From NCBI GenBank assembly GCA_964446685.1, contig CAYUPO010000004.1:20164-84163 (forward strand): a stretch of 64,000 bases of DNA. Reading direction: 5' to 3'. Below are positions 1 to 64,000 of this stretch, piece after piece. The notes under the pieces are model-generated. The model searched no databases, was not told the DNA's origin, and was given only the letters and a program-made list of their open reading frames with translations. The stretch is from an uncultured Gammaproteobacteria bacterium (GTDB taxonomy: Bacteria > Patescibacteriota > Microgenomatia > Daviesbacterales > UBA10151). The translations under genes were made by a program, and so were the position numbers. Numbering within the stretch: position 1 is the stretch's first letter; every line of letters starts with the position of its first letter.

Positions 1-287
1 TCGAAGAGGTGCTACCGGCAGATTCTTTGCTAATTTAAGTGGTTGGGATACAGGGTCTAAAGCCATATTTTTTGTTTAATTTGTCATTCTGGCTTGTCCA
101 GAATCTAATCAAGAGTTGATAGTATATAGTATCTTACAAATAAAAGAAAACAGTAATATTTTTCTGAAATTTGTTTAATCCTTATCAACTGAGGATTTAT
201 GCTAAGCGTAGTCGAAGCATTAGCAGTAATATATCACGAGTGCTAAATCATGTCAACCTAGTTACCTGAAAGAAAGTATAATCTCAA

Positions 288-557
288 CTAAAGAGGTAAA
301 TAGCTTTTAGGAATTCCATGTTCTTTTCTGAAGTCTGTCACCTCTAAAACCCGCCTCATGCTATCTCTAGGCAAAGCTCGAGCTAGAAAACGTTGTATAG
401 GTTCAGGAAAAACATGATAAATTACCTTTTCTGGAATACTTAATAAGGCTTCTTTTCTATCTAATCTAAGTTCAGGAATAAGCGGTTCAACTTTTCGGTC
501 TCGACGGGACAAAATTAAATAATTTAATCTTTTCCTCAGTTCTTTTGAATCACTCAT
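288..557 (-). CDS. hypothetical small basic protein
   Basis: 89-aa ORF with no recognisable motif; it sits immediately downstream of the corrinoid adenosyltransferase gene on the same strand. Confidence 0.4.
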   Translation of the reverse strand: MSDSKELRKRLNYLILSRRDRKVEPLIPELRLDRKEALLSIPEKVIYHVFPEPIQRFLARALPRDSMRRVLEVTDFRKEHGIPKSYLPL

Positions 558-580
558 AAAGATATTCTAAAGCTTATTCT

Positions 581-1135
581 CTAATAATCAACCCCGGGCT
601 TAGCTAAAAATCCTTTTTGGAAGGGGTGTTTTACCTGCACCATCTCTGTTACTAGATCTGCGTGTTTAAAAAGAGATGGTCTGCCATGATGTCCTGTTAA
701 GACCAAATCCAACTTTTCCGGTTTATCTTTAATCAGCTGAATGACCTGTTTCTCAGACAACAGCTTGCCCGCAACTGCTCCGACTATCTCATCGGCTATC
801 ACCACATCCCATTTGCCTTTTGTAACTTCCTTATATAATAAGTCATACGTCTCCCCTGCCATCTTCTTATGCTCTTTGATGTCATATTGGTCATCAAAGA
901 TCTTCACAAATCCTAAGCCACCTTGGATTAATTTAACGTAAGGCGCAAGCATTTTAACCCCTTCCTGCTCCCCGGTAAACCAGACTTTACCAAACTGCAC
1001 AATCAACACCTTCTTCTTATACCCCGCAGCCCGCAAGGCCAACCCCAAAGCCCCCGTAGTCTTCCCCTTCCCTTCACCGGTATACACAATCACCAGCCCC
1101 TTAGTCGTCTCCTTATATTTAGGTTCTTTTGCCAT
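581..1135 (-). CDS. cobO: cob(I)yrinic acid a,c-diamide / corrinoid adenosyltransferase (CobA/CobO/BtuR family)
   Basis: P-loop TGEGKGKTTGALGLALRAAG and overall CobA-type layout. The ORF track starts at 1219, but the internal Met MAKEPKYK (ATG at 1135) gives the family-typical ~185 aa. Confidence 0.8.
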   Translation of the reverse strand: MAKEPKYKETTKGLVIVYTGEGKGKTTGALGLALRAAGYKKKVLIVQFGKVWFTGEQEGVKMLAPYVKLIQGGLGFVKIFDDQYDIKEHKKMAGETYDLLYKEVTKGKWDVVIADEIVGAVAGKLLSEKQVIQLIKDKPEKLDLVLTGHHGRPSLFKHADLVTEMVQVKHPFQKGFLAKPGVDY

Positions 1136-1246
1136 AAATGTAGTATATCTTTCCCAAATAAAAAGTCCAACAATCGTTTGCCTTATATCCTTAAGGTATT
1201 TTAAAGTATTACTTGACATCCTTTTGGGTAATACTATAATCCATGT

Positions 1247-2011
1247 ATGCCGAAAAATCCTGATTTATTAGCTAAAATTCAAACCAGAAGAATTCCCCAA
1301 GGAGTTCATACCCCTTACGATACCAGAGATTATGTACCATACACTCAACAACCTGAAGCAAGTATTGCTGGATCATACATAGAAGGCCTTTTATCACCAC
1401 GACATGGAATTGCTATTGAAGGAGTGAGTATACAAACTGATCCCGGCAGAAGCACAACTCATTTCTCTTTTGCTTTACATGGAGATAAATTACCGACATT
1501 CCGCATGCTTAATCTTGATCAGTGGAGGATCGATAAATCCGTAGAATTAGGCGAACTTTTTAACCCCGCACTTACTGATACTAATGATTCATATCATCAG
1601 CAGGGTGCTGCATTATTAAAACGAAGAGTGCAAGTAAGTCCTTTACATAGTGGACCATATTTATTTCCTGAACAGGTTAAGCATGGGGATATAGGTACTG
1701 AAATCCAACCAATCGTTTTGACTGACATATCCGCCCATCCATTTGTATATAGAATTGGTTCTGTCTTAGTAGGAGAAGATCTTACCCGAGCTTTAGTAAG
1801 TGTGACTACACAAGAAGCATCAGCATTTTTAAAAGATGAAATTAGTTTACTAGCTGATAATAATCGAGATACTTCAGCCCGATTACAACAAATAATTAAT
1901 GATGCAACTCTTGACTTAAAAGCTAAACAATACCAATTTCGAGCTGAAACTGATCATCTTCGAGGAATACGGGATAGATTAGTACAACGAACAACACCTC
2001 CACAATCCTAA
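1247..2011 (+). CDS. hypothetical protein
   Basis: 254-aa ORF with coding-like composition and no recognised motif. Confidence 0.45.
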   Translation: MPKNPDLLAKIQTRRIPQGVHTPYDTRDYVPYTQQPEASIAGSYIEGLLSPRHGIAIEGVSIQTDPGRSTTHFSFALHGDKLPTFRMLNLDQWRIDKSVELGELFNPALTDTNDSYHQQGAALLKRRVQVSPLHSGPYLFPEQVKHGDIGTEIQPIVLTDISAHPFVYRIGSVLVGEDLTRALVSVTTQEASAFLKDEISLLADNNRDTSARLQQIINDATLDLKAKQYQFRAETDHLRGIRDRLVQRTTPPQS

Positions 2012-2044
2012 AAAAATTCCCAATTCTCTAACGGTGAATTTACC

Positions 2045-2590
2045 TGAAGAACATACTAACACATGGAATAACCGCAAGAATAGCAGTTTTTAAGAGAATG
2101 GAGTGCTACATGACAACGATTAATGTAGTAACGTAATTCTCGCAAGAAATGTTACTCAACACATTGAATAACCACAGGAGTAACATTTTTTAAGATATTG
2201 AAGTGCTATTGAGAAAACTATCTCAATAGTAGCGGAAATATCGAAAGAAATGTTACTCAGCACATTGAATAACCACAGGAGTAACATTTTTTAAGATATT
2301 GAAGTGCTATTGAGAAAACTATCTCAATAGTAGCGGAAATATCGAAAGAAATGCTATTAACATATGCTATAACCACAGCTATAGCATTTCTTAAGATAAC
2401 GGAGTGCTACAAGACAGCGATCATTGTAGCAATGTAGTTATCGCAAAAAGTGCTAACACATAGAATACCCGCAAGAATAGCACTTTTTAAGAGAATGGAG
2501 TGCTACATGACAACGATTAATGTAGTAACGTAATTCTCGCAAGAAATGTTACTCAGCACATTGAATAACCACAGGAGTAACATTTCTTAC
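2045..2590. repeat. tandem array of ~97-103 bp structured repeat units (about 5.5 copies) overlapping the 3' end of nrdJ
   Basis: Units start near 2050, 2149, 2250, 2351, 2449 and 2546. Each has hairpin 1 (e.g. ATGTTACTC-loop CAGCACATTGAATAACCACAG-GAGTAACAT) followed by TTTTTTAAGA, a conserved GGAGTGCTA, then hairpin 2. Stems covary between units. Confidence 0.85.
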
Positions 2591-5090
2591 ATCCTTCTTC
2601 ATAGACAAAGGATGCCTGGCCGCATTCTGGGCAGAGGTCGGCGGTTACTTTGGTGGGGTCAGTTACACCCTGGGAAAAAAGCGGAGCTCCGACTACGTCA
2701 TCCACTCCGGTGTTCGGAGTCGAAGCTGGGCTGGTTTCTGCTTTTTCTTCAGTTAAATTAAGTGGCATTGTTTCAGCTTTGGCTTCACCCAGGTCTAGTC
2801 CACCCAAAGCCATATCTTCTGACAAAACTTTCGCAACAGCGTCTCCCAAACTCATCACCCGGTCTTTGCCAAATCCAACATGGGAAGATCCGCCAATTCC
2901 CCGCAGCTGAGAAGCAATCTTTTGAGCTACCTCTTTTGGATTGGAGTTCGCAGTTCTAGCCAGTCTCAAAGACATCGATATCAATCGTCCGATCGCTTCA
3001 GCATCAGCCATAGTATGCATTCCACCCCGTCCAATGGTAATAAATACTTCAAACGGCATATCCTGTTCATCACGGTTGATAGTCACATACGCTTCACCAA
3101 CCGGAGTTAATACTTTGTAGGTTCTTCCCCGCAAAATCATTGGTCTGGAAGTAGTCACTGCCGGAGCAATTACTTCCTCTTTCTTTTCTTCCTTCTTCTC
3201 TTCGTGATAGAGCACTCCGGCTCTTGATCCGTCCCGGAAAAATGTCACACCTTTACAACCCATTTTGTAAGCTTCCATATAAAGCTCCTTCACCTGGTCC
3301 ACTGTAAAGTCGAAAGATGCATTGGCTGTTTTGGAGATGGATGAATCAGTATATCCCTGAATCAAAGCCTGAACTCTGACATGATCAAGTGGTGACATAT
3401 CATTAGCTCCGACATAATAATCAGGCTTCTGTTCATAAGTTTTGTCAGGATTTTCCTTCTGCCACTGTTCATACAGTGGATGCAAAATAGTATGCTCACC
3501 AATCCGGTCGCGTCTGATAAATTTAAAATCAAATACTGGTTCAATTCCTGAAGATACTCCAGCTAACAAAGAAGTAGTTCCGGTAGGCGCCTGAGTCAGG
3601 ATAACCGCATTTCGGATCCCCTGTTTACTGATTTTATCCTGAATATATTTTGGCAACTGTTTAATAAAATGACCCTGTAAGTATTTTTCAGCATCAAATT
3701 TTGGAAAAGCGCCTTTTTCTTTCGCCAGATCAGATGATGTTTCATAAGAAGCGTCCCTGATAGTCTGATAAATCTTCTCAATTACCGGCATCGCTTCAGC
3801 ACTACCATAACGCAATTTCATTTTAATCAGGGCGTCTCCCAGACCCATTGTTCCGATACCAGTCCGGCGGATCTCTTTGGCTTTGATCTCATTTTGTTCC
3901 CAGAAGTAATAATTGGCATCGACTACATTGTCCATAAATCTCATTGAAGTCCTGGTTTTAGCATCCAGATCTTCAAAATCAAAAGATCCATCTTCTTTAA
4001 CAAATGCGGACAAATTCATCGCCCCCAGATTACAGACTGCCCATTCACCCAATGGCTGTTCACCACATGGATTAGTTGAAAGCAATTTTTCAAAATACCA
4101 GGTGTTACTCCATTTATTACTTCTTTCCAAAAAGTGCAGACCAGGTTCAGCTGATTTCCAGGCGGAAGTACAAATCTGATCCCAGATCTCCCGGGCTGGC
4201 ATTCTGGAATACTCAACCACTTTTTTACCCATATCAGTCCAGTTTTCCAGCACTCCATCCCATTTTTCATCATATTCAGGATCGGCAATATCCGGAAATA
4301 CTGTTACCCATTCTTCATCTTTTTGAACAGCTTCCATAAATTTATCTGACACACAGACAGACAGGTTGGCTCCAGGAATAGACACGCCGTCTTCTTTAGC
4401 ATGAATAAATTCAATTACATCAGGATGCCAGTCATGCAGCATCAGCATCAAAGCTCCGCGTCTGGATCCACCCTGCTGGATCACATCATGATTGGCAGCA
4501 GAATAAAGCTTAGCCCAGGAAACAGGACCTGAGGATTTACCGTTTACTTTTCTGACTCTGGCTCCATTTGGTCTAAGGGAAGACAAATTAATACCTACAC
4601 CACCACCTCGGGCCTGGATCTCAACAGTGTGAGTAATATTTTCCATAATTCCTCCCCGGGAATCTTTTGGTGAAGGGATCACATAACAGTTAAAAAAAGT
4701 TACTTCATATCCAGTCCCAGCTCCTGACAAAATACGACCAGCCGGAACAAATTTAAATCCTTCCATTGCTTCATAAAACCTTTGACCCCACAGTTTTCTC
4801 AGCTCTGGTGTCTTTTCCATATGAGCAATCCCCGCAGCCACTCTCTGCCACATCTCTTCCGGAGTTGTTTCAACTGGATCTCCTTTAGCATCTTTTAAAG
4901 AATACCTGTCCATGAAAACTTTTTGTCTGACACCATCAAGCTCTGTTTTTGTCCGGATAGTTGGCATTATCAATTCTGAAGTAGGAACAATACCATTTTT
5001 GGATTTAGAGATTTTGGTCTGAGGAACAGCTACCTGCAAAGCAACTGATTTTAAACTTTTTCCTGCTGTTTTTGTTTTAGTTTGTTTCAT
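2553..5090 (-). CDS. nrdJ: ribonucleotide reductase, adenosylcobalamin-dependent class II (NrdJ-like), with C-terminal zinc ribbon
   Basis: NPCGEQPLGEW active-site motif, no ATP cone, C-terminal CPECG...CKKCYSCGYSMC ribbon, NrdR gene directly upstream. The ORF extends to 5141, but MKQTKTKT (ATG 5088-5090) is the likelier start. Confidence 0.75.
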   Translation of the reverse strand: MKQTKTKTAGKSLKSVALQVAVPQTKISKSKNGIVPTSELIMPTIRTKTELDGVRQKVFMDRYSLKDAKGDPVETTPEEMWQRVAAGIAHMEKTPELRKLWGQRFYEAMEGFKFVPAGRILSGAGTGYEVTFFNCYVIPSPKDSRGGIMENITHTVEIQARGGGVGINLSSLRPNGARVRKVNGKSSGPVSWAKLYSAANHDVIQQGGSRRGALMLMLHDWHPDVIEFIHAKEDGVSIPGANLSVCVSDKFMEAVQKDEEWVTVFPDIADPEYDEKWDGVLENWTDMGKKVVEYSRMPAREIWDQICTSAWKSAEPGLHFLERSNKWSNTWYFEKLLSTNPCGEQPLGEWAVCNLGAMNLSAFVKEDGSFDFEDLDAKTRTSMRFMDNVVDANYYFWEQNEIKAKEIRRTGIGTMGLGDALIKMKLRYGSAEAMPVIEKIYQTIRDASYETSSDLAKEKGAFPKFDAEKYLQGHFIKQLPKYIQDKISKQGIRNAVILTQAPTGTTSLLAGVSSGIEPVFDFKFIRRDRIGEHTILHPLYEQWQKENPDKTYEQKPDYYVGANDMSPLDHVRVQALIQGYTDSSISKTANASFDFTVDQVKELYMEAYKMGCKGVTFFRDGSRAGVLYHEEKKEEKKEEVIAPAVTTSRPMILRGRTYKVLTPVGEAYVTINRDEQDMPFEVFITIGRGGMHTMADAEAIGRLISMSLRLARTANSNPKEVAQKIASQLRGIGGSSHVGFGKDRVMSLGDAVAKVLSEDMALGGLDLGEAKAETMPLNLTEEKAETSPASTPNTGVDDVVGAPLFSQGVTDPTKVTADLCPECGQASFVYEEGCKKCYSCGYSMC

Positions 5091-5197
5091 TGTTATTTCT
5101 TTTTCTCGGACTAATATTATTAACTGACTGATGTAACACAATCAACCTATATTTTATACGACTTAATGTATCAAAATTCCTATAAGTTTAACTGCTC

Positions 5198-5644
5198 TTA
5201 TGACACTAAACTTGCTAATTCTTTTGTAAAATCTCCTGGCTCTTTAAACTGCCGGTAAACTGAGACAAACCGCAAATAAGCTACTTTGTCTACTTTCTTT
5301 AACTCACTACAGACTTCCCGGCCAATTACTTTACTTTCAATTTCTTTATTTTCTTTTGATTTAACCCGTCTTTCAATTTTGGCAACGATTTTAGCTAAAT
5401 CAACTGCAGCCGGTCTTTTTTCCAAAGCCCGCTGTAAACCGCGTTCAATTTTGCTGATGTCAAAAGGTTCTTTCCGGCCATTCCGCTTGATTACCAGATA
5501 CTCGACAGGTAATACTCTCTCATAGGTCGTATATCGTTTGTGGCACTTGAGACATTCTCGACGGCGCCTTATTTCACCAGTACCTTTGACTGCTCTTTTA
5601 TCAATAACCTGGCTCAAATCACTTTGGCAGTACGGACAATACAT
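5198..5644 (-). CDS. nrdR: transcriptional repressor NrdR (zinc ribbon + ATP cone)
   Basis: MYCPYCQ...CLKCHKRYTTYER zinc ribbon followed by an ATP-cone region; 148 aa; 53 bp upstream of nrdJ. Confidence 0.9.
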   Translation of the reverse strand: MYCPYCQSDLSQVIDKRAVKGTGEIRRRRECLKCHKRYTTYERVLPVEYLVIKRNGRKEPFDISKIERGLQRALEKRPAAVDLAKIVAKIERRVKSKENKEIESKVIGREVCSELKKVDKVAYLRFVSVYRQFKEPGDFTKELASLVS

Positions 5645-5660
5645 ACACTATATGTTGTGG
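5645..5660. promoter_or_regulatory. candidate NrdR box
   Basis: The reverse complement ccACAACATATAGTGT matches the 16-bp NrdR-box consensus acaCwAtATaTwGtgt at 14 of 16 positions. A second, weaker candidate lies at about 5722-5737 (ATACAAGATATTGTGC). Confidence 0.3.
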
Positions 5661-5798
5661 CTCAACCCTTACCTCACTCAACATATCTACCATAACATAA
5701 GGGCAAGAATTAGTGTCAATATACAAGATATTGTGCAGCGAGCATAAATAGTTATGTGTTTAGGAGAAACATATAAAGATGAAGCTGACTAAATTGTT

Positions 5799-6215
5799 CT
5801 ACTCAGAATCTTGTGGTTGCGTTTTAACTTGAGTTTGAGCTTCTATTCGGATCCGTCTACTTCTATCTCGCAACAATCCAAAACCCAAAAGTGCTGAACC
5901 TATTACAGACATACCGCCTGTTACCAAACCACCAACCATAACTTTTTCCGAAACTTCACTAATCTCAGCTGTATAAGCAGCAACAGCTGGATCTACAGGT
6001 TGAGTTTGATCTAAAACAACTTCAGAAGATTTATTCAGCCTCGCTGCAAGATGAGCCACAATAAGAGATCCGGGAATAACCGGGATTAAACTAGCCAAAA
6101 CAGCTTTACATACGTATCGCCTTGTTTCACTTTGTCTTCTATCTACAGCTTGCATATCTTCAGGTGAGTTAATCATGCGGGATTTATAACATCTTTGAAG
6201 AATATATTCAATCAA
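5799..6215 (-). CDS. hypothetical membrane protein
   Basis: 138 aa with hydrophobic segments and a basic C-terminal tail RDRSRRIRIE. Confidence 0.4.
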   Translation of the reverse strand: MIEYILQRCYKSRMINSPEDMQAVDRRQSETRRYVCKAVLASLIPVIPGSLIVAHLAARLNKSSEVVLDQTQPVDPAVAAYTAEISEVSEKVMVGGLVTGGMSVIGSALLGFGLLRDRSRRIRIEAQTQVKTQPQDSE

Positions 6216-6219
6216 TTAA

Positions 6220-6795
6220 CTATTTAATAAAGTTTCTCAGAAACTCCAAAAACTTATCATAATAAGTATAAAAAATATAGACATTGGCAAAAAGTAATCC
6301 CGGAAAAATAACTGATTTCTCAACAAACCCACCCGTTTTAATTCTCATTAACCGGAATGGGGGAACTCCAAAATGAATCGGAATCGGAAAAAGCCAGGGA
6401 ACACCATCTCTGGTCAGCATATCCATGAACAAATGCGACACAAAACCAATCATAAAACTCCACCAGACTACATTCATATCCACCAAGACAACACTAGACA
6501 TTGCATCAAGTAATAAGTCCAGTAAAAAGCCAAACAAAAAAACACCGAGTATGGAATGAGAAATAAATCTATGACCTCCCAAAAATCGGTAAAATACCCG
6601 CCCCCAGACTCCTCCGGCGGGCAATCTATTCCAAAGTGAAGCCGTTGGCTGATCAATATCAGGCGCCAGCCCTCCGATAAAATTCATTGATAAAGCCACC
6701 AAAACAGTTGACAATCTCATTTCAGGCAAAGGCTGCGTTGCCACAACAAAAGATAATGCAGTAAAAGCAGCTAAATCATGTGTTCTTCCAGTCAT
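6220..6795 (-). CDS. membrane-bound metal-dependent hydrolase (DUF457/YdjM-like)
   Basis: Polytopic membrane protein beginning MTGRTHDLAAFTALSF with GGLAPDID and HS..GH motifs typical of the YdjM family. Confidence 0.55.
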   Translation of the reverse strand: MTGRTHDLAAFTALSFVVATQPLPEMRLSTVLVALSMNFIGGLAPDIDQPTASLWNRLPAGGVWGRVFYRFLGGHRFISHSILGVFLFGFLLDLLLDAMSSVVLVDMNVVWWSFMIGFVSHLFMDMLTRDGVPWLFPIPIHFGVPPFRLMRIKTGGFVEKSVIFPGLLFANVYIFYTYYDKFLEFLRNFIK

Positions 6796-6830
6796 AATTT
6801 ATTAGTATTAAGTATTAAGTATTAAGTATT
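6796..6830. repeat. short tandem repeat (TATTAAGT)x4
   Basis: Seen directly: ttagtattaagtattaagtattaagtattaagag. Confidence 0.8.
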
Positions 6831-6919
6831 AAGAGAAAAGTAGCAAATTCCCTAGATTCATTACGATTTACTTACTTATACACAATAATAATATTACTCT
6901 AAATAACGATACTACACAC

Positions 6920-7309
6920 ATGTCACTGTCCAATCCTGAAATATCCTCCAAAGATTCCCCCACTTTTTTTCATCAGGTAGCACAAATACTTCACGATACC
7001 TATCCTCAGCCAGACTCAGACATCTTATCTGATTTATTAGCAGATATAAATCCTAAAAAAGCGGCCTTTTTTGCTGATTATTTAAATAGCCCAGAGTTTA
7101 AAAATCCAAATGAAATCAGACGCTTAATAGAAAGTCATGTTATTACTGAGTTAGCTGATGCAATCCAGAATCCCCAGAGACTAGCCGGAAGGAAGAGAGA
7201 AGAACCTACCCCAATAAGACAACTAAATGTAACCAGAAGAAGAGATCTATCTAGTGGAAAACCCAACAACTATCCCCAACCCCCACCCCGTTTAATACGT
7301 CTTCCATAG
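6920..7309 (+). CDS. hypothetical protein (Pro-rich C-terminus)
   Basis: 129-aa ORF with no recognisable motif. Confidence 0.35.
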   Translation: MSLSNPEISSKDSPTFFHQVAQILHDTYPQPDSDILSDLLADINPKKAAFFADYLNSPEFKNPNEIRRLIESHVITELADAIQNPQRLAGRKREEPTPIRQLNVTRRRDLSSGKPNNYPQPPPRLIRLP

Positions 7310-7480
7310 TTGAGTTAGCCTTGGTCTTACCTAAAGCTTGTAGTAATATTACATTTGACAACTGCGTGAAAAGTTTTGTACACTGTGAAAACAGATGAAG
7401 ACACAAGGCTTACTTCTAATCCTGAGCTTCCTTTCATTCTTAATGTTCTCAATAGTCACCTCAGTCTCAGCACATATCCA

Positions 7481-7970
7481 CTAAAGTAAAATTCAAAATA
7501 ACAAATTCAAAATTTCAAACAAATTCAAAAAATAAAATCAAAAACTAGCTTTGCTGGGATTTAAATAAGATACTACTTAATATCTTTAATAGTTCATTTG
7601 ACTCAAGAAGTAACATTTTTCTTTCTTTTTCTAGTATAGGGTTATTTACCGTTTCAACTTCTAACATCTCAAGCCAATATCTACTTTCTTTAGACTCTTT
7701 CCTCGAAATTCTGATTCTATGCAGAAAATCTTTTTTACTAAGAGATTCATTAGCTTCAATATAGTTAGCTCCTACCGAACCTGAAGATCGAACCACTTGT
7801 TTTCCATCTTCTAATGCTCCAATTGTTTTTGGTAGCGATTTAACAAATATTCTGACTTTTTTCCCAAACTCAAGTGTTCTATCTTCTAAATCATATTGTT
7901 TTGGATTTTCTATTTTATCCATTTGAATTTATTTGAAATTTTGAATTTGTTATTTTGAATTTTACTTTAG
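7481..7970. mobile_element. cassette bounded by a perfect 39-bp inverted repeat, carrying a four-helix-bundle gene (IVS-like / MITE-like element)
   Basis: 7481-7519 ctaaagtaaaattcaaaataacaaattcaaaatttcaaa is the exact reverse complement of 7932-7970. The right arm overlaps the last two codons of the PPIase gene. Confidence 0.45.
7545..7922 (-). CDS. four-helix-bundle protein (TIGR02436; 23S rRNA intervening-sequence protein family)
   Basis: 125 aa; matches the family pattern EF.KK...LP......Q..RS..SVGANYIEANES...KDF..R..IS.KE..ES..WL. Confidence 0.8.
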   Translation of the reverse strand: MDKIENPKQYDLEDRTLEFGKKVRIFVKSLPKTIGALEDGKQVVRSSGSVGANYIEANESLSKKDFLHRIRISRKESKESRYWLEMLEVETVNNPILEKERKMLLLESNELLKILSSILFKSQQS

Positions 7971-8636
7971 AGGCAGAATTGAAACAGTATTCATCAAATC
8001 TCCAACAGCTATCTTACTTACCACATCCTGCCCTTTAATAACCTTGCCAAAGATAGTGTAATTTGGCGGGAGACTGGTATTATCATCCAGCATAATAAAA
8101 AACTGACTTCCATTTGTATTGGGACCTGAATTTGCCATCGCAACTATTCCTTTTAAGTATTTTTTAGTAACTGGTTCATCAGCAAATTTGTAACCAGGTC
8201 CGCCTGTACCATTTCCTATCGGATCTCCTCCCTGAATCACAAATCCAGGAACCACCCGGTGAAAACTAAGACCATTATAAAATTCATCATTTGTTAAGGA
8301 AATAAAATTTGTAGCCGCTTTTGTTGCTTCTGGATAAATTTCAAACTCAATAACACCTTTATTAGTATCCAAAACTGCTTTTTTATTTTTTAATTCTTCC
8401 GCTGGCATATCTGCAAAAGGCTGAGTATATCTTTTCTTGGTTAACTGCGGAGCTGAACTCTGTTCAGGCTCAGGTTGGAGTTGATTTGTGTCCTGTTCCA
8501 TCGATAATCCAGACGAACTTGCAGCCGGAGTAGCAGATGGTTCAACTGTAAATGAACTAAGCTGAGAATAACTTAAAGCAATTACTGCTATTACGGTAAG
8601 CGCAATAAAACCAATTACAAAATGTTTCTGTGTCAT
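7962..8636 (-). CDS. ppiB: peptidyl-prolyl cis-trans isomerase, cyclophilin type, with N-terminal membrane anchor
   Basis: HRVVPGFVIQGGDP, MANSGPNTNGSQFFI and other cyclophilin motifs; N-terminal transmembrane helix. Confidence 0.9.
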   Translation of the reverse strand: MTQKHFVIGFIALTVIAVIALSYSQLSSFTVEPSATPAASSSGLSMEQDTNQLQPEPEQSSAPQLTKKRYTQPFADMPAEELKNKKAVLDTNKGVIEFEIYPEATKAATNFISLTNDEFYNGLSFHRVVPGFVIQGGDPIGNGTGGPGYKFADEPVTKKYLKGIVAMANSGPNTNGSQFFIMLDDNTSLPPNYTIFGKVIKGQDVVSKIAVGDLMNTVSILPLK

Positions 8637-8683
8637 GTCGTCCTATATATATCAGAAGAGATGATGAGGTGCAAGAGAGAAAA

Positions 8684-9085
8684 TTATTCTGGAACCTGGA
8701 TAGTTGATAAAAATGCGATAACTGCACCCAAACCGGTACCCATAGCCCCGGCTGAAAAAACAGTACTAAGAGATTCAGGCAAAGAAACTGCTCTAAATAA
8801 ACTGGAAGCTGATGTCAAAAAACCAAATTCAAAATCCGATAAAACTTGTTGCACATACAATTCCCCCAGCAACCCTCCAACTAAAAATCCTGAAATTACC
8901 AAAGTTGCAAACTTAATATTTCTTTTGGCTGTATCCGATAAAGAAACAGCTAAAGATTCTTTTTTAAGCAGTGAACTTACATCAATCGGCTGATAAACCC
9001 GGTCAGACATCCTGACCAGACTTTGTCCAGTTCCATAAAAATAATTTAAATCATGTTTCATAAATCTATTATTGCCGAGACGCAA
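8684..9085 (-). CDS. hypothetical membrane protein
   Basis: 133-aa ORF with hydrophobic helices; the start codon is uncertain (internal Met MKHDLNY is possible). Confidence 0.35.
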   Translation of the reverse strand: MRLGNNRFMKHDLNYFYGTGQSLVRMSDRVYQPIDVSSLLKKESLAVSLSDTAKRNIKFATLVISGFLVGGLLGELYVQQVLSDFEFGFLTSASSLFRAVSLPESLSTVFSAGAMGTGLGAVIAFLSTIQVPE

Positions 9086-9204
9086 CAGAATAAAATCAAA
9101 TATCTGTAGGTTTTTTGTTAGACATTGTGAGAATTTCTTACTTTAAACTTCAAAATACTATTATTGATGTGTTTGCATACAAAGAAGTTGTGTAAGTATA
9201 ATTT

Positions 9205-9684
9205 TTGAAAGAGGTAAATTTAATGCAAGAACACAGCCATAAGCTCCAAAACAAATATACCTCTCCCTACTTTAATCTGGCGATCAAACACCGGATCCAA
9301 ACCCTTCGTATTAATATGTATTGCAGTACCGCTTTTTTAACCACAAATTTTCTTCCTCAGACAACAGCTATTTTAGAAGAAACTTTACCCAGTGTCTTGA
9401 TGACTGAGTGTTTTAATGAAGAAAATCTGCCTTTCAGGGATGAAGTTAATAACACTGAAATTGCTCATTTGTTTGAACATGTCTTACTTGAATATTTATG
9501 TTTAGAAAAAATAGCTGATGGCACAAGGGATGCCTGTTTTAGCGGCCGGACACACTGGAACTGGATAAAATATCCTAAAGGAAGTTTTTTTATCAATATT
9601 ACAATGGAAAAAACAGATTTGGTTTTTCTCCCGACCGCTTTACAAAAAACGATTGTTTTGATGGAACAAATTTTAAAGAGTTAA
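9205..9684 (+). CDS. hypothetical protein
   Basis: 159-aa ORF with no recognised motif. Confidence 0.4.
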   Translation: MKEVNLMQEHSHKLQNKYTSPYFNLAIKHRIQTLRINMYCSTAFLTTNFLPQTTAILEETLPSVLMTECFNEENLPFRDEVNNTEIAHLFEHVLLEYLCLEKIADGTRDACFSGRTHWNWIKYPKGSFFINITMEKTDLVFLPTALQKTIVLMEQILKS

Positions 9685-9686
9685 GT

Positions 9687-9875
9687 TTACATTACTTTTC
9701 TTTGTCCACCTTTTCTTCCAGCAGCCCGTGCTTCATCACTACTCCATTCATGAGCAATTCCTTTTGCATGAGCAGCTTTTCCACCTTTGGAAGCGATAGC
9801 ACTTACCTGATCTGAAGACATCGCTGCAAAGCCTCGTTTACTTTTCCTTTTTTTTGATGTTTTTTTATCATCCAT
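9687..9875 (-). CDS. stress-induced KGG-repeat protein (YciG/GsiB-like)
   Basis: 62-aa basic protein with SKGGKAAH...GRKGGQ KGG-type motifs. Confidence 0.55.
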   Translation of the reverse strand: MDDKKTSKKRKSKRGFAAMSSDQVSAIASKGGKAAHAKGIAHEWSSDEARAAGRKGGQRKVM

Positions 9876-10079
9876 GATTTTTTTTCACCTCCACTCGTAA
9901 TAAAACTATAACTCGGCAATTTTAACGTCCAGTCAATTTGAGGTAAGAATCTGGCAAATGTCATCCCCCTCAATTTAGTTAAAATAATCAAAATTCTCAT
10001 CCAAACTCAGCAATTTCTTACTTTATAAGCCCGAAAGTAATAGTTGCGTAAGAATGTGCCTAAAATAGGGTAAATTAGC

Positions 10080-10108
10080 TTGAATTAGATTTTTTGCCCA
10101 CGTATAAT
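10080..10108 (+). promoter_or_regulatory. sigma70-like promoter (TTGAAT-17 nt-TATAAT) for the response regulator; near-leaderless
   Basis: TTGAAT at 10080-10085 and TATAAT at 10103-10108, with the ATG at 10116. Confidence 0.4.
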
Positions 10109-10115
10109 CCTTTCA

Positions 10116-10790
10116 ATGCTGAACAATATTTTGATTATCGAAGACGATAGCGGTCTGCAAAAGTATCTCAAAGAGTTCTTAATTGATAACGGTTTTACTG
10201 CCAATATTGCCGGAGACGGTGTTACTGCTTTGAGAATAATCAAAAAATCTCCACCTGATTTAGCTATTTTAGATCTGGGGCTACCGGATATGACCGGTGA
10301 ATCAGTATGTCTGGAAATCCGCAAAAACTATCCTAATTTGCCAGTTATTATTCTGACTGCCAAAGACACAGTGGCAGATGTTGTAGCAGGTCTCAACCTG
10401 GGTGCAGATGATTATGTGACCAAACCATTCGTAGCCGATGAACTACTTGCCCGTATTACTGCCAGACTGAGAAATCAAAATACTTCTAAAGATAATAAAT
10501 TAACAGTAGCCGATCTGGAACTAGACAATAAAACATTTGAAGTCTCCCGAAACGGTACTCAGATCCAACTAACTCCGCAGGAATTTAAACTACTTGAATA
10601 CCTGATGAACAATAAAGGCCGAATATTGACTAGAGAAATGATTTTAAACAGAGTCTGGCTTTATTCCCCTGATATTGAAACCAGAGTAGTCGATGTCTAC
10701 ATGGGCTATCTCAGAAAAAAGATCGACCAGGATTTTGAAAAGAAACTTCTCCACTCAGTCAGAGGTTTCGGGTACATGATCAAAGATTAA
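10116..10790 (+). CDS. two-component response regulator, OmpR/PhoB family
   Basis: Receiver domain (DD...D54 context ILDLGLPDM, K at TKPF) plus a C-terminal winged-helix DNA-binding domain (LTPQEFKLLEYL...VRGFGY). Confidence 0.9.
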   Translation: MLNNILIIEDDSGLQKYLKEFLIDNGFTANIAGDGVTALRIIKKSPPDLAILDLGLPDMTGESVCLEIRKNYPNLPVIILTAKDTVADVVAGLNLGADDYVTKPFVADELLARITARLRNQNTSKDNKLTVADLELDNKTFEVSRNGTQIQLTPQEFKLLEYLMNNKGRILTREMILNRVWLYSPDIETRVVDVYMGYLRKKIDQDFEKKLLHSVRGFGYMIKD

Positions 10791-10792
10791 AC

Positions 10793-11872
10793 TCAAAAAT
10801 CCCCACCATTATTTGCAGCTTTTTCCAAAGCATTTTGATACCAATGGATTTTCTGATCTCTTAAATGAATGTTAAACAAAACATCACATTGAGGTTGAGG
10901 TATACCTAACAGAAATCTCAAAACATACATCATATGTGGAAATCGTCTTGCATAATGCTCTAACTTACGATCCAATTGATTTGCAGGTGTATTTTCTTTT
11001 ATTTTTTGAATTACACTTTCAGGTAAAGGATATAGGCTAAAATCAATTCCGGCACTCTGCAAATCATCAATTTGCTTTTCAACTTGGTTGTCACTTTGAG
11101 CCATAAGCTCAGGTGTGGCCATTCTCCTCATGAGAGATGGAACTTTTCCAAAATCACCATCATAGACAATACCCTGATCAACTAGGATTTTTTCGATTGC
11201 TTCTTCAGATAATCCCTCCTGCAACACATATTTTCTGATTTGAGCTGCTCGTGTTTTGTTATCAAAATCAGACGGGACACCCCAGGTTCTAACATTTGAC
11301 CTTTTACCAATTTTTTTTGCCGCTTCACGTCCTTTATCCAGATTACCCAAGACTACTGGATCAGTGATTAATATCCAGCTAGGGCCTTTCCCCTCATCTC
11401 TGGCTCTTTTATTATGCAGAGCGATTTCTTCAAGTTTAGGATCAACTGTAGAATAGATCGCATCTGATACTTTTCCCCAAGTCTCAGAGGACCAAGCTGA
11501 CTGATGCACACCCTGCTCTTCAACAACTTTTGTAACAAATCTATCAAAGGGCAAAATTTGAGGAAGCACACCAAAACGCATCATTCTACTAACCTGTGCT
11601 CTTTTTGCCAAAAGCTCCTGTCCTTCCCTTGGAACAATAGTTTGTATACGGTCATTTAACAATTCATGCATTCTATTTAAAACTTGAACTATAATCGCTG
11701 TTTTACCTGCCCCCCCTTCCCCTATGATTTGAATTCCATCAATTTGAGGATTTTCTAGAACATCCGAAATTATTGCGGGACCTGCAGGATATCCTGATCG
11801 ATTTAATGAATTATCTAACACTTCATGAGAACAAGAAGATATCGCTTTCTCTTTAGGATTTATCATATACAT
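10793..11872 (-). CDS. P-loop NTPase of unknown function
   Basis: Walker A GEGGAGKT; co-directional with, and overlapping the 3' end of, the histidine kinase gene. Confidence 0.45.
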   Translation of the reverse strand: MYMINPKEKAISSCSHEVLDNSLNRSGYPAGPAIISDVLENPQIDGIQIIGEGGAGKTAIIVQVLNRMHELLNDRIQTIVPREGQELLAKRAQVSRMMRFGVLPQILPFDRFVTKVVEEQGVHQSAWSSETWGKVSDAIYSTVDPKLEEIALHNKRARDEGKGPSWILITDPVVLGNLDKGREAAKKIGKRSNVRTWGVPSDFDNKTRAAQIRKYVLQEGLSEEAIEKILVDQGIVYDGDFGKVPSLMRRMATPELMAQSDNQVEKQIDDLQSAGIDFSLYPLPESVIQKIKENTPANQLDRKLEHYARRFPHMMYVLRFLLGIPQPQCDVLFNIHLRDQKIHWYQNALEKAANNGGDF

Positions 11873-13046
11873 GTATAGGTAATAAAAGTTCTACAGTAGT
11901 TCCTTTACCCTCTTTGGATTTGATACTTACAAACCCTCTATGGGCACTAACAATATCCTCAACTAAATACAAACCAAGTCCCATTCCTTCTTTGTTGTGA
12001 TTTGACCCCACAAAATAACTACTTTTAACTTGATTAATATCATTTTCTTTAATACCTAAACCTTTATCGCGGACTCGAATTCTATAATATGTATCTTTAT
12101 TATCTAAACTAAGCATTACCGGATAATCATTGGATGAGAATTTACCAGCATTATCTAATAAATTCAATATAGCCTGAAGCAACTTATCAAAATCTCCAAC
12201 AACAAAAGGATCTTTATTCTCTAGCTCATTACTAACCGAAATCGATCTATCTGGATACATAAATTTAAAATTATTCTTTGCTCTGTTTAGAATTTCAGAC
12301 AAATTACACTCTTTCCATACATAATTTGTTTTTCCAGATTTAATTCTGTTAATTTCAAGTAAATCATCAATTAAAATCCTCATCCTGTTACATTCATAAG
12401 TTAGCTGATCTGCCCATCTGCTCTCGCTAGATTCCGAACCACCTAGTCTTTTAGATAATAATTGTGAGTATCCATGTATTGCTGTTAACGGCGTTCGAAG
12501 TTCATGCGCTGCCATAGAAATAAATTTATCCCGCATATTCAGTGCTTGCTGAAGCTGGCTATAAAATTCTGCCTGAGTAATGGCTAATGTAGCCATGGAT
12601 CCAAAAAGCTGCAATACATGTAATTCTTTGTTATCAAATGATCTGTCTTTTCGCGATGATCTTACAATTAATGTTCCTAAAGCTTTTTTTTTGTATGCGA
12701 GGGGGATAAACAAACTGGAGTGAACATTTTCAAATTCTTTTTCAGGATGAGCTTTTCTTAACTCATAATAATCAATCATAAATGCTTTGTTTTTAGTAAA
12801 GGCGCGATACGAAAAACCATTTTTTCTGGTTTTAACTGCGGCAATAGAAGCAGAAGAGCTATAAACTTTTTTAAATTCCCCATTCTGTACCAATAAAATC
12901 GCCCCATCATCTCCCTTTACTAACTTAATCGCCTCATTTACAACCGTAGAGTAAATCTCCTCAGGGGATAACTGAGTAAGTAATTTAAGCACAGAAGAAT
13001 AAATCATTTCTAAAATTGATTCATCTATATCATCAGTTAGGCTCAT
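11853..13046 (-). CDS. cytoplasmic sensor histidine kinase with N-terminal GAF-like domain
   Basis: H-box HELRTPLTAIHGY, N-box LLDNAGKFS, G-boxes GMGLGLYLV and GKGTTVEL; no transmembrane segment. Confidence 0.85.
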   Translation of the reverse strand: MSLTDDIDESILEMIYSSVLKLLTQLSPEEIYSTVVNEAIKLVKGDDGAILLVQNGEFKKVYSSSASIAAVKTRKNGFSYRAFTKNKAFMIDYYELRKAHPEKEFENVHSSLFIPLAYKKKALGTLIVRSSRKDRSFDNKELHVLQLFGSMATLAITQAEFYSQLQQALNMRDKFISMAAHELRTPLTAIHGYSQLLSKRLGGSESSESRWADQLTYECNRMRILIDDLLEINRIKSGKTNYVWKECNLSEILNRAKNNFKFMYPDRSISVSNELENKDPFVVGDFDKLLQAILNLLDNAGKFSSNDYPVMLSLDNKDTYYRIRVRDKGLGIKENDINQVKSSYFVGSNHNKEGMGLGLYLVEDIVSAHRGFVSIKSKEGKGTTVELLLPIHVYDKS

Positions 13047-13220
13047 ATTATATATTATAAGTCAAAAGCCCTATAAATTCACTTTTTTTTTATATTTATT
13101 ACCATTTTCTTACATAAAACACCCACAAACAAATCAACCATGAAACTAAAAAGAAGGTAAAATTGCAATATTCTTACAAAAAAGGCTTAGGTTTTTGTAC
13201 CCAAGCCTTTGTGTACTCTA

Positions 13221-13814
13221 TTAACGATGAAGATGTGTTCTGTCATCATCTAAATCTCTGATTCTGGAAGATTCATGAGTGGTCGTAGATATGGTTCTCA
13301 CTTGTTGAGCTCCAAATTTATCCATTACTCTCATGGCTTCTTCAGTCTGAGTTCCCTGTGCAGGAACTGCGACCAAAACACCACCGCTTTTAATAGATTC
13401 TTCATAAACCCGGGCTTCATTATCAGGTACCCCAAGTCCTGTTAAAGCTCCTATTAATCCTCCGGCTAATACTCCGGTTGTGGCACCGGAAACAGTTGTG
13501 GCAGCGGCTCCACTGAGTCCTAAAGCCGCAGCTAAAGGTCCGCCGATCAAAACAGCTCCGATTCCAGGAATAGCGATAGCTCCGATACCGACTAAAAGTC
13601 CGGCTAAGGCACCAATGATTCCGCCTGTAGTCGCTCCACTGGCTGCACTTTCGGCTACACTGGCTCCTGTTGCATCAGCAACTCTTTTTCCTTCAACAGT
13701 ATCCCGCATCACAATAGATAGATCTTTTGGATCATATCCTAAGCGTTCAAGATCACCAATCGCATTTTCTGCATTATCTGAGTCACTAAAAACTCCTAAT
13801 ATCATTTTTGACAT
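13221..13814 (-). CDS. general stress protein, YflT/DUF1269-like, with glycine-zipper membrane segment
   Basis: N-terminal ILGVFSDSDNAENAIGDLERLGYDPKDLSIV, a long Gly/Ala-rich hydrophobic core, and a C-terminal EARVYEESIKSGGVLVAVP repeat of the motif. Confidence 0.5.
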   Translation of the reverse strand: MSKMILGVFSDSDNAENAIGDLERLGYDPKDLSIVMRDTVEGKRVADATGASVAESAASGATTGGIIGALAGLLVGIGAIAIPGIGAVLIGGPLAAALGLSGAAATTVSGATTGVLAGGLIGALTGLGVPDNEARVYEESIKSGGVLVAVPAQGTQTEEAMRVMDKFGAQQVRTISTTTHESSRIRDLDDDRTHLHR

Positions 13815-13850
13815 ATATATTCACCTCCTCCTAGAATTAAATTACAAATT

Positions 13851-13931
13851 CAAAATTTCAAATGACAAACAATTTACAATTAAACACTTATTTATTGTTT
13901 GATATTTGGAACTTGTTATTTTGAATTTTTA
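13851..13931. repeat. solo copy of the AT-rich inverted-repeat termini seen around the four-helix-bundle cassette (MITE-like, no cargo)
   Basis: acaaattcaaaatttcaaa ... cttgttattttgaattttt closely resembles the two arms of the 7481/7970 inverted repeat. Confidence 0.4.
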
Positions 13932-13971
13932 CAAAGTTAGGGCTCGCTTTAATACGAGCCCTTTTGTTTCT

Positions 13972-14232
13972 TTATGCTCTGTTAAACATTCTCCCGATGT
14001 ATAACACCAAGAGTGAGCCTACGATTGCAACAATTAAGGAACTGAAGTTAAATCCAGTTACCGGAGTTCCAAGTAATAATCCACCGAGATAACCTCCAAC
14101 AACTGATCCGACTATTCCCAAAATGATTGATCCAAGAAGACCTCCCTGGGACTGTCTGGGATCTACAAAGTTAGCAATACTCCCGACAATAAGTCCGAAT
14201 ACTATCCAAAGTAAAAATGACATATATTTCAC
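13972..14232 (-). CDS. GlsB/YeaQ/YmgE family stress-response membrane protein
   Basis: About 85 aa with two Gly-rich helices (GSIILGIVGSVVGGYLGG) typical of transglycosylase-associated proteins. Confidence 0.8.
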   Translation of the reverse strand: MKYMSFLLWIVFGLIVGSIANFVDPRQSQGGLLGSIILGIVGSVVGGYLGGLLLGTPVTGFNFSSLIVAIVGSLLVLYIGRMFNRA

Positions 14233-14324
14233 TCACCTCCCTCTTTCTGTACTAAAATAATAGAATTTAACAGTAAGAATGGCTGTGTTTAGCCGTAAGA
14301 AAGTAGAAAGAAATGAGAGCAGAA

Positions 14325-14435
14325 AATTCAGAGTATCAGCTTTGTCAGAGTGTCAGATTACAGAAGAATCAGATATATCTGATCTTTGATTTATCTGTTA
14401 CCTGATTTATCTGATTTTAGCTGATACTCTGAATT
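14325..14435. repeat. 16-bp inverted repeat (AATTCAGAGTATCAGC / GCTGATACTCTGAATT) enclosing ~80 bp with internal TGATTTATCTG direct repeats
   Basis: Seen directly, in the glsB-upstream / lipid-kinase-downstream intergenic region. Confidence 0.6.
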
Positions 14436-14442
14436 TTCTATA

Positions 14443-15441
14443 TTAAGGATCAAGTATTTGTCGCGGATTTAAATAGGCTTCTCCTGGATCAGGAAAGCCG
14501 GTTATGACATTTAGAGCATTTGGGACAACTTCATACTGAGCTGGTGTTTCACCAAAAACTCTGGCATCTGCATGAACCATTCGTGGCCGTTTTGTTTTAA
14601 GTACAACTTTGATTCCCTGGTAGGTTTTTATTTTTTGTGTCTTGCCTCTTTTTCCGTAAAACAAATTAACAAAAAATCTGAGTAATTCATATTTAGTCAT
14701 TTTATATACCGATACAGTCAACCGGTGATCATTTAATTTTGCCTCCGGAGCCAGTTTTAGAGCAGCTCCGCTAAATGCTCCATTTGAAACAGTCACAGCC
14801 GAAGCTTTAGCATGAATTTTTTGATCATCTATCTCCACATCAACTGAATAGGTATAAAAATCAATAAAAGTTTTAATTATTTTAAAAATTTCCCCAAACT
14901 CGCCGTTTTCCATCCTTCGGATCGATTCATGCACCTGTGCTTCCCAGCCAAATCCAGAACTTTCCAGGAAAAAATATGGTTCACTAAGCTTTTCTCCCAT
15001 GTGAGTAATTTTTCCAATATCAATCTTCCTAGTTCTTCCAATCTTAATTAGAGCCACCGCTTTTTCTAAATCATTTGGAACAGACAACATTCGGGCAATA
15101 TTCATAAATGAACCAAGTGGCAAAATACCCAGTGGGACATCCGAACCAATCAGCCCATTTGCCGCTTCACCAACCGTTCCATCCCCACCAGCCACTAAGA
15201 CTGCTTTATAACCCTGTTTAATGGCTTCCTGGGCCAGTTCTTTAGCATGACCGGCTCTTTTAGTCGGTGCCAGATCAACCACAATCTGATATTTTTCCAG
15301 CAAAAACTGAACTTGTTCTAAAGTTGCTTCCGGGTTTTTATGAAAATGTAAAATTGATCTTTTTTTACCGGCCTTAGGATTAAAAATAAGTTTATATTTT
15401 ACTTTTTCAGCCAGATCAGCTTGTTTGTGGACGGTTTTCAT
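14443..15441 (-). CDS. diacylglycerol-kinase-family lipid kinase (DAGK_cat; YegS/BmrU-like)
   Basis: KLIFNPKAGKK, VLVAGGDGTVGEAANGL and GILPLGSFMN motifs. The start is probably MKTVHKQ (ATG ~15441) rather than the ORF's 15489. Confidence 0.8.
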   Translation of the reverse strand: MKTVHKQADLAEKVKYKLIFNPKAGKKRSILHFHKNPEATLEQVQFLLEKYQIVVDLAPTKRAGHAKELAQEAIKQGYKAVLVAGGDGTVGEAANGLIGSDVPLGILPLGSFMNIARMLSVPNDLEKAVALIKIGRTRKIDIGKITHMGEKLSEPYFFLESSGFGWEAQVHESIRRMENGEFGEIFKIIKTFIDFYTYSVDVEIDDQKIHAKASAVTVSNGAFSGAALKLAPEAKLNDHRLTVSVYKMTKYELLRFFVNLFYGKRGKTQKIKTYQGIKVVLKTKRPRMVHADARVFGETPAQYEVVPNALNVITGFPDPGEAYLNPRQILDP

Positions 15442-15761
15442 GTCTGATTCCTTTCTTTTTCTGGAAAATAAGCTGCAGTTCCCGGCCAATTATCAAAATA
15501 GTTTTAGCTGTCAGATAGCCAATCAGCATTCCCGCAATCACATCCGAAGGAAAATGTGCACCAATATAAACCCGACTAAATTGAATAAATAATAAATCCA
15601 ATACCAAAAACCCCACCCAAAAAAAGCAGTATTTTCCACCAACTCATCCATAAATTATGCCTAAAATAAGTACTTATAAAGTAAAAAAAATGTAAGAATC
15701 CCGTGAGTCCAAAAAAGTTCGATTCCGCATCTCCCAACAGAAATAGCTCAAAATATATCAA
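15416..15761 (-). pseudogene. PAP2-family phosphatase, apparently frameshifted or truncated
   Basis: PAP2 motif-3 RVYIGAHFPSDVIAG in ORF 15416..15616. An upstream membrane ORF 15576..15761 lies in another frame across the homopolymer ccacccaaaaaaagc (~15610-15625). Confidence 0.4.
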
Positions 15762-15790
15762 AAACTTCTTTTCCCTGATATAATCTCACC

Positions 15791-16210
15791 ATGAAAATTG
15801 AAGATGAAATATCTTCCCAGAAATACCAACTTACGCGAAGAGGGTTTCTTGATGCTGTCTATAATAGAATTCACATCGTGCATTTTTATCCCACTAATAT
15901 GCAACAAGCCAGAGTCATTCCATTATCCGTATTAGATAAATATGGAAGAGTTATGGTTGCTTTAGGTATAAGTACGTATGTACCTAAAGAAAGACAACCA
16001 CTGTCTTTGGTTCATGAGATGATTCATGTAGACCGAAGCTCTTGGGAAAAGTTAGAAAATCAACCGCGTCATAAAATAAAAAAAATTATGAGTGAAGAAG
16101 AAGATTTAACTGAAAAAGCAGCCAAAGTATTTTATGATGAACATCAGAGGTTGGCAGCTGTAGCACTTAATCATGTGTGGTTAAGACGTGAAGAGCTTCC
16201 GATTGAATAA
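15791..16210 (+). CDS. hypothetical protein with HExxH motif (possible small zinc metallopeptidase)
   Basis: SLVHEMIHVDR; 139 aa. Confidence 0.35.
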   Translation: MKIEDEISSQKYQLTRRGFLDAVYNRIHIVHFYPTNMQQARVIPLSVLDKYGRVMVALGISTYVPKERQPLSLVHEMIHVDRSSWEKLENQPRHKIKKIMSEEEDLTEKAAKVFYDEHQRLAAVALNHVWLRREELPIE

Positions 16211-16253
16211 AAATTCGTAACATAGTCCACTAGACTCAACTTTAGTTAGCTGA

Positions 16254-17225
16254 CTAAATATTGTAGTCTTTAATTACTTGCCCAGATTCAATATCACCTC
16301 GTCTATGATCTGGTTTCCAAAAAATTCCTTGTGTTCTACCAAATAGTCCTTTTTCTCTGTAATCAGCAAAGTGCCCTCTTACCTCATGAAGTGCTCTAAC
16401 CAACCCATGGCTTTCAACCTGACCTTCTTTAAGGAGCAATTCTCGCAAAGGATCAATATCTATTATGTGATACTTTGTAAGTGGATGGCCAGTTTTCTTT
16501 TCGTGGCGTTTTGAGAGTTTTACCGGCGGTTCTTCAACTCTGGTTCTAGCTCCATGACAATGCATAAAACTAACCGCTAGCAAACTAGTAAATATTTCCT
16601 GTCCAAGATTACTTCTAACTAAATCATCAACCTGATCTTCTGGAGCAGCAGATTTTCCTCCTAGCCTCTCACATACTAGAGTTGAAAGTGATTCTCCATT
16701 ACCAAGAAGTCGACCATCTTCCATAACAAACAAATCATGTGATGTAGTAACCATTGGCTTTAAATCTCCATTATCGTGAATAACCGTCCCTCTTAAAATC
16801 CATTTAGTAGCATCCAGATCTTTAGGATCAACAGTGTTTCTGTATAAAGTTTTATCAGTTTGTGTTTCAAACAATATACCTGCTCGTTTGATTCCTGCAT
16901 TATATACAGCATCACTTTGAGCAGTTCGGTATTCCATAAAAAAACTTGGATATGGTGGCGCTATACATGGCAAATCTGAACCTTTCCAGCTCTCATCAGA
17001 ATAAAAAGCTCTCAGATAATCAGCGACATTTTGAATATGAAACACGGAATTTTCCCGAACCACTCGTTGAAGTCTTCCTTCCTCATAACTAAACACTTCT
17101 TCATTTCGAGCTCCTAAAAAGCTGGATATCCTGACACCATCTGTGATAATTTTATCTGATAATTTACGTCCTAAAATTTCCATATGCGTATTATAGGATA
17201 AAAATAAAATTAGTTCAATCCTCAA
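16254..17225 (-). CDS. hypothetical protein
   Basis: 323-aa ORF with no recognised motif. Confidence 0.4.
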   Translation of the reverse strand: MRIELILFLSYNTHMEILGRKLSDKIITDGVRISSFLGARNEEVFSYEEGRLQRVVRENSVFHIQNVADYLRAFYSDESWKGSDLPCIAPPYPSFFMEYRTAQSDAVYNAGIKRAGILFETQTDKTLYRNTVDPKDLDATKWILRGTVIHDNGDLKPMVTTSHDLFVMEDGRLLGNGESLSTLVCERLGGKSAAPEDQVDDLVRSNLGQEIFTSLLAVSFMHCHGARTRVEEPPVKLSKRHEKKTGHPLTKYHIIDIDPLRELLLKEGQVESHGLVRALHEVRGHFADYREKGLFGRTQGIFWKPDHRRGDIESGQVIKDYNI

Positions 17226-17337
17226 TGAAAATATTTTTTATTAAAGTAAAAAGTTCCGACTTTATCCAAGAGAGCCAACTTTTTAATGTCTGCGCAATGG
17301 ACAATGTTAAAACTTTTTTTGATATACTTCCGTAAGA

Positions 17338-17942
17338 ATGCAAACATACCAGCAGTCTCACCCATTCTATAAAGAATTAGAAATTCCAGAATATTCTCTT
17401 TATAAATTAGAACTTGTAACACCAGATATTAAATATGCAAAAGAAAGTTTGAAATGGGTAAGTGATAAGGACGTTGGTAAATATATGGGTACAGATTTTT
17501 CAAATGTTTCTCTAATGGGTGAAGAGCAGAGATTGAAAGAAATAATAAATAATCTCGATGCTTTTAATTGGATAATAGAAGTTAATGAAAATGCGGCTGG
17601 AAACATTAATTTAAATGAAATCGAAATTCATCAAAAGAATTTGGTTTTAAAGCAGGAAAATTAAATTATCTTTTAGGTCATAGAGAATTATGGGGAAAAG
17701 GAATTACAACAGCTGCTGTTAAAAAAATATTGGAATGGGCTTTTAATACAGCTGGTTTTGAAATAATTAAATCTAGAGTTGTGCTACAAAATAAATCTTC
17801 ACAATCTGTATTAATAAAGTCGGGATTTTTGGAATATGGCAAGGAAGATTATGAAGGACCTAATTTAGGTAAACAGACTTGGTACATTACTTATAAAATT
17901 ACGAAAGATGAATGGTTAAAGTTTACTAAACCCAACATTTAA
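17338..17942 (+). pseudogene. GNAT-family N-acetyltransferase interrupted by a frameshift
   Basis: ORF 17338..17664 ends ...IEIHQKNLVLKQEN*. The adjacent frame continues ...GFKAGKLNYLLGHRELWGKGITTAAVKKILEWAF (GNAT motif A), running into ORF 17730..17942. The shift lies at ~17636-17645. Confidence 0.5.
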
Positions 17943-18078
17943 ACATACTGCTTGTATAAACTTAAAACTTTCTTATACTCACAGATTCAGGGGACGACCC
18001 CAACCATCTAACTAAATTTTCGTAAATAAATCTTAAATAAAAAGTCGTAACATAATCCCATAGAGAGAGCAAAAACTA

Positions 18079-19026
18079 TTAATATCCTAGTTTAGCAAAA
18101 GAATAATCTAGCATTGCTTTGGCATCGTCTCTTCTGTTGGTTGCTCCAAGGAGTACACCCAGGACTTCGGCGTTGCCTTTTTTGGCTAGGGTTACCAGTG
18201 TTAGGCCGGCTTCGGGTGTGTAGCCGGTTTTAAGACCCATGACACCTGGATAAGTAGTCAGTAAATTGATACCTGAGTACATATCATAATCCTGATGGGT
18301 ATCAGTTATTGGCAGGTAAATATGCTCCCTTGAACTAATATTTATTACCTCAGGCCATCTTGATATCAGATACCGACTCATCAGAGCCACATCATAGGCT
18401 GTGGAAAAATGCTCGATTAACTTTGAAGGATCGCTCGGGTCATCCTCCTCCAAACCTGAAGGATTTATAAACCAGGTGTCATTCATTCCGAGAATTTTGG
18501 TCTTTGTATTCATCAGATTGATAAATTCCTCTCTACCTGAGGCAGATTGCTCGGCCAGTACTTCAGCGGCATCATTGGCCGAAACCAAAAAAATCCCGCT
18601 TAACAGCTCCTCCAGTGTCAATCGTTCGTTTTCCTTCAGCAGCATTTTATCAGGCTCCATTTCAGCTGCCATTTTTGACACAGTGTAGGTATCAGACAGC
18701 TTTTTATTTTCCAAAGCAATAATAGCAGTCATTATTTTTGTCAGCGAAGCGATTCTTTTTTTATCACGATAATTTTTCTGAAACAGTACCTGACCAGTAT
18801 TTGCTTCGACAAAGAAAGCTGACTCAGCAGATATTTCCGGAGCGGATACAAAACTACTTGCAGAGGCTTCCTTGGGAAACCAGATATTGTCAGAATATCT
18901 CATCTTGGATACACCAAGTACCGGTGAAATCAGATCTTTATTCGGAGATGCATGAAACCAAAATATCCAGACAAAAACAAACGCTAAACACCCCATAAAT
19001 CCGGCTGCACGTAGTAACCATTTCAT
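18079..19026 (-). CDS. D-alanyl-D-alanine carboxypeptidase (peptidase S11, PBP5-like), membrane-anchored
   Basis: SxxK (ASLTKIMT), SxN (SANDAA) and KTG (KTGYT) motifs. Confidence 0.85.
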   Translation of the reverse strand: MKWLLRAAGFMGCLAFVFVWIFWFHASPNKDLISPVLGVSKMRYSDNIWFPKEASASSFVSAPEISAESAFFVEANTGQVLFQKNYRDKKRIASLTKIMTAIIALENKKLSDTYTVSKMAAEMEPDKMLLKENERLTLEELLSGIFLVSANDAAEVLAEQSASGREEFINLMNTKTKILGMNDTWFINPSGLEEDDPSDPSKLIEHFSTAYDVALMSRYLISRWPEVINISSREHIYLPITDTHQDYDMYSGINLLTTYPGVMGLKTGYTPEAGLTLVTLAKKGNAEVLGVLLGATNRRDDAKAMLDYSFAKLGY

Positions 19027-20139
19027 TTACTCTCTCCTCCCGACACCCATCGGAGGGACAGTTAAAATAGTTGGTATTTCAACAGTAAATTCCCGATCTT
19101 TGTTGGTAATTCTTTCCTGCATAATAGTTCTGACGTCCTGTGTTCCCCAATAATTTGGTCCAAATATATAATGTCCACCGCAGCCATTGCCGATAAATGA
19201 GATCACACTAAACAGACTATTCTGGGAAAAATGGACCTGACTATCACAGGCAATTTCAATAATTGAGTTGCCGGAAAATCTGTTTAAAGTCACATCCCCG
19301 CCTTTTTCCTCAAGTCCGGTTAGCAAAACTAATGCTTCTCTGGAAGGCATTTCAAAAATATTATTTACAATTGAAGGAGCTCCCAACCTTTTTGGATCTA
19401 TCACAATTCCTTTACCGTTTAAATTGAGAAACTTATTGTCTGCAATCCGGGGACTTCCTCCATCAATCCAGATTGATTCCCGTAAAGCCTGTTCAAAAAC
19501 ATTATTAATAATAGCCGCCTTACCTCTTTTTATGCAAACTGAGCATTCACCCACTTCACGCAGCAGACTATCCCGGATACTAAAATTATTACCGATCTCC
19601 AGTCGCCTATAATGAGCCATCACAGCCGATGCGATCACACCATGTTTAGCTGAGATCACATTTATGTCATATGGTGAAGGAAACTGGGCATTCGAATCAA
19701 AAGTAATTGGCTGCTCTTTGGTACCAATTGCATAGAGTGTGGAAAAATGAACCTGAATCTTTTCCTTTTCATCCCAAAAGGGTTCACCTGGTCTGACATC
19801 ATGATATTCCTCTCCGATATTAATTCCGCTTTTTAAATGCCAGGGTAAAAAATCAAAATTGAACCTATCTCCTTTGGCATCAATTTTGATAACTGTTCCC
19901 GGCATTACAGTCACCACAGTACCAGGCGTTGTCCAGACATCTCCGGTGATTCTGATCTCACCAGACCAAATCTGCTTTCTGACCAAAATACCTGAAACCA
20001 TCCCATTGCTGACTTTTTTTTCCGGCAGCACCATCGCCAGACCATAAGCTAAAAGTAAATATAACCAGGTTAAAAAAATAACCACAATCAGAAAATAAAA
20101 AAACCAGTGCAATCTTGGTAAATGAAATTTTTTAATCAT
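19027..20139 (-). CDS. membrane-anchored protein with parallel beta-helix-like repeats
   Basis: N-terminal transmembrane helix; repeated NN.F/GN.I periodicity (IINNVF, IADNKF, IVNNIF, FSGNSI) reminiscent of right-handed beta-helix repeats. Confidence 0.35.
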   Translation of the reverse strand: MIKKFHLPRLHWFFYFLIVVIFLTWLYLLLAYGLAMVLPEKKVSNGMVSGILVRKQIWSGEIRITGDVWTTPGTVVTVMPGTVIKIDAKGDRFNFDFLPWHLKSGINIGEEYHDVRPGEPFWDEKEKIQVHFSTLYAIGTKEQPITFDSNAQFPSPYDINVISAKHGVIASAVMAHYRRLEIGNNFSIRDSLLREVGECSVCIKRGKAAIINNVFEQALRESIWIDGGSPRIADNKFLNLNGKGIVIDPKRLGAPSIVNNIFEMPSREALVLLTGLEEKGGDVTLNRFSGNSIIEIACDSQVHFSQNSLFSVISFIGNGCGGHYIFGPNYWGTQDVRTIMQERITNKDREFTVEIPTILTVPPMGVGRRE

Positions 20140-20310
20140 AAAACAGGCAAATTTCCAATTTTCAAACCATAATTTTCAATCAATGCTCAATGGAAAAATG
20201 TTCAATGATCATTATTTTTAATTGTAAATTCATTGGAAATTGAAAACTGCTAATTGAAAATTTAAATAAGACTTATTGACAATGATACCAAATAAACTGA
20301 TCATTAATAT

Positions 20311-21039
20311 ATGTTCAAAGTCCTGCCCCTTTTAGTTGTTTTGTCGCTCGTTTTTGCTGCGTCTCAATTTATGCCGATTAAAAGATACGTTGCTTATTCA
20401 CTGGGAATTTCCGGTGATCCAACTTCTTCCTGCTGCGGAGATCCTGAAGTAATTGAAAAATCCAAAGGAACTTTTGATGAAGATGCCAATACAGCTATTT
20501 TTGAAGATGAAATAGTAGATTATCCTAAAACAGCTTTAGCACAGGGACAAATTGATAATGATCTGGCATTAAATAATGATCCACTTTCCACAACCACAGT
20601 TCTGGGAACAACAACAGCCTCCGGAGAAGAAAAATGGATTGAAGTATCCCTTGATCATCAAATGTTACGCGCCTGGGAAGGAAACAATATTGTCATGGAA
20701 TTTCCAATCTCTTCCGGCAGATGGTTTCCTACACCAAAAGGAACATTTAATATCTGGTACAAAACCAGAAACCAGCGGATGGAAGGCGGAAAAAAAGAGT
20801 TAGGCACTTACTACAATCTGCCAAATGTTCCGCATAATATGTTCTTTTACAAAGGCTTTGCAGTCCATGGCGCCTATTGGCATAACAACTTTGGTCATCC
20901 AATGAGTCACGGCTGTGTCAACGCTCCTTTAGATAAAGTAGCCACACTTTTTGACTGGACAGGCCCCGTCCTCCCTCCAAAAACCGGCGCAGTCAAAGCA
21001 TCTTTAACCAATCCAGGAACCAAAGTGTTTGTTCACTAA
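20311..21039 (+). CDS. L,D-transpeptidase (YkuD domain) with signal peptide
   Basis: Catalytic HG...SHGCV motif (FAVHGAYWHNNFGHPMSHGCVNAP). Confidence 0.8.
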   Translation: MFKVLPLLVVLSLVFAASQFMPIKRYVAYSLGISGDPTSSCCGDPEVIEKSKGTFDEDANTAIFEDEIVDYPKTALAQGQIDNDLALNNDPLSTTTVLGTTTASGEEKWIEVSLDHQMLRAWEGNNIVMEFPISSGRWFPTPKGTFNIWYKTRNQRMEGGKKELGTYYNLPNVPHNMFFYKGFAVHGAYWHNNFGHPMSHGCVNAPLDKVATLFDWTGPVLPPKTGAVKASLTNPGTKVFVH

Positions 21040-21043
21040 AAAG

Positions 21044-22234
21044 TTACACATCACTTAAAATTTCCACTAAAGCCGGTACAGATACCCGTGCAGATACAAT
21101 ACGATTGTCAGCTAATACACGTTGTGTTTTTGGCATATCCATTAGACTAGTTCGTAAGAAATCAATACTTTTAGGATCTACGGCTTGACTTCTAAAAAAA
21201 TCAAACATACTTTGCAGACCAGAACTGATAACAGTCCGCCTATATTCCGGATTTACCAAAAGTGAGGAGATTCGATTTTTTTTAGCTACCGCAAGATGGT
21301 CATATCCCCAAACTGTAGCAATATTTACAGTATCATCATTTAACGGTGAATGTTGTATCTGGCTGACCGGAACAGCATCAATTACTTCAGCTGCAATAGC
21401 ATTGCGAAGTGGGACACTTTCTCCGTACAATTCGTTCTTTCGCTGACGGTGTTCAAAGTAAGGAGAATTAAAATCTGTATCTTTCATCTCATGTGGAAAG
21501 TTAATTAAATTTTCTAACCACAAACGGGTATTATAAGAATTGACCGTCTCTGATTCATAAGTAGCCTTCTGAGAATCTACACTTCCCAAACCTTCTGTAT
21601 AAAGATATCCTCCAGATACAGCTCCTAACCCAGCTAAAATGAAATTTCTTCTGGATGTATTGATAGCCATCAGTGGGTCCTCAATAGTTTCAGATCGTTC
21701 AATAACTTTTTTGGCAGATAAAAATTGGGTTATACCCCACACCGCTAGTAATCCTACAATTCCCAACTTTCTTACTTCTATCTTAGCAATCTGCTGCTTT
21801 CGATCTAATTCACCTGAGGCTCCTATTAAAAATTTTTGATTGTTTGCATCAATATCTAACTGACTAGTACCCTTAATCCATTGTTTGAATGCAATATTCC
21901 ATGACAAGCTGTAACTAATAGGATCAGCAGAAACTAAGACAGTTTGATCATTTTTAGCTTTCCGCAAAGACCAATCAGCAAAATCATCCTTACTTGGCGG
22001 CTGTGACATAACAACATCAAGATCACTACGCAAAAGATTATATTGGCTATCCATAACCAAAGCATCCAAACGATCGCCAAAAACTTTTTTTATCTCTCTA
22101 TTGGTTACATCAGCCCCAGGGAAGGGTTCATTTTCTCCATGATCTGCATGGATAACCAAGACATTTTTTCCAGGAAGCTTAACCACTGGTTCATAAATAC
22201 GTGAAGTTGTCGCGTGCCTATCTATATCAAACAT
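21044..22234 (-). CDS. hypothetical protein
   Basis: 396-aa ORF with a central hydrophobic segment and no recognised motif. Confidence 0.4.
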   Translation of the reverse strand: MFDIDRHATTSRIYEPVVKLPGKNVLVIHADHGENEPFPGADVTNREIKKVFGDRLDALVMDSQYNLLRSDLDVVMSQPPSKDDFADWSLRKAKNDQTVLVSADPISYSLSWNIAFKQWIKGTSQLDIDANNQKFLIGASGELDRKQQIAKIEVRKLGIVGLLAVWGITQFLSAKKVIERSETIEDPLMAINTSRRNFILAGLGAVSGGYLYTEGLGSVDSQKATYESETVNSYNTRLWLENLINFPHEMKDTDFNSPYFEHRQRKNELYGESVPLRNAIAAEVIDAVPVSQIQHSPLNDDTVNIATVWGYDHLAVAKKNRISSLLVNPEYRRTVISSGLQSMFDFFRSQAVDPKSIDFLRTSLMDMPKTQRVLADNRIVSARVSVPALVEILSDV

Positions 22235-22250
22235 AATCTGATTATATCAT

Positions 22251-22907
22251 TTACTGTAAGACAGTTACTTTCAAATTATCGCCATCAAAGTTGAATTTAA
22301 AAGTTACTGCACTATCTTTACTGTTTAAAATATATAAATTTTGCTTAGAACTAACCCCTACTGACCCAGGATCAGCATAAATAGCTACTCCATGTTCTTT
22401 AGGAATTTCATTGATAGCAAAAAAATCATGGTTTGTAGGAGCTACTGGATTTAAATCAGCATCCTTAGCTGCCCAGTTGATGACAGAAGCTAAGTGACAA
22501 ACACCCATTCCATACAAGCGACCATCATATTTATAGCCTTCTTCACCACCAAAATGAGAATTAGATGTTAAAGCTACATTTGTATATTCTTTAGACACTA
22601 AATCATGAAAAGCAAATGTCTGCCCAGGCTGTAAAATAAATTCATATTCAAATGGAGCACGCACAGTATCCCAGTTCACAGTCGAACCTTTTGTAACTAC
22701 TCCACGCATATAGGCCATATTAAGCAATATGTTGTCTTTATAAATATCATTTAAAGGCTGATTTAATTGTCTGTGATCAAGTGAAATAGACCTTGTTCCC
22801 AGCACAACTGGTTCTACCTGCGAAGTAGCTACCGGTGCTATAACACCCACCTGTGACAAGGCTAACTGAGAAATAATAATTAATGATGAGATTGTGTTAG
22901 GTATCAT
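22251..22907 (-). CDS. secreted VanW-like domain protein
   Basis: Signal peptide; GMGVCHLASVINWAA resembles the VanW GGGVCQVSTTLYNA core. Confidence 0.45.
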   Translation of the reverse strand: MIPNTISSLIIISQLALSQVGVIAPVATSQVEPVVLGTRSISLDHRQLNQPLNDIYKDNILLNMAYMRGVVTKGSTVNWDTVRAPFEYEFILQPGQTFAFHDLVSKEYTNVALTSNSHFGGEEGYKYDGRLYGMGVCHLASVINWAAKDADLNPVAPTNHDFFAINEIPKEHGVAIYADPGSVGVSSKQNLYILNSKDSAVTFKFNFDGDNLKVTVLQ

Positions 22908-23156
22908 ATGTTTTATGCGAAGTCACAATTTTATTTATGACTCCACTCAAACACTATGAGACAAGAAGATTAACTTTACAGAGTATAATTATATCATACT
23001 ATAGGACTATAATCAAGTTAAAGAGAGTTAATTAGTAAACCAGTGAATTAGTTAATTAGACCAATTTGAGGCTAAATTTCCCTCTCCACCCCACCATAAC
23101 ATCCATCTACTATCTACCAACTACCATCTACTACCTAAATTTGCTACCTTTAATAG

Positions 23157-24878
23157 ATGCTGTCCGATTCACTTAAAAGTGTTGTAAAAGGCGATATTTT
23201 ATCTGATGAGGCATCACTAACTGCTTTTTCCAAAGATGCCTCAATCTTTGCCATCAAACCTCAGGTAGTAATTGCTCCCAAAGACACTGAAGATCTTAAG
23301 TCATTGGTTAAATTCATCAATCAGGACCTCTCACAACACCTTTCCTTAACTCCCCGCGCCGCAGGTACTTGTATGTCTGGTGGAGCTATTAATGATTCAA
23401 TTACCCTGGATATGCTTAAATACTTCAATCAGGTTTTATATGTCGGAGATGATTACGCTATAACCCAACCAGGTGTTTTTTACCGTGATTTTGAGAAAAA
23501 AACCCTTGAAAAAGACTTACTTTTACCCTGTTACACCTCATCCAGGGAATTAAACACTGTTGGTGGGATGGTCGGAAACAATTCAGCCGGAGAAAAATCT
23601 CTCAATTACGGCCAGACTGAAAGATACACTAAGCGTCTCAAAATGGTTTGTTCAGATGGCAATGAATACGAGTTTAAGCCACTAACCAAAGAACAATTTA
23701 TGGCCAAAGCCATACAGGACAACTTCGAAGGCGACCTTTACCGGAAAATCGGTAATATCATCAATGAAAATTATGATCTGATCCAGTCTCACAAACCTAT
23801 CACCAGTAAAAATTCTACCGGATATGGCCTCTGGAATGTACTCCAAAACGACCGCTTTGATCTGACCAAAGTAATTGTCGGCTCTCAGGGAACTTTGGGT
23901 ATCGTTACAGAAATTGAGTTTCAGCTGGTCAAACCCAAAACTCATACCGCTATGCTGGAAATAGAACTTGAAAATCTGGACAATCTCGACCAGATAGTCC
24001 TTGAAATACTCAAATTTGCACCTGAAAGCTTTGAATGTTTTGATGACCAGACTTTGATGTATGCCACCAAATTCATCGGCGATATCCTAAAAGACTTTAA
24101 AAAAACTCCCAAATGGCTGGCTCCTTTTAAATTAATCCCTGAAATGATTGCCTCATGGACTAAAAAATTCCCTAAACTGGTTTTGATCGCCGAATTTACC
24201 GCCGAAGAAGATTCTTCTCCAATGGAACAGGTTCATCTCTGCCAAAGTGCCTTAGCTCACTTTAATATTAAAACCCGAGCAGTCAAATCAAATGACGAAG
24301 AAAAATACTGGATTATCAGACGAGACAGCTTCAATATCTTAAGACACCATTCTGGCGGAACACTCCGAACTGCCCCATTTATTGATGACATCTGTGTCCC
24401 TCCTACCGAACTTCCAAACTTTTTGCCTAAACTGACCCAGACACTAGAGCCATACAAAGACCGGATTACCTATACCATCGCCGGGCATATTGGCAACGGC
24501 AATTTTCATATTATCCCCTTGATGGATCTGACTAAAGAAGAAGTTAGACAGGTTATTCCGGAACTTTCTCAAAAAGTTTTCCAACTGGTTAAAGAAGCCA
24601 AAGGAACAATGGCCGCAGAGCACAATGATGGACTGGTCAGAGGTTCTTATTTACCTCAAATGTATGGTGAAGATATGTTTCAACTGTTTAAAGATGTCAA
24701 AGAAGCCTTTGATCCAAATAACATCTTCAACCCACACAAAAAGACCGACGCCACCATCGAATATGCAGCAGAACACATTGATAAAACCTATGCAGTAAAA
24801 GCGATCGAAGATTATGGAAACAAAGTAACTACACCAATAGAGACCTCTCAACCAATCGCTACTGTCTACAAAAGCTAG
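23157..24878 (+). CDS. FAD-linked oxidase (FAD_binding_4 + C-terminal domain; GlcD/D-lactate dehydrogenase-like)
   Basis: TPRAAGTCMSGGA FAD-binding motif; 573 aa. Confidence 0.7.
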   Translation: MLSDSLKSVVKGDILSDEASLTAFSKDASIFAIKPQVVIAPKDTEDLKSLVKFINQDLSQHLSLTPRAAGTCMSGGAINDSITLDMLKYFNQVLYVGDDYAITQPGVFYRDFEKKTLEKDLLLPCYTSSRELNTVGGMVGNNSAGEKSLNYGQTERYTKRLKMVCSDGNEYEFKPLTKEQFMAKAIQDNFEGDLYRKIGNIINENYDLIQSHKPITSKNSTGYGLWNVLQNDRFDLTKVIVGSQGTLGIVTEIEFQLVKPKTHTAMLEIELENLDNLDQIVLEILKFAPESFECFDDQTLMYATKFIGDILKDFKKTPKWLAPFKLIPEMIASWTKKFPKLVLIAEFTAEEDSSPMEQVHLCQSALAHFNIKTRAVKSNDEEKYWIIRRDSFNILRHHSGGTLRTAPFIDDICVPPTELPNFLPKLTQTLEPYKDRITYTIAGHIGNGNFHIIPLMDLTKEEVRQVIPELSQKVFQLVKEAKGTMAAEHNDGLVRGSYLPQMYGEDMFQLFKDVKEAFDPNNIFNPHKKTDATIEYAAEHIDKTYAVKAIEDYGNKVTTPIETSQPIATVYKS

Positions 24879-25231
24879 ATGTGGATTGAAACAGGTTTAT
24901 CTCCATATTTATTCTTTTTTGAATCACCTGGTTTAAAACATAAATAAATAAAAACAAATAAATTAACTATTGGGATAACTGCTAAAAGGGTAAGCCAGGC
25001 AGATTTTCCTAAATCATGCCATCTTTTTGAATATATTGTTATATAGAAAACAATTATTAATAACCCAAAAAAGTATCTACTAAATTGAAAAAAAAGATCG
25101 GTAAAATCAGAGTTAGGATATTGAGTATAAAAATTCTTTAAGAACTTTGCAACCGAATATAAAAAAATAGTACTTATAATCCAACTAAGAGCAAAACTGC
25201 TTCTATTTATTCTTCCGGAAAAAAGTTTCAT
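24875..25231 (-). CDS. DUF805 family inner-membrane protein
   Basis: GRINRSSF ... KRWHDLGKSAW signature and two transmembrane helices. Confidence 0.7.
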   Translation of the reverse strand: MKLFSGRINRSSFALSWIISTIFLYSVAKFLKNFYTQYPNSDFTDLFFQFSRYFFGLLIIVFYITIYSKRWHDLGKSAWLTLLAVIPIVNLFVFIYLCFKPGDSKKNKYGDKPVSIHI

Positions 25232-26070
25232 TTATTACAACAAATATCAGAGATAACTTTAAATCTTTCAGGTAAAGTTTCTTTGAGGAATTTTTCTTTT
25301 TCTGCTCCCTGCATAGTGCAGACTTCCTGCCAAAGAGCTCGTCCGGCCAAAAATCCCACAGCTCCTCTGGAAACAGCTTCTTCCAGTTGCACTTTGAAGT
25401 GATCAAAACTATCTCCCCTGGTCAGTAAAATCCAGGGTATACCATCCTCCTGTAATACAGCACTGATGGTGCGGCAGGCGACAGCTGATCCGGGATATTC
25501 CATTTTATAAACATCAGGTTTGATCCCTCTTTTGATAAACATCTTTAGAGACTCAATCACAATTTTTTCTCTCTCTTCCAGTGTAATATCATGATCAGAC
25601 TCATACGTCACAATTTCTAAAAATAATGGATAATCTCTGGATTTACATTCTTCTACAACTGTTCTGGCTGTCTCCAATTGTTGTTCAGCAGTTTTAAGAA
25701 AAGGATTGAAAAAAAGTAATATTTTGGCTCCACCTGCTCCCCAATCCATCAACTTGGGCACTCCATATTCTAGTTTAGTCAGGCGTTCTCCGCCCTGATC
25801 TTCATAACCGGTTTTTTCAACTGGAAGCAAAAATGGTTTGGTTTTTTCAGTATAAGCCGGAAGTCCGTAATCAGGATCAATTAAAACACCACTCATTTGT
25901 GGTTTGACGGCATTGATAATCTCTCTTTTCAGATCAATTGCCTGTTGGTCAGTCACCGCATCGCCATTTGATGGATTCATCAGCTTTTTAAAGCTACCAC
26001 GATGATCCAAAGCTAACATCAAAAACTTTCCGTCTTTTAGAAATGGCGCTAAATCAGGCATTAAAACCAT
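25228..26070 (-). CDS. class I aldolase of the LacD/tagatose-1,6-bisphosphate aldolase family
   Basis: MLALDHRGSF matches the LacD ALAFDQRG region. The ORF extends to 26136, but the start is probably the internal Met MVLMPDL. Confidence 0.5.
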   Translation of the reverse strand: MVLMPDLAPFLKDGKFLMLALDHRGSFKKLMNPSNGDAVTDQQAIDLKREIINAVKPQMSGVLIDPDYGLPAYTEKTKPFLLPVEKTGYEDQGGERLTKLEYGVPKLMDWGAGGAKILLFFNPFLKTAEQQLETARTVVEECKSRDYPLFLEIVTYESDHDITLEEREKIVIESLKMFIKRGIKPDVYKMEYPGSAVACRTISAVLQEDGIPWILLTRGDSFDHFKVQLEEAVSRGAVGFLAGRALWQEVCTMQGAEKEKFLKETLPERFKVISDICCNK

Positions 26071-26356
26071 TGTTGCACAACTCAATTCCAGCTGTCCAGT
26101 AGAAATCCTGCATAGCCTAAATCTATAAATTATCATTTAGTTTCATTTTGCATTGAAACGAAGGGCGTTAAGAAAAAATTACGGAGAGCAAGAGGGGGAC
26201 GTCCGCATACTTGCGGAGGGGGCAGACTTTCCCCCCTTAAACGGAGTAATTTTTTTAGCCCGACTTTCCTGCAAAATTGTTTTTGGTACTTTTCCAAAAA
26301 AGTACAAGAAAAAAATAAAGTGACAAGTTGATTGATCAAAGTTTATAATAGCCTCT

Positions 26357-26926
26357 ATGCAGAAAGATAAACCAACTAAATTCCCCCCAACCGCCAAAAA
26401 AGTATTTGATGGCATCCTTTATGACGTCTATCAATGGCCCCAGGAACTTTACGATGGAACAACCTCAACCTATGAAAGAATCAACCGTCAGGACACAATC
26501 AGTGTTTTGGGAGTGACAGAAGACAATAAAATACTTCTGATTGAGGAAGAACAGCCTCACCGTCCTAAAAGTATCAGCCTGGTTGCCGGAAAAGTTGATC
26601 CAGGAGAAACCCCGGAACTAGCAGCTGAAAGAGAGCTACTGGAAGAAACAGGCTACAAAGCAGCAAGGATGGAAAAATGGTTTACTTATCATCCTGATTT
26701 AAATATCGACTGGACAGTTTTTGTATATCTGGCAAAAGGATTAAAGAAAATAGCAGATCAAAAATTAGAGGGCGGAGAAAAAATCACTCCAAAGCTGTAT
26801 ACCTTTGATGAATTCATCGAATTTGCTTCATCAGATCAATTTAATGCGCTGCAAATCAAAGTCAGGGTACTGGAAGCAAAACTTGATCCGAAAAAAATGA
26901 CAGAGCTAAAGGAGTTATTAACTTAA
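26357..26926 (+). CDS. NUDIX hydrolase
   Basis: Nudix box GKVDPGETPELAAERELLEETG. Confidence 0.8.
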   Translation: MQKDKPTKFPPTAKKVFDGILYDVYQWPQELYDGTTSTYERINRQDTISVLGVTEDNKILLIEEEQPHRPKSISLVAGKVDPGETPELAAERELLEETGYKAARMEKWFTYHPDLNIDWTVFVYLAKGLKKIADQKLEGGEKITPKLYTFDEFIEFASSDQFNALQIKVRVLEAKLDPKKMTELKELLT

Positions 26927-27915
26927 AACTCTACTGCAGAAATCTTCTTATTTTCATTTAGTCTTTCCTGTAGTTTATTTTTGCTTAACAATCCTTTTTG
27001 CGGACCTACCTGTTCCACAACTGATGCACTATTAGCAGCTCCCCAACGCATAGCATCAGGTAAAGCTTCACCATTTAATAATCCGGCAACTGTCGCTGTT
27101 GCAAAAGCATCCCCAGCTCCTGTCATCTCAACCAGCTTAGCTGGAAAAATATCCAGTTTCCAGTAAGTCTCACCGTCATAACCATAAGATCCTTGTTTAC
27201 CATCTGTTATCACTACTTTTTTAGCTCCCAGATTGAGTAACCCAGTCAGCAATTTTTTTACAGACAACTTTTCGCTTTTTTCATGTCCCAGAAAATGTCT
27301 GGCTTCCTGAACATTCATAATCAAAAATTCACACAGAGACAACAATCGGCTTTGTTTCTTAGCTCCCTGTTTGATCTGAAAAGTACCAGGTTGATAAGCC
27401 AGTTTGGCTCCTGAGCGCTCCAGATAATTTATCAGCTGCTCTATCACATTTGATTCCACATAAGATGATGACATTGATGTCAGGTAAACCCATTTAGCTT
27501 TTTCCAGATCCGGCAAATGAAATTTCCAAGGCTGATGATGAACCAATATAGTTCGCTCTCCTTTAAAACTGAGAATTATATTGTGATTTGAAGGCAGATT
27601 GGATACTTCTATCACATATCTGGTATCAACCCCCTCTTTCTTAAACTTCTGTCTGATCCGGAGATCATCTTCCTCATCATCTTTATTTCCTGAATGAGTA
27701 TAAATAGCAGTTTTTAATCCCAGCCTGGCACTTCCAACAGCATTATTGGCAGCATTTCCAGCAACCATCGATTCACCACTTTCTACCGGAACCTTAGCGC
27801 CAAAAGGCAATGCCAGTAAGATAGTATTCCCATTTTTACTGGAAAGTATCTCCGCTTCATTTAAGGGAATTACTGTATCAATTACTGTGTCGCCAATAGA
27901 GATTAAATCAAACAT
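26923..27915 (-). CDS. PfkB-family carbohydrate kinase
   Basis: C-terminal DTTGAGDAF signature and an N-terminal GG dipeptide region. Confidence 0.8.
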   Translation of the reverse strand: MFDLISIGDTVIDTVIPLNEAEILSSKNGNTILLALPFGAKVPVESGESMVAGNAANNAVGSARLGLKTAIYTHSGNKDDEEDDLRIRQKFKKEGVDTRYVIEVSNLPSNHNIILSFKGERTILVHHQPWKFHLPDLEKAKWVYLTSMSSSYVESNVIEQLINYLERSGAKLAYQPGTFQIKQGAKKQSRLLSLCEFLIMNVQEARHFLGHEKSEKLSVKKLLTGLLNLGAKKVVITDGKQGSYGYDGETYWKLDIFPAKLVEMTGAGDAFATATVAGLLNGEALPDAMRWGAANSASVVEQVGPQKGLLSKNKLQERLNENKKISAVEF

Positions 27916-27932
27916 AGATATTAAAACCGGAT

Positions 27933-28439
27933 TTATTTAGCAATTACACAGGCTGTCACACTTTGCTTTAACAATACGAAAAATGAAAACAGAAGCAGTC
28001 CAATAGCTAAAACAGAAACTTCAGCACCTTTAAATGGCAGATACCCCACACTACCCGACATACCTAAAAGGCCGAGTAACGGCAATCCACACGAAGCACA
28101 ACCACCACCAGCCGTACCAAACAAAGTCCCCAGGCCAAATGCCCAGTGACTGGATCTTTTAGCAAAACTATACCGGATTCTTTTATAAGACAACATTAGA
28201 TTGGCTCCTGTCAGAAGTCCGATGATAATCAAAATCAGCAAACTACTCAGACTCATGGCTGTAGTCAGTCCCTGAATCAGAGCTAAGCTTATTTCAAATT
28301 TATAACTAACAGGGAAATCACCAAAATAAGCCTGATTAATTAAAGAGTAGTTAGTAAAGTAAACGTTTAAAAGAATATAAAAAGCGGCAATTGCCACAGT
28401 TCCAATCAGAAATTTTCGGGTCAGGACAGATAAGAGCAT
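27933..28439 (-). CDS. polytopic membrane protein with CxxC motif (candidate DsbA redox partner)
   Basis: 168 aa with 4-5 transmembrane helices and GGGCASCGLP; lies immediately downstream of the DsbA-like gene. Confidence 0.4.
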   Translation of the reverse strand: MLLSVLTRKFLIGTVAIAAFYILLNVYFTNYSLINQAYFGDFPVSYKFEISLALIQGLTTAMSLSSLLILIIIGLLTGANLMLSYKRIRYSFAKRSSHWAFGLGTLFGTAGGGCASCGLPLLGLLGMSGSVGYLPFKGAEVSVLAIGLLLFSFFVLLKQSVTACVIAK

Positions 28440-28442
28440 AGT

Positions 28443-29270
28443 TTATTTCAACTGCTGGTCGATTACTGCCTGAAAAGCGCTATATGGTTGTGCACCAACC
28501 AGCCGTGTACCTTCTATTGTACCAGATGCATCAGACTTTCCGATAAAGAATGTTGGAGTTCCATCTGCTCCGGCAGTTCCAGCATCAGCCAGATCTTTTG
28601 CTACCTCTGCTTTGGATTTATCACTATCAAGACAGGTCTTAAAATTTGCAGAGTTCAGACCCAGTGTTCCTGCCATAGTGTAAAGTTTCTCAACTGACAA
28701 ACCTGTTCCATTTGAAGTAGTCTGTTTAAACATTTCATCATGCATTTTGTAATAAGCTTCGTCTCCGCCCTGTTCTCTGGCACAATTGGCAGCAATCGCT
28801 TCTTTTGTCGCCATTGGATCATGGAAAGAAAGAGGCAGATCCCGGAAAACTACTTTTAACTTTCCGGTATCAATATAATTAGTTTTTAACTGAGGATAAG
28901 TCTGATCGAAATATCTTTTACAAAAAGGACATTCATAATCTGAAAATTCGACCATTGTAATAGGAGCATTTTTATCACCTAATACAGCATCATCATCAAT
29001 TGAAACTTTTACCGGACCAGTTTGTTCAGGAGCTGCCGGTGCAGCGGGCGCTGAAGATGGAGTTACAGCCGCTGGTGCATCTGCTACCTTCTTTGCTGTT
29101 AATCCTTTTACTTCCAAAACTCCGCCTGACAGTAATATTGAAAGCGCAATAATACAGCTACCAATAATTATTGAAGCAGGTACTGAAATAATTGAGTGAG
29201 GATGTGGCGGTGGTGGAGGGGGAGCCATTCTTTTTTCTGTTACTACTTCTTTTTCTTCTCTTCGATTCAT
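28443..29270 (-). CDS. DsbA-family thiol:disulfide oxidoreductase, membrane-anchored
   Basis: N-terminal transmembrane helix, Pro-rich linker, CPFC active site in a thioredoxin fold. Confidence 0.8.
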   Translation of the reverse strand: MNRREEKEVVTEKRMAPPPPPPHPHSIISVPASIIIGSCIIALSILLSGGVLEVKGLTAKKVADAPAAVTPSSAPAAPAAPEQTGPVKVSIDDDAVLGDKNAPITMVEFSDYECPFCKRYFDQTYPQLKTNYIDTGKLKVVFRDLPLSFHDPMATKEAIAANCAREQGGDEAYYKMHDEMFKQTTSNGTGLSVEKLYTMAGTLGLNSANFKTCLDSDKSKAEVAKDLADAGTAGADGTPTFFIGKSDASGTIEGTRLVGAQPYSAFQAVIDQQLK

Positions 29271-29535
29271 GAGTGGAGATAGTGTACAAGATGAAAACTA
29301 ATCTGTAAAGTCGTGAAAAGGATTCATTATCATATAAAATATTCTGTAGCTAGCTACAGAATTACCCTGTTTATGATAAGAAAAAATTCTGATTTTTTCA
29401 TTTCCCGCGTGTAGTAAATAAAATTAACCGCAAAGCGTTCACAAAAAGAGCCACCACATAAGATCCGGCCTGAACAAAAAACAGAAATACCCCATTTAAA
29501 ATAGTATCAAAGACGCATCCGCACATACAAAAAAT

Positions 29536-29650
29536 TTCTAAGTACTAATTTCTAATGTCTAAACAATGTCCAAAACTAAATGTCTAACTGTTTAGTCATT
29601 GGGATTTGTTTAGAGTACTTAGAAATTAGATTAATTAGAAATTTCCCCTT
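29536..29650. repeat. palindromic intergenic repeat of the TTAGAAATTAG family
   Basis: aatttctaagtactaatttctaa ... ttagagtacttagaaattag, with a nested ctaaacaatg/cattg..ttgtttag palindrome. Confidence 0.5.
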
Positions 29651-30618
29651 CCTTTCATCCTCAGCACTTTCAAAACAGCTTTTTTAATGTCTTTATGGGT
29701 CAGGCCAAAATGTTTCATCAGCTCTATTGGCTCGCCGCTTTCACCAAAGCTGTCTTCGATCCCTATTCTGACTACAGGAACCGGATGATGTTCAGCTACA
29801 AGTTCTGCCACAGCTGAACCGAGTCCTCCGGCTTTTTGATGTTCTTCAGCTGTCACAATTGCTCCAGTCTCCTCAGCTGCTGCCAAAATAGTTTTCTGAT
29901 CAAGTGGTTTAATTGTGTGATTGTTAATAACCCGCACAGAAATATGATTTTCTTCTAACTCTTTAGCAGCCAAAAGAGCCTGGTAAACCATTACTCCACA
30001 AGCAATAATAGTAACGTCTTTTCCTTCTTTAAATACTTCAGCTTTACCAATTTCAAATGGTGTTTCTTCAGTAGTTACAACCTGAGATTTATCCCGGGAT
30101 AACCTGATATATGAAGGTTTCCCGTTTCTGGCAATTGCCTGAGTTGCTTTCTTTGCTTCAATTGCATCAGCCGGACAAACAACCACCATGTTTGGCAATA
30201 CCCGCATAATTGCCAGATCTTCCAGTGCCTGATGCGTCGCACCATCTGGACCAACTGAAATCCCAGCATGAGAACCAACAATTTTGACAGGCTGATCGTT
30301 ATAACAAATAGTAGTCCGGATCTGCTCCCAGTTTCTTCCAGGAGAAAAAGTCGCATAAGACGCCACAAATGGAATCTTCCCCACAGCCGCCATACCGGCA
30401 CCAACAGTCACCAAGTTTTGCTCAGCAACACCAACCTCAACAAATCGCTCTGGAAACTTTTTCTTAAATCCTTCCATCCGAGTTGATTCAGTCAGATCAG
30501 CACACAGAGCCACCACATTCTTATCAGCCTCCCCAGCCAACACCAACCCCTCACCAAAACCATTCCTTGTCGGAACCTGTTCAACATCTTCATCAAATAA
30601 TTTAGGATTTAATTTCAT
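29635..30618 (-). CDS. transketolase, C-terminal (pyrimidine-binding) subunit
   Basis: FVEVGVAEQNLVTVGAGMA motif; forms a split transketolase with the next gene. Confidence 0.85.
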   Translation of the reverse strand: MKLNPKLFDEDVEQVPTRNGFGEGLVLAGEADKNVVALCADLTESTRMEGFKKKFPERFVEVGVAEQNLVTVGAGMAAVGKIPFVASYATFSPGRNWEQIRTTICYNDQPVKIVGSHAGISVGPDGATHQALEDLAIMRVLPNMVVVCPADAIEAKKATQAIARNGKPSYIRLSRDKSQVVTTEETPFEIGKAEVFKEGKDVTIIACGVMVYQALLAAKELEENHISVRVINNHTIKPLDQKTILAAAEETGAIVTAEEHQKAGGLGSAVAELVAEHHPVPVVRIGIEDSFGESGEPIELMKHFGLTHKDIKKAVLKVLRMKGRGNF

Positions 30619-30633
30619 GACAAAAACCTCCAT

Positions 30634-30744
30634 TTGTCATCCTGAACTCTACCCTTGTCATCCTGAACTCGTTTCAGGATCTTCCCATGGGTAGTATCCG
30701 AAACAAGTTCGGAATGACAGATATTTGAAGATAAAAGTAAAGAT
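30634..30744. repeat. cluster of GTCATYC...GRAATGAC-type hairpin repeats
   Basis: ttgtcatcctgaactc twice, a cctgaaac/gtttcagg hairpin, and tccgaaacaagttcggaatgacag. Confidence 0.6.
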
Positions 30745-31632
30745 TTATTCATGCTCACTCCTAATTTTTCCTCTTAATGTCCTTAACTCTTTCAACGCTT
30801 CTTTAGCCTGCTCACCTTTTTTAGGAGCGCCTGGTACATCTGCAAGATCCGGTGGATTGCCATGCCATTTGTAATCATTTTCCATAAAATCAACCCCTTT
30901 TCCAGGAATAGTATGAGCAATGATCATTGTTGGCTTTCCATGAATTGCTTTCGCTTGTTCCGCCGCATCGACAATCTGCTGCATATTATGGCCATCAATC
31001 TCCAGCACATGCCAGCCAAAAGCTTCGTATTTATCTTTCAGTGAATCAAGCGGCATGATGTCTTCAGTAAAGCCATCTATCTGAATATTATTGCGATCCA
31101 TTATCGCCACTAAGTTATCCAGCTTATATTTAGCTGCAAACATCACAGCTTCCCAGGTATTGCCCTCATCGTGTTCACCATCACTGGTCAGGCAATAAAC
31201 CCGCCAGGGCTCATCATCCATTTTCCCAGCCAAAGCCATGCCAGCAGCTTGAGAAAGTCCTGATCCAAGCGGACCTGAAGTTGTTTCTAGTCCAGGCAAT
31301 GTTCCACGATGGGGATGTCCCTGAAGTTTAGTACCAAATTTACGTAATGTGGAAAGTTTTGAAACAGGAAAAAAACCGGCATGAGCCATAGTGCAATATA
31401 AAACCGGACAGATATGCCCATTTGATAAAACTAACCGATCACGCAGCTCCCACTCAGGTTGTTTTGGGTCAACATGCAGTAATTCAAAATACAAAGCAGT
31501 AAAAATATCAGCCATTCCCAAAGGTCCGGCCGAATGCCCGGAACCTGCTTCAACCAGCATCTTAATAATATCCTGACGGATAGTATTAGCTTTAAGTTCA
31601 AGTTCTTTGATACGGGAGTCAGTCAGTGACAT
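30745..31632 (-). CDS. transketolase, N-terminal (thiamine-diphosphate-binding) subunit
   Basis: GHSAGPLGMADI ... LSNGHICPVLY motifs. Confidence 0.85.
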   Translation of the reverse strand: MSLTDSRIKELELKANTIRQDIIKMLVEAGSGHSAGPLGMADIFTALYFELLHVDPKQPEWELRDRLVLSNGHICPVLYCTMAHAGFFPVSKLSTLRKFGTKLQGHPHRGTLPGLETTSGPLGSGLSQAAGMALAGKMDDEPWRVYCLTSDGEHDEGNTWEAVMFAAKYKLDNLVAIMDRNNIQIDGFTEDIMPLDSLKDKYEAFGWHVLEIDGHNMQQIVDAAEQAKAIHGKPTMIIAHTIPGKGVDFMENDYKWHGNPPDLADVPGAPKKGEQAKEALKELRTLRGKIRSEHE

Positions 31633-31689
31633 AGGCAGTAACTTTAGCTTACCGCTTTTAGCTTTTAGCGTCCAGCCCTAAGCAAACCC

Positions 31690-31925
31690 ACCGTCTGTGA
31701 TAGCACTGGGAGCAAGACCTTAAGTTACTTGGTATCAGAACGTACCGTCATTGCGAGGAGTGGATTCGACAAGCTCACCACGACGAAGCAATCTCGCAAC
31801 CAAGAATGAACTTAGTAAATTAGTTGATTCTTAGAAGCAGATTGCCGCGCGTTAATTCTTAGTATATTCGCTCGCCACGATCAGTTTCATGATTGTGGCT
31901 CGCAATGACGTTTCTTATTATTTGA
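31690..31925. repeat. composite leader repeat, copy 1 (upstream of tktA)
   Basis: Contains cgtcattgcgaggag..., gattgccgcgcgttaattcttagtatattcgctcgccacg and ggctcgcaatgacg. These are homologous to segments of 34090-34345. Confidence 0.5.
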
Positions 31926-31983
31926 GTTTTTAATACTTTGAATTTGTCTCGAATTTCGTACTTCGTAGTTAGAATTTAATCTA

Positions 31984-32661
31984 CTAGTTCATATAATTAG
32001 CAGAATCTTTTCTGGTTGTTTTAACATGGTCTCCATGATCTCCCCGCTGCAGCTCTTTTTCAAAGTCTTTTATAGCTTCAAGCACCTCTTCCGGAGATTC
32101 AACAATTTTAAAAACTTTACCTTCATCTTTTCTCATATGCATATTTTCCTGAAAAGCTTTGATGATCTTTTTCCAGAATTTTCCATATAAAATAAGCGGC
32201 TTATGATGACCAAAATAAAGTCTTGCGAGCCCCCAGGCCATGGCAAATTCTGAAATAGTACCAGTACCTCCATTAAAGACCACATATATCTGCCCTTCCC
32301 GCATCAGTGTTAAAGTCCGCTCAACATAACTGTCTGTTTTAATCTCCTCATCCATCACATTATCTTTGGATTTTCCCTCAAAATGCTTCATATCTTTAGG
32401 ATAAAGAGTCACACCGGTAACTCGTCCTCCTCCGGCTTTAGCCCCCAGTGTAGCTGCCAGCATGATTCCAGGGCCTCCGCCGTCAACTACTTCATAACCT
32501 GCTTCTGCCAACATCCGACATGTTTCGAAACAGTCTTTAAATTCCTGATCTTCAGGTTTACTGTCAGCATAGCCAAAGATAGCTACATGTGAGATAGATG
32601 GAGCTTTTTCTATTTTTTGTTTTTTACCCAAGAGCTTCCCAAATTTTTTCAAGATTTTCAT
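31984..32661 (-). CDS. LOG-family protein (TIGR00730; cytokinin riboside 5'-monophosphate phosphoribohydrolase-like)
   Basis: GGGPGIMLA and NGGTGTISE motifs. The exact start is uncertain, and the ORF overlaps the rpe 3' end. Confidence 0.75.
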   Translation of the reverse strand: MKILKKFGKLLGKKQKIEKAPSISHVAIFGYADSKPEDQEFKDCFETCRMLAEAGYEVVDGGGPGIMLAATLGAKAGGGRVTGVTLYPKDMKHFEGKSKDNVMDEEIKTDSYVERTLTLMREGQIYVVFNGGTGTISEFAMAWGLARLYFGHHKPLILYGKFWKKIIKAFQENMHMRKDEGKVFKIVESPEEVLEAIKDFEKELQRGDHGDHVKTTRKDSANYMN

Positions 32662-33256
32662 CAATATCTCCTTTCTGTAAATACGAACCAATTACCAGCC
32701 TTTCGGCTCCCGCTTCAATTAGTTTTAAGGCTGTTTCCAGATTAACACTGCCATCAACAGCCACTACTCCAACCATTTTTGAGGCATCTTTCACTTTATC
32801 ATATGTAGTTAAGAGAAAAGACTGACCTTGTTTGCCAGGATGGATCGCCATTACCTGCAAAACCTCAATTTTTTCAGAATATTTTTTTACCTCTTCTAAA
32901 GAAGTCTCCGGATTTATTGCCAAACCAGCAGACATCTCAGATTGTAAAATTAAATCCAAAGTCTCCATTACTTTTTCAGCTTCCAGATGAATAATAACCC
33001 GCTCAAAACCCTGCTCTTTCAGATCTTTGATCCAGTCAATCGGATTTTTAACCATTAAATGAGCTTCTTTGTGAAAAGGAATTTCCTGCGTTGCCAAGGA
33101 TGATGGCTGAATACTTTTTGTTTCAACCAGTTCGCCATCCATAAAATCAATATGCACCCATCCATCTTCCAAAGCCGACGCACTTTTCAGCTTGTTCAGC
33201 TGCTCAGAAAATTCAGATTCATTTGTAGCCAAAATTGCGGGAATTAGTGTAACCAT
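32624..33256 (-). CDS. rpe: ribulose-phosphate 3-epimerase
   Basis: HIDFMDGELV, MAIHPGKQGQSF and VAVDGSVN match the Rpe metal-binding and barrel motifs. Confidence 0.7.
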   Translation of the reverse strand: MVTLIPAILATNESEFSEQLNKLKSASALEDGWVHIDFMDGELVETKSIQPSSLATQEIPFHKEAHLMVKNPIDWIKDLKEQGFERVIIHLEAEKVMETLDLILQSEMSAGLAINPETSLEEVKKYSEKIEVLQVMAIHPGKQGQSFLLTTYDKVKDASKMVGVVAVDGSVNLETALKLIEAGAERLVIGSYLQKGDIDENLEKIWEALG

Positions 33257-33257
33257 A

Positions 33258-33362
33258 AGACAATTTGAAATTCACAATTTGAAATTTGAAGTTAATTTGA
33301 AATCTTTAAAATTTAATTTTGAAAACCAACTTTTCAATTCAAATTTCAAATTTCAAATTTCA
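33258..33362. repeat. AT-rich palindromic TTGAAAT/ATTTCAA intergenic repeat
   Basis: gaaattcacaatttgaaatttgaag ... caaatttcaaatttcaaatttcaaatt. Confidence 0.5.
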
Positions 33363-33364
33363 AA

Positions 33365-33823
33365 TTATTTTAATCTATACTGCTCTAGCTCTTTTAGCTT
33401 ATTTATCCGTCTAATATGTCTTTCTTCACCTGTGAAAGCGGTATTTAAAAATGTTTTTACCATCTCATAAGCAGTATCAGCTATCAGTACATCTGAAGCT
33501 AAACAGATGATATTGGCATCCTCATGTTCTCTGGACTGAGCAGCTCTTTTTTCATCAAATACCAGGCAGGATCTGACCCCCTTAACTTTATTTGCCGCCA
33601 TATCCACTCCAACTCCGGATCCGCAAATTAAAACCCCCTTGCTATCTGAATCCTCCGCAACAGCCTGTCCGACTGCCTGAGCATAATCAACATAATCATC
33701 GGCCGGATCCAAGTTTTCATTTCCCATATCTTCATATTCCAGTCCGTCAGCATCCATCCGCCTTTTTAGCTCTTCTTTTAATTCGAATCCTCTGTGATCA
33801 GCTCCGATATAAATCATGAACAT
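33365..33823 (-). CDS. rpiB: ribose-5-phosphate isomerase B
   Basis: IYIGADHRGFELKE ... VLICGSGVGVDMAANK; 152 aa. Confidence 0.85.
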   Translation of the reverse strand: MFMIYIGADHRGFELKEELKRRMDADGLEYEDMGNENLDPADDYVDYAQAVGQAVAEDSDSKGVLICGSGVGVDMAANKVKGVRSCLVFDEKRAAQSREHEDANIICLASDVLIADTAYEMVKTFLNTAFTGEERHIRRINKLKELEQYRLK

Positions 33824-34089
33824 AGCTTAGAACTTTTAGCTTTTAGTGTAAAGGGGCTGAAGATCGTCACCTATCTTCAGCGGGTGAAATACAACCACTC
33901 CGCACAGCGGAAACATAAAATACTTTTCACACAGAGATAGAGGAACTAACGCAGAGTATTAAAAATTTCCCTCATTTTTTTCCACGAAAAACCCCGCACG
34001 TAGCGGGGATTCTCGAGAACTCACTATTCAAGTAAGCTTGTTTAAAGTATCAATTTTTAAGACTTAGGTCAAGTACTACAAAATATATC

Positions 34090-34345
34090 ATTTGGGACAA
34101 TACGTCATTGCGAAGCAAGAACTTGTTCATTGCGAGGAGCGAAGCGACGTGGCAATCTCTCCTCTGCCTGTCATTCTGGCAACATAAATAGATTGACTGG
34201 AATAAAATAAGCCTTAACAATCAGCTGTCCAGAATCTTAACTAAGTTTGATTCTGGACAAGCCAGAATGACAATAGTTAATTGATTACCTGCATGTCTAC
34301 CGATAGGTTGCGCGTTGATTCTTAGTAATTTTGCTCCGCAATGAT
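34090..34345. repeat. composite leader repeat, copy 2 (upstream of rpiB-rpe-LOG)
   Basis: cgtcattgcgaagc...cattgcgaggagcgaagcgacgtggcaatc, tgtcattctggcaac...cagaatgaca and gataggttgcgcgttgattcttagtaattttgctccgcaatga, parallel to copy 1. Confidence 0.5.
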
Positions 34346-34436
34346 GAATTAGACTCCTTGAATTTCTTACACTGAATTGTTACTATAAAAACCAAATATA
34401 AACCGTAACTCTGCCTTATGTTGTGACACATGACGC

Positions 34437-35879
34437 ATGATACATGACTCACCAACTATGCCGCTGCCCAGCACACTCGTATTTCTTGACACTGAAACCA
34501 CCGGCGGAAGCCTGAGGACTGACCGGGTGATTGAGATCGGTATGCTTCGGGTGGAAAACGGTAAAGTTGTCAAAAAGTTTACTTCACTGATCAACCCTCA
34601 AAGATATGTCCCGCCGGAGATTGAAATGCTGACAGGTATTTCCGGAGCTATGGTAGACACTGCTCCAACTTTCTTTGAACTAAAAGATCAAATTCTGGAA
34701 ATGATGGAAGATGCTGTTTTTGTAGCCCATAATGCCCGGTTTGATTATGGATTTATTAAGACCGAATTTAAAAGGTTGGGAATAAATTTTTCTGCTAAAC
34801 ACTTATGCACTGTCAAACTTTCCCGCAATTTATATCCCCAATACAGTCATCACAATCTTTCAATACTAATCGAACGGCATGGATTCACAATTGAGAACCG
34901 CCACCGGGCTTTTGATGATGCTGAAGTACTTTGGAAGTTTTACCAGAAAATCCAGACAGAATTTCCAGCCGAACTAATTGAAGCTGCCGTCAGTAAAGCT
35001 CAAAAAAGACCAAGTATTCCGACCGGCCTTTCCGGAGATGATCTGGATGCCTTGCCGGAAAATCCCGGAGTTTATATTTTTTATGGAGAAAGTGGAATCC
35101 CACTCTATGTTGGAAAAAGCGTTAATATCAGGGACCGGGTTTTATCTCATTTTGCCGCTGATCACACCTCATCCCTGGAACTTAAAATTACCCAGCAAAT
35201 CAAATCAATCGAAACCATTCAGACCGAAGGAGAACTGGGAGCATTGCTTAAAGAAGCCTATTTGGTTAAAAAATTGCAACCACTTTATAACCGGAGGCTT
35301 CGTCAGAAAAATAAATTATTAGTCCTGAAATATAGCGAAAATGAACAGGGTTACTTTAGTTGTAACTATGGTATTCAAGACAATATAGACCCACAGGAAA
35401 TAGACAAGATTATCGGTGTTTTCAGAAGCAAAAAGTCTCTGCAGGAATTTCTCTTTTCAATTGCCAAAGAGCATAATTTATGTGAGAAATTACTTGGTGT
35501 AGATAAGACATCTTCTAGCTGCTTTGGATACCGTTTAGGAAGGTGTAAAGGAGCTTGCAGCAATAAAGAAAAACCTTTGTTTTACAATTTTAGATTTATG
35601 GAAATAATCGGTAAAATGAAGTTTAAAAAGTGGCCGTTTGAACAGCCAATTGTGATCGATGATTACAGCAATGACGGAACAACCAGGGACAGTTTTATTA
35701 TCAACAACTGGTGTGTTATCGGCAAAATGAATACCTCCAGTAACAAACTTGAAACAACTTTAGATATTGGTTTTAACCTGGATACTTATAAGATTCTAAA
35801 CTCCTGTCTGAACAAACCAAAGTACGCCAAACACATCCGCACCATCAACCAGGACCAAATGCAGTTGTTTCAGATTTAA
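34437..35879 (+). CDS. DnaQ-like DEDD 3'-5' exonuclease fused to a GIY-YIG nuclease domain
   Basis: Exonuclease motifs LVFLDTETTG ... FVAHNARFDYGF ... HRAFDDA, then the GIY-YIG motifs GVYIFYGESGIPLYVGKSVNIRDRVLSH. Confidence 0.7.
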   Translation: MIHDSPTMPLPSTLVFLDTETTGGSLRTDRVIEIGMLRVENGKVVKKFTSLINPQRYVPPEIEMLTGISGAMVDTAPTFFELKDQILEMMEDAVFVAHNARFDYGFIKTEFKRLGINFSAKHLCTVKLSRNLYPQYSHHNLSILIERHGFTIENRHRAFDDAEVLWKFYQKIQTEFPAELIEAAVSKAQKRPSIPTGLSGDDLDALPENPGVYIFYGESGIPLYVGKSVNIRDRVLSHFAADHTSSLELKITQQIKSIETIQTEGELGALLKEAYLVKKLQPLYNRRLRQKNKLLVLKYSENEQGYFSCNYGIQDNIDPQEIDKIIGVFRSKKSLQEFLFSIAKEHNLCEKLLGVDKTSSSCFGYRLGRCKGACSNKEKPLFYNFRFMEIIGKMKFKKWPFEQPIVIDDYSNDGTTRDSFIINNWCVIGKMNTSSNKLETTLDIGFNLDTYKILNSCLNKPKYAKHIRTINQDQMQLFQI

Positions 35880-36031
35880 AGTTTCCTATTTATCTTCTTT
35901 GTCATTCTGAAGCAAAGCTGAATAATATAATTCGAACCTACTTTTATAATCTTGTGTCTTTCACGATTGTTCAGCTTGGTTACTCTTATAAAACTTGCTA
36001 AGATAATCTAGTTAATTTTCCTGACAAATTT

Positions 36032-38665
36032 ATGCACGAATTTACCACTCCAATGATGAAACAATATATGGAAATTAAAAAACAGTATCAGGACTGTTTA
36101 CTGTTTTTCCGGATGGGAGATTTTTATGAACTATTTCTGGAAGATGCGCAGACTGGGGCAGAGGTATTAAATATTACCCTGACCGGCAGACCAAAAGGCA
36201 AAGACGGCAGAATTCCGATGGCCGGAGTTCCCTATCACGCGGTTGATATCTATCTGAATAAACTAGTCAAAGCCGGTTACAAAGTTGCCATTTGTGAACA
36301 GGTCAGCCTGCCCAATAAATACGGTATTATCGATCGCGAAGTTGTCAGGGTTGTCACTCCAGGAACAATACTGGATGAAAATGCTCTTGCCAAAAAAGAA
36401 AACAATTATATTGTCAGTTTAAATATTGAAAGTGGCACACTGGCCATATCATATGCAGATCTATCAACCGGTTTTTTTGCCGGATTTGAAAAAGAGATTG
36501 GGGAAAATATCGAACTAATTCATCAGGAAATCTCCAAAATCCATCCTGTTGAATGCATCCTGCCGGATGAGTTATATAACGATCCCGATGTTTTAAAAAT
36601 CTTAAGCCGTCAGAAAGGACTAAATTTATACTCATTTCAGGAATGGAATACATTTAGTACTCGTTCACATGAAGTACTCAAAGACTGTTTTGGCGTAAAA
36701 ACGCTAACTGCTTTTTCTCTGGATACCAAACCACTTCTGGCTCAGACAGCTGCAGCATTATTGGGATATTTCCAGCAGACCCAAAAAGCGGCTTTATCTC
36801 ATTTGAAAAAGTTTACTTATTTAAATGATGAAGATGTTTTATCACTGGACCGTTCAACCATTATTAACCTGGAACTTTTCTCCACAATCAGAGAACACGA
36901 CACAAAAGGCTCACTACTATTTGTCTTAGACCAGACAATTACTGCCATGGGCGGAAGGCTCCTCAAATCCTGGATCTCAAAACCTTTATCCCACAAAGAT
37001 GCGATTGAAGAGCGGTTTGATGCTGTTTCGGAAATCAACCAGACCAGTTCTCTTAAAGAAGATTTAAGAGATCAGTTAAAACAAATACCAGATATTGAAA
37101 GACTGCTTTCCCGGTTAAGTTTAAATTTAGGAAACGCCCGGGATATCGTCAATTTAAAAAACGCTCTTTTAATAATTCTGCAGGTAAAAAAATCTTTGCA
37201 CCAGACAAGATCCACCCTACTTAAGAAAACCATCAAAAACATCACTGAAAAACTATCTGAAGTTTGCTCACTTGTAGAAGCCAATATTGTTGATGAGCCA
37301 CCGATAGATACCAAATCAGGCGGAATTTTTAAAAGAGGCTTTAATTCAAAACTAGATGCACTTTATCATTCGATATCTAAAAGCAAAGATTGGGTTGCCA
37401 ATCTGGAAAAAGATGAAAGAGAAAGAACAGGTATCGGCTCTCTTAAAGTAAGGTTTAATAAAGTTTTTGGTTACTACATCGAAATCAGCAAATCAAATGT
37501 CAGTTTAGCTCCGGACAATTATCACCGCAAACAAACACTGGTCAATGGCGAACGTTTTATAACAGATGAATTAAAACATCATGAAGAAATTATTCTGACT
37601 GCTGAGGAAAAAATTAATGCTTTAGAGTATGAATTATTTTTAAAAACACTAAACCAAATCATATCTTTCACATCTGCAATCCAGGAAAGTGCCCAGGCCA
37701 TTGCCACAATTGATTGTTTAGCAAACTTTGCTTATCTAGCTGAAAAAGAAAAATATCAAAGGCCAAAACTAATCCTGTCCGGCGAAATGACGATCAAAAA
37801 TGGTCGCCATCCGGTGGTTGAAAAACTGTTAGACAGCGGACAGTTTGTGCCAAATGATGTTTTTTTTGACAAATCAAAAGCCCAGTTGCTACTAATAACC
37901 GGACCAAATATGGCCGGCAAATCTGTTTTTATTCGTCAAATTGCACTCATTACTCTGATGGCCCAAATCGGCTGCTTTGTCCCAGCAGAATCAGCAATCA
38001 TCACTCCGGTTGACCGGATCTTTGTCAGATCAGGCGCTTCCGATGTAATTACTTCCGGTCTTTCAACTTTCATGGTTGAAATGGTCGAAACAGCCTACAT
38101 CCTCAATAACTCAACTGAAAAAAGCCTAATTGTCATGGATGAAATAGGCCGGGGTACCAGCACTTACGATGGCATTTCACTGGCCTGGGCAATTGCTGAA
38201 TACTTAGTCACTCATTTTAAAATTCCACCTAAAACACTTTTTGCCACTCACTATCATGAACTACAAAAACTGGAAACATTTTTCCCCAGATCAGTCAAAA
38301 ATTATTCAATGGCCGTTGTTCAAAATGATGATCAACCAATTTTTCTTTATACAATTACACCTGAAGCCGCATCTCATTCTTTTGGAGTTGCAGTAGCCAA
38401 ACTAGCAGGGATTCCACCGGAAGTAATTCTTAACGCCACACAAAAATTAGGCAATCTTGAATCAAATAGTTCATATATTTCTCATGAAAAAACAGAGACC
38501 ACAGAAGACACAAATACCCTACTTGCCCGTGTCTTATTAAAAGAACTGGAAACAGTTGATATCTCCCTCATGACCCCACTGGAAGCACTAAATAAACTTT
38601 CTGAAATAAAAAATAAACTAAAACTCCTTCAGACTACCCATGATTCACTAATAAACACAAATTAG
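36032..38665 (+). CDS. mutS: DNA mismatch repair protein MutS
   Basis: N-terminal MKQYMEIKKQY..FFRMGDFYELF, Walker A GPNMAGKS, DEIGRGTSTYDG. Confidence 0.95.
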   Translation: MHEFTTPMMKQYMEIKKQYQDCLLFFRMGDFYELFLEDAQTGAEVLNITLTGRPKGKDGRIPMAGVPYHAVDIYLNKLVKAGYKVAICEQVSLPNKYGIIDREVVRVVTPGTILDENALAKKENNYIVSLNIESGTLAISYADLSTGFFAGFEKEIGENIELIHQEISKIHPVECILPDELYNDPDVLKILSRQKGLNLYSFQEWNTFSTRSHEVLKDCFGVKTLTAFSLDTKPLLAQTAAALLGYFQQTQKAALSHLKKFTYLNDEDVLSLDRSTIINLELFSTIREHDTKGSLLFVLDQTITAMGGRLLKSWISKPLSHKDAIEERFDAVSEINQTSSLKEDLRDQLKQIPDIERLLSRLSLNLGNARDIVNLKNALLIILQVKKSLHQTRSTLLKKTIKNITEKLSEVCSLVEANIVDEPPIDTKSGGIFKRGFNSKLDALYHSISKSKDWVANLEKDERERTGIGSLKVRFNKVFGYYIEISKSNVSLAPDNYHRKQTLVNGERFITDELKHHEEIILTAEEKINALEYELFLKTLNQIISFTSAIQESAQAIATIDCLANFAYLAEKEKYQRPKLILSGEMTIKNGRHPVVEKLLDSGQFVPNDVFFDKSKAQLLLITGPNMAGKSVFIRQIALITLMAQIGCFVPAESAIITPVDRIFVRSGASDVITSGLSTFMVEMVETAYILNNSTEKSLIVMDEIGRGTSTYDGISLAWAIAEYLVTHFKIPPKTLFATHYHELQKLETFFPRSVKNYSMAVVQNDDQPIFLYTITPEAASHSFGVAVAKLAGIPPEVILNATQKLGNLESNSSYISHEKTETTEDTNTLLARVLLKELETVDISLMTPLEALNKLSEIKNKLKLLQTTHDSLINTN

Positions 38666-38669
38666 GACA

Positions 38670-38755
38670 GATAGGCGTCATTCCCGCGAAAGCGGGAATC
38701 TGCAGTGTCTACTCTTAGGTATTTACAGATTCCCCTTTTCAGGGGAATGACGTAA
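38670..38755. repeat. pair of inverted GTCATTCC hairpins between mutS and mutL
   Basis: gcgtcattcccgcgaaagcgggaatc and, in the opposite orientation, gattccccttttcaggggaatgacg. Confidence 0.6.
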
Positions 38756-38764
38756 TCTATTACC

Positions 38765-40414
38765 ATGAAAACAATTCACAAACTAACTCCTTCCCAAATT
38801 GCCAAAATAGCCGCCGGTGAAGTTATTGAAAAACCAGCTTTTGCAGTCAAAGAACTAATTGAAAATTCACTTGATGCCCAGTCAAAACATATCCAGATTT
38901 TTATTGAGGAGGGTGGTCTTAAAAAAATTCTGATCATTGATGATGGTGTAGGTATGTCTGAAGAAGACCTCAAAGAATGTTTCAAACTACATACCACCAG
39001 CAAAGTCACACAGGATGATTCTTTAAATGCCATCAGATCAATGGGTTTTCGGGGTGAAGCTTTGGCCTCTCTGGCTTCCATCAGCCGGATGTCACTTCAA
39101 AGCCGGACAAATAAAGCTCCCTCCGGAACCAAAATCACACTTGCAGAAGGGAAATTATTATCCTCCTCTCCTATTGGCATGCCTTACGGCACCCAAATTG
39201 AGATCAGAGATCTCTTTTACTCTGTTCCAGGCAGAAAAAAATTTATGGAAAATCCCCAAAAGGAATACCGGACTATCCTGGATTGGGTTATCCGGATCGC
39301 CTTAGCCAATCCAACCATTCGTTTTACACTAACTCACAATAAAAAATTAGTCTTTGACCTGCCAGGTGATCAGGAAGTTATGGATCGGCTTAAATATTTT
39401 CTGAAGGAAGATTTTAAACTTTTACCTATTAATTTCGAAGATACTTATGTCAATATCAGCGGCTTTACTTCCTCAGCTTCTATTTCAACTTCCAGTTCAT
39501 CCAAACAGTTTATCTTTGTTAACAACCGCCCAATAACCGATAAATTAGTTTCAACAGCCATCAAAGAGGCATATGGTACAACAATTGAACACAATAAATA
39601 TCCAATTTATTTTATCCATATCTCTGTCCCACCGGAAATGGTAGATGTAAATGTTCACCCCAGAAAAGAGCAAGTAAATTTACTCAATCGTCAATTAATT
39701 TTTGATCAGGTCCAAAAAGCTATTTTCCAGACTTTGCAGATAAGTCATCCCTTATCTGAGATTTCAAAGCCCCCCTCTATTACAAAATCGTTTGCCGGAG
39801 AGATTTTAAGGGGTCAGGACGAATTATTTATGCTGGAAAAAAAATTCGTCAACTTAGATAAAATATTACAAATACATGATTTATTTTTATTAATTCAGGC
39901 ACAAAATGGACTAATTATTGTTGATCAACATGCTGCACATGAGCGAATTTTATATGAACAATTTAAAAAAGATTTTGAAAATAAAAAAAATAAAAAATTT
40001 AAACTTTTACACCCTCTAAAACCAGAATTTTCGATACTGGAAAATCAAATTCTGTTAGAAAACAAGGGATTTCTGGAAAATCTCGGATTTTCAGTAAATT
40101 TTAAAACAGGTACATCTATTACTCATATTCCGGAGTTACTAAAGGATCGAAATATTACCGAAATCCTAACCGAATTCATTGAACAGATCATTCAAGAAAA
40201 AAGTATTTCAATAGACTTAAAATCAGACCAGCTGCTGAAATATCTAGCCTGTAGAAGTGCAATCAAATCAGGCGATAGAATAGACACAAAACAGGCAAAA
40301 TCTCTGGTTGAAAAGCTATTTCAAACCCCAAACCACACCCACTGCCCCCACGGCCGCCCAACCTTCATTCTTCAACCGCTAAAGGAATTAAATAAACAGT
40401 TTAAACGTTTCTAG
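38765..40414 (+). CDS. mutL: DNA mismatch repair protein MutL
   Basis: N-terminal IAKIAAGEVIEKPAFAVKELIENSLDA ATPase motif; C-terminal CPHGRP endonuclease-domain motif. Confidence 0.95.
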   Translation: MKTIHKLTPSQIAKIAAGEVIEKPAFAVKELIENSLDAQSKHIQIFIEEGGLKKILIIDDGVGMSEEDLKECFKLHTTSKVTQDDSLNAIRSMGFRGEALASLASISRMSLQSRTNKAPSGTKITLAEGKLLSSSPIGMPYGTQIEIRDLFYSVPGRKKFMENPQKEYRTILDWVIRIALANPTIRFTLTHNKKLVFDLPGDQEVMDRLKYFLKEDFKLLPINFEDTYVNISGFTSSASISTSSSSKQFIFVNNRPITDKLVSTAIKEAYGTTIEHNKYPIYFIHISVPPEMVDVNVHPRKEQVNLLNRQLIFDQVQKAIFQTLQISHPLSEISKPPSITKSFAGEILRGQDELFMLEKKFVNLDKILQIHDLFLLIQAQNGLIIVDQHAAHERILYEQFKKDFENKKNKKFKLLHPLKPEFSILENQILLENKGFLENLGFSVNFKTGTSITHIPELLKDRNITEILTEFIEQIIQEKSISIDLKSDQLLKYLACRSAIKSGDRIDTKQAKSLVEKLFQTPNHTHCPHGRPTFILQPLKELNKQFKRF

Positions 40415-40598
40415 CATTTGTAATACTGCCTCTGACATTCATATCTACTTCGCCAAAGGCTTTGCCAGACAAGCACAGGCATAAATTCAAATATAACTTA
40501 GATAATAGATTGACAGATGATTGTTTTTACAGTATTGTTTTACTCCAGAGAGATGAATATCTGGAAATCAAAAAACAATTTAAATATTTTTTCCCACT

Positions 40599-40622
40599 AG
40601 AGCCACAGGGCTCTTTTTTTTT
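40599..40622 (+). terminator. rho-independent terminator after mutL
   Basis: agagcc-aca-gggctct followed by T9. Confidence 0.6.
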
Positions 40623-40645
40623 GGAAAAATAGTTAGAAAACATAT

Positions 40646-41140
40646 ATGCATGAAGTAAAATTATGGCATCCAGAATTACCAAACCTTTCTGGAGGTAATG
40701 ATAAGTTAAAAATCGGAGTCGCCTCTGTAGGGAGATTACTCACAATAATATCAGAAGATGCCCCTTCACTTAGACTGGGTGGTTTACCTTCACATCATTT
40801 AAAAAGAATTGCTCAGTATAGCGATCAAACTCCGTTGTGGATGATAAACCATCTGGGAATATCACAACCTGATTATATCGGAAAAAGTAACAATTTTGAT
40901 TTTGATATCCTTTTAAAAGAAAATGAATTTCTTGTAAAAGAACCCGACGAGTACAGACAATCCAGACATCTACAAATGATGGTGCAAGCGATTTTAAGAG
41001 GCGAACTACCACCAAATCGATACACAGATTTAATCCCAGATCAATGGCAAGATCAGATCGCTCAAGAAATAGCTAAATATGATTCAGGTCAAAAAAGATT
41101 CGTTGGACTGAAAGCTAAAGATCTTTTTACAACTACCTAG
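40646..41140 (+). CDS. hypothetical protein
   Basis: 164-aa ORF with no recognised motif. Confidence 0.4.
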   Translation: MHEVKLWHPELPNLSGGNDKLKIGVASVGRLLTIISEDAPSLRLGGLPSHHLKRIAQYSDQTPLWMINHLGISQPDYIGKSNNFDFDILLKENEFLVKEPDEYRQSRHLQMMVQAILRGELPPNRYTDLIPDQWQDQIAQEIAKYDSGQKRFVGLKAKDLFTTT

Positions 41141-41195
41141 GAAAAAATAGCCATTTTGTGCTAAAATTTACCAGTTCAAGACGTTTAAACAAAAT

Positions 41196-41266
41196 TGCCG
41201 AGTCGTCTAATGGTAGGACGACAGATTCTGGATCTGTCTATTGGGGTTCAAATCCCTGCTCGGCAA
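41196..41266 (+). tRNA. tRNA-Gln (anticodon CUG)
   Basis: Acceptor tgccgag/ctcggca, D arm cgtc-taatggtag-gacg, anticodon arm acaga-ttCTGga-tctgt, T arm tgggg-ttcaaat-ccctg; no encoded CCA. Confidence 0.7.
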
Positions 41267-41311
41267 CAAGATTAATTTCATAAACTGCAATGAACGAAGT
41301 TCAAGCAGCAA

Positions 41312-41389
41312 CGACAGATTCTGGATCTGTCTACTTCCGCAGGAAGGAGGAGTTTACTCCTCATTGGGGTTCAAATCCCTGCTCGGCAA
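41312..41389 (+). repeat. partial duplicate of the tRNA-Gln 3' half with a 30-nt insertion (att-like scar)
   Basis: acagattctggatctgtcta + cttccgcaggaaggaggagtttactcctca + ttggggttcaaatccctgctcggcaacaa. There is no complementary 5' acceptor strand upstream. Confidence 0.6.
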
Positions 41390-41507
41390 CAAAGGCTTAT
41401 TTGATCACCATTTGCGAAATTATAGCGATTTTGGGGTTGAGGCTGTGTTAATATACCTCAACTAGATCTTTTGAAATAAAGCATAATTGAACAGCATTTA
41501 TGTGGGA

Positions 41508-42014
41508 TTATATTTTGTTAAACCTTATAAGAGAATCATAAGGTTTAACACCAGTTTCAATTCGTTCAGGGATATCATAAGGTGAGTGAACAACTAAAAA
41601 TTCCAAATTTTTGAACTTTTCTGGCAACTCATGTCCCAGGTTTGTTGAATTTATCCCATTCCATAAATACCAATAACCAACCTTTCCGGACTTATAATCA
41701 ACGAATGCAGATATAAACTCTGGAAATATAAAATCTTTAACTTCGCTATGACCAACAATCTTCCATAAACCTATTTTGATAGCAGCCATCAATCCAGTTA
41801 TTACAGGTGGAAAAAGTTCTTTTCTTGCAATAATGTCTTCAATTGGAATCTGCTCTTCTAAATTGGTAATCAGATCAAAAACTTTTATTAGTGGACCATT
41901 TTTTGAATCCCAAAAGACATATTGTCCAAAAGCCTTTTTATTGTTTGACAAAGGAATTTCAAAAATATCACCCACTTTAATAAATTTATTATTCATCGGC
42001 AAATTATAACCCAA
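41508..42014 (-). CDS. putative immunity protein for the orphan Rhs C-terminal toxin
   Basis: 168-aa cytoplasmic ORF immediately downstream of, and overlapping, the orphan toxin cassette. The assignment is by position only. Confidence 0.35.
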   Translation of the reverse strand: MGYNLPMNNKFIKVGDIFEIPLSNNKKAFGQYVFWDSKNGPLIKVFDLITNLEEQIPIEDIIARKELFPPVITGLMAAIKIGLWKIVGHSEVKDFIFPEFISAFVDYKSGKVGYWYLWNGINSTNLGHELPEKFKNLEFLVVHSPYDIPERIETGVKPYDSLIRFNKI

Positions 42015-42540
42015 CTCTATTTAAAATATCACTTCCTTTTGTAACTGATTCATTATATATAGGGTTTTGAGGTGAAATACTGTTGATTTTGTTCAATAAG
42101 TTTCCAAGTCCGCTATTTTCAATTAATACTTGTTCAACTGCTTTAGCATCAGATCTTGTTAATCCGGTTAATCCTGGAATCCCTTGAAGTGATATGCCTT
42201 TAGTTGCTAAATGTTCCGAAGCTCTTCTTGCTAAATCATTAGTGATTCCATAGTAATAAGGAACTCCATTTTTAAGTGCCTGATAAACAGACACTGCTGC
42301 TTTAACCTCATTAGTACAATCACCATCTCTACATGCTGCCGCAGTACAGACGGAGCCAAGTTTTAGAAGTCCTCCAACAAACTGACCTGAAGGATCTGAT
42401 AGATTAATAGGATCAGTATTTGCAAAATTGTACCCATTTTGTGTATTAGGCTGATTAATGATACCTTCAACAGGATCTTTTGAGATAAATCCTCCTATTG
42501 TTGGGTCATAGTAGCAGATCTTTGTAAAAATTATAAATAC
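42004..42540 (-). CDS. orphan Rhs C-terminal cassette: core-end motif plus GIY-YIG-like nuclease toxin domain (no N-terminal body, no ATG at the 5' edge)
   Basis: The reverse-strand reading frame gives YYDPTIGGFISKDPVEGIINQPNTQNGYNFANTDPINLSDPSG, paralogous to the full-length Rhs core end. It is followed by VSVYQALKNGVPYYYGITNDLARRASEH...E...N, the GIY-x10-YIG-R-H-E-N pattern. Confidence 0.5.
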   Translation of the reverse strand, partial: VFIIFTKICYYDPTIGGFISKDPVEGIINQPNTQNGYNFANTDPINLSDPSGQFVGGLLKLGSVCTAAACRDGDCTNEVKAAVSVYQALKNGVPYYYGITNDLARRASEHLATKGISLQGIPGLTGLTRSDAKAVEQVLIENSGLGNLLNKINSISPQNPIYNESVTKGSDILNRVGL

Positions 42541-42554
42541 AACACCAATTGGTA

Positions 42555-42866
42555 TCAGTATATATTAAACAATATTATGCCTACAAAAAATGTCAAAAAA
42601 GCAATTATGAAGCTAAACCTTACTGCTAGAATTTCCTTTCTTAATTTATTATTTTTAAGATTTTTAGAAAAAAGATCATGGTAATACATTTCAGATTCTT
42701 CTGTGGTAGTTCGCTTATAATACAAAAAGTCACTAAAACCACTATCAGGCCTTTTGTTTATTTTTCGAAGTTTTTGAAAATACTTTACCGTTGTAACAAA
42801 CAAAAGTAATCCAATACCAAAATAAACAATAAAAAATGTAATTCTTATAGTTAAACTCAGATCCAT
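42555..42866 (-). CDS. small two-transmembrane-helix membrane protein, putative immunity protein of the full-length Rhs toxin
   Basis: 103 aa with two hydrophobic helices, directly downstream of the rhs gene. Confidence 0.4.
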   Translation of the reverse strand: MDLSLTIRITFFIVYFGIGLLLFVTTVKYFQKLRKINKRPDSGFSDFLYYKRTTTEESEMYYHDLFSKNLKNNKLRKEILAVRFSFIIAFLTFFVGIILFNIY

Positions 42867-42888
42867 ATAATCGCTTTATAAAACTTAT

Positions 42889-45800
42889 TTAGAATAGAAC
42901 AAATAAGGCATCTTTAACAGCCTCTAAAAATGTATATTTAGACGTATACTCAATTCCGGCAGGTTTAACATCAACAGGTAAGGCACCGATTCCTCCACTG
43001 ATTCCCATATTAGTTTGGTTTAACTGCTTAGTAATGGGATCAAAATTACCTTGCCCAGTAACCCCTACACGCACAGGAAAAGGAAGATCAATAGAACCTC
43101 CTGATACTACACTCATTCCATGGAGATCTGACATTTTTGAGGCAGATTTGCTATTTAACCAAGTAATATCTCCTCCTAGTGCAATATTCGGATTTGCACC
43201 AAAACTAACTGATTTTGTAGCCCCAACCTGCCAGTTATCCCCAACACCAATACATCTTTGTGTCGAGACATAGCCTCCTGCACCAGCAGAACAGCTAAAA
43301 CATATACCATTTACGGCTAACCCTGAGGGATCTGACAGATTAACTGGATCACCATTTGCAAAGTTGTATCCATTCTGAGTTTGTGGATTTGTTAAGATTC
43401 CTTCAACTGGATCCTTAGAGATAAAGCCTCCTGTGGCCGGGTCGTAGTACCGGGCTCTCATGAAATAGAGGTTTGTTTTGTCATCCAGATCTTCACCTTT
43501 ATATTGGAAATTAGCTGCTGGACCTCCGGTGAGGGAGTTACCGAAGGCATCATATGTATAAGCCTGAATATTGCTACCACCTGCTCCAACTACAAATCTG
43601 GTATTTCCCAGTCCATCCTCCAGATAGTATTTTCTATCAGAGTATCCATCTTTTCCTTCACTAACAAGCCCTACACCATAAATATAACTTGATGAATTAT
43701 TGTTTACATCAACCGTATACAAAACTTTCGACAAGTCACCCGAATTATCATTCACATATTTTAATACTGTAGTTGCTCCGGCTTTCTCAGCAATTCTATT
43801 ACCTTTTCCATCATAGACATATCCGGCATTCTCTCCAGTTGCTGGATTATTGAAACTGATTAATTTATTTTCAAAGTTGTATCCAAAAGATTTTCCATTG
43901 CCCGCTGTAGTGGAATTGGTTCTATTACCATTGTTATCGTAGGCATAAATAGTGCTTCCCTGGGTCGTCAACTGATTATCATTATTGTATGCATAATTTA
44001 TCTGTTGCCCCTGTTTTGTACTTGTCAGCCGATTTCCAACTTTATCATAAGTGTAGCCAAATGAATTATTGTTTGGGTAAGTTGCAGTTATCAAACGCAT
44101 CAGGTTGTCATAAGCAAATGTTGTTTGAGTATTTTCAGGGGATGTGACCTGATTATATTCAAGTTTAACCTGAGCTCCACCTCCCCATTCAAAATATTCC
44201 ATCACAATATTATGTGTACCTGCTGTTAGATTTTTATATACTGAATAAGTTGTTGGAGACTGTCCTCTCCATCCATCTAATACCTTTTCTCCGTCTATAA
44301 ATAGTCTAACCCCATCATCTCCGGTTGCTTTAAACTGATACATACCTGCAGCAAAATTTTGAGCTTTAGTCCATCTGGCTACAAAGTAATCCGATGTCAA
44401 TGAAGGATCTGGTGAAGATCCATCCCAGTTAAAGTTAATGTTTGCATCATTTCTTGAAAATGTCGGAGCTGTGTTTGGAAAGACAAAACCTGAATCAGTC
44501 GCAACATTCCAATATTGACCGGAAAAACCACTATCTGCTCCTGAGAGCTGAGTCATATCGAACTTAGCCACAGCACCCCAACCATCCTCATAGTATTCCA
44601 TAACTACTGTATGATTACCGGAAGTCAGACTTTTATCAGCAGTATAAGTTGTAGGGCCCTGATTGATCCATTTATCAATAATTCTTTCCCCATCAACATA
44701 CAGTCTAACTCCATCATCAGCAGTCACTTTAAACTGGTACACTCCAGCAGATAAGTTAGCTGTTTTAGTCCACTTTGCCATAAATCGATCAGTATCAATA
44801 AGAGGCTCAGGTGAGTTACCTTGCCAGTCGAAGTTAATAGTTGAATCTGTCCTGGTTAATTGGGGAGTGGTAGACGGTATTGTAAAAGAAGTTCCTGACC
44901 CTAAATTCCAATACTGTCCGGTAAAATTGGTCATTGTTGAAGTTGTAGAAATCTGACTAATATCAAGTTTTGCCAATGCACCCCAAGCGTTTTCGTAGTA
45001 TTCCATAATAATTGTATGGTTACCTGCTGCCAAATTTTTATTTATTGAATAAGTAGTAGGACCTTGGTCAACCCATTTATCAATCACTTTTTCTCCATCT
45101 ATAAATAACCTGACTCCATCATCTCCAGTTACGCTAAATTGATAATTTCCGGCAGTCAGATTGGTTGTCTTAGTCCATCTGGCTACAAAGTTGTCTACAT
45201 TAATACCAGCTGCCGGAGAATTTCCTCCCCAATCAAAGTTCACCGTTGTATCAGTTCTGGTGAGATTTGGTGTAGTAGTTGGAATTACCGGATTACTTCC
45301 TGCAGGTACATTCCAGTATTGACCTGTAAATCCCGTAATTGTTGCCTCAAGTTGCGTTACCTCCAATTTAGCGACAGCATCTCCACCATTCTCATAATAT
45401 TCCATTATCACCGTGTGATTACCAGCAGTTAGATTTTTTTCAATTGTTTCTGATGTAGTACCCTGGTCAACCCATTTATTAATAACCTGTTGCCCATCTA
45501 TAAACAACCTAAAACCATCATCACCGGTAACTTTAAAACTATAATTCCCGGCTGCAAAATTTGCTGTTTTCGTCCAGCGAGCAACAAAATTATCAGTATT
45601 AATCGGTGATCCAGGTGTTCCCCCTGCCCAGTTAAAGTTAACCGTGTTATCAGTTCGGGATAATTGCGCGCTAGTTGAAGGAATTGCCGGACTACCACCA
45701 CCTGCTGTATTCCAGTACTGAGCAGAAAAGTCTTTTAGTTCAAAAACCCCAGAGGGAGGGGGAGTTGATAGGCTTGTAGGTATTACTGTTGCATCCAGTA

Positions 45801-48800
45801 ATGAATTTTCGGTAACGGCTGTGATATTTCCAAGATTATTTCTAGTGTAATTAAATTTTGCCAGTGCAATATTTCCCTGTAGATGAGAAACTTCAGTTAT
45901 TTTATTGGCATTATCATATTGGTAATTTGTTTTTATTCCATTTGGATAAGTTCTTGAAGACAAGGTACTATTTTTATTATATTGATAATTAGTCTGCCCA
46001 CCGTTCCAATCATTTATATTGAGTAATCTTCCAGATCCATCATAATTATAAGAAACAGATCGGCTATCCGGATAAGTTATCTTGGTCAGATTATTCGCCA
46101 TATCATATTCATATTGAACCATAGCATTATTTGAATCCTTAGCAGAAATTAAACGATCAAAGACATCATAGGTATATGTTGTTGTTCCTGAAGGATCTAT
46201 CATCGTCAGAAGATTGCCCCGGTTATCATATGTGTATGAAATATTTGTTGTGTTAGGATAGTTTATTTTTTTCAGTCTATTTAGACTGTCATATTCATAA
46301 GTTGTAGTTTGGTTGTTACTATCTATTCTTTTGCTGATATTTCCCACCTGATCATATTCCCATTTCATTACTTTCCCCAAAGGAGTCGTGCTCTGAGTTC
46401 GCTGATTTAATTTGTCATATGCAAATTGAGTAGTTCTGTTTAAAGCGTCTTGCTTGGAAGTTATATTCTGGTATTGATCATATCCATAATTTGTTACTCC
46501 ACTTAGCGCGTCGGTCACTGAATTAAGACTTTGGTTCGCGTTATAACTTAACTGCGTTGAAGAATTATTAGGCTCAGTTATCCTGATTAATTTATTCTCA
46601 GCATTAAATACATTTGTAGTTGTTCCCAAAGAAGTAACAGAAGTCAGCAGATTATTATTGTTATCATATGTAAACGCTGTGGTTTTATTATCAGGGTCTT
46701 TGACCAAAGTTAACCTACCCAAAGTGTCATATGTATAGGTTGTAATATTTGACTGGGGATCTACAGAAGTCAAAATATTATTTAAGCTATCTCTTGTATA
46801 TGCTGCTGTTTTATTAAGCGGATCTGTTACACCAATTAATTGTCCTTTTGGATTGTATGAATATTTAGTGACTTTTGATCCCTCAGTTGTCTGCACCAAA
46901 TTGCCTGCTTGGTCATAACTATAGCTGGTAATTTTATTTCCACTATATCTTTGGTCAGTTGTTTTTGTTACATTATTTTTCACGTCATATTCAAAATTAA
47001 CACTAACCCCTGCAGGATCTTTTTTAGAAACAACATTTCCATTTGCATCATAATTAAAAGTAGAAATGTTTCCTTTTTTATCCTTTACAGTGAGAGGAGC
47101 GAACTCCGTTCCGTAGGTATATTCCTGTGCGTTATTTAAAGCATCCTGCTCTTTAAGAACTCTTACTTTATTATCAAAAATAGTCTTTCCCACCCGACCT
47201 TGATTATCTGATGAAGTAACAGTATTGGTAGTATTATCATAAGCGTATGTAACTATTTTTCCGTTAGCATCTTTTTGTGTGAGTAGCCGACCATCAGCAT
47301 TATAAGTATTAGTCAACACTAGCTGATTTAATCGATTAGTAATGGTTAGTAAACGATTATTGCTATCGTAAGCATATTTTGTTGCGCTACCTTTTGGATC
47401 ATTGACTGAAGTTAAGTTTCCTAAAGAGTCATAACCATAAGTTGTAACTCTTCCAGCCCAATCAGTAATAATATTTACTAATCCAGTAGTTGCGTTATAA
47501 GCCAAATTCAAATAATGGTTATTATCATCTTTTATCTGTGTCAGCTTACTATTACCGTCATAATAATAACTAATTTTATTCCCATTTTTATCTTTAATCT
47601 GTGTTAGTTTAAGTGAGGCATCAAAAATATACTCTGTTTGATCTATTGTTCTGGCAAAGTAACTTCCATCAGGCTTAATAAAAAATTTAGTATGAAAAGC
47701 AGGGTCTAAGGCAGTGTATTCACCACCACAATATCGATACTCAAATGTTTCTCTTTTACCATCCTGAAATGTTAAAGCAACTTTTCTATATCCATAGCCT
47801 TCATTTGGGCATCCAAGTTTTTCATCCCAACCCCAGTATGTTTGAGTCAAACTAGCTGGAAATAAATCCCATCCATTACCTATACTATTTTGAGCACTAC
47901 TATAAGAATTATATGCTCTGTTCAACTGCAATGATAAATCATTACTAACAGAAGTTGAAAAATCAGAAACTGCGGTAGAATACGATCCTACACTTCTAAA
48001 CGCCTCCGCTTCCACTGCAACTGAATCATAAGTTTGACCATTGCTGACAAAAGTCCAATGAACATCTTCTTTATTAACTGACTGAGATTGAGAAGCACTT
48101 TTTAAAGTACTAGCCATCCCAGAATCAGCAATATACGTATTGGCAGTTGAGAAATCCGCACCACCGCTAATTTGAGTATCGGTATTCCCTTGAGTCACCC
48201 ACGGAGTATATAAACGTGGTTTAGTTCGGGCCGTAGGATTATAGTTTGGCTGATAATTCTTTGCCCATTCAAAATTATTAGCAATTCCGGCATCTTTGAT
48301 CCATTTAATAACTCCAACAATTTGAGACAACTGTTTCGTTTGTAAATATGATGGTGATTCCTTAGCAAATTCATCATAAAGATCAGTTTGCTGTTGAGCA
48401 AAAGCAATCGCTGCATTGTTCCACTGTGGTGAGTTAGCTGCACTTGTTGGTTCTGTTAAAATCTGCATTTTAACTTGATCAAAAATAAAAGATTTTGACA
48501 CATCATCTTTTTTCAAACTTACTAGTTTTGGTGTAATCCACCATCTAGATCCTGGTGATCCAGAAGTAATTCCATTCTCTTGATATCTTTGCCAAAAAGA
48601 TTTGTAGCCTGCTACAGTAGATACAAGTACAGAACCATCAGCATTATAACCTTGACTATATTGTTTCATTTTATAATCAGCATCAAGAATAGTTTGCCCA
48701 AATTTAGTATCTTCTAAACCATCACTAAATATGACCTGCATTGGTTGAGTACGATTAGTATCATTGACTTGCGTTTCAAGACTTACAAATGGAATTGCAT

Positions 48801-49161
48801 TATTAAAAATAAGCGACCTAATAGTTACGGCTAAATCATCTTTATTAAACTTTGGTGCAGATGTATTTGTTTTTCCAATAAAAACAATTCGGTCAAGAGT
48901 ACTATCGTAATAAGCTCCAGTATACTCTGACATATTTGCCAAAAATGTAGCCGCTTGGTTTAATGCAACTCCTCCCGGTCTGACACCTGGAGCACCAACT
49001 GCTCCCCCTACTCCTCCACATGACTGAGCATTTACTGAAGAAGGACTTATTGAAAGCAACAAGTAATTTGAAATTGAAGTTAAAGTCAGAACCAATATCA
49101 AGGAAAGTGAAATAGTAGAATTAAAAACTTTGCTTAATTTACTGCTTTTTTTATTTATCAT
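42889..49161 (-). CDS. Rhs/YD-repeat polymorphic toxin (2090 aa): signal peptide, YD repeats, four tandem PA14 domains, Rhs core with DPSGL, variable C-terminal toxin domain
   Basis: Many YxYDxxGN(L/R) repeats; four ~135-aa repeats (F(T/S)GQYWN...DFxA(R/K)WTKTxN...GDDGxRLxxDG...); core end ARYYDPATGGFISKDPVEGILTNPQTQNGYNFANGDPVNLSDPSGL, then a ~150-aa Gly-rich tail. Confidence 0.9.
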   Translation of the reverse strand: MINKKSSKLSKVFNSTISLSLILVLTLTSISNYLLLSISPSSVNAQSCGGVGGAVGAPGVRPGGVALNQAATFLANMSEYTGAYYDSTLDRIVFIGKTNTSAPKFNKDDLAVTIRSLIFNNAIPFVSLETQVNDTNRTQPMQVIFSDGLEDTKFGQTILDADYKMKQYSQGYNADGSVLVSTVAGYKSFWQRYQENGITSGSPGSRWWITPKLVSLKKDDVSKSFIFDQVKMQILTEPTSAANSPQWNNAAIAFAQQQTDLYDEFAKESPSYLQTKQLSQIVGVIKWIKDAGIANNFEWAKNYQPNYNPTARTKPRLYTPWVTQGNTDTQISGGADFSTANTYIADSGMASTLKSASQSQSVNKEDVHWTFVSNGQTYDSVAVEAEAFRSVGSYSTAVSDFSTSVSNDLSLQLNRAYNSYSSAQNSIGNGWDLFPASLTQTYWGWDEKLGCPNEGYGYRKVALTFQDGKRETFEYRYCGGEYTALDPAFHTKFFIKPDGSYFARTIDQTEYIFDASLKLTQIKDKNGNKISYYYDGNSKLTQIKDDNNHYLNLAYNATTGLVNIITDWAGRVTTYGYDSLGNLTSVNDPKGSATKYAYDSNNRLLTITNRLNQLVLTNTYNADGRLLTQKDANGKIVTYAYDNTTNTVTSSDNQGRVGKTIFDNKVRVLKEQDALNNAQEYTYGTEFAPLTVKDKKGNISTFNYDANGNVVSKKDPAGVSVNFEYDVKNNVTKTTDQRYSGNKITSYSYDQAGNLVQTTEGSKVTKYSYNPKGQLIGVTDPLNKTAAYTRDSLNNILTSVDPQSNITTYTYDTLGRLTLVKDPDNKTTAFTYDNNNNLLTSVTSLGTTTNVFNAENKLIRITEPNNSSTQLSYNANQSLNSVTDALSGVTNYGYDQYQNITSKQDALNRTTQFAYDKLNQRTQSTTPLGKVMKWEYDQVGNISKRIDSNNQTTTYEYDSLNRLKKINYPNTTNISYTYDNRGNLLTMIDPSGTTTYTYDVFDRLISAKDSNNAMVQYEYDMANNLTKITYPDSRSVSYNYDGSGRLLNINDWNGGQTNYQYNKNSTLSSRTYPNGIKTNYQYDNANKITEVSHLQGNIALAKFNYTRNNLGNITAVTENSLLDATVIPTSLSTPPPSGVFELKDFSAQYWNTAGGGSPAIPSTSAQLSRTDNTVNFNWAGGTPGSPINTDNFVARWTKTANFAAGNYSFKVTGDDGFRLFIDGQQVINKWVDQGTTSETIEKNLTAGNHTVIMEYYENGGDAVAKLEVTQLEATITGFTGQYWNVPAGSNPVIPTTTPNLTRTDTTVNFDWGGNSPAAGINVDNFVARWTKTTNLTAGNYQFSVTGDDGVRLFIDGEKVIDKWVDQGPTTYSINKNLAAGNHTIIMEYYENAWGALAKLDISQISTTSTMTNFTGQYWNLGSGTSFTIPSTTPQLTRTDSTINFDWQGNSPEPLIDTDRFMAKWTKTANLSAGVYQFKVTADDGVRLYVDGERIIDKWINQGPTTYTADKSLTSGNHTVVMEYYEDGWGAVAKFDMTQLSGADSGFSGQYWNVATDSGFVFPNTAPTFSRNDANINFNWDGSSPDPSLTSDYFVARWTKAQNFAAGMYQFKATGDDGVRLFIDGEKVLDGWRGQSPTTYSVYKNLTAGTHNIVMEYFEWGGGAQVKLEYNQVTSPENTQTTFAYDNLMRLITATYPNNNSFGYTYDKVGNRLTSTKQGQQINYAYNNDNQLTTQGSTIYAYDNNGNRTNSTTAGNGKSFGYNFENKLISFNNPATGENAGYVYDGKGNRIAEKAGATTVLKYVNDNSGDLSKVLYTVDVNNNSSSYIYGVGLVSEGKDGYSDRKYYLEDGLGNTRFVVGAGGSNIQAYTYDAFGNSLTGGPAANFQYKGEDLDDKTNLYFMRARYYDPATGGFISKDPVEGILTNPQTQNGYNFANGDPVNLSDPSGLAVNGICFSCSAGAGGYVSTQRCIGVGDNWQVGATKSVSFGANPNIALGGDITWLNSKSASKMSDLHGMSVVSGGSIDLPFPVRVGVTGQGNFDPITKQLNQTNMGISGGIGALPVDVKPAGIEYTSKYTFLEAVKDALFVLF

Positions 49162-49864
49162 TTTTTAATCCAACTTCCTGAGCAGATGCAGATGAACTAG
49201 ACACTGCTGTATTTTTTTCTTTAGTTGGAGACGATGCTTCTTTATCTTTTACTTTTAGTGATGTTAATGATTCCTTTTTTTGTGATTTTTTAATCTTCTT
49301 AACCTTCTTGGGGCTTTCAGCCATCTTTTTCTGTTTATTATCTTCTAAAGTTCCCTGGGAAGAGAGTTCGTCATTTACAGTTTTTTTGACTGATAAATTA
49401 TCTTCTTCTTCAATAAAATTTAATTTTGCATCAAAACTTATCACTTGCTTTGAATTTGGTAGAACATATATATTAGGAAGTTCTAAAGTTGTGTTATCAA
49501 TTCCAGTTACTCCCTGAACATTGTGAATAAAATGAATAGCATCTCGTCTGATATTAGTTTTGAGTTTAGAAAAAGGATAAGGCTTATCAGTGCCATTGGA
49601 AAGAACAAATGAAAAACGAACTGTATCCCCACCATCCATCTCACCATTATTATTTAAATCACCCTTTTCAGTTAGCTGAATATCTGAAGTTATTTCTATT
49701 TTAGAATCATCAACTCCTTTTGGAGTCTTTTCACTTCCTAAAAGTTTTTTTCCAGATTCTATAAGATCATCAAAGGTAAGAGCTTGAGCAATTGAGGCAG
49801 AGAAAGACAGGAAAACAAGAAGTGCTAGGATAAGAACTATTTTTAAATTTTTAAATTTGCCCAT
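49151..49864 (-). CDS. secreted hypothetical protein with Lys-rich C-terminus
   Basis: Signal peptide MGKFKNLKIVLILALLVFLSFSASIAQA; overlaps the rhs start by 11 bp. Confidence 0.5.
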   Translation of the reverse strand: MGKFKNLKIVLILALLVFLSFSASIAQALTFDDLIESGKKLLGSEKTPKGVDDSKIEITSDIQLTEKGDLNNNGEMDGGDTVRFSFVLSNGTDKPYPFSKLKTNIRRDAIHFIHNVQGVTGIDNTTLELPNIYVLPNSKQVISFDAKLNFIEEEDNLSVKKTVNDELSSQGTLEDNKQKKMAESPKKVKKIKKSQKKESLTSLKVKDKEASSPTKEKNTAVSSSSASAQEVGLKNDK

Positions 49865-49914
49865 TAAGATTTTATGGTTCAGTGAATAATAACAAAGTTG
49901 ATTTAATTGTCAAT

Positions 49915-49949
49915 ACATCATAAAAACCACGGGCTTTCGCTCCGTGGTT
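49915..49949 (-). terminator. hairpin terminator (bidirectional) after the 49997..50305 gene
   Basis: aaccacgg-gctttcgct-ccgtggtt flanked by A/T runs on both sides. Confidence 0.5.
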
Positions 49950-49996
49950 TCATTTTTTCTGTCTGAAGTCCGTCCTCATCAAACAAATTTTATTTT

Positions 49997-50305
49997 TTAT
50001 TTAGAAACTATTTTTTTAACTTCCTCAGTTGTCTCCTCAGCTTTTCCTTCTAGTTGAGCTGTTGCTTCATCTTTCATGCTAGCAGCATATTCTTTGGCTT
50101 TTTCACCAACAGCTTTTGCAACTTCATGAGCTTTCTGATTTATTTTTTCATCTTTCATTGCCATTGCTCCGGCAACTCCCAGACCTGCTCCGACTATTGC
50201 ACCGGCAACACCAGCCACAACAGGATTAATATCAGAATGATCATTTTTAGCAGAATTTTTTTGTCCCTGTTTATTATGATTTTGTGTATTTGAATTATTT
50301 TGCAT
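49997..50305 (-). CDS. small glycine-zipper protein with Lys/Glu-rich tail (stress-protein-like)
   Basis: VVAGVAGAIVGAGLGVAGAMA segment followed by a KAxE-rich region; 102 aa. Confidence 0.4.
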   Translation of the reverse strand: MQNNSNTQNHNKQGQKNSAKNDHSDINPVVAGVAGAIVGAGLGVAGAMAMKDEKINQKAHEVAKAVGEKAKEYAASMKDEATAQLEGKAEETTEEVKKIVSK

Positions 50306-50391
50306 CTTTCTCCTCCTTCCTTTAGTAAAAATATTGTAGGGTTACAAAGTATGAAGAAGACATTAACAATGATAGAGTTATGTAAAGTTGA

Positions 50392-51024
50392 TTAGCTGAT
50401 ACTAATTCTATTTCTAGCAAAGATAGAACCAAGCCAGGTATGCGGATTACCATCCCAGCACCAACCTAACTTAGCCTGGTTTGCACTGATCCAAAATGCC
50501 GGCACTCTTTGGTCTCCAGAGCGTGATGCCAGTAGGGAAAAACATTTATTTTTTTCTAAAATTTCCGGAAAATGTGTCATTACCGCAATCCCTTCATCGA
50601 TTGTTAAAGGAGTATTTTCATTTTTTAAAATTTCAATTAAAGCATCCTGCGGACGGATATTTAAATACTGCTCCCCTCTATTGATATTAGTTAATAAATA
50701 TATTTCCCCCGGAATACTGACTTTATCTGATGGAATAAATTTTTCAATATCTACTGGAAATAAATTTAAAATCGGACTTTTTCCTTTGTACTCAATTTTA
50801 TCCAGTCTCTCTTTTACATCAATTAAACTATTTGTCACCACTATCACAAAAGGAATCAATCCTTTCTCCAGATCATATTCAGTATTTTGTAATTGACCAA
50901 GTTTATCTTTTAACTGCTCAAATTTATTTATAAACTGGTTTTGATTTAATCCGGCTAACTTCGGGTAACCTTTACTAATTAAGTTATTTATCTGTCTGTC
51001 AAATTCTTTATTTAATTCTTCCAT
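50392..51024 (-). CDS. hypothetical protein
   Basis: 210-aa ORF with no recognised motif. Confidence 0.4.
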   Translation of the reverse strand: MEELNKEFDRQINNLISKGYPKLAGLNQNQFINKFEQLKDKLGQLQNTEYDLEKGLIPFVIVVTNSLIDVKERLDKIEYKGKSPILNLFPVDIEKFIPSDKVSIPGEIYLLTNINRGEQYLNIRPQDALIEILKNENTPLTIDEGIAVMTHFPEILEKNKCFSLLASRSGDQRVPAFWISANQAKLGWCWDGNPHTWLGSIFARNRISIS

Positions 51025-51037
51025 TTTTATTTCCCTT

Positions 51038-51613
51038 TTAAAAAGACCTCGCAGCTATAACGATCAGAAATATCCCTGCCACATCAAGTAAATAAAGCAG
51101 TCCCAGTAACTGCCAGGTTTTCATCCGGGATACTCCCATTAACCCCAGTCCAACTTCATCAGGAAAAGGAGACATTATCACTACAGCTCCTAATATTGGA
51201 ATAATCCAAGCAAAATAAGGAGTTTTAAACAATTTTTTCAATGCTTTACCACCATGTTCCATATATAATGGCTTTAACTCTTCAAAAACTTTGTCTTTTA
51301 AATACCTCAGTATCAGATAATCTCCTACCATTCCTCCTGTACCCGCAGCTAGTGCCACACCCAAAGGATTCAGAGTATCAGCCAACTGAAACAACATCAC
51401 TGAAGCCGGAGCAACCGTAAAGATAGACACAAATAATATTCCAACAAAAAAAGCTCCCAGGTAACCAAAATTACCAATAAACTGAATAATGTTTTTTATA
51501 AACGGAGTCTCAGCAAAGAACAAAAAAACCACCACGCTGATAATTAAAAGAAAGGTGTTTTTAAATTTCCAGTGGCGCCATCTGGCGGCCAGCTCCTGTA
51601 TCTCTTCACCCAT
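51038..51613 (-). CDS. hypothetical polytopic membrane protein
   Basis: 191 aa with 4-5 transmembrane helices. Confidence 0.4.
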   Translation of the reverse strand: MGEEIQELAARWRHWKFKNTFLLIISVVVFLFFAETPFIKNIIQFIGNFGYLGAFFVGILFVSIFTVAPASVMLFQLADTLNPLGVALAAGTGGMVGDYLILRYLKDKVFEELKPLYMEHGGKALKKLFKTPYFAWIIPILGAVVIMSPFPDEVGLGLMGVSRMKTWQLLGLLYLLDVAGIFLIVIAARSF

Positions 51614-51660
51614 ATACTAACTTTAACATACCAATTACCAGCATGATATTCTATAATCAT

Positions 51661-52614
51661 GCCTGTATGTCAAATACTTCAGCTTTGCCTAAACCATTTT
51701 TAGATCGTCTTAACTCTCTTTTCGACAGTAAAACCGTTGAACTGATTTTGAAAGGTTATTCCCAACAAAGACCGACCACTTTCCGAACTAATACTTTAAA
51801 AATAACATCTGAAGATTTAGTTGCTGAACTGGAAAAACTTGATATCAAGTGTCAAAAGATCAGCTGGCTAAAAGATGGATTCGAATTAAAAACTGATAAA
51901 AAAACTTTAATTGCAACCCCGCTATATGCTGAAGGATCTCTCTATATCCAAAGTCTGACCAGTATGCTGCCACCACTTATTTTAGATCCACTGACAAATG
52001 AAAAAGTTTTAGATCTGACAGCTGCTCCTGGAAGTAAAACATCTCAATTGGCGGCTTTAATGAATAATACTGGAAAAATATTAGCCAATGACCGCCACCT
52101 GATCCGTCTGGAAAAATTAAAATACAACTTAAAAAAACAGGGTGTCACAAATACTGAGGTTAAATCTCTACAGGGTCAGGAAGTGGGAAAAAGATATCCA
52201 AATACTTTTGACAAAACGCTCCTTGATGCTCCTTGTAGTCTGGAAGGAACTTTTAGTATTCATAATCCAAAAAGTTATCAAAACTGGTCTGAGGACCTGA
52301 TCCAGGCTTTAAGCCTTAGACAAAAAGATTTGCTTTACTCCGCATATTTGGCTACTAAACCAGGTGGAACAATTGTCTACTCAACCTGTACTCTTTCACC
52401 AGAGGAAAATGAGGAAGTAGTTGATTGGTTACTCACTAAAACAGCTGGAAAAACTAAACTGGAAACAATTATTTTACCCATACCTCAATCAGTTCCTGGA
52501 TTTGATAAGTCAGCTAAGAATATTTTTGACACATCCTTAACCAATACCCTCCGGGTTTTCCCATCAGAGTTGATGGAAGGATTCTATCTAGCCAAAATTA
52601 AGAAAATAGCATAG
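51661..52614 (+). CDS. RsmB/NOP2/Sun-family RNA cytosine-C5 methyltransferase
   Basis: SAM motif DLTAAPGSKT and catalytic LLDAPCSLEG ... STCTLSPEENE. The ORF begins at 51643, but the likely start is MSNTSALP. Confidence 0.8.
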   Translation, partial: ACMSNTSALPKPFLDRLNSLFDSKTVELILKGYSQQRPTTFRTNTLKITSEDLVAELEKLDIKCQKISWLKDGFELKTDKKTLIATPLYAEGSLYIQSLTSMLPPLILDPLTNEKVLDLTAAPGSKTSQLAALMNNTGKILANDRHLIRLEKLKYNLKKQGVTNTEVKSLQGQEVGKRYPNTFDKTLLDAPCSLEGTFSIHNPKSYQNWSEDLIQALSLRQKDLLYSAYLATKPGGTIVYSTCTLSPEENEEVVDWLLTKTAGKTKLETIILPIPQSVPGFDKSAKNIFDTSLTNTLRVFPSELMEGFYLAKIKKIA

Positions 52615-52700
52615 TATATTCGTAACACGATACACACAACACGAAACACCAACACAATTTATTCGTATTGCTTATTGCGTATCACTTTTCACTAACAAAT

Positions 52701-53021
52701 ATGGATTTTACAAAGAAAAAATGTGTTCCCTGTGAAACAGGTGAAGGCAAACTGACAATCGATAAAATAAAAGAATTTATGCCGGCAGTCGAAGGCTGGC
52801 TTTTAGCTGGCGATAATCTGGTTAAAGAATTTAAATTTAATAACTTCAGAGAATCAATCAAATTTATCAACCAGGTAGCTGATCTGGCCGAAGAAGAAGG
52901 CCACCATCCGGACATCATCTGTTTTTACGACAAAGTTCGCCTTCAACTAACAACTCACGCCGCCCACGGCCTAACAGAAAACGATTTCATAATGGGAGCG
53001 AAGATTAACAATCTGAGCTAA
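52701..53021 (+). CDS. pterin-4a-carbinolamine dehydratase (PCD/DCoH)
   Basis: EEGHHPDI ... THAAHGLTENDF signature. The likely start is MDFTKKKC, within ORF 52668..53021. Confidence 0.85.
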   Translation: MDFTKKKCVPCETGEGKLTIDKIKEFMPAVEGWLLAGDNLVKEFKFNNFRESIKFINQVADLAEEEGHHPDIICFYDKVRLQLTTHAAHGLTENDFIMGAKINNLS

Positions 53022-53091
53022 CATTTCAAGCTCTGCTTATCTTAGCCGCCAAAATTAACAATTTTTAAATAAAGGGCTAAGAGAGCTTTGC

Positions 53092-53117
53092 TCATAATGG
53101 GAGCGAAGATTAACAAT
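53092..53117. repeat. 26-bp direct repeat of the PCD gene 3' end
   Basis: TCATAATGGGAGCGAAGATTAACAAT occurs at 52987-53012 (inside the CDS) and again here. Confidence 0.7.
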
Positions 53118-53329
53118 TTATAAATTATTCCACTTGTCATGCTGAACTAGTTTCAGCATCTACCCAAAATTGTAGTTCTCCACTTCGGTCGAACAATAAA
53201 ATCATTTTTGTTACTGCCTCTTAAATAAACCTAAAAAAATATTTTTCGAGTGATTAGCGAGAAATTACCTAAAATTATATTTATTTGAAATTTCTCACGT
53301 AAATTCTTATTTAATTCGTTCGAAAAATA

Positions 53330-54805
53330 TTAATATTTCGGTTCCTGAGGCGGATTAGCAATAAAATCTTTAGCTTTTTCTATTCTTTCCAATGACTTAT
53401 TCTCCCCCAAGATTTTCATACTTTCAAAAAGCGGTGGTGACACCAGCTGTCCTGAAACAGCAGCCCTGAGCAACTGGAAGAAATCCCTATTGTGTATTTC
53501 TAAACTTTTGGCCAAATCCTGAAGCGATGTTTCAAACTGTTCTTTTTCCCAACTTTCTCCTAAACCATCCAACACACTTTTTATTTTTTCTAGGACACTA
53601 ACTTTGTCTTCAATTTTTATTTTATTAAACACTGACATATCATACTCAGGTTCTGCATAAAGAAAATCTGTCAGTGGTATAAAGTCAGACAATTTTTTAA
53701 TTCGTTCTTTTATTAGTGGAACAACTGGAGCTATCAAATCCTTTTTTGGATGATCTACCAGATAATCCTGCAGTCTTTGTGTCAGATCCTGATCAGACAT
53801 CTGTCTGATATATTCCCCATTCATCCATTCCAGTTTTTGCAGATCAAACTTAACTCCATTTGATCTGATTTCTGTTTTAAAAGGTTCAAGATCAAATGCC
53901 TGAGCAAAATCCATTAAAGGAAAAATCTCTTTTCCTTCAGGATGGTTCCAGACAATATTTGCCAGATAATTTAATACAGCTTCCGGTAAAAAACCTTCTT
54001 TCTGATAGTACTCAACTGAAGTGTGGCCATGCCTTTTTGACAACTTTCCTCCACCTTCACTGTTTAAAAGAAGTGGAATATGCATAAATATCGGCATTGA
54101 GTCTTTCCAACCAAAATATTCATACAGCAGCTGATGTTTTGGAAATGAAGATATCCATTCAGTACCACGGATAACATGGGAAATTTTCATTAAATGATCA
54201 TCCACCACAACAGCCAAATGGTAAGTTGGATAACCATCAGCTTTTAAAATCACCTGGTCATCAATCTCTTTACTGTCAAATTCGATAGTACCGGTGATAG
54301 CATCAGCAACAATAATCTTAGTATTTTCCGGGATTTTCATTCGGACCACAAAAGGCAGTTCTTTTTTTAGGTTATCTTGGACTTGTTCATCACTCAGCAA
54401 TAAACAAGTTCGGTCATATCTGGGAGCTTGATGATTTTTTTCCTGCTGCTTTCTCATCTCATCTAAACGTTCTTTTGTACAAAAACACCGGTAGGCATGA
54501 CCTTTTTCCAATAGTAAGTCAGCATGTTTTTGGTATATTTCCAGTCTTTCAGATTGCCGATATGGGCCGACCTCACCAACTTCACGCGGTCCTTCATCAG
54601 GCAACAAACCTGACCACTTTAAACTGTTATAGATAACATCTTCAGCACCTTCGACAAATCGACCTCTATCCGTATCTTCAATTCGCAGAATAAACTTACC
54701 ACCAGCTTTTTTGGCTATCACATAGTCAAACATCGCCTGGTAAACCAAGCCCAAATGCGGATAACCGGTCGGAGATGGTGCAACACGCACACGTACGTCA
54801 CTCAT
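53330..54805 (-). CDS. gltX: glutamate--tRNA ligase
   Basis: HIGH-type motif APSPTGYPHLG and KLSKRHG (KMSKS). The ORF extends to 54868, but the likely start is MSDVRVRV. Confidence 0.9.
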   Translation of the reverse strand: MSDVRVRVAPSPTGYPHLGLVYQAMFDYVIAKKAGGKFILRIEDTDRGRFVEGAEDVIYNSLKWSGLLPDEGPREVGEVGPYRQSERLEIYQKHADLLLEKGHAYRCFCTKERLDEMRKQQEKNHQAPRYDRTCLLLSDEQVQDNLKKELPFVVRMKIPENTKIIVADAITGTIEFDSKEIDDQVILKADGYPTYHLAVVVDDHLMKISHVIRGTEWISSFPKHQLLYEYFGWKDSMPIFMHIPLLLNSEGGGKLSKRHGHTSVEYYQKEGFLPEAVLNYLANIVWNHPEGKEIFPLMDFAQAFDLEPFKTEIRSNGVKFDLQKLEWMNGEYIRQMSDQDLTQRLQDYLVDHPKKDLIAPVVPLIKERIKKLSDFIPLTDFLYAEPEYDMSVFNKIKIEDKVSVLEKIKSVLDGLGESWEKEQFETSLQDLAKSLEIHNRDFFQLLRAAVSGQLVSPPLFESMKILGENKSLERIEKAKDFIANPPQEPKY

Positions 54806-54861
54806 GCGGTTATTATAACATTGAATGTAATCCGTTATAATATAAAGAAGACCAACCTGCC

Positions 54862-55899
54862 ATGACACTCACTGAAACAGCTCTGTTAACTAAAAAAGCC
54901 CTCCTTTTCTCAGCAATTTTCTCTGTTGTAGCTATTTTTGCCTGGGCAGGCTATCAGTATTGGTACTACCAGGTCTATCTACCTAGCCGGCCGGTGGTCG
55001 AAGAAAAACCAGACGAACTATTTGGCCCACTTCCCCGGCTTTTTATAAAGCAAAATGCAGCTGATTCTAAAGCATATAACTACAAATTAGATACTGACAC
55101 CGGTGGATTGCCTGATAAAATACCCAAACTATACAAAGTCTATTCAGTTGCCCAGCTAGCAACCGATCTTTTAGCTTTAGACAGAGCCAAAAGTCTGGCT
55201 GGACTGATCGGCTTTAACCGAGGGTCACAGGCTATCTCAGCCACTCAGTATAAATTCCTGGATCAAACAGGGGGTGAACTGACAATTAACCTCGATACCG
55301 GTAACTTTCATATGACCAGACCCATCGCCTCTGTCAGTGCTGAGATCAATGTTGAAACCAGAGAAAATTTCCAAAATTCAGACAAAGTTGCAGACGATTT
55401 CAAAAGTTATCTTTCAAATAAAAGTTTATTAAAAGATCAGCTTCGAAACGGTAAAACCAAAGTTTTGTATGATAGATCACAAGGAGACCCCAATAAAGCC
55501 ATTATCAATATCTGGCAGGAAGATGTCGATGAGACCCCATTGGTAACTCCCACATATAACGAAGCTTTGGTCAAAGGAATGGTCACAAATTTTAGAGATG
55601 AAGTCAGAAAATACGTTTACCTGGATTACACTTTTTGGCCAATTGATCTGAAAAATTCCAGTACTTACCCATTAAAAACCGGTGAAGAGGCCTATACAGA
55701 TCTGCAGAAAGGTAGTGCCATTGTGCCATTTTCACAGGCTAAGTCAGGCGGATTTGTCTCTATCACAAAAATTTATTTAGCCTATTTCCTCAGCGAAGAA
55801 TATTCACCATATCTTCAGCCGGTCTATGTCTTTGAAGGTCCAGAATTCATCGGCTACGTCCAAGCAGTCAAAGAAGCATCTATTGACCCAACTCAGTAG
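54862..55899 (+). CDS. hypothetical membrane-anchored protein
   Basis: 345 aa with an N-terminal transmembrane helix; divergent from gltX. Confidence 0.45.
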   Translation: MTLTETALLTKKALLFSAIFSVVAIFAWAGYQYWYYQVYLPSRPVVEEKPDELFGPLPRLFIKQNAADSKAYNYKLDTDTGGLPDKIPKLYKVYSVAQLATDLLALDRAKSLAGLIGFNRGSQAISATQYKFLDQTGGELTINLDTGNFHMTRPIASVSAEINVETRENFQNSDKVADDFKSYLSNKSLLKDQLRNGKTKVLYDRSQGDPNKAIINIWQEDVDETPLVTPTYNEALVKGMVTNFRDEVRKYVYLDYTFWPIDLKNSSTYPLKTGEEAYTDLQKGSAIVPFSQAKSGGFVSITKIYLAYFLSEEYSPYLQPVYVFEGPEFIGYVQAVKEASIDPTQ

Positions 55900-56040
55900 T
55901 AGTATAAAATTTCTAATTTCTAAATAACTATAAATATCTGGTTTAGATATTTGTTATTAAGACATTATTTAGAAATTAGAAATGAGGCAAGCCTCTTTCG
56001 AGCTTTGCTCAGAAATTAGAATAATTAGAAATTTGCGGCT
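55900..56040. repeat. TTAGAAATTAG-family palindromic repeat
   Basis: ttctaatttctaaataac ... ttatttagaaattagaaatgagg-hairpin-cagaaattagaataattagaaat. Confidence 0.5.
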
Positions 56041-56041
56041 T

Positions 56042-57007
56042 TTACTCACTTACTTCCCAGCTATAATTTTGCCAGATCCAGTCCATAATTTGTTTTGTTT
56101 CTCCAAAACGATCAGCACTGTTAAGCAGCACAATTAAAATCCGGTGGTTATCTTTTTCGACCAGTGTTACCAGATTTTCACCACTTAGCTCGGTTGTCCC
56201 TGTTTTAATACCAACAACCCCATCCTGACCAAGTAACTTGTTTAGGTTATAAAGCAGATGTTGTTGGGATTTATCATAAGAAATAACTGAAGTATTTTTA
56301 GTTGCTACTATTTTAGAAAGTAATGACTGCCTAGTAAATTCTTTAGCGATTTGAGCCATATCAAAGGCAGTCGTATAATGTTCATAGTTATCAAAACCAG
56401 CTGGATTCTGAAAATGAGTATTTTTTAAACCCATTTCTTCAGCCTCTAGATTCATCTGAGCAACAAAATTACTCAATCCCCCAGGATAATTATACGCCAG
56501 AGTATAGGCAGCATCATTCCCTGAATTTAAAAGCATTCCATAAAGCAAACTCCTAAATGTCATCTGTTCCCCGGATGAAAGTCCCATACTGGATCCACCG
56601 ACCAACGCAGCAGGTGGGACAATCAATACTTCTCCGGATTTAAACTGTTTTAAGGCCACAATGGCAGTCATAATTTTTGTAGTAGAAGCCATTGATAAAC
56701 GGTTATGAATATTTTTCTGATAAAGTGGCTGATCTAAATCCATATCAACGGCATAAACACCCAATGCTGATGCTGAAGGAGTTGCAATATCTTTTGACTT
56801 TACAGTAATAACAGGCGCTTTGCTAACTCCGGCAATTTCCGGCTCCATCACAGCGATTGGTGAAGGAATCTCATTTGATGCACTGATCTTACTCTCAGCT
56901 AAGCGGACAACCTGAGGTGTACTGATCAGGAAAAATAACACAGCGGTAAATGCTGCCAGACTGATCAAAAGAGGCAGATGTTTAAACAGATTTTTTATCT
57001 TTGCCAT
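56042..57007 (-). CDS. D-alanyl-D-alanine carboxypeptidase (second S11-family paralogue)
   Basis: SMASTTKIMT (SxxK), SGNDAA (SxN) and KTGTT (KTG) motifs. Confidence 0.85.
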   Translation of the reverse strand: MAKIKNLFKHLPLLISLAAFTAVLFFLISTPQVVRLAESKISASNEIPSPIAVMEPEIAGVSKAPVITVKSKDIATPSASALGVYAVDMDLDQPLYQKNIHNRLSMASTTKIMTAIVALKQFKSGEVLIVPPAALVGGSSMGLSSGEQMTFRSLLYGMLLNSGNDAAYTLAYNYPGGLSNFVAQMNLEAEEMGLKNTHFQNPAGFDNYEHYTTAFDMAQIAKEFTRQSLLSKIVATKNTSVISYDKSQQHLLYNLNKLLGQDGVVGIKTGTTELSGENLVTLVEKDNHRILIVLLNSADRFGETKQIMDWIWQNYSWEVSE

Positions 57008-58325
57008 TGGTTATTTTCGATAAACGAATATCGACCCTTTCCATATCTCGTGGAAAAAGAGATGCTTCACGAATATTTGGCAACCCCAGGAGTAACCAGG
57101 TTAAGCGTTCCAATCCGTAAGAAAATCCACCTTCAGGCGGCATACCATATTTAAAAGCCTGCAGATACATTTCAAAGTCGTCTGGATTCATTCCCCGCTC
57201 TTTCATGATCGAAACCAGCTGATCATAATCATTTACTCTCTGGCTGCCACTTAAGATCTCAACTCCTCTAAACAACAAATCATAACTCAAGCTAAATTCC
57301 GGATCTTCCGGGTCAGGCATGGTATAAAAAGCTCTTTTAGCAGTCGGATAATGAGTAATTGTTACAAAATCAGAACCATGTTCTTCTTTAGCCCACCGAC
57401 AAATTTCCCGTTCATCCTCTGGTTCCAGATCTTTTTCTTTTCTGTTATCCCGTCCGGTTCTGTCAAAAATAATTTGCTGAGCCTCTCGCATTTTTAGTCG
57501 CGGGATAGTACCATAAGACACTGGTTCAAAACCAAAATCTTTTAATATATCTGCGCAATGCTCCTCAGCATATTTAAAAGTATTAGTTGCTACAAATTCC
57601 AGATGATCCATTAACTGAGTAAAATCAACAAATCCAAATTCACAATCCATTTGAGTGGCTTCTGACAAATGCCTGGTAGTAACTGATGGTTCAGCCCTAT
57701 ATGCATGAGCGATTGTAAACACTCTTTCAAAAGCTGGAATCAACATCTGTTTATAAAGCTGAGGACTTTGCGTCATATAGGCAGAGAATCCATAATAATC
57801 AACCCGAAACACTTCAGAACCACCTTCTGAAGCGGCAACAGCAATAGTTGGCACCACAATTTCAGTACAGTCTAACTCAGTAGCTGCTTTTCTAAATCCT
57901 TCAAGGAGTGCTGCCTGTACTTTGAAAATAGATTTTACTTTAGGATGTCTTAATGTCAGAGATCTGTTATCGAGCAAAGTTGGCAGCTGCAAATCCAACT
58001 CTTTATTTGACATATCAAAAGGCAGTTCAGCTGCTTTGGATAAAACCTCTACTTTAATGGACTGCATTTCTATTTTTCCGGTTGGAATATTTGGATTGAC
58101 CAGTTTTTCCGGACGCTCAGCAATTTTTCCGGTTATCTGAACTACATCCTGCGAACGGATATCACCCAATAAGTCTCCAGTACAAAAAACCTGAATCACA
58201 CCACTTCTATCTGCCACATCCAAAAACCCAATTTTTCCATGATCACGCCTGACCTGCACCCAGCCGGCAATTGTCACTTCCTCACCTATTTTGTTATTAC
58301 AATCTAATATTAACGTTCTTTGCAT
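56982..58325 (-). CDS. aspartate/asparagine--tRNA ligase (class IIb, archaeal-type length)
   Basis: N-terminal OB fold, motif 2 YRAE, motif 3 GMPPEGGFSYGLERL; 447 aa. Asp versus Asn specificity cannot be resolved by eye. Confidence 0.8.
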   Translation of the reverse strand: MQRTLILDCNNKIGEEVTIAGWVQVRRDHGKIGFLDVADRSGVIQVFCTGDLLGDIRSQDVVQITGKIAERPEKLVNPNIPTGKIEMQSIKVEVLSKAAELPFDMSNKELDLQLPTLLDNRSLTLRHPKVKSIFKVQAALLEGFRKAATELDCTEIVVPTIAVAASEGGSEVFRVDYYGFSAYMTQSPQLYKQMLIPAFERVFTIAHAYRAEPSVTTRHLSEATQMDCEFGFVDFTQLMDHLEFVATNTFKYAEEHCADILKDFGFEPVSYGTIPRLKMREAQQIIFDRTGRDNRKEKDLEPEDEREICRWAKEEHGSDFVTITHYPTAKRAFYTMPDPEDPEFSLSYDLLFRGVEILSGSQRVNDYDQLVSIMKERGMNPDDFEMYLQAFKYGMPPEGGFSYGLERLTWLLLGLPNIREASLFPRDMERVDIRLSKITNGKDKKSV

Positions 58326-58355
58326 ACAAGCAATTGTACCTTTTCAGGCTCAGAT

Positions 58356-58385
58356 TTGACAAGGATCAGAAGTTATGTTTAAAAT
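58356..58385 (+). promoter_or_regulatory. sigma70-like promoter TTGACA-17/18 nt-TAAAAT
   Basis: TTGACA at 58356-58361 and TTAAAAT at 58379-58385. Sits upstream of a ~125-nt leader ending in the hairpin/T-run at 58496-58520. Confidence 0.45.
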
Positions 58386-58495
58386 ACCCAAATAACCATG
58401 AAAACTTGGACTAACAGTTTTTTTACTTACTTTACCTTCCTCAAGGAGGGGGCTGTTTAATGTCTTAAAAGACACCAAGTCTAAAGACAATAGAA

Positions 58496-58520
58496 GCCTC
58501 CCAAACGGGAGGTTTTTTTT
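58496..58520 (+). terminator. terminator/attenuator hairpin GCCTCCC-AAAC-GGGAGG + T8, 22 nt upstream of a strong RBS
   Basis: First of three near-identical copies (see 59265-59289 and 60729-60752). An upstream complementary element ggagggggc (58454-58462) could form an alternative pairing. Confidence 0.5.
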
Positions 58521-58562
58521 GATCTTTTTTTAGAAAAATAATAAAGAAAGGAGGATAAAAAT

Positions 58563-58760
58563 ATGACACAAATTGAAGTTATAAGAACTGATTTATTACG
58601 ACCAAATCATGCTTTAAGAACAATTGAAGAGATAAGTCAGAGACCTGATGCTATCGCTTCAAAAGAAAGAATAGAACGTCTGAACGCTTCACCCAAAGCA
58701 AGAGCAGCAGCAGAAGCCAGAGCAGTAGCTCTTTTAAAAGCCTTAACAAAAAGGCCATAA
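58563..58760 (+). CDS. small hypothetical protein (65 aa)
   Basis: Preceded by AAAGAAAGGAGG at 58543-58554. Confidence 0.45.
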   Translation: MTQIEVIRTDLLRPNHALRTIEEISQRPDAIASKERIERLNASPKARAAAEARAVALLKALTKRP

Positions 58761-58798
58761 AAAAGTAAAAAAATAATTAAAGAAAGGAGGAAATAAAT

Positions 58799-59041
58799 AT
58801 GAGTGAAAGAAAAAATAGACCTATGTATTCAGGATTAGCAGGTGTCAGACCAGAACCAGTAAATTTTGGGCCCGCTAATCATGTGGTTGAAACCACCGCG
58901 GAAGTAAAAGCTACAGAAAAAAAGTTAGTAACTTATTCTGCCGAAGATCAGATTCGCGCATTAACCAGGATGACAATTGCTGCTGGATCAGATAGAGACA
59001 CTAGCAAACCAAGAACTAAAAATAATTGGACAGGACATTAA
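58799..59041 (+). CDS. small hypothetical protein (80 aa)
   Basis: Preceded by AAAGAAAGGAGG at 58779-58790. Confidence 0.45.
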   Translation: MSERKNRPMYSGLAGVRPEPVNFGPANHVVETTAEVKATEKKLVTYSAEDQIRALTRMTIAAGSDRDTSKPRTKNNWTGH

Positions 59042-59047
59042 AAATTT

Positions 59048-59235
59048 AACGATGGGAGTGCTACATGTGCTCCCATCAATAAATGATAATTTGACAAAAA
59101 CTATTACTGTTGTGTATCATTCCTCAAGTATGCAAAATACAGTTGCTTTAAAACAGACAAATATTATTAGTATTAGCCTCCTTCTCGTGGTGGTGCTCCT
59201 TGTGAGCATTTCAACCGGGAGGGCTTTTTTTAGCT
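59048..59235 (+). ncRNA. candidate structured non-coding element between small genes
   Basis: Perfect hairpin gatgggag-tgctacatgtg-ctcccatc at 59051-59077, then agcctcc...ccgggagggc + T7 at ~59176-59230. Shares GGAGTGCTACATG with the nrdJ repeat array. Confidence 0.3.
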
Positions 59236-59264
59236 AAAAACTAAAAAAAGTAAGGAATACCTAA

Positions 59265-59289
59265 GCCTCCCGAATGGGAGGTTTTTTTT
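59265..59289 (+). terminator. terminator/attenuator hairpin GCCTCCC-GAAT-GGGAGG + T8
   Basis: Second copy of the hairpin; 12 nt upstream of AAAGAAAGGAGG at 59302-59313. Confidence 0.5.
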
Positions 59290-59321
59290 GTTCAAAAATA
59301 TAAAGAAAGGAGGTGTTACAA

Positions 59322-59612
59322 ATGAAAAAAATTGAAAATGGAAATATACCTGGAGTAAGAATGGATAAACAAGATGCTCCAAGAATTAGAGCAAGATCAG
59401 GAGGAGTTGTTTATGGAACACATTTCGTTTACGACTCTGATGGGCCAATCTTGCCCGTTAGTGGTACAACTGAACGTTTTAATCCAAACCACACAAATTG
59501 GCAGGCAGTTGTTGAAATGATTGGCCAAAATCCTAACATGGATATTGAAACTGCAAAAAGAAAATCAATTCAATATGCTGCAGAAAACAGGACAGAATTT
59601 GGAACAAAATAA
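59322..59612 (+). CDS. small hypothetical protein (96 aa)
   Basis: Start taken at MKKIENG, directly after the conserved RBS; the ORF track begins at 59313. Confidence 0.45.
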   Translation: MKKIENGNIPGVRMDKQDAPRIRARSGGVVYGTHFVYDSDGPILPVSGTTERFNPNHTNWQAVVEMIGQNPNMDIETAKRKSIQYAAENRTEFGTK

Positions 59613-59692
59613 GGAGAATAATAATGTGTTTTATTAAACTGGAGGAGTTCAAAAGCAACTCCTCCAGAAAAAAATAAATTATATAAAAAAAT

Positions 59693-60040
59693 ATGTTAAG
59701 TATCGAAAAAATATTACCAGATGGAGAAAAAGAATCTAATATTAATGATTCGTACTCTTTTGTGGATGAAATTAGAAATATAAATCTTGAAGAATATAAA
59801 GTAGAAATTTCAACACGTAAAAGAACTGTACAAATAGTAATGCGGAGACCTCTTCTTACTCAACTGGATGAGAGATTAAGGTTATTAAAAACTTTATACC
59901 CTGCAGCAAGAAGAACTAAATGGGGCAAGAAAATACCAAATCCAGAATATAAAAAAGCCAGTTTACCAATACAAGAATACAGGAAACAACTTTCCCGCGT
60001 CCAAAAAGCAGACAGATTAACTTTAACTGGAAAAATTTAA
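59693..60040 (+). CDS. small basic hypothetical protein (115 aa)
   Basis: ORF with no recognised motif; 4-bp overlap with the next ORF, so translational coupling is possible. Confidence 0.4.
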   Translation: MLSIEKILPDGEKESNINDSYSFVDEIRNINLEEYKVEISTRKRTVQIVMRRPLLTQLDERLRLLKTLYPAARRTKWGKKIPNPEYKKASLPIQEYRKQLSRVQKADRLTLTGKI

Positions 60041-60041
60041 T

Positions 60042-60518
60042 ATGACAAATAAAGACGTATTTTTAGTTAAATACCCTGATCCAGGATTCGGAATCACCAA
60101 CACACATCCGATTATACGTACTGAAGGATTAGCAACATGTATTGCAACTGGTGGTATTTTTTCAAATAAAACGAATGAATCTTCTTTATTTATGATCCAC
60201 CAACCTGATTATGCCCATTCTTCACATATCTCTATACTACAGGAAATACTGATAAATTCACATGGTAAACTAATTGTTTTTGCCAAAATTCCTGATCAGC
60301 TAAAGCCACCTTACACAGTAAATATTGATCTTCAAAATTCTGAAACTTATGCAAAAGCTCTTGAAATATTTCTAAAAAACTTAAAAGAAGGTTTTCCTAA
60401 ATTTGATATCAACTTTCTTCCTTATGGTTCACGAAAAAACCCAACACTCTACTCATATGCCGAGATTGATCTTATTCAAAACTTAGCCATAACAGATTAC
60501 GGCTCAGTTATTATTTAA
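60042..60518 (+). CDS. hypothetical protein (158 aa)
   Basis: ORF with no recognised motif. Confidence 0.4.
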   Translation: MTNKDVFLVKYPDPGFGITNTHPIIRTEGLATCIATGGIFSNKTNESSLFMIHQPDYAHSSHISILQEILINSHGKLIVFAKIPDQLKPPYTVNIDLQNSETYAKALEIFLKNLKEGFPKFDINFLPYGSRKNPTLYSYAEIDLIQNLAITDYGSVII

Positions 60519-60654
60519 ATATTTGACTCAAAAATAAATACAAATTATAATATTTTTATGTGTTCCTATATTAGTTTTTCTATTATTATTGCCCCCATTA
60601 AAATCGCTAGATTTCAATCTCCGATTATTGTTAGCCCTAAGGGGCGCTATTTTG

Positions 60655-60752
60655 GGAGGCTTTCTATTTATTAGAAATTAGTACTTAGAAATGAGCGAAG
60701 CTCCTGCTTCGCAGTTAGAAATTTTTAAAGCCTCCCAAATGGGAGGTTTTTT
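60655..60752 (+). promoter_or_regulatory. TTAGAAATTAG-family repeat followed by the third GCCTCCC-AAAT-GGGAGG + T7 hairpin
   Basis: ttagaaattagtacttagaaatgag-cgaagctcctgcttcg-cagttagaaat, then gcctcccaaatgggagg at 60729-60745. An upstream ttgggaggctttc is complementary to the hairpin's 5' arm. Confidence 0.5.
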
Positions 60753-60907
60753 TGTGGAAAGGAATTGTCATTTCGAGCGAGGAGCGAGAAATCTCTAGAT
60801 TAAAACCAATGTTTATTCCTAGTAAATCTTAAGATCTCTCACTTCCGTCAGGAAGAAAGCTCTGCTTACTACGTTCGAGATGACGTTAAAAGAAAGGAGG
60901 TGTAAAA

Positions 60908-61171
60908 ATGGAAATACCTAAACAACGAGTTATTAATCTTAGCGCGAGTACTTGTCCTGATATGGATTGGACAAATAAACATGATCCGAATGCAATTTTA
61001 TATTTAGATTTTAAAAAACCAGGGTTAAGCTCAGTCATTGTCGATTTGACAAACACAGAACATGTAGCAAAAAATTATTTAAAAGCGATGTCTGATCCAA
61101 GTGTCCTATTATATTTAACACCGACAGTATTGTGGAGAAATAAAACAGTTAAATATCCTGCCCGGATTTAA
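60908..61171 (+). CDS. small hypothetical protein (87 aa)
   Basis: Preceded by AAAGAAAGGAGG at 60889-60900. Confidence 0.45.
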   Translation: MEIPKQRVINLSASTCPDMDWTNKHDPNAILYLDFKKPGLSSVIVDLTNTEHVAKNYLKAMSDPSVLLYLTPTVLWRNKTVKYPARI

Positions 61172-62003
61172 GATTTAGTTCTTTTTCAGCGCTTTTTCCC
61201 TGGACTACGATTTCCAGGAATCTTTTTTCGTCCAGTCCTGAGCTGCCGATTATCAATGCTGGCTTATCTTCTGGAACGTCTTTCAGACGGTTATAACATA
61301 TTAGTGTCATTCTGGCTTGTCCAGAATCAACCTTAGTCACAACAGATTGCTTCGTCGTTCCTCCTCGCAATGACGTTGGGAAAAATACTTTTTTACCCGC
61401 TTTAAAACCAATGTCTTCAGGTAAAAGTGTGGTTTTTACATTGCCAAAATTATCAATCCACCAGATAGCTTTTGGAAGATGCGGAACATTTTTTAGAGGA
61501 TATTTTTCTGAAGGTATTTCTATTCCTTCAGCCAACCAGGCAGCTACCCGAGGTAAAAATTCAAAACTCCGAAATTGAGTATGTGAAATATGCTCTACTA
61601 AATCTTTTGATACTATCCCCTGCTGTTTCAGATATTTCATTACTGTCGGAATATCCATCACATTAATATGATTGACTATTCCCAGTTTTTTAACCAAAGA
61701 CAAAGATAATCCATCAACTGATATTACAACCAATGTTTCTTTGTAATGAAAAAAACCAAATGGAGTCCCATTGGGCCATTTCTTTCCGGATTTATGGCGA
61801 GGAGCTACATTAACTAAAATAACCCCTTTCTTGCCCGCTGAAGCATCCAGCATATCTATCAGATTTCCTGCCGCTTCCAGATCTGCGTCCCAACCATTAA
61901 CACCGATAGTCGTAACATTGCATTCAAACAAAGTCGACAACCGGGTGGTTGAACGACCAAGAGCATTATCATCTTTACAATCAGTTATCAAAGTTACAAA
62001 CAT
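61149..62003 (-). CDS. SAM hydroxide adenosyltransferase family protein (DUF62; fluorinase/chlorinase-like SAM hydrolase)
   Basis: N-terminal MFVTLITDCKDDNALGR matches the DUF62 M..i.L.TDFG.(D) opening; 284 aa. Confidence 0.65.
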   Translation of the reverse strand: MFVTLITDCKDDNALGRSTTRLSTLFECNVTTIGVNGWDADLEAAGNLIDMLDASAGKKGVILVNVAPRHKSGKKWPNGTPFGFFHYKETLVVISVDGLSLSLVKKLGIVNHINVMDIPTVMKYLKQQGIVSKDLVEHISHTQFRSFEFLPRVAAWLAEGIEIPSEKYPLKNVPHLPKAIWWIDNFGNVKTTLLPEDIGFKAGKKVFFPTSLRGGTTKQSVVTKVDSGQARMTLICYNRLKDVPEDKPALIIGSSGLDEKRFLEIVVQGKSAEKELNLKSGQDI

Positions 62004-62124
62004 ATTTCATCCGTCCTCACGCCTGAGTATCCTATCACACCAGCCTATTCAATTCAATCAAACCTATTGTAAGATTTAGCAAATCAATAGTTGTATTCTT
62101 ACATCTATTTGGTAAACTTTTTTT

Positions 62125-62565
62125 ATGAATGAAAAGGGAGAAGGTCCAGATTTTCCAGGAAATATTACGCCAATAAGAGAAGGTGTAATTCCTGAACCAA
62201 ACAATCCACCAAAACCTGAAAAACCTGGAAAAAGAAAGTTTCTTCAGGCAGCAGCACTCCTACTTGCAGGCATTCCTGCCACTATTGGATCTGGTCTAAT
62301 AACAAATAATTTAACTAAACCAAATTCTGAAAATAATAATTTAGATAAACAACCAGCAAACCAACCTATGAAATCGTACAGCAAATCGCCACAATATGCT
62401 CCTACTCCAACTGAAGAAGATAAAAGAATTAGTGATGAATACCGCCAAAAACATCAGCAGATGTTAAATAATCCTGATGCTCCAGGATCTAAGATTGAAG
62501 GAATCCAACATCCTCAAAGCACAGCAACTCCATATCCAAATTCTCCTGCACATAAAATAAAATAA
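62125..62565 (+). CDS. hypothetical Pro/Asn-rich protein with one transmembrane segment
   Basis: 146-aa ORF. Confidence 0.35.
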   Translation: MNEKGEGPDFPGNITPIREGVIPEPNNPPKPEKPGKRKFLQAAALLLAGIPATIGSGLITNNLTKPNSENNNLDKQPANQPMKSYSKSPQYAPTPTEEDKRISDEYRQKHQQMLNNPDAPGSKIEGIQHPQSTATPYPNSPAHKIK

Positions 62566-62602
62566 TTGCATTTTACTATAAGTTATAATATAATATCAGT
62601 CT

Positions 62603-62905
62603 ATGCCAGAATTACAAAGTCGAGTTCAGAATTTAGATGGTCGAGTTGTTATCATCGATCCGTCTTTTGATAGAAACCCAAATCCTGTATGGGATGTGCC
62701 CACTCTTGATCAAATAAAAGCTCAGAAAAGAATATCTGATTGGGAAAAGAAAAAGAAAGCACTGGAATACCAGGGAAAATTTAGATCTCCATCACTCGCA
62801 ATGGAACTGCGATTCAAAACATCTCTAGCATACCTTCAACCATTCGTTGAAACAGGTGTGGCACTTGGAATTTATACAGATAGGCTAGTAAGACTTTTTA
62901 GCTAA
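62603..62905 (+). CDS. hypothetical protein
   Basis: 100-aa ORF. Confidence 0.35.
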   Translation: MPELQSRVQNLDGRVVIIDPSFDRNPNPVWDVPTLDQIKAQKRISDWEKKKKALEYQGKFRSPSLAMELRFKTSLAYLQPFVETGVALGIYTDRLVRLFS

Positions 62906-64000
62906 CTATAATATCTTTCACCTTCAACTGTAAATTTTCCTGACCATTGTATTTGTTTATTTCCAGGGTATATGCGACATCAGCTGTTGTGGCGTTTACC
63001 ATTTTTTTAACCAACTCTCCCATTCCAAATGCAATGGCATCAATTCCATCGGCTTTGAATTTTAAATGTTTTCCATCTGATAAAGTTCTGACATCCGACA
63101 ACTGCATCCCTCTACTGGCTAATATTATTTGGGGATTTTTATAACCAAATGGGGCAAACTGATTTATTTTTTTGACAAGCGGTTTTGACAGTAAATTACT
63201 TTCTACCTCTGCTTCAATATTCAAAACTTTTTCACCCGGCAATTCGACTGTTTCCATCAGTGTTTCCAATTTTGTTTTAAATGCGGCAATATTTTCTTCC
63301 TTCAGTGAAAAACCTGCTGCACCGGAGTGACCCCCGATATCTATTAATAAATCTGATGTTTGTCTGAGGAGTTCAACTATATTTACCCCGTCTACACTAC
63401 GGGCTGAACCTTTGGCTTTCCCATCTGATACAGACATTGCCAGGGATGGCAAATAATACTCTTCAGTAATCCTTCCGGCGATTAATCCAATGATTCCGGG
63501 ATTCCATTTATCAGACCAGAGAACCTGGATTTTATTTTCTTTTTTAACCATTAACTGCGCTTCCTCCAGCGCCTGTGCCGTCACCTGCTGCCTTTCGGTA
63601 TTTGTATCACATAGCAGCTTCGCCAGCCTTTTTGCCTTTAAAGGATCTTTAGTACACACCAGTCTCAAAGCATCAATTGCGTGAGCTAGTCTACCAATCG
63701 CATTTATTCTGGGAGCAATCATATGACCAATTTCATATGAGCCAATTGATCCTAATTCCAGTTTTGATTGTCTAACCAGCTCCTGCAATCCGATATTTTT
63801 AGTTTCATTTAATATTTTTAATCCTTCCCAGACAAAACTTCTATTAACTTCAAGAAGCGGCATCATATCAGCAATAGTGGCAATTGCTACAAGTTCCAGT
63901 AATTCATTTTCCAGTTTTTTTGAAATCTTTCCTCTTATCAAACACCAGGCCACCGCAGTACCACACATTTTTATAGAATGCACAATTGCCAAAGCCTCAG
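62898..64000 (-). CDS. recJ: single-stranded-DNA-specific exonuclease RecJ (C-terminal part; the 5' end lies beyond the window)
   Basis: DHHA1 motif IDIGGHSGAAGFSL and RecJ C-terminal OB-like region. The gene runs off the window end. Confidence 0.8.
   Translation of the reverse strand, partial: EALAIVHSIKMCGTAVAWCLIRGKISKKLENELLELVAIATIADMMPLLEVNRSFVWEGLKILNETKNIGLQELVRQSKLELGSIGSYEIGHMIAPRINAIGRLAHAIDALRLVCTKDPLKAKRLAKLLCDTNTERQQVTAQALEEAQLMVKKENKIQVLWSDKWNPGIIGLIAGRITEEYYLPSLAMSVSDGKAKGSARSVDGVNIVELLRQTSDLLIDIGGHSGAAGFSLKEENIAAFKTKLETLMETVELPGEKVLNIEAEVESNLLSKPLVKKINQFAPFGYKNPQIILASRGMQLSDVRTLSDGKHLKFKADGIDAIAFGMGELVKKMVNATTADVAYTLEINKYNGQENLQLKVKDIIVS

What the first reader, a model, noticed from the sequence alone, without database searches (positions are those of the whole stretch)
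2045..2590. Array of ~100-bp two-hairpin repeats with compensatory stem substitutions, last copy spanning the nrdJ stop codon
About 5.5 head-to-tail units lie in the convergent gap between the 1247..2011 gene and nrdJ.

Hairpin 1 keeps the loop CACATTGAATAACCACAG but changes stem sequence while preserving pairing: ATGTTACTC/GAGTAACAT, ATGCTAT/ATAGCAT and GTGCTA/TAGCAC. It is followed by TTTTTTAAGA and a conserved GGAGTGCTA.

Hairpin 2 also covaries: CTACAT/ATGTAG, GCTACAA/TTGTAGC and CTATTGAGA/TCTCAATAG.

The units are arranged A-B-B-C-A-B, so the array grew by higher-order duplication. The final hairpin 1 overlaps the last codons (CYSCGYSMC, stop at 2553) of the ribonucleotide reductase zinc ribbon. 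The array therefore looks seeded by the gene's own 3'-terminal hairpin.

Covariation argues for selection on secondary structure. Candidates are an RNA element (tandem terminators or a stability element, a small structured RNA family) or a cruciform protein-binding array. It is not CRISPR-like, because there are no unique spacers.
Basis: seen in the sequence. Interest (0 to 1): 0.65.

Follow-up and report, generated by a model that had tools for sequence, protein, structure and literature searches.

The report
Stacked spare 3' ends of nrdJ
Behind an essential DNA-precursor gene (nrdJ) of a tiny Candidatus Daviesbacteria bacterium lie five extra, silently re-coded copies of the gene's last 11 codons, each in its own hairpin; they look like old and imported gene ends piled up by recombination, not a new RNA gene.

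Summary
The array is real: 2054-2589, period about 100, 5.4 copies. On the nrdJ strand every unit holds an intact copy of the gene's last 11 codons plus a stop, (K)KCYSCGYS[M/I]C*.

The copies differ almost only by synonymous changes, including Ser TCN/AGY switches and all three stop codons (0 of 100,000 simulations). Hairpin 1 pairs the KKCY(S) codons with the bases that start at the stop codon. The "compensatory" stem changes are therefore arm 2 following codon choice. Covariation is genuine, and a further helix closes each spacer.

The copy furthest from nrdJ has no hairpin. It sits where relatives have their single nrdJ stop, so units were added on the gene side.

Homologous units occur once each in two distant Daviesbacteria genomes, and cassette types are shared between genomes. 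A close relative of one of them shows a contraction to a chimeric single end.

Best reading: a stack of displaced or imported gene-end cassettes. Each is a stop-spanning, terminator-like hairpin plus a second hairpin domain. The stack was built by recombination and local duplication, and probably acts as a two-way transcription barrier. How units are added is not resolved. The interior of the array has no independent assembly support.

The parts
2553..5090 (-). nrdJ, class II (B12-dependent) ribonucleotide reductase, 845 aa, ending ...EEGCKKCYSCGYSMC*
   Evidence: ORF list and translation. There is a 100% match to P0001, and homologues carry PF02867, PF00317 and PF12637. The C-terminal motif is conserved across the clade.
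2541..2588 (-). Unit U6, type B. This is the functional gene end: the KK...C codons plus TGA (2553-2588), inside hairpin 1. Arm 1 (2575-2588) is the KKCY(S) codons. Arm 2 (2541-2554) starts in the stop codon.
   Evidence: Inverted repeat I16 is 14/14 complementary. RNA fold is -21.9 kcal/mol, z -4.5, on the sense strand and -16.0, z -4.1, on the antisense strand.
2489..2540 (-). Spacer alpha. A closing helix (GAGAAT/ATTCTC in the sense direction; + strand 2533-2538 and 2491-2496) surrounds hairpin 2 (+ strand CTACAT 2503-2508 and ATGTAG 2520-2525).
   Evidence: The MFE fold of the unit gives hairpin 1 followed directly by a closed domain 2.
2445..2488 (-). Unit U5, type A. Displaced copy KKCYSCGYSMC plus TAG (2453-2488) in hairpin 1 (arms 2445-2455 and 2478-2488).
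   Evidence: Pattern match. All 11 nucleotide differences from U6 are synonymous. Fold z -3.2. 46/52 identical to the functional nrdJ end of L027.
2393..2444 (-). Spacer alpha'. Closing helix GATAAC/GTTATC. Hairpin 2 is GCTACAA/TTGTAGC (+ strand 2406-2412 and 2424-2430).
2346..2392 (-). Unit U4, type C. Displaced copy KKCYSCGYSIC plus TAA (2357-2392) in hairpin 1. Both Ser codons are switched to AGC. No in-frame start codon is possible.
   Evidence: Fold -21.8 kcal/mol, z -5.2. The Ile variant occurs naturally in the nrdJ of L023.
2192..2345 (-). Spacer beta, unit U3 (type B, coding copy 2257-2292), and a second spacer beta. Hairpin 2 is CTATTGAGA/TCTCAATAG at + strand 2307-2315/2322-2330 and 2206-2214/2221-2229. 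The closing helix is GATATT/AATATC.
   Evidence: (I5, I6). Spacer beta is homologous to the spacer of L027 (z about 8).
2144..2191 (-). Unit U2, type B. Displaced copy KKCYSCGYSMC plus TGA (2156-2191) in hairpin 1. It is followed on the + strand by TTTTTT.
   Evidence: The junction with U1 is reproduced in Logan contigs L009 and L010 (L011 breaks earlier, in the alpha spacer).
2092..2143 (-). Second copy of spacer alpha, part of the 137-nt duplication.
   Evidence: D1, 96% identity.
2056..2091 (-). Unit U1, type A'. KNCYSCGYSMC plus TAG, with no hairpin. Inferred to be the ancestral nrdJ end, now displaced.
   Evidence: No fold signal (z -0.1 and +1.2). Its stop lies 44 nt from the stop of the 254-aa gene, compared with 35-65 nt for the single nrdJ stop in relatives. 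Its flank resembles those of L015 and L016. It carries one non-synonymous change, K to N.
1213..2011 (+). Convergent 254-aa gene of unknown function (1247-2011), with a 12/12 consensus promoter TTGACA-16-TATAAT (1213-1240) ending 6 nt before the ATG. It bounds the array.
   Evidence: Its only relatives are four remote homologues. Three lie in the same slot next to the nrdJ end, with a Y1_Tnp gene alongside; the fourth (L017) has different neighbours.
581..1219 (-). cobA (ATP:corrinoid adenosyltransferase). In the closest array-free relative it follows nrdJ directly.
   Evidence: Pfam PF02572, E 1e-50. Synteny in L001-L004.

Best explanation
The array is a stack of six versions of the 3' end of nrdJ. 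Only the first (2553-2588) belongs to the gene. The other five are displaced copies of the last 11 codons plus a stop codon and are not translated.

Each hairpin-bearing unit is a gene-end cassette with two parts:
- A long hairpin pairs the Lys-Lys-Cys-Tyr(-Ser) codons with the sequence that begins at the stop codon. It is flanked by an A-tract and a T-tract, the layout of a two-way intrinsic terminator.
- Directly after it comes a second small hairpin domain closed by its own helix.

The cassettes diverged while each was a working gene end, most simply in different Daviesbacteria lineages. That explains why they differ only synonymously and why each arm 2 matches its own arm 1. They were then added one in front of another on the gene side, pushing older ends downstream. 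The processes were recombination with incoming related DNA plus local unequal recombination or slippage. Recombination between copies can shrink the stack again without harming the enzyme, because every copy encodes the same peptide.

The hairpins most likely stop transcription in both directions between nrdJ and the strongly promoted convergent gene, and protect the nrdJ mRNA 3' end.

Shown: the anatomy, the synonymous-only divergence, the covariation, the position of the ancestral end, the presence of homologous units in other genomes, and one contraction. Inferred: import from other lineages, the route of addition, and the terminator function.
For: 1. Six in-register copies of CYSCGYS[M/I]C plus stop lie on the minus strand, with 0 expected by chance. 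They sit 100, 96, 100, 101 and 100 nt apart, so mostly in different frames.

2. Pairs of copies differ at 7-12 of 36 nt with 0-1 amino-acid change. 0 of 100,000 random-substitution simulations do as well in each of six comparisons. The bases upstream of the KK codons are not conserved at the amino-acid level.

3. Hairpin 1 folds for U2-U6 and not for U1. Covariation covers hairpin 1, the spacer-closing helix and hairpin 2. Arm 2 matches the arm 1 of its own unit better than that of the next unit (sequences).

4. U1 is at the ancestral stop position and has a relative-like flank.

5. The same architecture is present in L025 (75-nt unit) and L027 (about 100-nt unit). In each, a new hairpin-bearing end is followed by a spacer and then an old end that is followed by that lineage's own downstream sequence. 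In L025 the distal copy is the one closer to its relatives' ends.

6. The three carriers are scattered in the NrdJ tree, and their nearest relatives lack units.

7. Cassette types are shared across genomes. U5 and the L027 proximal copy are 46/52 identical, including 14/16 non-coding bases. The adjacent nrdJ sequence is only 36/51 identical. Spacer beta matches the L027 spacer at z about 8. The L025 proximal copy and the L027 distal copy differ at 2 codons.

8. L031 is 94-95% identical to L025 on both flanks but has a single end. That end equals the left half of the L025 proximal copy joined to the right half of its distal copy, which is the product of a contraction.

9. L009 differs from the window by 16.6% in cobA, by 0/765 in the 254-aa gene and by 3/178 in the array part. 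This indicates recent exchange of that block between lineages.

10. The last residues are part of the Cys-rich C-terminal domain needed for NrdJ turnover (PMC5704485). This explains the strict protein-level constraint.
Against: - No mechanism places a new unit exactly in front of the resident KK codons. Plain homologous recombination needs a donor that already has two copies.
- Two scans of JGI metagenome contigs and one scan of viral contigs found no further arrays. The sample is three carrier lineages (the window's, also seen partially in Logan contigs L009-L011, plus L025 and L027).
- Synonymous sites are near saturation even between nearest relatives: third-position identity is about 0.4-0.6. 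Donor lineages and conversion tracts therefore cannot be traced.
- The L025 spacer is not significantly similar to the window spacers overall. That event could be independent.
- The 20-nt loop is atypical for intrinsic terminators, and the consensus scan reports none here.
- Relatives that have the convergent gene but no array lack an obvious terminator.
- The interior of the array is unverified by any second assembly.
Confidence: 0.55

Rival explanations
1. The unit is a miniature mobile element of 75-100 nt. It moves as a hairpin-forming single strand or small circle, for example through an HUH Y1 transposase or another site-specific enzyme acting in trans. It inserts precisely in front of the last 11 codons of nrdJ and brings its own replacement coding end and terminator. 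Repeated hits build the stack, with the newest unit next to the gene.
For: - The junction is the same in all cases: TCTT or TCTA, then AARAAR.
- Homologous units occur in two NrdJ clades with unrelated downstream contexts.
- New units lie on the gene side.
- The units are hairpin-rich, and each spacer has inverted ends.
- A Y1_Tnp gene flanked by lineage-specific palindromes sits in exactly this cobA-nrdJ slot in L015, L016 and L018.
- The nrdJ 3' flank collects other small palindromic repeats in relatives.
Against: - The window has no Y1_Tnp and no other copy of the unit.
- The palindromes next to the Y1_Tnp genes are unrelated in sequence to the unit arms.
- Relatives that carry Y1_Tnp have no array.
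- No conserved cleavage motif or target duplication can be defined.
- Nothing was found in viral contigs or in two metagenome scans.
- In L025, arm 2 pairs with the half of the proximal copy that a circle-integration model would assign to the target, not to the element.
Confidence: 0.2
2. This is purely local evolution. The nrdJ end with its terminator hairpin was duplicated in tandem within this lineage. All divergence arose in place. RNA structure is under selection. The coding copies stay intact because frequent contractions return distal copies to service, so defective ones are purged.
For: - Recent local duplications exist.
- A second gene end in the same window is tandemly repeated with identical copies.
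- One contraction that re-uses a distal half-copy is documented.
- Covariation is real.
Against: - Turnover fast enough to purge non-synonymous changes should homogenise the copies (inference from how tandem repeats evolve together). Yet A, B and C differ at most synonymous sites: 10 of 12 codons between U5 and U6.
- Under simple decay, about half of all differences should be non-synonymous. About 3 of 50 are.
- Type A and spacer beta are shared with a genome of the other NrdJ clade.
- The nearest relatives lack units.
Confidence: 0.13
3. The internal copies are small genes. Each unit encodes a Cys-rich micro-protein of 29-43 aa ending in KKCYSCGYSMC, which mimics the redox-active tail of NrdJ.
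For: - Mechanical ORFs with TTG, ATG or GTG starts end at four of the five internal copies.
- The peptide-level conservation is very strong.
- The Cys-rich tail can transfer electrons between subunits (abstract of PMC5704485).
Against: - Unit C has no possible start, because an in-frame TAA follows the TTG.
- The N-terminal parts differ completely between unit types, and conservation starts exactly where homology to nrdJ starts.
- No Shine-Dalgarno-like sequence is present, and the putative TTG starts lie inside the hairpin stem.
- The distal copies in U1 and L027 carry K-to-N and Y-to-C changes.
Confidence: 0.05
4. The stack is an assembly artefact. Variant nrdJ ends from co-existing strains were threaded in series by the assembler.
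For: - The source is a metagenome-assembled genome.
- Short-read contigs from three runs break inside the array.
- Strains differing at this locus co-occur in related samples.
Against: - The U1-alpha-U2 tandem junction is reproduced in two Logan assemblies (L009, L010) and its U1-alpha part in a third (L011).
- Two-copy versions exist in two unrelated MAGs.
- Every junction type in the array (B-alpha, A-alpha', C-beta, B-beta) must exist in the reads.
Confidence: 0.05

Closest known systems
Integration of e14 (and, from my own knowledge, phage 21) into the 3' end of E. coli icd, leaving the displaced icdC fragment
   Same: An incoming sequence supplies a replacement 3' end, so the gene stays intact. 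The original end survives downstream as an untranslated fragment. Recombination or excision between the two copies yields a chimeric but functional gene (PMC13626634). L031 compared with L025 is the analogous case here.
   Different: Here no prophage or integrase lies between the copies, only 39-65 nt of structured spacer. Up to five displaced ends are stacked. Each new end carries a hairpin that pairs coding sequence with post-stop sequence.
Site-specific accretion of integrative elements and their remnants at the 3' end of a conserved gene, such as ICESt1/ICESt3 and CIMEs at fda of Streptococcus thermophilus, or tRNA 3'-fragment footprints next to tRNA genes. This comparison is from my own knowledge and was not tested here.
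   Same: Repeated additions at the conserved 3' end of one gene give a row of direct repeats that each contain the gene end.
   Different: Those arrays are separated by kilobase-scale elements or irregular remnants and depend on an identifiable integrase. Here the period is a regular ~75-100 nt and no recombinase is linked.
REP/BIME clusters and their Y1 transposases (RAYTs). The family definition is from my own knowledge. Y1_Tnp neighbours were observed here.
   Same: Both are clusters of alternating inverted short arms with two kinds of linker, in a 3' intergenic region, able to form hairpins on either strand. A Y1_Tnp gene with flanking palindromes occupies the same slot in relatives.
   Different: The unit is not dispersed: there is no other copy in 64 kb. 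The arms are nrdJ codons and change with codon choice. The window has no Y1_Tnp.
Bidirectional intrinsic terminators between convergent genes
   Same: The layout is A-tract, stem, T-tract, folding on both strands, placed between convergent genes of which one has a consensus promoter.
   Different: The loop is 20 nt. One arm and the loop are coding sequence. The structure is repeated five times. Termination was not measured.
Integron attC arrays
   Same: Both are arrays of hairpin sites conserved in structure rather than in sequence, with the newest unit at the proximal end.
   Different: There are no GTTRRRY/RYYYAAC boxes: type A arms lack GTT/AAC altogether. There is no intI and there are no cassette ORFs.

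Membership tests
Tandem DNA repeat array | Head-to-tail copies with a regular period | tested here: met
   TRF: 2054-2589, period 101, 5.4 copies, 77% matches. Stop-to-stop spacings are 100, 96, 100, 101 and 100 nt.
Displaced gene-end (icd/icdC-type) duplication | A downstream copy of the gene's 3' coding end that preserves the reading of the peptide | tested here: met
   There are five extra copies of (K)KCYSCGYS[M/I]C plus stop. Divergence is synonymous-only: 0/100,000 simulations.
Displaced gene-end (icd/icdC-type) duplication | An integrated element with its recombinase lies between the two copies | tested here: not met
   Only 39-65 nt of non-coding spacer separates copies. No integrase was found among the neighbours that were scanned.
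Displaced gene-end (icd/icdC-type) duplication | Recombination between the copies gives a chimeric, intact gene | tested here: met
   The single end of L031 equals the left half of the L025 proximal copy joined to the right half of its distal copy. The flanks are 94-95% identical.
Intrinsic (Rho-independent) terminator | A stable stem-loop followed by a T/U run | tested here: inconclusive
   Stems are 11-14 (up to 22) bp, with z -1.6 to -6.4 on the two strands. TTTTTT or CTTTTT follows on the + strand and TTTCTT on the - strand. The 20-nt loop fails the consensus scan.
Intrinsic (Rho-independent) terminator | Transcript 3' ends map at the T run | not testable with these tools
   No RNA data are available.
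Structured RNA family (Rfam) | Match to a curated covariance model | tested here: not met
   The best hit is 24 bits against a gathering score of 80, a plant miRNA model. Nothing credible was found.
Structured RNA family (new) | Covarying helices across independent instances | tested here: met
   Nine pairs change on both sides. 92% of cells are paired against 37-49% when slid. 0/500 shuffles reach the score. Units come from three genomes.
Structured RNA family (new) | Instances at more than one kind of locus | tested here: not met
   All instances are at nrdJ 3' ends.
REP/BIME with RAYT | Many dispersed copies in the genome | tested here: not met
   There is no unit copy outside 2040-2600 in the 64-kb window. 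The rest of the genome was not available.
REP/BIME with RAYT | A cognate Y1 transposase gene flanked by the same repeats | tested here: not met
   The window has no Y1_Tnp (tblastn E 0.4 or worse). Relatives have Y1_Tnp in this slot, but with unrelated palindromes.
Integron attC | Conserved R boxes (RYYYAAC / GTTRRRY) and an intI integrase | tested here: not met
   Type A arms (AAAAAGTGCTA / TAGCACTTTTT) contain no such boxes. No integrase was seen in the neighbourhood.
CRISPR | Identical repeats separated by unique spacers | tested here: not met
   The spacers are themselves repeated and homologous (alpha, alpha', beta).
Small-protein gene family | Each copy has a start codon and a conserved full-length product | tested here: not met
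   Unit C has no start. The N-terminal parts are unrelated between unit types.

The most novel reading that the evidence does not exclude
The units are the smallest known self-complementing insertion elements. Each is a 75-100-nt hairpin cassette that spreads between Daviesbacteria genomes, possibly as single-stranded DNA handled by the locus-associated Y1 (HUH) transposases. It inserts in frame into the invariant last 11 codons of an essential gene and carries its own synonymous copy of those codons plus a terminator, so the host survives every hit. The stack would then record successive invasions.
Probability: 0.18. Interest if true: 0.85.

Novelty: new variant of a known kind. Interest (0 to 1): 0.62.

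Why it matters
Apparent RNA covariation can be driven by codon choice in a neighbouring or former coding sequence. Screens that use covariation to find structured RNAs need that control.

If the stacking reading holds, the conserved end of an essential gene acts as a recurrent recombination site in bacteria of the Candidate Phyla Radiation. The array is then a readable record of exchange between lineages in organisms that cannot be cultured. Related loci show both gain of a divergent end and contraction back to a single chimeric end.

If the units turn out to be mobile on their own, they would be a new, extremely small class of insertion element that repairs the gene it interrupts.

The hairpins also offer a testable case of terminators built from coding sequence that spans the stop codon.

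Tried and rejected
- Cyanobacterial repeat families. My first guess came from the low G+C and the heptamer repeats. I dropped it: there is no HIP1 site in the window, and the NrdJ homologues place the window in Candidatus Daviesbacteria.
- Rfam search of 1800-2800. Only sub-threshold noise.
- Two-copy pattern scans with a 55-85 nt gap in genome contigs and metagenome contigs. Both gave 0 hits. The gap and the Tyr codon requirement were too strict for L025 and L027, which the single-copy pattern then found.
- A second metagenome scan with a junction-specific pattern. 0 hits.
- Viral contigs. 0 hits, so there is no sign of a phage attP or a phage-borne nrdJ with this end.
- The 254-aa neighbour as a recombinase or homing endonuclease. 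It has no Pfam hit and only four remote homologues. The AlphaFold model is unusable, mean pLDDT 43, so no fold search was run.
- The search for related loci with the alignment of the 254-aa family.
- Conversion tracts in nrdJ next to the units. Untestable, because synonymous sites are near saturation even with the nearest relatives.
- NrdR-based look-up to reach the nrdJ side of the array in other samples. The contigs were too short.
- Look-up of P0004, chosen because its contig ends just after nrdJ. The break is caused by a different dispersed palindromic repeat, not an array.
- Common origin of the nrdJ units and the second repeated gene end at 52987-53117. The similarity is not significant, z about 2.
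- Attenuator-like alternative pairing between TAGCAC of hairpin 2 and GTGCTA of the next arm 1. It exists only for type A units and is not conserved in B or C (sequences).
- Strand asymmetry of G:U pairs as a way to decide RNA strand. The result is mixed: U4, U5 and U6 fold better as sense RNA, and U2 and U3 as antisense.
Full report
**1. What is in the sequence**

Tandem Repeats Finder reports one array at 2054-2589, with period 101, 5.4 copies and 77% matches. It lies between two convergent genes.

- nrdJ is on the minus strand. Its stop codon is at 2553-2555 and the product is 845 aa from Met.
- A 254-aa gene of unknown function is on the plus strand at 1247-2011.

Units run A'-B-B-C-A-B on the plus strand. 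There is a 137-nt duplication at 96% identity (2056-2192 and 2453-2589) and a 101-nt duplication at 94% (2126-2226 and 2227-2327). The hairpin at the gene end has perfect 14-nt arms at 2541-2554 and 2575-2588, and these overlap the stop codon.

**2.

Read on the nrdJ strand, every unit contains an intact copy of the last 11 codons of nrdJ plus a stop codon. The peptide is KKCYSCGYSMC* in four copies (one of them the gene's own end), KKCYSCGYSIC* once and KNCYSCGYSMC* once. A degenerate pattern for CYSCGYS[M/I]C plus stop matches six times, all in the array and all on the minus strand, with zero expected by chance.

The copies use different codons. Cys is TGT or TGC, Tyr is TAC or TAT, Ser is TCC, TCT, TCA or AGC, Gly is GGT or GGG, and the stops are TGA, TAG and TAA. 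U5 and U6 differ at 11 of 36 nt without any amino-acid change. U4 differs from U6 at 10 nt with one conservative change.

In each of six comparisons, none of 100,000 simulations with the same number of random substitutions preserved the peptide as well. Conservation at the amino-acid level begins exactly at the two Lys codons, where homology to nrdJ begins. The bases before them read VALHSL, VALRYL or IALQYL and are not conserved as protein.

**3. What the hairpins are**

Arm 1 of hairpin 1 is the Lys-Lys-Cys-Tyr(-Ser) codons. The 20-nt loop is the remaining codons. Arm 2 starts in or right after the stop codon.

- type B: AAGAAATGTTACTC / GAGTAACATTTCTT
- type A: AAAAAGTGCTA / TAGCACTTTTT
- type C: AGAAATGCTAT / ATAGCATTTCT

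The loop is not constant, contrary to the finding. It changes at synonymous positions or by Ser codon switches, with a single Met-to-Ile change in unit C.

Folding supports hairpin 1 for U2-U6 on both strands, with z between -1.6 and -6.4. It does not support a hairpin for U1, where z is -0.1 and +1.2.

Whole-unit folds show a second domain directly after hairpin 1. The helix is GAGAAT/ATTCTC in alpha, GATAAC/GTTATC in alpha' and GATATT/AATATC in beta.

I counted pairs on seven units from three genomes. 92% of cells pair, against 37-49% when the partners are slid. Nine pairs change on both sides. No shuffle out of 500 reaches the observed covariation score. Selection or templating for pairing is therefore real. 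G:U pairs favour the sense strand in some units and the antisense strand in others, which fits a structure used on both strands or at the DNA level.

**4. Organism and neighbourhood**

NrdJ homologues place the window in Candidatus Daviesbacteria, in the Patescibacteria/CPR group. The C-terminal EEGCKKCYSCGYSMC is invariant across the closest 20 or so homologues. It belongs to the Cys-rich C-terminal domain shown to be needed for turnover of class II reductases (PMC5704485).

The local gene order is nrdR, nrdJ, the array, the 254-aa gene on the opposite strand, and cobA. In the closest array-free relative (86% NrdJ identity) the nrdJ stop is followed by cobA 41 nt downstream.

The 254-aa gene has a 12/12 consensus promoter that ends 6 nt before its ATG. 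An exhaustive HMMER search finds only four remote homologues, at 29-34% identity. Three of the four lie in the same slot, in the order cobA, a Y1_Tnp (IS200-like) gene, the homologue, then the nrdJ end. In those loci nrdJ has a single end 35-65 nt from the homologue's stop.

**5. Polarity of the stack**

The stop of U1 is 44 nt from the stop of the 254-aa gene, which is the position of the single nrdJ stop in those relatives. Its flank (TAGTATGTTCTTCAGG, then AATTCTCTAA on the other side) resembles the flanks in L016 and L015.

U1 has no hairpin and carries a Lys-to-Asn change. I infer that U1 is the ancestral gene end, and that the hairpin-bearing units were added between it and the body of nrdJ. 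This is the reverse of "seeded by the gene's own 3'-terminal hairpin".

**6. The same thing in other genomes**

A scan of one genome per species for the coding pattern returned 11 loci. Two carry an extra end.

- L025 has nrdJ ending in a hairpin-bearing copy, a 39-nt spacer, and then a second KKCYSCGYSMC*. That second copy is followed by the sequence that follows the single stop in its relatives.
- L027 has a type-A-like functional end, a beta-like spacer with hairpin 2, and then KKCYSCGCSMC*.

In both genomes the two copies differ by 7-12 nt. The differences include Ser TCN/AGY switches, with 0-1 amino-acid change.

In the NrdJ tree the window falls in one clade; its nearest relative, L018 at 89%, has no unit. 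L025 and L027 fall in another clade and are not sisters, and their nearest relatives also lack units.

Cassette types cross these boundaries.

- U5 and the L027 functional end are 46/52 identical, including 14 of 16 non-coding bases after the stop. The adjacent nrdJ sequence is 36/51 identical, and the window's own functional end matches at 28/52.
- Spacer beta and the L027 spacer align at z about 8.
- The L025 proximal copy and the L027 distal copy differ at two codons.
- The Ile variant of unit C is the natural end of nrdJ in L023.

**7. Turnover and exchange**

L031 is a Logan contig 94-95% identical to L025 on both flanks, and it has a single nrdJ end. That end equals the left half of the L025 proximal copy joined to the right half of the L025 distal copy, and it lacks arm 2. 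Arm 2 in L025 pairs with the proximal left half. The simplest reading is therefore a contraction by recombination between the two copies, not an insertion into an L031-like site. Distal copies can thus return to service.

L009 is a contig from another sample. It differs from the window by 106/639 in cobA, by 0/765 in the 254-aa gene and by 3/178 in the first two units. That block was therefore exchanged recently between lineages that are otherwise well diverged.

**8. Why local duplication alone does not explain it**

If the distal copies had simply decayed after a local duplication, about half of the differences between copies should be non-synonymous. This estimate is my own, from codon degeneracy. 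About 3 of 50 are.

If fast expansion and contraction exposed every copy to selection, the copies should also be homogenised. This is an inference from how tandem repeats evolve together. Yet types A and B differ in 10 of 12 codons.

The pattern fits cassettes that diverged as working gene ends, most simply in different lineages, and were then brought together. Local duplication clearly adds to this.

I could not establish how a new unit is placed exactly in front of the resident Lys-Lys codons. The junction always reads TCTT or TCTA followed by AARAAR. Three routes remain open:

- homologous recombination from a donor that already has two copies;
- homology-facilitated illegitimate recombination;
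- a hairpin-directed site-specific step.

**9. Function**

Each hairpin has an A-tract, a stem and a T-tract, and it folds on both strands. It sits between nrdJ and a gene with a perfect consensus promoter. A two-way terminator or insulator, together with protection of the nrdJ mRNA 3' end, is the most economical function.

It is not shown. The loop is 20 nt, and the consensus terminator scan does not report these sites. Relatives with the same convergent gene manage without an array.

The internal copies are unlikely to be translated. They lie in shifting frames. Unit C has no possible start. The mechanical ORFs that do exist have unrelated N-terminal parts.

**10. Comparison with known systems**

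The nearest precedent is the e14 element in E. coli icd. The element supplies a replacement 3' end, the old end remains as the icdC fragment, and excision recombines the two into a chimeric functional gene (PMC13626634).

Here there is no element or integrase between the copies, the period is a regular ~75-100 nt, and up to five ends are stacked. Each new end has a co-varying hairpin that spans the stop codon.

I also considered REP/BIME clusters with RAYTs, integron attC arrays and CRISPR. Each fails on a defining feature, as set out in the membership table. I file the finding as a new variant of a known kind. The miniature-mobile-element reading is the most novel possibility that is not excluded.

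**11. Limits**

- Only three carrier lineages are known (the window's, seen partially in three Logan contigs, plus L025 and L027).
- Two metagenome scans and one viral scan found nothing more.
- The interior of the window's array (U3-U6) has no independent assembly support.
- Synonymous saturation prevents tracing donors.
- No expression data exist.

Noticed in passing
window 52987-53117 (+), downstream part of the ORF at 52668-53021: A second gene end in this window is tandemly repeated. It belongs to a 117-aa ORF that I take from the sequence to be a pterin-4a-carbinolamine dehydratase-like protein; I ran no domain search on it. The last codons, ..IMGAKINN.., occur at 52987-53012 in the gene, at 53037-53062 (69% identical) and at 53092-53117 (26/26 identical). 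The period is about 50-55 nt, with a hairpin between copies, and the gene is convergent with a 512-aa ORF that looks like a glutamyl-tRNA synthetase (also by eye). No significant sequence similarity to the nrdJ units (z about 2).
   Followed up: partly
L009 4335-5943 compared with window 581-2189: A contig from another sample is 16.6% different from the window in cobA. It is 0/765 different in the 254-aa gene and 3/178 different in the first two array units. The switch is sharp and falls at the cobA start and the promoter of the 254-aa gene. This indicates recent horizontal exchange of that block.
   Followed up: partly
window 1213-2011 (+); L015 1222-2034, L016 2964-3716, L018 4301-5074, L017 1555-2349: The 254-aa gene belongs to a very small, fast-evolving family: five cluster representatives among 1.84 billion, at 29-34% identity. 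Four of the five have a conserved near-consensus promoter ending about 6 nt before the ATG, which suggests a near-leaderless transcript; L016 has a longer leader. It usually sits between a Y1_Tnp gene and the nrdJ end. The function is unknown and the structure model is unusable (pLDDT 43).
   Followed up: partly
L015 452-486; L016 about 1985-2005 and about 2725-2745; L018 about 3515-3541: Perfect or near-perfect palindromes specific to each lineage lie just upstream of the -35 box of the Y1_Tnp genes. In L016 a second one lies downstream of the gene. The structure is conserved while the sequence changes. The arrangement resembles REPs flanking a RAYT. The Y1_Tnp proteins are 67% identical between L015 and L018.
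   Followed up: partly
L007 6544-6624 (also L005, L022, L024, L025, L026, L027, L031 downstream of nrdJ): A conserved element sits between nrdJ and an unannotated 379-525-aa gene in the second NrdJ clade. It scores 33.2 bits against the Rfam AdoCbl-II riboswitch aptamer, just below the gathering score of 36.5 (E 2.5e-6). It is probably a divergent B12 riboswitch controlling an unknown gene, possibly a transporter.
   Followed up: partly
L027 4509-4537, L032 3254-3281, L026 downstream of the nrdJ stop; L021 and L027 (GACGATAGAAGATAG... element): Other small palindromic repeats collect immediately after the nrdJ stop in relatives. They include GTCATTCCnGCGAAGGCnGGAATCC, GTCATTGCGAGAAGCGAAGCGACGTGGCAATC and a palindromic element of about 100 nt. 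One of them ends a Logan contig, which suggests it is dispersed in that genome.
   Followed up: no
L005 3651-3705: In L005, the single nrdJ end also has a hairpin that spans the stop codon (AAAAATGTTA / TAACATTTTT). There is no second coding copy downstream. This could be a cassette whose displaced end was lost.
   Followed up: no
window 6800-6833, 33262-33366, 7489-7543: There are short heptamer tandem repeats: TATTAAG x5, AATTTGA x9 and TTCAAAT x4 (the last at 100% identity). There are also other low-complexity A/T repeats in intergenic regions.
   Followed up: no

Follow-up and report, generated by a model that had tools for sequence, protein, structure and literature searches.

A four-helix-bundle gene between inverted heptamer arrays in Patescibacteria: a candidate non-rRNA counterpart of the ORF-bearing rRNA intervening sequences

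Background

A gene for a four-helix-bundle (4HB) protein, of a family known from the intervening sequences (IVSs) of bacterial rRNA, stands behind ppiB in a metagenome contig of the Patescibacteria, enclosed by a long inverted repeat, and raises the question of what kind of element it belongs to. IVSs that bear an open reading frame (ORF) have been known since the early 1990s, and the tandem heptamer repeats of cyanobacteria since about 1990; there is no agreement on the origin and function of either. We know of no role assigned to the 4HB protein family outside diversity-generating retroelements (DGRs). A sequence-only reading of the 64,000-nt stretch that contains the locus (the window) had proposed an IVS-type architecture outside rRNA, in a dispersed palindromic element that occurs with and without the gene, and the core of this proposal is supported here by 80 related loci and by cargo-less copies.

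The cassette behind ppiB

The inverted repeat consists of two arms of 52 nt (7478-7529 and 7922-7973) that are 96% complementary. Within it, perfect complementarity extends over at most 39 nt, exactly at 7481-7519 and 7932-7970, so that the gene does lie inside a perfect 39-bp inverted repeat as had been claimed, and the right arm does overlap the end of ppiB, whose stop codon (7962-7964) falls within it. The cassette boundaries were set by comparison with 46 canonical loci, and the locus is composed as follows.

7962..8636, minus strand: ppiB, cyclophilin-type peptidyl-prolyl isomerase, the upstream host gene (ORF and domain match)
7489..7962, minus strand: whole cassette of 474 nt, comprising 5' arm, 4HB ORF and 3' arm (family boundaries)
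7923..7973, minus strand: 5' arm (inverted repeat and family comparison)
7545..7922, minus strand: 4HB protein gene, 125 aa, TIGR02436 / PF05635 (ORF and profile scores)
7478..7544, minus strand: 3' arm (inverted repeat, family comparison and RNA fold)
7395..7484, plus strand: convergent small ORF of 29 aa (MKTQGLLLILSFLSFLMFSIVTSVSAHIH), conserved, also present at the cassette-free site L089

Read in the direction of the gene, the cassette starts exactly 40 nt before the ATG with four heptamers (AAATTCA AAATAAC AAATTCA AAATTTC) and AAATAAATTCAA, which occupy 7923-7962 and directly precede the start codon, while at positions 7963-7973 the inverted repeat continues for 11 nt into the stop and final codons of ppiB. 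On the other side, a post-stop region, which pairs with the start of the ORF (ATG and first codons), is followed by TTTGTTT and four further heptamers (GAAATTT TGAATTT GTTATTT TGAATTT, 7516-7489), the fourth of which ends the cassette 56 nt past the stop codon; positions 7478-7488 extend the repeat across the stop codon of the convergent small ORF. This ORF, preceded by a promoter-like site (7355-7384), is a landmark of the host flank 3' of the cassette. The ppiB gene is co-oriented with the 4HB ORF, its stop codon abuts the first heptamer, and its C-terminus (...PLK, then stop) is identical in relatives with and without the cassette. No promoter-like site was predicted between ppiB and the 4HB ORF.

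AT-rich and repetitive as the sequence is, and taken from a metagenome assembly, the repeat might be a chance low-complexity palindrome, a terminator of ppiB or an artefact of assembly. A 31-mer of the arm found no match in 100 shuffles of the window, however, and in the predicted RNA fold about 68 consecutive pairs close the cassette (z = -8.05). An independent JGI contig (L003), 95.4% identical overall, carries both arms with 100% identity, so the repeat is not an assembly artefact. The arms are not a conserved ppiB terminator either, since the gene-less relatives (L089, L090/91 and L092) lack them, and no terminator-like site was predicted at this locus. All three variants of this explanation can practically be set aside.

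The 4HB protein scores above the curated cut-offs of both PF05635 (49.5 bits, cutoff 33.8) and TIGR02436 (63.1 bits, cutoff 24), and the family profile matches the solved structure 2RLD (five chains) over nearly its full length, with E = 1.4e-16. The R-x3-S-x3-N-x2-E motif conserved among Xcc0516 homologues (PMC3936711) is present, with R45, S49, N53 and E56 invariant or nearly so in an alignment of 22 sequences. Against the homologue at L002, a related ppiB locus, dN/dS is 0.06 at saturated synonymous sites (dS 1.87), and the range across comparisons is 0.05-0.08; on these codon comparisons, the ORF is under strong purifying selection. This query retrieved more than 7,900 homologues, most of them in Patescibacteria metagenomes, and there was no match in the PADLOC (defence) and PHROG (phage) libraries.

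DGRs are common in the CPR, and the gene could encode the Avd accessory protein of such an element, with the repeats as part of it. PF05635 is homologous to Avd, whose four-helix-bundle fold it shares, and is the commonest family beside DGR reverse transcriptases (PMC10053308). Near the cassette, however, there is neither a reverse transcriptase nor a template repeat: within a few kilobases, in the window and at syntenic loci, no reverse transcriptase was called, the neighbours being ppiB, YdjM, a GNAT acetyltransferase, NrdR, ribonucleotide reductase, a response regulator and a KGG protein, and the repeats are 7-nt arrays and not a template/variable repeat pair. Two homologues on phage contigs, which are unannotated and serve as a negative control for phage Avd (n = 2), have no heptamer arrays. 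An origin of the locus in a DGR is thus very improbable.

A dispersed cassette family

Comparison was made with 80 metagenome loci whose 4HB genes are 57-67% identical to that of the window; these are the best 80 of at least 594, and hence a biased sample. In most of them the arms and their spacing recur whereas the sequence beyond the arms is unrelated, which disposes of the possibility that the arms are unique to the ppiB locus. The common layout is a 40-nt 5' arm of four AAnnnC[G/T/A] heptamers and AAACAAATTCAA, the ORF, and a 3' arm of about 60 nt that closes with TTGTTT and four complementary heptamers, for a total of about 475 nt with sharp boundaries. Heptamer arrays number 157 in 242 kb, as against 0-1 in shuffles. 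The unit is found behind dozens of unrelated genes, and in seven genomes between leuC and leuD. Neighbouring genes were called with a crude ORF finder; by these calls the gene upstream is co-oriented at 65 of 70 loci, and at 21 of these the arm begins no more than a few bases from the upstream stop codon.

No target-site duplications were detected, the longest direct repeat at the boundaries averaging 2.2 nt against 2.5 nt in mismatched-locus controls, in a test with low power for duplications of 2-3 nt. Across the family the stem does not extend into the host flanks. Among the called neighbours of the examined loci (within a few kilobases) there is no transposase, and the full-length relative encodes the 4HB protein only. 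There is no rRNA in the window, and Rfam scans of the 80 related loci detected none there either, only three tRNAs.

Copies without the gene

The window contains at least four ORF-less miniature copies.

13839..13931, palindromic, orientation ambiguous: ORF-less miniature with A-type heptamers (31-mer match, fold, TRF)
29533..29650, minus strand: ORF-less miniature with T-type heptamers, AATTTCT... (TRF and fold; MFE -38.6 kcal/mol, z = -6.4)
33256..33372, strand not assigned: looser relative, a hairpin built of AATTTGA / TTCAAAT heptamer units (fold z = -4.66, TRF)
55905..55985, strand not assigned: short hairpin with T-type heptamers, AATTTCT x2 ... AGAAATT x2 (fold z = -4.2, TRF)

The first had been noticed as an empty copy of the termini at 13851-13931; it is real but spans 13839-13931, contains a copy of the arm 31-mer with three mismatches and folds as a hairpin (z = -3.0 / -3.5) of 4+4 heptamers with inner AAACAAT / ATTGTTT and a loop of about 16 nt. 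A remnant of the ATG that seemed discernible in this copy was rejected, the ATG falling within the fourth heptamer of a palindromic copy. The second consists, on the minus strand, of heptamers, AAACAAATCCCAATGACTAAA... and a TTGTTT-type arm, and begins at the stop of the gene that precedes it (29635-30633, minus strand). The third, previously suggested as a looser relative at 33258-33362, is a significant heptamer hairpin with 40-nt arms at 83%, situated between two co-oriented genes. A further relative suggested at 20150-20280 finds no support as a hairpin and was rejected as a family member, its fold being no better than shuffles (z = 0.2 / -0.9); TRF reports ATTGAAA x5 at 20232-20266. The copies at 29533-29650 and 55905-55985 had not been recorded before. 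In the TRF output for the window, 18 of 65 rows have period 7, and the criterion of tandem intergenic 7-nt arrays of the STRR type is met.

Miniature copies keep the arms, the first codons and the post-stop region. Those at L032, L053 and L019, where the reading of an ATG remnant holds, look like internal-deletion derivatives of the full cassette; the cassette does not give the impression of a palindrome that captured a gene. A scan of a genome collection placed the identical arm 31-mer in a cargo-less hairpin of a Falkowbacteria MAG. At locus L001, a hairpin is located within an annotated ORF.

Turnover at the ppiB slot and origin of the perfect arms

The slot behind ppiB is empty in the distant relatives L090/91 and L092, and that of L089 has no ORF; in close relatives it holds other types of 4HB cassette or a GIY-YIG cassette. 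Within one host clade (the window, L084 and L093, with ppiB 89-95% identical), an A-type 4HB cassette, the arm of a GIY-YIG cassette and a T-type 4HB arm are found, and the same three states recur in a second clade (L002, L087 and L094, ppiB 82-86%). The 4HB protein of the window is 82% identical to that of L002 and 60% to that of L087, at ppiB identities of 78% and 79%, so the two histories are incongruent. These comparisons show that the cassette has been gained, lost and replaced over evolutionary time. The turnover could be due in part to homologous recombination between strains and not to transposition, and the mosaic identity seen in comparison with contig L003 fits inter-strain recombination. 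One related contig ends just past the ppiB stop.

An ordinary, vertically inherited host gene, with repeats that act in cis by occluding the start codon or stabilising the mRNA and with nothing mobile, would account for the position of the start and first codons inside the predicted stem, for the purifying selection on the protein and for an insertion common to relatives with 77-79% identical ppiB. It is largely refuted by the incongruent phylogeny and the empty, occupied and refilled ppiB slots, and does not explain why the same sharp-ended unit of about 475 nt follows dozens of unrelated genes, why miniature derivatives are scattered in the window or why an identical 31-mer occurs in a Falkowbacteria MAG. 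We regard such a gene as improbable.

The perfect identity of the arms had been taken as a sign of either recent activity or gene conversion. The 5' arm is identical to that of L002 at 38 of 40 positions, despite saturated synonymous sites in the ORF. The 3' arm of L002 has different heptamer words, with 76% pairing, whereas the words of the window 3' arm are the exact reverse complement of those of its own 5' arm, and the repeat runs 11 nt past the family boundary. Because the insertion is common to relatives with imperfect arms, and the 3' arm is now the exact complement of a 5' arm conserved in L002, the data favour arm-to-arm gene conversion over recent insertion as the source of the perfect arms. 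A cassette inherited at the ppiB slot would have had its 3' arm rewritten into the complement of the conserved 5' arm, with a conversion tract that spilled a few bases into the flanks and left the perfect 39-bp repeat.

Pairing of the arms

All 41 elements that were folded have a terminal stem in their minimum-energy structure, the median number of long-range pairs being 42; the arm duplex of the window is exceptional among them (-61 kcal/mol, z = -7). Pairing involves 82% of cells in the heptamer blocks. The last position of each of the four heptamers shows G-C exchanged for U-A or A-U in both arms (23 vs 8-10 sequences), and hardly any cells there are unpaired; the central variable triplets are mostly unpaired. 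Within a heptamer class, pairing is no stronger between cognate arms than between non-cognate ones (permutation p 0.3-0.98); a locus-specific covariation of the arms was accordingly rejected, the earlier positive signal being an effect of heptamer class. There is no excess of G.U pairs (52) over A.C (57) that would mark the RNA strand, and duplexes of sense and antisense arms are equally stable (-40.9 vs -41.0 kcal/mol), so nothing here favours a role of the arms in sense RNA over one at the level of DNA or of recognition by a protein.

The arms could act as DNA, providing sites of binding or synapsis, whether as duplex or extruded into hairpins, on which either the 4HB protein itself or a recombinase or transposase provided in trans would work. 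The element would resemble a MITE with cargo and move as DNA, and the RNA stem would be a by-product. This would agree with the absence of a strand difference, with the ORF-less miniatures and sharp boundaries, and with arms in which the 7-nt frame and the C-G-A-A core are conserved but the middle triplets of one arm vary independently of those of the other. In Treponema and Pseudanabaena, moreover, the arrays are present yet direct, not inverted, and so cannot form a stem. The lack of target-site duplications (2.2 nt against 2.5 nt in controls) and of any transposase gene called beside the examined loci is harder to reconcile with it, and the co-orientation with the upstream gene at 65 of 70 loci is unexpected from DNA transposition alone. 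The heptamer sequence is also wholly different between phyla although the protein is conserved, and no 4HB residue tracks the G/T class of the heptamers, no alignment column discriminating between the two. On balance, arms that work only as DNA seem unlikely but remain a serious possibility.

The reading that we prefer, with a probability of roughly 60%, is that the locus is one copy of a widespread, promoterless Patescibacteria cassette of about 475 nt, the non-rRNA counterpart of the ORF-bearing rRNA IVS; processing by RNase III and the mechanism of transposition are inferred. The cassette would probably be transcribed by read-through from the upstream gene, and in the transcript the arms, first codons and post-stop region are inferred to form a stem of 40-70 bp that buries the start codon. 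By pure analogy with the Coxiella and Leptospira IVSs, without transcript or cleavage data, RNase III would cleave within the stem, so that the cassette RNA is set free and the host message to either side stays intact; such a cut, sparing the flanking message, is what we propose to make the cassette tolerable inside operons such as leuC-leuD. Several decayed copies have lost the body of the ORF but kept the stem, and so persist as miniature hairpins.

Comparison with known elements

The 23S rRNA IVSs of Coxiella burnetii and Leptospira resemble the cassette in encoding a PF05635/TIGR02436 protein and in having terminal inverted repeats that pair as a long stem, with the ORF in its loop. In Coxiella, three GACAGAT heptamers and a degenerate fourth lie just upstream of the ORF inside the stem, and RNase III cuts at the first repeat (PMC4990558); the window cassette likewise has tandem heptamers, four in number, within the stem directly 5' of the ATG. 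The sizes (428-444 nt against about 475 nt) are similar, and a sporadic distribution, for which horizontal transfer was proposed, is a further common trait (PMC4990558). ORFs of the 23S_rRNA_IVP type occur in insertions in both 16S and 23S genes of CPR (PMC11270868). The cassette differs in that it follows protein-coding genes and sits in operons, and since none of the 80 related loci is in rRNA, the only grounds for continuity with the rRNA IVSs are architecture and protein family. The ORF of Coxiella is in decay, whereas the cassette 4HB gene is under strong purifying selection (dN/dS about 0.06), and excision by RNase III, demonstrated for the IVS, is only inferred for the cassette.

The STRR heptamers of heterocystous cyanobacteria are likewise tandem intergenic 7-nt units, often in inverted arrays that form hairpins. 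Heptamer arrays directly flank the 4HB gene at 10 of 14 non-CPR plasmid loci (eight cyanobacterial, one from Chloroflexota and one from Treponema); these 14 loci contain 23 arrays of period 7 and none of period 5, 6, 8 or 9, and Aulosira and Nostoc flagelliforme share the unit AAATTCA with the window. Inverted heptamers accompany the 4HB gene in Nostoc punctiforme (pNPUN01, 162.1-163.1 kb) and Anabaena cylindrica. The cyanobacterial arrays differ from those of the cassette in being purer tandem copies located 60-100 nt from the ATG, and STRRs have been described as stand-alone repeats without an associated gene; that the arrays beside 4HB genes are STRRs in the original sense is an inference. 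In the literature covered, which left the full text of most subscription papers out of scope, we found neither a non-rRNA 4HB cassette with heptamer arms nor a link between STRRs and 4HB genes, which does not exclude priority.

The miniatures share with MITEs and Rickettsia-type palindromic elements their short length (90-130 nt), palindromic structure, lack of an ORF, dispersal and derivation from a longer element, as well as copies even within ORFs, for which L001 is the case in the cassette family. Unlike MITEs, however, the cassette has no target-site duplications and no transposase among the called neighbours, the parent carries a 4HB gene, and the termini are heptamer arrays of variable sequence. 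Integron cassettes, too, are promoterless single-ORF units co-oriented with an upstream source of transcription and have imperfect palindromes with conserved unpaired positions; but the palindrome halves of the 4HB cassette flank the ORF on both sides in place of a single 3' attC, the cassettes are solitary behind unrelated genes and form no cassette array, and inspection by eye found no attC core sites.

Implications

Taken across these loci, the comparisons show that the 4HB gene and its inverted heptamer arrays travel together as one discrete unit, that this unit occurs in mRNA contexts far more often than in rRNA, and that it leaves miniature hairpins behind. IVSs, heptamer repeats and the 4HB family, until now unconnected curiosities, become in this way a single system open to test. 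For the CPR, a practical consequence is that cassettes and hairpins may break metagenome assemblies.

A wider reading is possible but doubtful, and is offered tentatively. Avd forms a pentamer that binds nucleic acid and reverse transcriptase, and TRAP binds spaced triplets. In the wider reading, 4HB genes bracketed on each side by about four heptamers, plus one degenerate, may constitute a single pan-bacterial class of promoterless, operon-invading cassettes, of which the rRNA IVSs would be the special case noticed first. A pentameric ring of the 4HB protein would act on its own arrays in a TRAP-like manner, with one 7-nt unit per subunit, and decayed copies would be the source of dispersed arrays and hairpins, including the cyanobacterial STRRs and the hairpins of the CPR. 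If true, this would account mechanistically for the excess of 7-nt repeats in bacteria, which has lacked an explanation.

Anatomy of the cassette and its family

The inverted repeat next to the cyclophilin gene ppiB frames a compact unit, the parts of which are located in the window as follows.

7478-7529 and 7922-7973: inverted-repeat arms, 52 nt, 96% complementary
7481-7519 and 7932-7970: perfect 39-nt core of the arms
7545-7922, minus strand: four-helix-bundle protein (4HB) ORF, 125 aa, between the arms
7962-8636, minus strand: ppiB, upstream of the cassette
7489-7962: element with boundaries taken from the family comparison
7395-7484, plus strand: small ORF, 29 aa, hydrophobic (MKTQGLLLILSFLSFLMFSIVTSVSAHIH), converging on the cassette, with a 10/12 promoter-like site at 7355-7384

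The extent of the perfect core and the position of the ppiB stop codon within the right arm are exactly as the sequence-only reading had placed them. The ATG of the 4HB ORF adjoins the inner end of that arm, the protein scores above the cut-offs of both PF05635 and TIGR02436, and the folded RNA (z = -8) is closed by about 68 consecutive pairs, which take in the ATG and the codons just after it. The 31-mer of the arm did not occur in any of 100 shuffles of the window. An assembly artefact can be ruled out as the source of the repeat, because both arms are 100% identical in an independent JGI contig (L003) that is 95.4% identical to the window overall. Between these two strains, identity over 5997-8165 is mosaic, with ppiB and the cassette at 98-100%, positions 5997-6219 at 99.6% and the intervening genes, hyp129 and YdjM, at only 91-93%; at the level of sequence comparison, this suggests recent recombination in the region.

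At E <= 1e-5, a protein search with the window query gives more than 7,900 homologues. Named ones belong to the Patescibacteria (CPR; Falkowbacteria, Wildermuthbacteria and others), with identities to the query of 63-71% in many cases. When the flanks of 80 metagenome loci, the closest of at least 594 matches, were aligned, a single architecture with sharp ends emerged. The 5' arm, which starts exactly 40 nt before the ATG, consists of four tandem heptamers AAnnnC[G/T/A] (G-, T- or A-type, according to the last base) and then AAACAAATTCAA; A-richness extends into the first codons, ATGACCAAAATTCAAAATTCAAAACAA. On the 3' side, the stop codon is followed by TTTTGAACATTTGAA..., TTGTTT and four heptamers [C/A/T]GnnnTT, with the element ending 56-68 nt past the stop. 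Beyond these boundaries the DNA of different loci is unrelated; within the family, no target-site duplications were detected there (short ones could escape detection) and no extension of the stem into host DNA was seen. Heptamer arrays of this kind number 157 in 242 kb of loci, compared with 0-1 in shuffles. The window copy is an A-type variant that fits the layout exactly (AAATTCA AAATAAC AAATTCA AAATTTC). The comparison demonstrates the anatomy of the cassette, its conservation throughout the family and purifying selection on the 4HB protein, which is strong (dN/dS 0.05-0.08).

The terminal stem, predicted by minimum-energy folding for each of the 41 elements tested, is a family-wide, sequence-conserved feature. 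In the heptamer blocks, 82% of the cells pair in register. The final base of every one of the four heptamers shows G-C swapped for U-A or A-U on both sides, and hardly any cell there is unpaired; in the two central heptamers, the three variable positions lack pairing for the most part. Within a heptamer class, the two arms of one locus pair no better than arms drawn from different loci, G.U (52) is not commoner than A.C (57) in arm pairing, sense and antisense arm duplexes are equally stable, and no residue of the 4HB protein tracks heptamer class. Nothing in the sequences compared here would separate a role of the arms in the sense-strand RNA from one at the DNA level or in protein recognition.

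Placement behind co-oriented genes is evident from the neighbourhoods, in which genes were called with a simple ORF caller: the upstream gene is co-oriented in 65 of 70 loci, and in 21 of these 65 the gap from its stop to the ATG is 38-45 nt, which means that the arm begins at the upstream stop codon, often as TAA|AT.... In seven genomes the cassette lies between leuC and leuD, and published examples place family members within cas operons (PMC3936711). The stretch separating ppiB from the 4HB ORF showed neither a promoter-like nor a terminator-like site.

Turnover at the ppiB slot

Contigs with homologues of the window ppiB were traced and the contents of the slot directly after this gene were compared. 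In the distant contigs L090/91 and L092 (ppiB 61-65% identical), a YdjM gene follows ppiB directly, with a gap of 30-85 nt, and this is the ancestral, empty state. In L089 (ppiB 73%) the slot holds a 251-nt spacer without an ORF, yet the convergent 29-aa small ORF is present; the latter is also conserved in L002, L085, L087 and L094, irrespective of the presence of a cassette. Within the clade formed by the window, L084 and L093 (ppiB 89-95%), the slot contains an A-type 4HB cassette, an arm of a GIY-YIG cassette or a T-type 4HB arm, and the same three states recur in the clade of L002, L087 and L094 (ppiB 82-86%). The GIY-YIG cassette (L094:3170-3535; L095:2715-3069; related arm at L084:3205-3255) carries a 99-aa PF01541 ORF, framed by an inverted repeat of its own (43 nt, 77%) with a small hairpin in each arm (GCTGAAC..GTTTCAGC / CCCGAAAC..GTTCGGG). 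Identity of the 4HB protein between the window and L002, L087 and L085 is 82%, 60% and 52%, whereas that of ppiB is 78%, 79% and 76%. The varied slot states and this discordance therefore establish gain, loss and replacement of cassettes at an orthologous slot. The alternative that the arms are a conserved ppiB terminator, which would have refuted a mobile or RNA-processed element, is ruled out by this turnover.

Two further observations concern these elements. The orthologous copy at L087:3166-3576 lacks the canonical ATG; its ORF starts at an ATG overlapping the ppiB stop (ATGA), and translation therefore takes in the heptamer arm, which forms an N-terminal extension (MINSNIENLNSRQYQNSNTRNSK...). 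In the window, a lone copy of the GIY-YIG 5' arm (CTTGTCATGCTGAACTAGTTTCAGCATC) lies at 53133-53162, downstream of the gene at 52668-53021. Just upstream of it, a 24-nt direct duplication (ATAATGGGAGCGAAGATTAACAAT, 52993-53016 and 53096-53119) copies the 3' end of that gene and brackets about 80 nt holding its stop codon; the duplication looks like an insertion scar.

Origin of the perfect arms

The 5' arm of the window is identical to that of L002 at 38 of 40 positions, despite saturation of synonymous sites in the ORF (dS 1.87). The 3' arm of L002 is built from other heptamer words, and its pairing over 67 nt reaches only 76%, as is typical of the family; that of the window is the exact reverse complement of its own 5' arm, with complementarity running 11 nt past the family boundary, across the stop codons of ppiB and the small ORF. 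Among 57 loci, the arm duplex of the window stands out as an outlier (-61 kcal/mol, z = -7). Perfect identity had been attributed to recent activity or gene conversion. As the window and L002 have this cassette type in common and their ppiB genes are only 78% identical, the insertion is unlikely to be recent; the 3' arm, set against its imperfect counterpart in L002, points to arm-to-arm gene conversion in the window lineage, although this is inferred.

Miniature and cargo-less copies

The window contains at least four copies without an ORF, listed here.

13839-13931: A-type miniature, 4+4 heptamers, loop of ~16 nt
29533-29650, minus strand (canonical reading): T-type miniature, z = -6.4, beginning at the stop codon of the upstream gene
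33256-33372: miniature, looser relative, z = -4.7
55905-55985: short T-type hairpin, z = -4.2

The first and third correspond to the empty copy (13851-13931) and one of the looser relatives (33258-33362) named from sequence alone; a second proposed palindrome, at 20150-20280, is unsupported by folding. As A- and T-type copies occur together in one genome, heptamer type is a property of the element lineage and not only of host mutation bias. Miniature derivatives are also documented in other loci: ORF-less copies in L032 (two), L053, L082 and L019 have lost the loop but kept the entire stem, with both arms, the ATG plus 8-10 codons and the region after the stop codon all retained. One Falkowbacteria MAG has a cargo-less hairpin in which a 31-mer of the window arm recurs exactly and the four heptamer words follow one another as in the window; this hairpin sits within a second heptamer hairpin, in turn located in an ORF.

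In L001 (Falkowbacteria MAG, JAZDKT010000117), hairpins of GAAATTA/GAAATTG, AAGATAC/AAGACAC and GCGTAAC units at 1834-2002 and 2410-2581 lie within the unbroken frame of an O-antigen-ligase-like membrane protein; one is nested in another, and one encloses ~130 nt of GC-rich cargo. Period 7 accounts for 18 of the 65 TRF rows in the window, including arrays without a significant hairpin at 6800-6833 (TATTAAG x5), 20232-20266 (ATTGAAA x5), 23103-23131 (CCATCTA x4), 34424-34448 (TGACACA x3.6) and 52660-52682 (TATTGCG x3.4). A separate array of 101-nt units (2054-2589; 5.4 copies, 77% matches, TRF score 525) has no Rfam match; it shares 37 nt with the end of the ribonucleotide reductase gene (2553-5141, minus strand) and continues downstream.

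Relationship to rRNA intervening sequences

A protein search of plasmids yielded 25 records, mostly cyanobacterial. In the 14 plasmid loci examined for tandem arrays there are 23 of period 7 and none of period 5, 6, 8 or 9; 17 of these 23 are no more than 130 nt away from the 4HB ORF, in a zone comprising ~11% of the sequence. They are usually inverted, with about four copies per side.

Dolichospermum: TAATTCG / AATTACG
Nostoc punctiforme: AGGTCGG / CCGACCT
Nostoc ATCC 53789: CAATTCG / GCGAATT
Planktothrix: CGTAAAT / ATTTACG
Chlorohelix: GGATGAA / TTCATAA
Aulosira and N. flagelliforme: AAATTCA / TGAATTT, unit as in the window

In Treponema and Pseudanabaena the flanking arrays are in direct orientation, and no heptamers surround two phage-contig homologues (n=2). 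The plasmid genes, too, lie between co-oriented genes (helicase-4HB-methylase; csx2-4HB-cas1; RND efflux adaptor / permease).

The sequence-only reading had proposed a search of 23S rRNA genes for the same insertion; rRNA is absent from the window and from all 80 related loci, and the answer extends to those loci only. CPR rRNA insertions have been reported to encode 23S_rRNA_IVP ORFs (PMC11270868). We found no description of a non-rRNA form of the heptamer-armed architecture, nor any link between heptamer repeats and 4HB genes, in full-text literature, older subscription papers being outside this coverage. Cassette transcription would occur by read-through, and the stem may be cleaved by RNase III, by analogy with rRNA intervening sequences (IVSs); any role of the 4HB protein acting on the heptamers is likewise inferred.

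In the Coxiella IVS, three tandem heptamers (GACAGAT) and a degenerate fourth lie just upstream of the S23p ATG, their copy number differs among strains, and RNase III cuts at the first repeat (PMC4990558). The Coxiella IVS, the CPR cassette and the cyanobacterial 4HB genes are thus alike in having heptamer arrays that adjoin the ORF, a hallmark common to all three, and the association of 4HB genes with heptamers is demonstrated across phyla. We rate the cassette as an IVS-type element that resides outside rRNA.

Follow-up and report, generated by a model that had tools for sequence, protein, structure and literature searches.

A partial tRNA-Gln(CUG) copy at a recombination hotspot of a Microgenomates-type bacterium: a possible remnant of site-specific recombination

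Introduction

Why should an intact tRNA gene be followed, a few tens of nucleotides downstream, by a copy of its own anticodon arm, T arm and 3' end? The question is raised by a tRNA-Gln(CUG) gene of an uncultured CPR/Microgenomates-type bacterium, in a 64-kb stretch of DNA that is referred to here as the window. The original prediction read the duplicate as a footprint of integration, by which the neighboring Rhs toxin island would have entered the tRNA gene.

The tRNA-Gln gene and its partial copy

ARAGORN finds a single tRNA in the whole 64-kb window, tRNA-Gln(ctg) at 41196-41267 on the plus strand, and Rfam RF00005 matches at 41196-41266 with 58.8 bits; both agree with the prediction of an intact gene at 41196-41266. 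It can be divided into block A (41196-41217), containing the 5' acceptor strand and D arm, block B (41218-41240), the anticodon arm, and block C (41241-41268), the T arm and 3' acceptor strand. An extended -10-like motif, TGTGCTAAAAT, is present upstream at 41157-41167 (plus strand). It was missed by a simple sigma-70 scan and aligns upstream of tRNA-Gln in the window and in the relatives L005, L007 and L012. Judged by its sequence, it is a putative tRNA promoter.

Blocks B and C are repeated downstream on the same strand. The B copy, ACGACAGATTCTGGATCTGTCTA at 41311-41333, is an exact 23-nt repeat of 41218-41240 and corresponds to tRNA nucleotides 24-46, that is, the last D-stem bases, G26, the anticodon stem-loop and the first three nucleotides of the variable loop. 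The C copy, TTGGGGTTCAAATCCCTGCTCGGCAACA at 41364-41391, is an exact repeat of 41241-41268 consisting of the T arm, the 3' acceptor strand, the discriminator and 2-3 trailer nucleotides; the repeat extends to 30 nt if one flanking base per side is included (41240-41269 = 41363-41392). Neither repeat has a mismatch and no match was obtained in 100 shuffles. Both copies are in direct orientation, at distances of 93 and 123 nt from the originals. They are separated by a 30-nt insert, CTTCCGCAGGAAGGAGGAGTTTACTCCTCA (41334-41363, plus strand), which falls at the variable-loop position and is unique in the window. The prediction that the tRNA 3' segments recur split by a 30-nt insertion is thus borne out, as is the missing 5' side: no TTGCCGAG-type 5' acceptor strand is found upstream of the copy. 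The predicted 45-nt gap holds for the distance between the tRNA end and 41312, whereas the block-to-block gap is 41-42 nt (41270-41310).

The segment is rich in predicted hairpins. In the fold, the spacer between tRNA and fragment (41270-41310, plus strand) has a hairpin, CTGC-aa-TGAAC-GAA-GTTCA-a-GCAG, at 41285-41308, and the insert has two, i1 (41334-41346; CTTCC-GCA-GGAAG) and i2 (41347-41362; GAGGAG-TTTA-CTCCTC). About 18 nt following each C block are weakly similar (AAGATTAATTTCATAAAC vs AAGGCTTATTTGATCACC). Several roles were rejected. Only a 3-bp GCA/UGC pairing is predicted where an acceptor-like helix would close the fragment. The fragment has no terminator-like site, and promoter-like sites around it do not exceed their frequency in shuffled sequence, which speaks against a terminator or promoter role. 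The i1 motif occurs exactly once, its one-mismatch matches being unrelated, whereas a REP/MITE-like dispersed repeat would be expected in many copies.

A hypervariable locus

The tRNA and its fragment lie in a hypervariable region (40415-51037, no strand assigned) between mutL and a conserved gene of 191 aa, together with lineage-specific cargo. Synteny with L007, L009 and L012 breaks at 40414 and restarts at 51038 (tblastx). Nine related lineages, with MutL identities of 60-67%, keep the orthologous tRNA-Gln(CUG) downstream of mutL, while the cargo differs on both sides of it and the backbone restarts at the 191-aa gene. The strains L009 and L010 have identical MutL proteins and ~99% identical flanks, yet differ in cargo, in tRNA orientation and in the presence of the fragment. 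The synteny comparison called for by the original prediction supports the tRNA as a recombination/integration hotspot. The lineage itself has no close representative in a collection of genome contigs, where neither its MutL found a relative nor the exact 28-mer of the tRNA 3' end a match. An orphan 164-aa neighbor protein, tried as a synteny anchor, has no homologue among 5.8 billion proteins.

In one relative, L005, a recombinase is found at the tRNA itself. A 535-aa large serine recombinase gene with Resolvase, Recombinase and Zn_ribbon_recom domains abuts and overlaps the tRNA, ending inside its 3' part. The first 25 nt of the L005 tRNA are as in the others; it differs only from the anticodon arm onwards, and this divergence boundary is the same one at which the window fragment begins. 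Scans of L005 and L020, which cover all but 541 nt between the loci, contained no displaced tRNA fragment of the L005 element. In the window, the L005 recombinase has no tblastn match, and the ORFs of 40415-51037 encode no recombinase domain. Read on the minus strand, the C block runs into the insert as ...LLPSRDLNPNEE and then meets a stop codon; the frame is that of the L005 recombinase C-terminus, which also ends there with a stop (...WLPSRDSNPNK*). The idea that the insert supplied a stop codon to a lost integrase is not supported; L010 has no stop in that frame.

On its other side the fragment is followed, after ~11 nt, by a truncated orphan rhs core end (41403-41482, minus strand), whose translation, ...EGILTQPQPQNRYNFANGDQISL, breaks off ahead of the DPxGL motif. 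It is 78% identical to the main rhs core end (43347-43427) and to the first orphan (42411-42489). An Imm26-family immunity gene (41508-42014, minus strand; Pfam PF15428, E = 7.4e-12) closes the series of complete genes in the Rhs orphan array. The main rhs gene (42889-49161, minus strand) codes for 2090 aa with RHS repeats, four PA14 domains and CE2_N (Pfam). It has 92% nucleotide identity to L022 up to window position 43100, beyond which the CT and immunity genes differ. Since the tRNA fragment abuts a truncated rhs piece, the junction on the Rhs side resembles a breakpoint more than an end bounded by att sites.

An island with the canonical signature is flanked by the tRNA on one side and by the displaced fragment on the other (PMC4383910). 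In the window the Rhs array is outside this interval, and only ~42 nt separate tRNA and fragment. A third copy of the tRNA 3' end, sought at the far end of the Rhs region, is found nowhere across the 64 kb (<=3 mismatches; blastn-short), and at 51037 the variable region borders immediately on the backbone gene. The proposed entry of the Rhs island by tRNA-targeted integration is thus not supported. The broader idea of an integration footprint survives in part: there is a real tRNA gene fragment at a hotspot, and a serine recombinase at the L005 tRNA, but the geometry is not canonical.

The fragment in other genomes

A part of the fragment recurs across genomes as a 39-nt module (41312-41350, plus strand; CGACAGATTCTGGATCTGTCTA + CTTCCGCAGGAAG + GAGG). 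It consists of the anticodon arm, a CTTCC-NNN-GGAAG hairpin and GAGG, and amounts to two abutting imperfect palindromes. Three instances are known: the window lineage, L010 (about 4927-4889, minus strand) and L022 (11072-11034, minus strand; 37/39 identical). The fragment is absent from L005, L007, L009, L012, L014 and L015, although the L012 tRNA is identical to that of the window; L013, whose tRNA is identical too, is uninformative because its sequence stops at the tRNA 3' end. The insert pattern matched one metagenome contig, L011, an unrelated high-GC contig without a tRNA, and this match was rejected as chance. In viral contigs, four DNA patterns and the L005 recombinase gave no match, and blastn of the 205-nt region against phage genomes retrieved generic phage tRNA-Gln genes only.

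L010 has the layout of the window, tRNA, spacer and fragment, despite a MutL only 61% identical. Its insert is homologous and 35 nt long. Its spacer is homologous to that of the window (9 of 2000 shuffles scored as well), spacer and insert together being ~60-65% identical between the two. In the inner stem of the spacer hairpin there is one compensatory change, TGAAC/GTTCA in the window vs TAAAC/GTTTA in L010, one among 27 predicted pairs in a comparison of two sequences. The copied blocks behave differently: each fragment follows the variants of its own neighboring tRNA (T/A at position 32; A/G in the T loop). Positions 4871-3871 of L010 are collinear with 11273-12272 of L012, and the APH gene has the L010 C block as its neighbor in exactly the place where L012 has the intact tRNA 3' end. 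In L010 the fragment's C block therefore occupies the ancestral tRNA 3' position, that of the 'empty' relative. In addition, L010 and L014 both have a 5' tRNA fragment plus an inverted copy of that fragment upstream of the inverted tRNA, and therefore more than one rearrangement occurred at this tRNA.

L022, a close strain, has the module only, with no T-arm block and no adjacent tRNA on the contig. Its flanks are no more similar to the window spacer or C block than shuffled sequence. The i1 stem is conserved in all three contexts and its loop varies (GCA in the window, AAA in L010, ACA in L022). Hairpin i2 is absent from L022, and in L010 a different 22-nt sequence takes its place. Of the two-hairpin structured element offered by the original prediction as an alternative, only the first hairpin is thus conserved.

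Origin of the fragment

The best explanation, held tentatively and with a little less than an even chance of being correct, is that the fragment is the remnant of a site-specific recombination junction at a tRNA-Gln(CUG) integration and cassette-exchange hotspot, not a second tRNA gene. A site-specific recombinase would recognize the anticodon-arm DNA of tRNA-Gln, which is naturally palindromic, and it is there that mobile or exchangeable segments would join the chromosome. The 39-nt module would then be the recognized core (the anticodon arm) with an adjoining element-side arm (CTTCC-NNN-GGAAG-GAGG), the T-arm/acceptor block beside it would be the displaced original tRNA 3' end, and in the intact upstream tRNA the 3' part would have been regenerated. 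The element behind the junction may, in the window, have been lost or shrunk to the 42-nt spacer, leaving no recombinase, and the Rhs orphan array may later have grown, or been cut, up to the fragment. That a recombinase made the junction is inferred, as are its identity, the crossover position and the role of the module as its putative binding site.

A number of features are consistent with such a junction: the palindromic module, the hotspot with its strain-level variation, the L005 recombinase and the extra 5' tRNA fragments. The patchy distribution, with the fragment present in the window lineage, L010 and L022 and absent from six others, also counts in its favor. The 39-nt island of homology between unrelated flanks in L022 is the pattern of a site that joins different DNA segments, and the location of the L010 C block is that expected of a displaced fragment. 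Moreover, integration generates tRNA gene fragments pervasively (PMC9897764, PMC4383910). On the other hand, the canonical signature is incomplete, with 42 nt between the copies, no integrase in 40415-51037 and no third copy, and a 30-35-nt insert inside the identity block is unpredicted by any simple attL/attR model. The copied blocks track the tRNA variants while spacer and insert diverge, which a junction could accommodate only with co-adapted elements, gene conversion or selection. The L005 element has no displaced fragment in the scans, no excised or circular form was seen, viral and phage sequences gave no counterpart, and the instances are three only.

A local tandem duplication that needs no site-specific recombinase and leaves a functionless element is possible but doubtful. 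Slippage or unequal exchange would have doubled the anticodon arm, T arm/acceptor and trailer, and the second copy would then have been interrupted by a short insertion. The blocks would be kept identical by gene conversion, in short tracts, with the functional tRNA alongside, while spacer and insert drift. Direct repeats only 93 and 123 nt apart fit this scheme, and so do blocks that are 100% identical to the adjacent tRNA and share its variants beside a spacer and insert at ~60-65% identity. The weak similarity following the C blocks is as expected from an old tandem duplicate, and no recombinase was found nearby. But the fragment occurs in two lineages at 61% MutL identity and is missing in L009, whose MutL is identical to that of L010, and in most relatives, a distribution that local duplication could produce only through many losses or through horizontal spread. 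That insert and spacer are homologous at such divergence speaks against neutral DNA. Conversion tracts over repeats of 23-30 nt would be at the lower limit of homologous recombination, which also counts against duplication. Finally, it leaves unexplained the L022 module, which is elsewhere, between unrelated flanks and with no tRNA beside it on the contig.

The fragment might instead act as RNA, a tRNA-Gln 3' trailer with an anticodon-arm mimic and a hairpin, with or without the T arm. Co-transcribed with the tRNA, it would serve as a decoy, binding platform or processing signal for a protein that recognizes the tRNA-Gln anticodon arm. In the window the segment folds into five consecutive hairpins (z = -3.06), which none of 200 shuffles equaled; much of this favorable fold, however, stems from the copied tRNA arms themselves, and the L010 homologue folds no better than shuffled sequence (z = -0.79). 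The conserved i1 stem with its variable loop, the compensatory pair, a mimic that follows the variants of its cognate tRNA, the retention of the module in L022 though both flanks are replaced, and a location directly downstream of a tRNA with a conserved promoter-like motif all point towards RNA. Against it, i2 is not conserved, the T-arm block is missing in L022, and the fragment is absent from most relatives, including the strain with identical MutL. There is no Rfam family, no terminator and no consistent downstream gene, and covariation among two or three sequences lacks statistical power; a DNA site would predict palindromes equally well. An RNA function is thus considered unlikely.

A wider proposal, rated quite unlikely, is that in Microgenomates-type CPR bacteria the 39-nt module is an element both functional and portable. 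It would be either a new recombination site that uses the anticodon-arm mimic to shuttle cassettes, or an RNA that mimics its cognate tRNA and evolves together with it. In the first version rhs toxin/immunity genes and phosphotransferases would be moved in and out of the tRNA-Gln hotspot, possibly serviced by serine recombinases.

That the fragment is a further tRNA gene of unusual type, with a long variable arm or an intron, or a small ORF spanning it, is highly improbable and effectively refuted. The insert does lie exactly in the variable loop, i1 resembles a class II variable arm, and ORFs of 53 aa (41290-41451) and 74 aa (41241-41465) run across the fragment. But the fragment has neither 5' acceptor strand nor D arm. 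ARAGORN makes no call on the copy at default settings, nor on a synthetic join of the tRNA 5' half to the fragment, and gives spurious calls only at relaxed thresholds; 41311-41391 has no Rfam tRNA match even at E<=10. The original prediction had named a complete-tRNA call here as grounds for abandoning it, and the second region is not called one. As for coding potential, the ATG start of the 53-aa ORF is ATA in L010, L022 shares 39 nt only, and neither ORF is conserved. An assembly artefact, a repeat mis-joined in one metagenome-assembled genome, has only the general hazard of short repeats in metagenome assemblies in its favor and is refuted, the 370 nt from 41141 to 41510 being identical in three further assemblies from different runs or projects (Logan SRR21621038, Logan SRR21621035 and JGI 3300043411), where the fragment, whose absence from independent assemblies would have counted against the prediction, is unchanged, and homologous layouts occurring in L010 and L022 from unrelated samples.

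Significance

Integration commonly produces tRNA gene fragments, and a remnant recombination junction would for this reason be mostly ordinary if true. The fragment is nevertheless a worked example of a sequence that an annotation pipeline must not mistake for a tRNA, and it marks the mutL-tRNA-Gln interval as a hypervariable hotspot in poorly known CPR bacteria, in which toxin/immunity and phosphotransferase cassettes are swapped between strains. If confirmed, the recurrent module of anticodon arm plus hairpin could define a recombination site or an RNA mimic of the clade.

Comparison with known systems

The closest likeness is to displaced tDNA fragments, the attL/attR direct repeats of genomic islands and prophages that have integrated in tRNA genes (Reiter 1989; Williams 2002; Islander, PMC4383910; PMC9897764). 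Shared with these are a direct-orientation copy of the tRNA 3' part, from the anticodon arm to 2-3 nt past the end, an intact tRNA, a hotspot of strain-specific cargo and relatives with an empty site. Anticodon-centered sites are the commonest att sublocation, accounting for 2083 of 3919 islands in Islander (PMC4383910). The window fragment differs in four respects. It is 42 nt from the tRNA whereas theirs are kilobases away; no integrase lies between or beside the copies; the identity block is broken by a 30-35-nt insert that is conserved across lineages; and the 39-nt sub-module is found alone elsewhere (L022). In terms of the Islander signature, the window has the direct 3' copy and an integration tRNA with empty relatives, and it lacks the uninterrupted block and the island with integrase between the copies.

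A ~40 bp quasi-palindrome is in the size class of large serine recombinase sites. The module is of this kind and can be compared with attB/attP, and such a recombinase gene overlaps the L005 tRNA; in contrast, the window has no such gene and the L005 element is without a tRNA fragment in the scans. According to the Islander authors, writing in 2014, no serine integrase was known to use a tRNA gene as its target (PMC4383910). If confirmed, the physical coupling of a large serine recombinase to a tRNA gene in L005 would represent a target class that these authors described as unknown for serine integrases.

Among the tRNA-derived RNAs, tRNA 3' trailer sRNAs such as 3'ETS-leuZ and anticodon-arm mimics such as the thrS operator are known. 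By analogy, the fragment would share with these its 3' trailer position and an exact anticodon-arm mimic beside a GGAGG motif. It differs from them in that structure is conserved only in the copied arms and one hairpin, and in having no consistent downstream regulated gene.

In tandem accretion arrays, such as the tandem islands in Islander, every member comes with its own fragment and usually also with its own integrase. The Rhs segment of the window, in contrast to such accretion arrays, has no distal fragment. By analogy with these arrays and with CIME-type integrase-less remnants, the locus may nonetheless be one where more than one att-like copy has collected at a single tRNA and the integrase has been lost. 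Likeness to an integrase-less remnant would explain both the very short 'element' between the copies and the variable DNA beyond.

The tRNA-Gln gene and its partial copy

The window has a single tRNA gene, tRNA-Gln(CUG) at 41196-41267 (ARAGORN; Rfam RF00005, 58.8 bits). Its anticodon arm, ACGACAGATTCTGGATCTGTCTA (41218-41240), is repeated exactly at 41311-41333, and its T arm plus 3' acceptor strand, TTGGGGTTCAAATCCCTGCTCGGCAACA (41241-41268), is repeated exactly at 41364-41391, the latter repeat extending to 30 nt when one flanking base on each side is counted. Both repeats have zero mismatches, and 100 shuffles gave no match. The copied blocks, B (anticodon arm) and C (T arm and acceptor strand), are separated by an insert, CTTCCGCAGGAAGGAGGAGTTTACTCCTCA (41334-41363), that occurs once in the window, precisely where the variable loop would be. 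Ahead of this fragment there is neither a 5' acceptor strand nor a D arm, in agreement with the original prediction of a copy lacking the matching acceptor strand. ARAGORN at default settings and Rfam (E<=10) did not call the fragment as a tRNA; the calls made by relaxed ARAGORN were all spurious, and when the tRNA 5' half was joined synthetically to the fragment, ARAGORN at default settings again made no call. The 370 nt at 41141-41510, the duplicate included, recur without any change in three other assemblies (SRR21621038, SRR21621035 and JGI 3300043411). These results together confirm the predicted arrangement of an intact tRNA-Gln with its own 3' half duplicated around a 30-nt insertion.

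An extended -10-like motif, TGTGCTAAAAT(TTACCAGTT), is present at 41157-41167, ~28 nt upstream of the tRNA, and is conserved at equivalent positions in three related contigs (L005, L007 and L012). In L007, L009 and L015 another conserved stretch that resembles a promoter, TTGAACCTGTTATACTC, lies ahead of the cargo gene that follows the tRNA.

Genomic setting

The named relatives of MutL and of a 191-aa protein fall in Roizmanbacteria, Daviesbacteria and Microgenomates, which places the organism among the CPR/Patescibacteria, in the Microgenomates group. The species-representative genome collection, searched with the tRNA 3'-end 28-mer and with MutL, gave no match. The genes mutS (36032-38665) and mutL (38765-40414) lie upstream of the tRNA on the plus strand. 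An orphan 164-aa ORF (40646-41140, plus strand) fills the variable slot between mutL and the tRNA; it matched only itself among 5.8 billion proteins and has no Pfam domain. Downstream, on the minus strand, are an Imm26 immunity gene (41508-42014), a short orphan toxin-like ORF (42004-42294) with a weak GIY-YIG match, a 103-aa ORF and the gene for a 2090-aa Rhs protein (42889-49161). In tblastx comparisons with relatives, synteny is kept to the end of mutL (40414) and returns at 51038, where the 191-aa gene stands ahead of RsmB, Pterin_4a, GluRS and others. A 10.6-kb variable region thus contains the Rhs locus as well as the tRNA and its fragment.

The main rhs core end (…YDPATGGFISKDPVEGILTNPQTQNGYNFANGDPVNLSDPSGL) is at 43322-43449 on the minus strand. 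Two orphan copies of the core end, ~78% identical to the main motif, are on the same strand at 42386-42513 and 41403-41482. The first has a short C-terminal toxin part (42004-42294) and Imm26. The distal one (…EGILTQPQPQNRYNFANGDQISL) is cut ahead of the DPxGL motif, ~11 nt from the tRNA fragment, so that the fragment abuts a truncated orphan rhs module. Judged from the sequence, this junction looks like a breakpoint rather than the att-bounded end of an island. No third tRNA-derived copy was found anywhere in the 64 kb, nor any recombinase in 40415-51037. The idea, put forward originally, that the Rhs island entered by tRNA-targeted integration is not supported, given the missing third copy and recombinase and the breakpoint-like junction.

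A contig from a close strain, L022 (ERR8482638), encodes a 97% identical 191-aa protein, and its rhs region has ~92% nucleotide identity to that of the window as far as position 43100. The Rhs protein, whose L022 counterpart is at 3874-10146, contains four PA14 domains and a CE2_N domain. The rhs core is 92% identical at the nucleotide level in the two strains; from window 43100 onwards the C-terminal toxin and the immunity genes are different.

Recurrence of the fragment

At least three instances of the fragment or part of it were recovered (the window, L010 and L022). L010 (JGI 3300045332), whose MutL is 61% identical to that of the window, has the same layout on the minus strand: the tRNA (5038-4967), a 38-nt spacer, the anticodon-arm copy, a 35-nt insert (CTTCCAAAGGAAGGAGGCGAACGTAGTGAGACTCA) and a T-arm/acceptor block with one substitution. 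The window and L010 spacers are homologous (9 of 2000 shuffles scored as well), and the stem of the inner spacer hairpin shows one compensatory change. The variants in each fragment match those of its own neighboring tRNA: the window has T at position 32 and TTCAAAT in the T loop, where L010 has A and TTCGAAT. Another related contig, L012, aligns collinearly over 11273-12272 with L010 4871-3871, which places the C block of the L010 fragment beside a phosphotransferase (APH) gene, exactly where the 3' end of the intact tRNA lies in L012; L010 is ~124 nt longer at this locus.

L022 carries GCGACAGATTCTGGATCTGTCTACTTCCACAGGAAAGAGG on the minus strand (11073-11034), in a divergent intergenic region 1.1 kb past the rhs gene. 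No T-arm block or tRNA is present on this contig, and the flanks are no more similar to those of the window or L010 than shuffled sequence. The three occurrences thus define the recurring unit as a 39-nt module (41312-41350), which in the alignment consists of tRNA nt 25-46, the hairpin CTTCC-NNN-GGAAG and GAGG, forming two abutting imperfect palindromes.

A variable hotspot at tRNA-Gln

tRNA-Gln(CUG) is downstream of mutL in all nine related lineages (MutL 60-67% identical). The site is a hotspot of variable cargo: the genes on either side of the tRNA differ among these lineages and include APH-type phosphotransferases, an MFS transporter, methyltransferases, Cyt-b5, DUF2200 and an AsnRS/AspRS-like paralogue. 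L009 and L010, with the same MutL protein and ~99% identical flanks, differ in cargo, tRNA orientation and fragment presence. Between DUF2200 and a CMAS-like methyltransferase, L009 (5649-7092) has an MFS gene and L010 (3824-5187) an APH gene, with the tRNAs in opposite orientations.

Among the orthologous tRNAs (window, L012, L013, L015, L007-L010, L014 and L005) all variation is in the anticodon and T arms, at position 32 (T/A) and in the T loop (A/G), and L005 has further changes. No variant falls in the 5' 25 nt. The window's variant is common to L012 and L013. Because the variants are confined to the 3' part and do not obviously follow MutL relatedness, these alignments hint at horizontal replacement of that part. 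Upstream of the inverted tRNA in L010 (~5060-5105) and L014 (~7806-7860, at the contig end), a 5' tRNA fragment, TGCTGAGTCGTCTAATGGTA, is followed by an inverted copy of a D-arm segment, CCATTAGAC. This hairpin-like inverted repeat may have been left by an inversion or by a second integration event.

A recombinase is found at the tRNA in L005. A 535-aa ORF (11751-13358, minus strand) overlaps tRNA-Gln (11713-11786), its final 12 codons being the complement of the tRNA 3' part, and is a large serine recombinase because it has Resolvase, Recombinase and Zn_ribbon_recom domains. Small ORFs, one with an HTH domain, lie beyond it. The L005 tRNA shares the 5' 25 nt with all others and diverges from the anticodon arm on, the same boundary at which the window fragment starts. 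All seven differences are within the 3' 51 of 76 nt, with a chance of ~0.06 by our own arithmetic assuming a uniform distribution, and the shared boundary is suggestive only. No tRNA fragment was found in the 10 kb past the recombinase or in L020, a stretch of the same contig separated from L005 by 541 nt. According to the Islander paper (PMC4383910, 2014), no serine integrases that target tRNA genes were known.

Origin of the fragment

The fragment has nearly an even chance of being a junction left over from site-specific recombination at the DNA of the tRNA-Gln anticodon arm, mainly because the module recurs between unrelated flanks in L022 and because the strain-level distribution is patchy. 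The 39-nt module would be the recombinase core plus an element-side arm, the C block the displaced original tRNA 3' end, and the element would since have been lost or have shrunk to the spacer. Beside the observed repeats, their recurrence, the hotspot, the C-block position and the neighboring recombinase in L005, the making of the junction by a recombinase, the identity of that recombinase, the place of the crossover and the module as its binding site are presumed.

An unlikely though serious candidate is a local tandem duplication whose copies are kept alike by gene conversion. It accounts for tRNA-like blocks that are perfectly identical beside a diverged spacer and insert, but leaves the patchy distribution and the isolated L022 module unexplained. 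Somewhat less likely still is an RNA derived from the tRNA, for instance a mimic of the anticodon arm carried in the tRNA trailer. The fold in the window (z = -3.06), the first insert hairpin with its conserved stem and variable loop, the compensatory pair and the tracking of each tRNA's own variants agree with it; the L010 fold (z = -0.79), the second insert hairpin, which is not conserved, the absence of the fragment from most relatives and the lack of an Rfam match do not. The original prediction had offered the two insert hairpins as a distinct structured element, and of these the first alone is conserved. With two or three instances there is no statistical power, and the palindromes suit a DNA site equally well. 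It is also improbable that the module has a function as a portable element, whether as a recombination site for cassette exchange (possibly of serine recombinases that target tRNA genes) or as a tRNA-mimic RNA that co-evolves with its tRNA. A second tRNA or small ORF is effectively refuted by the ARAGORN, Rfam, ORF and L010-comparison results, as is an assembly artefact by the three identical assemblies.

Comparison with tRNA-targeted integration

Integration-derived tRNA gene fragments are already well known; they are pervasive and often mis-annotated as tRNAs (PMC9897764). The canonical order is tDNA, an island with its integrase, then the displaced fragment (PMC4383910). As in such islands, the fragment is a direct 3' copy, tRNA-Gln is a hotspot with empty sites in relatives, and one relative (L005) has a recombinase at the same tRNA. 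Unlike them, no integrase was found, the Rhs segment has no distal copy, and the fragment's identity block is interrupted by the insert. Unusual here are the spacing, with just 42 nt separating tRNA and fragment, the conserved insert at the variable-loop position and the portable 39-nt module of anticodon arm plus hairpin.
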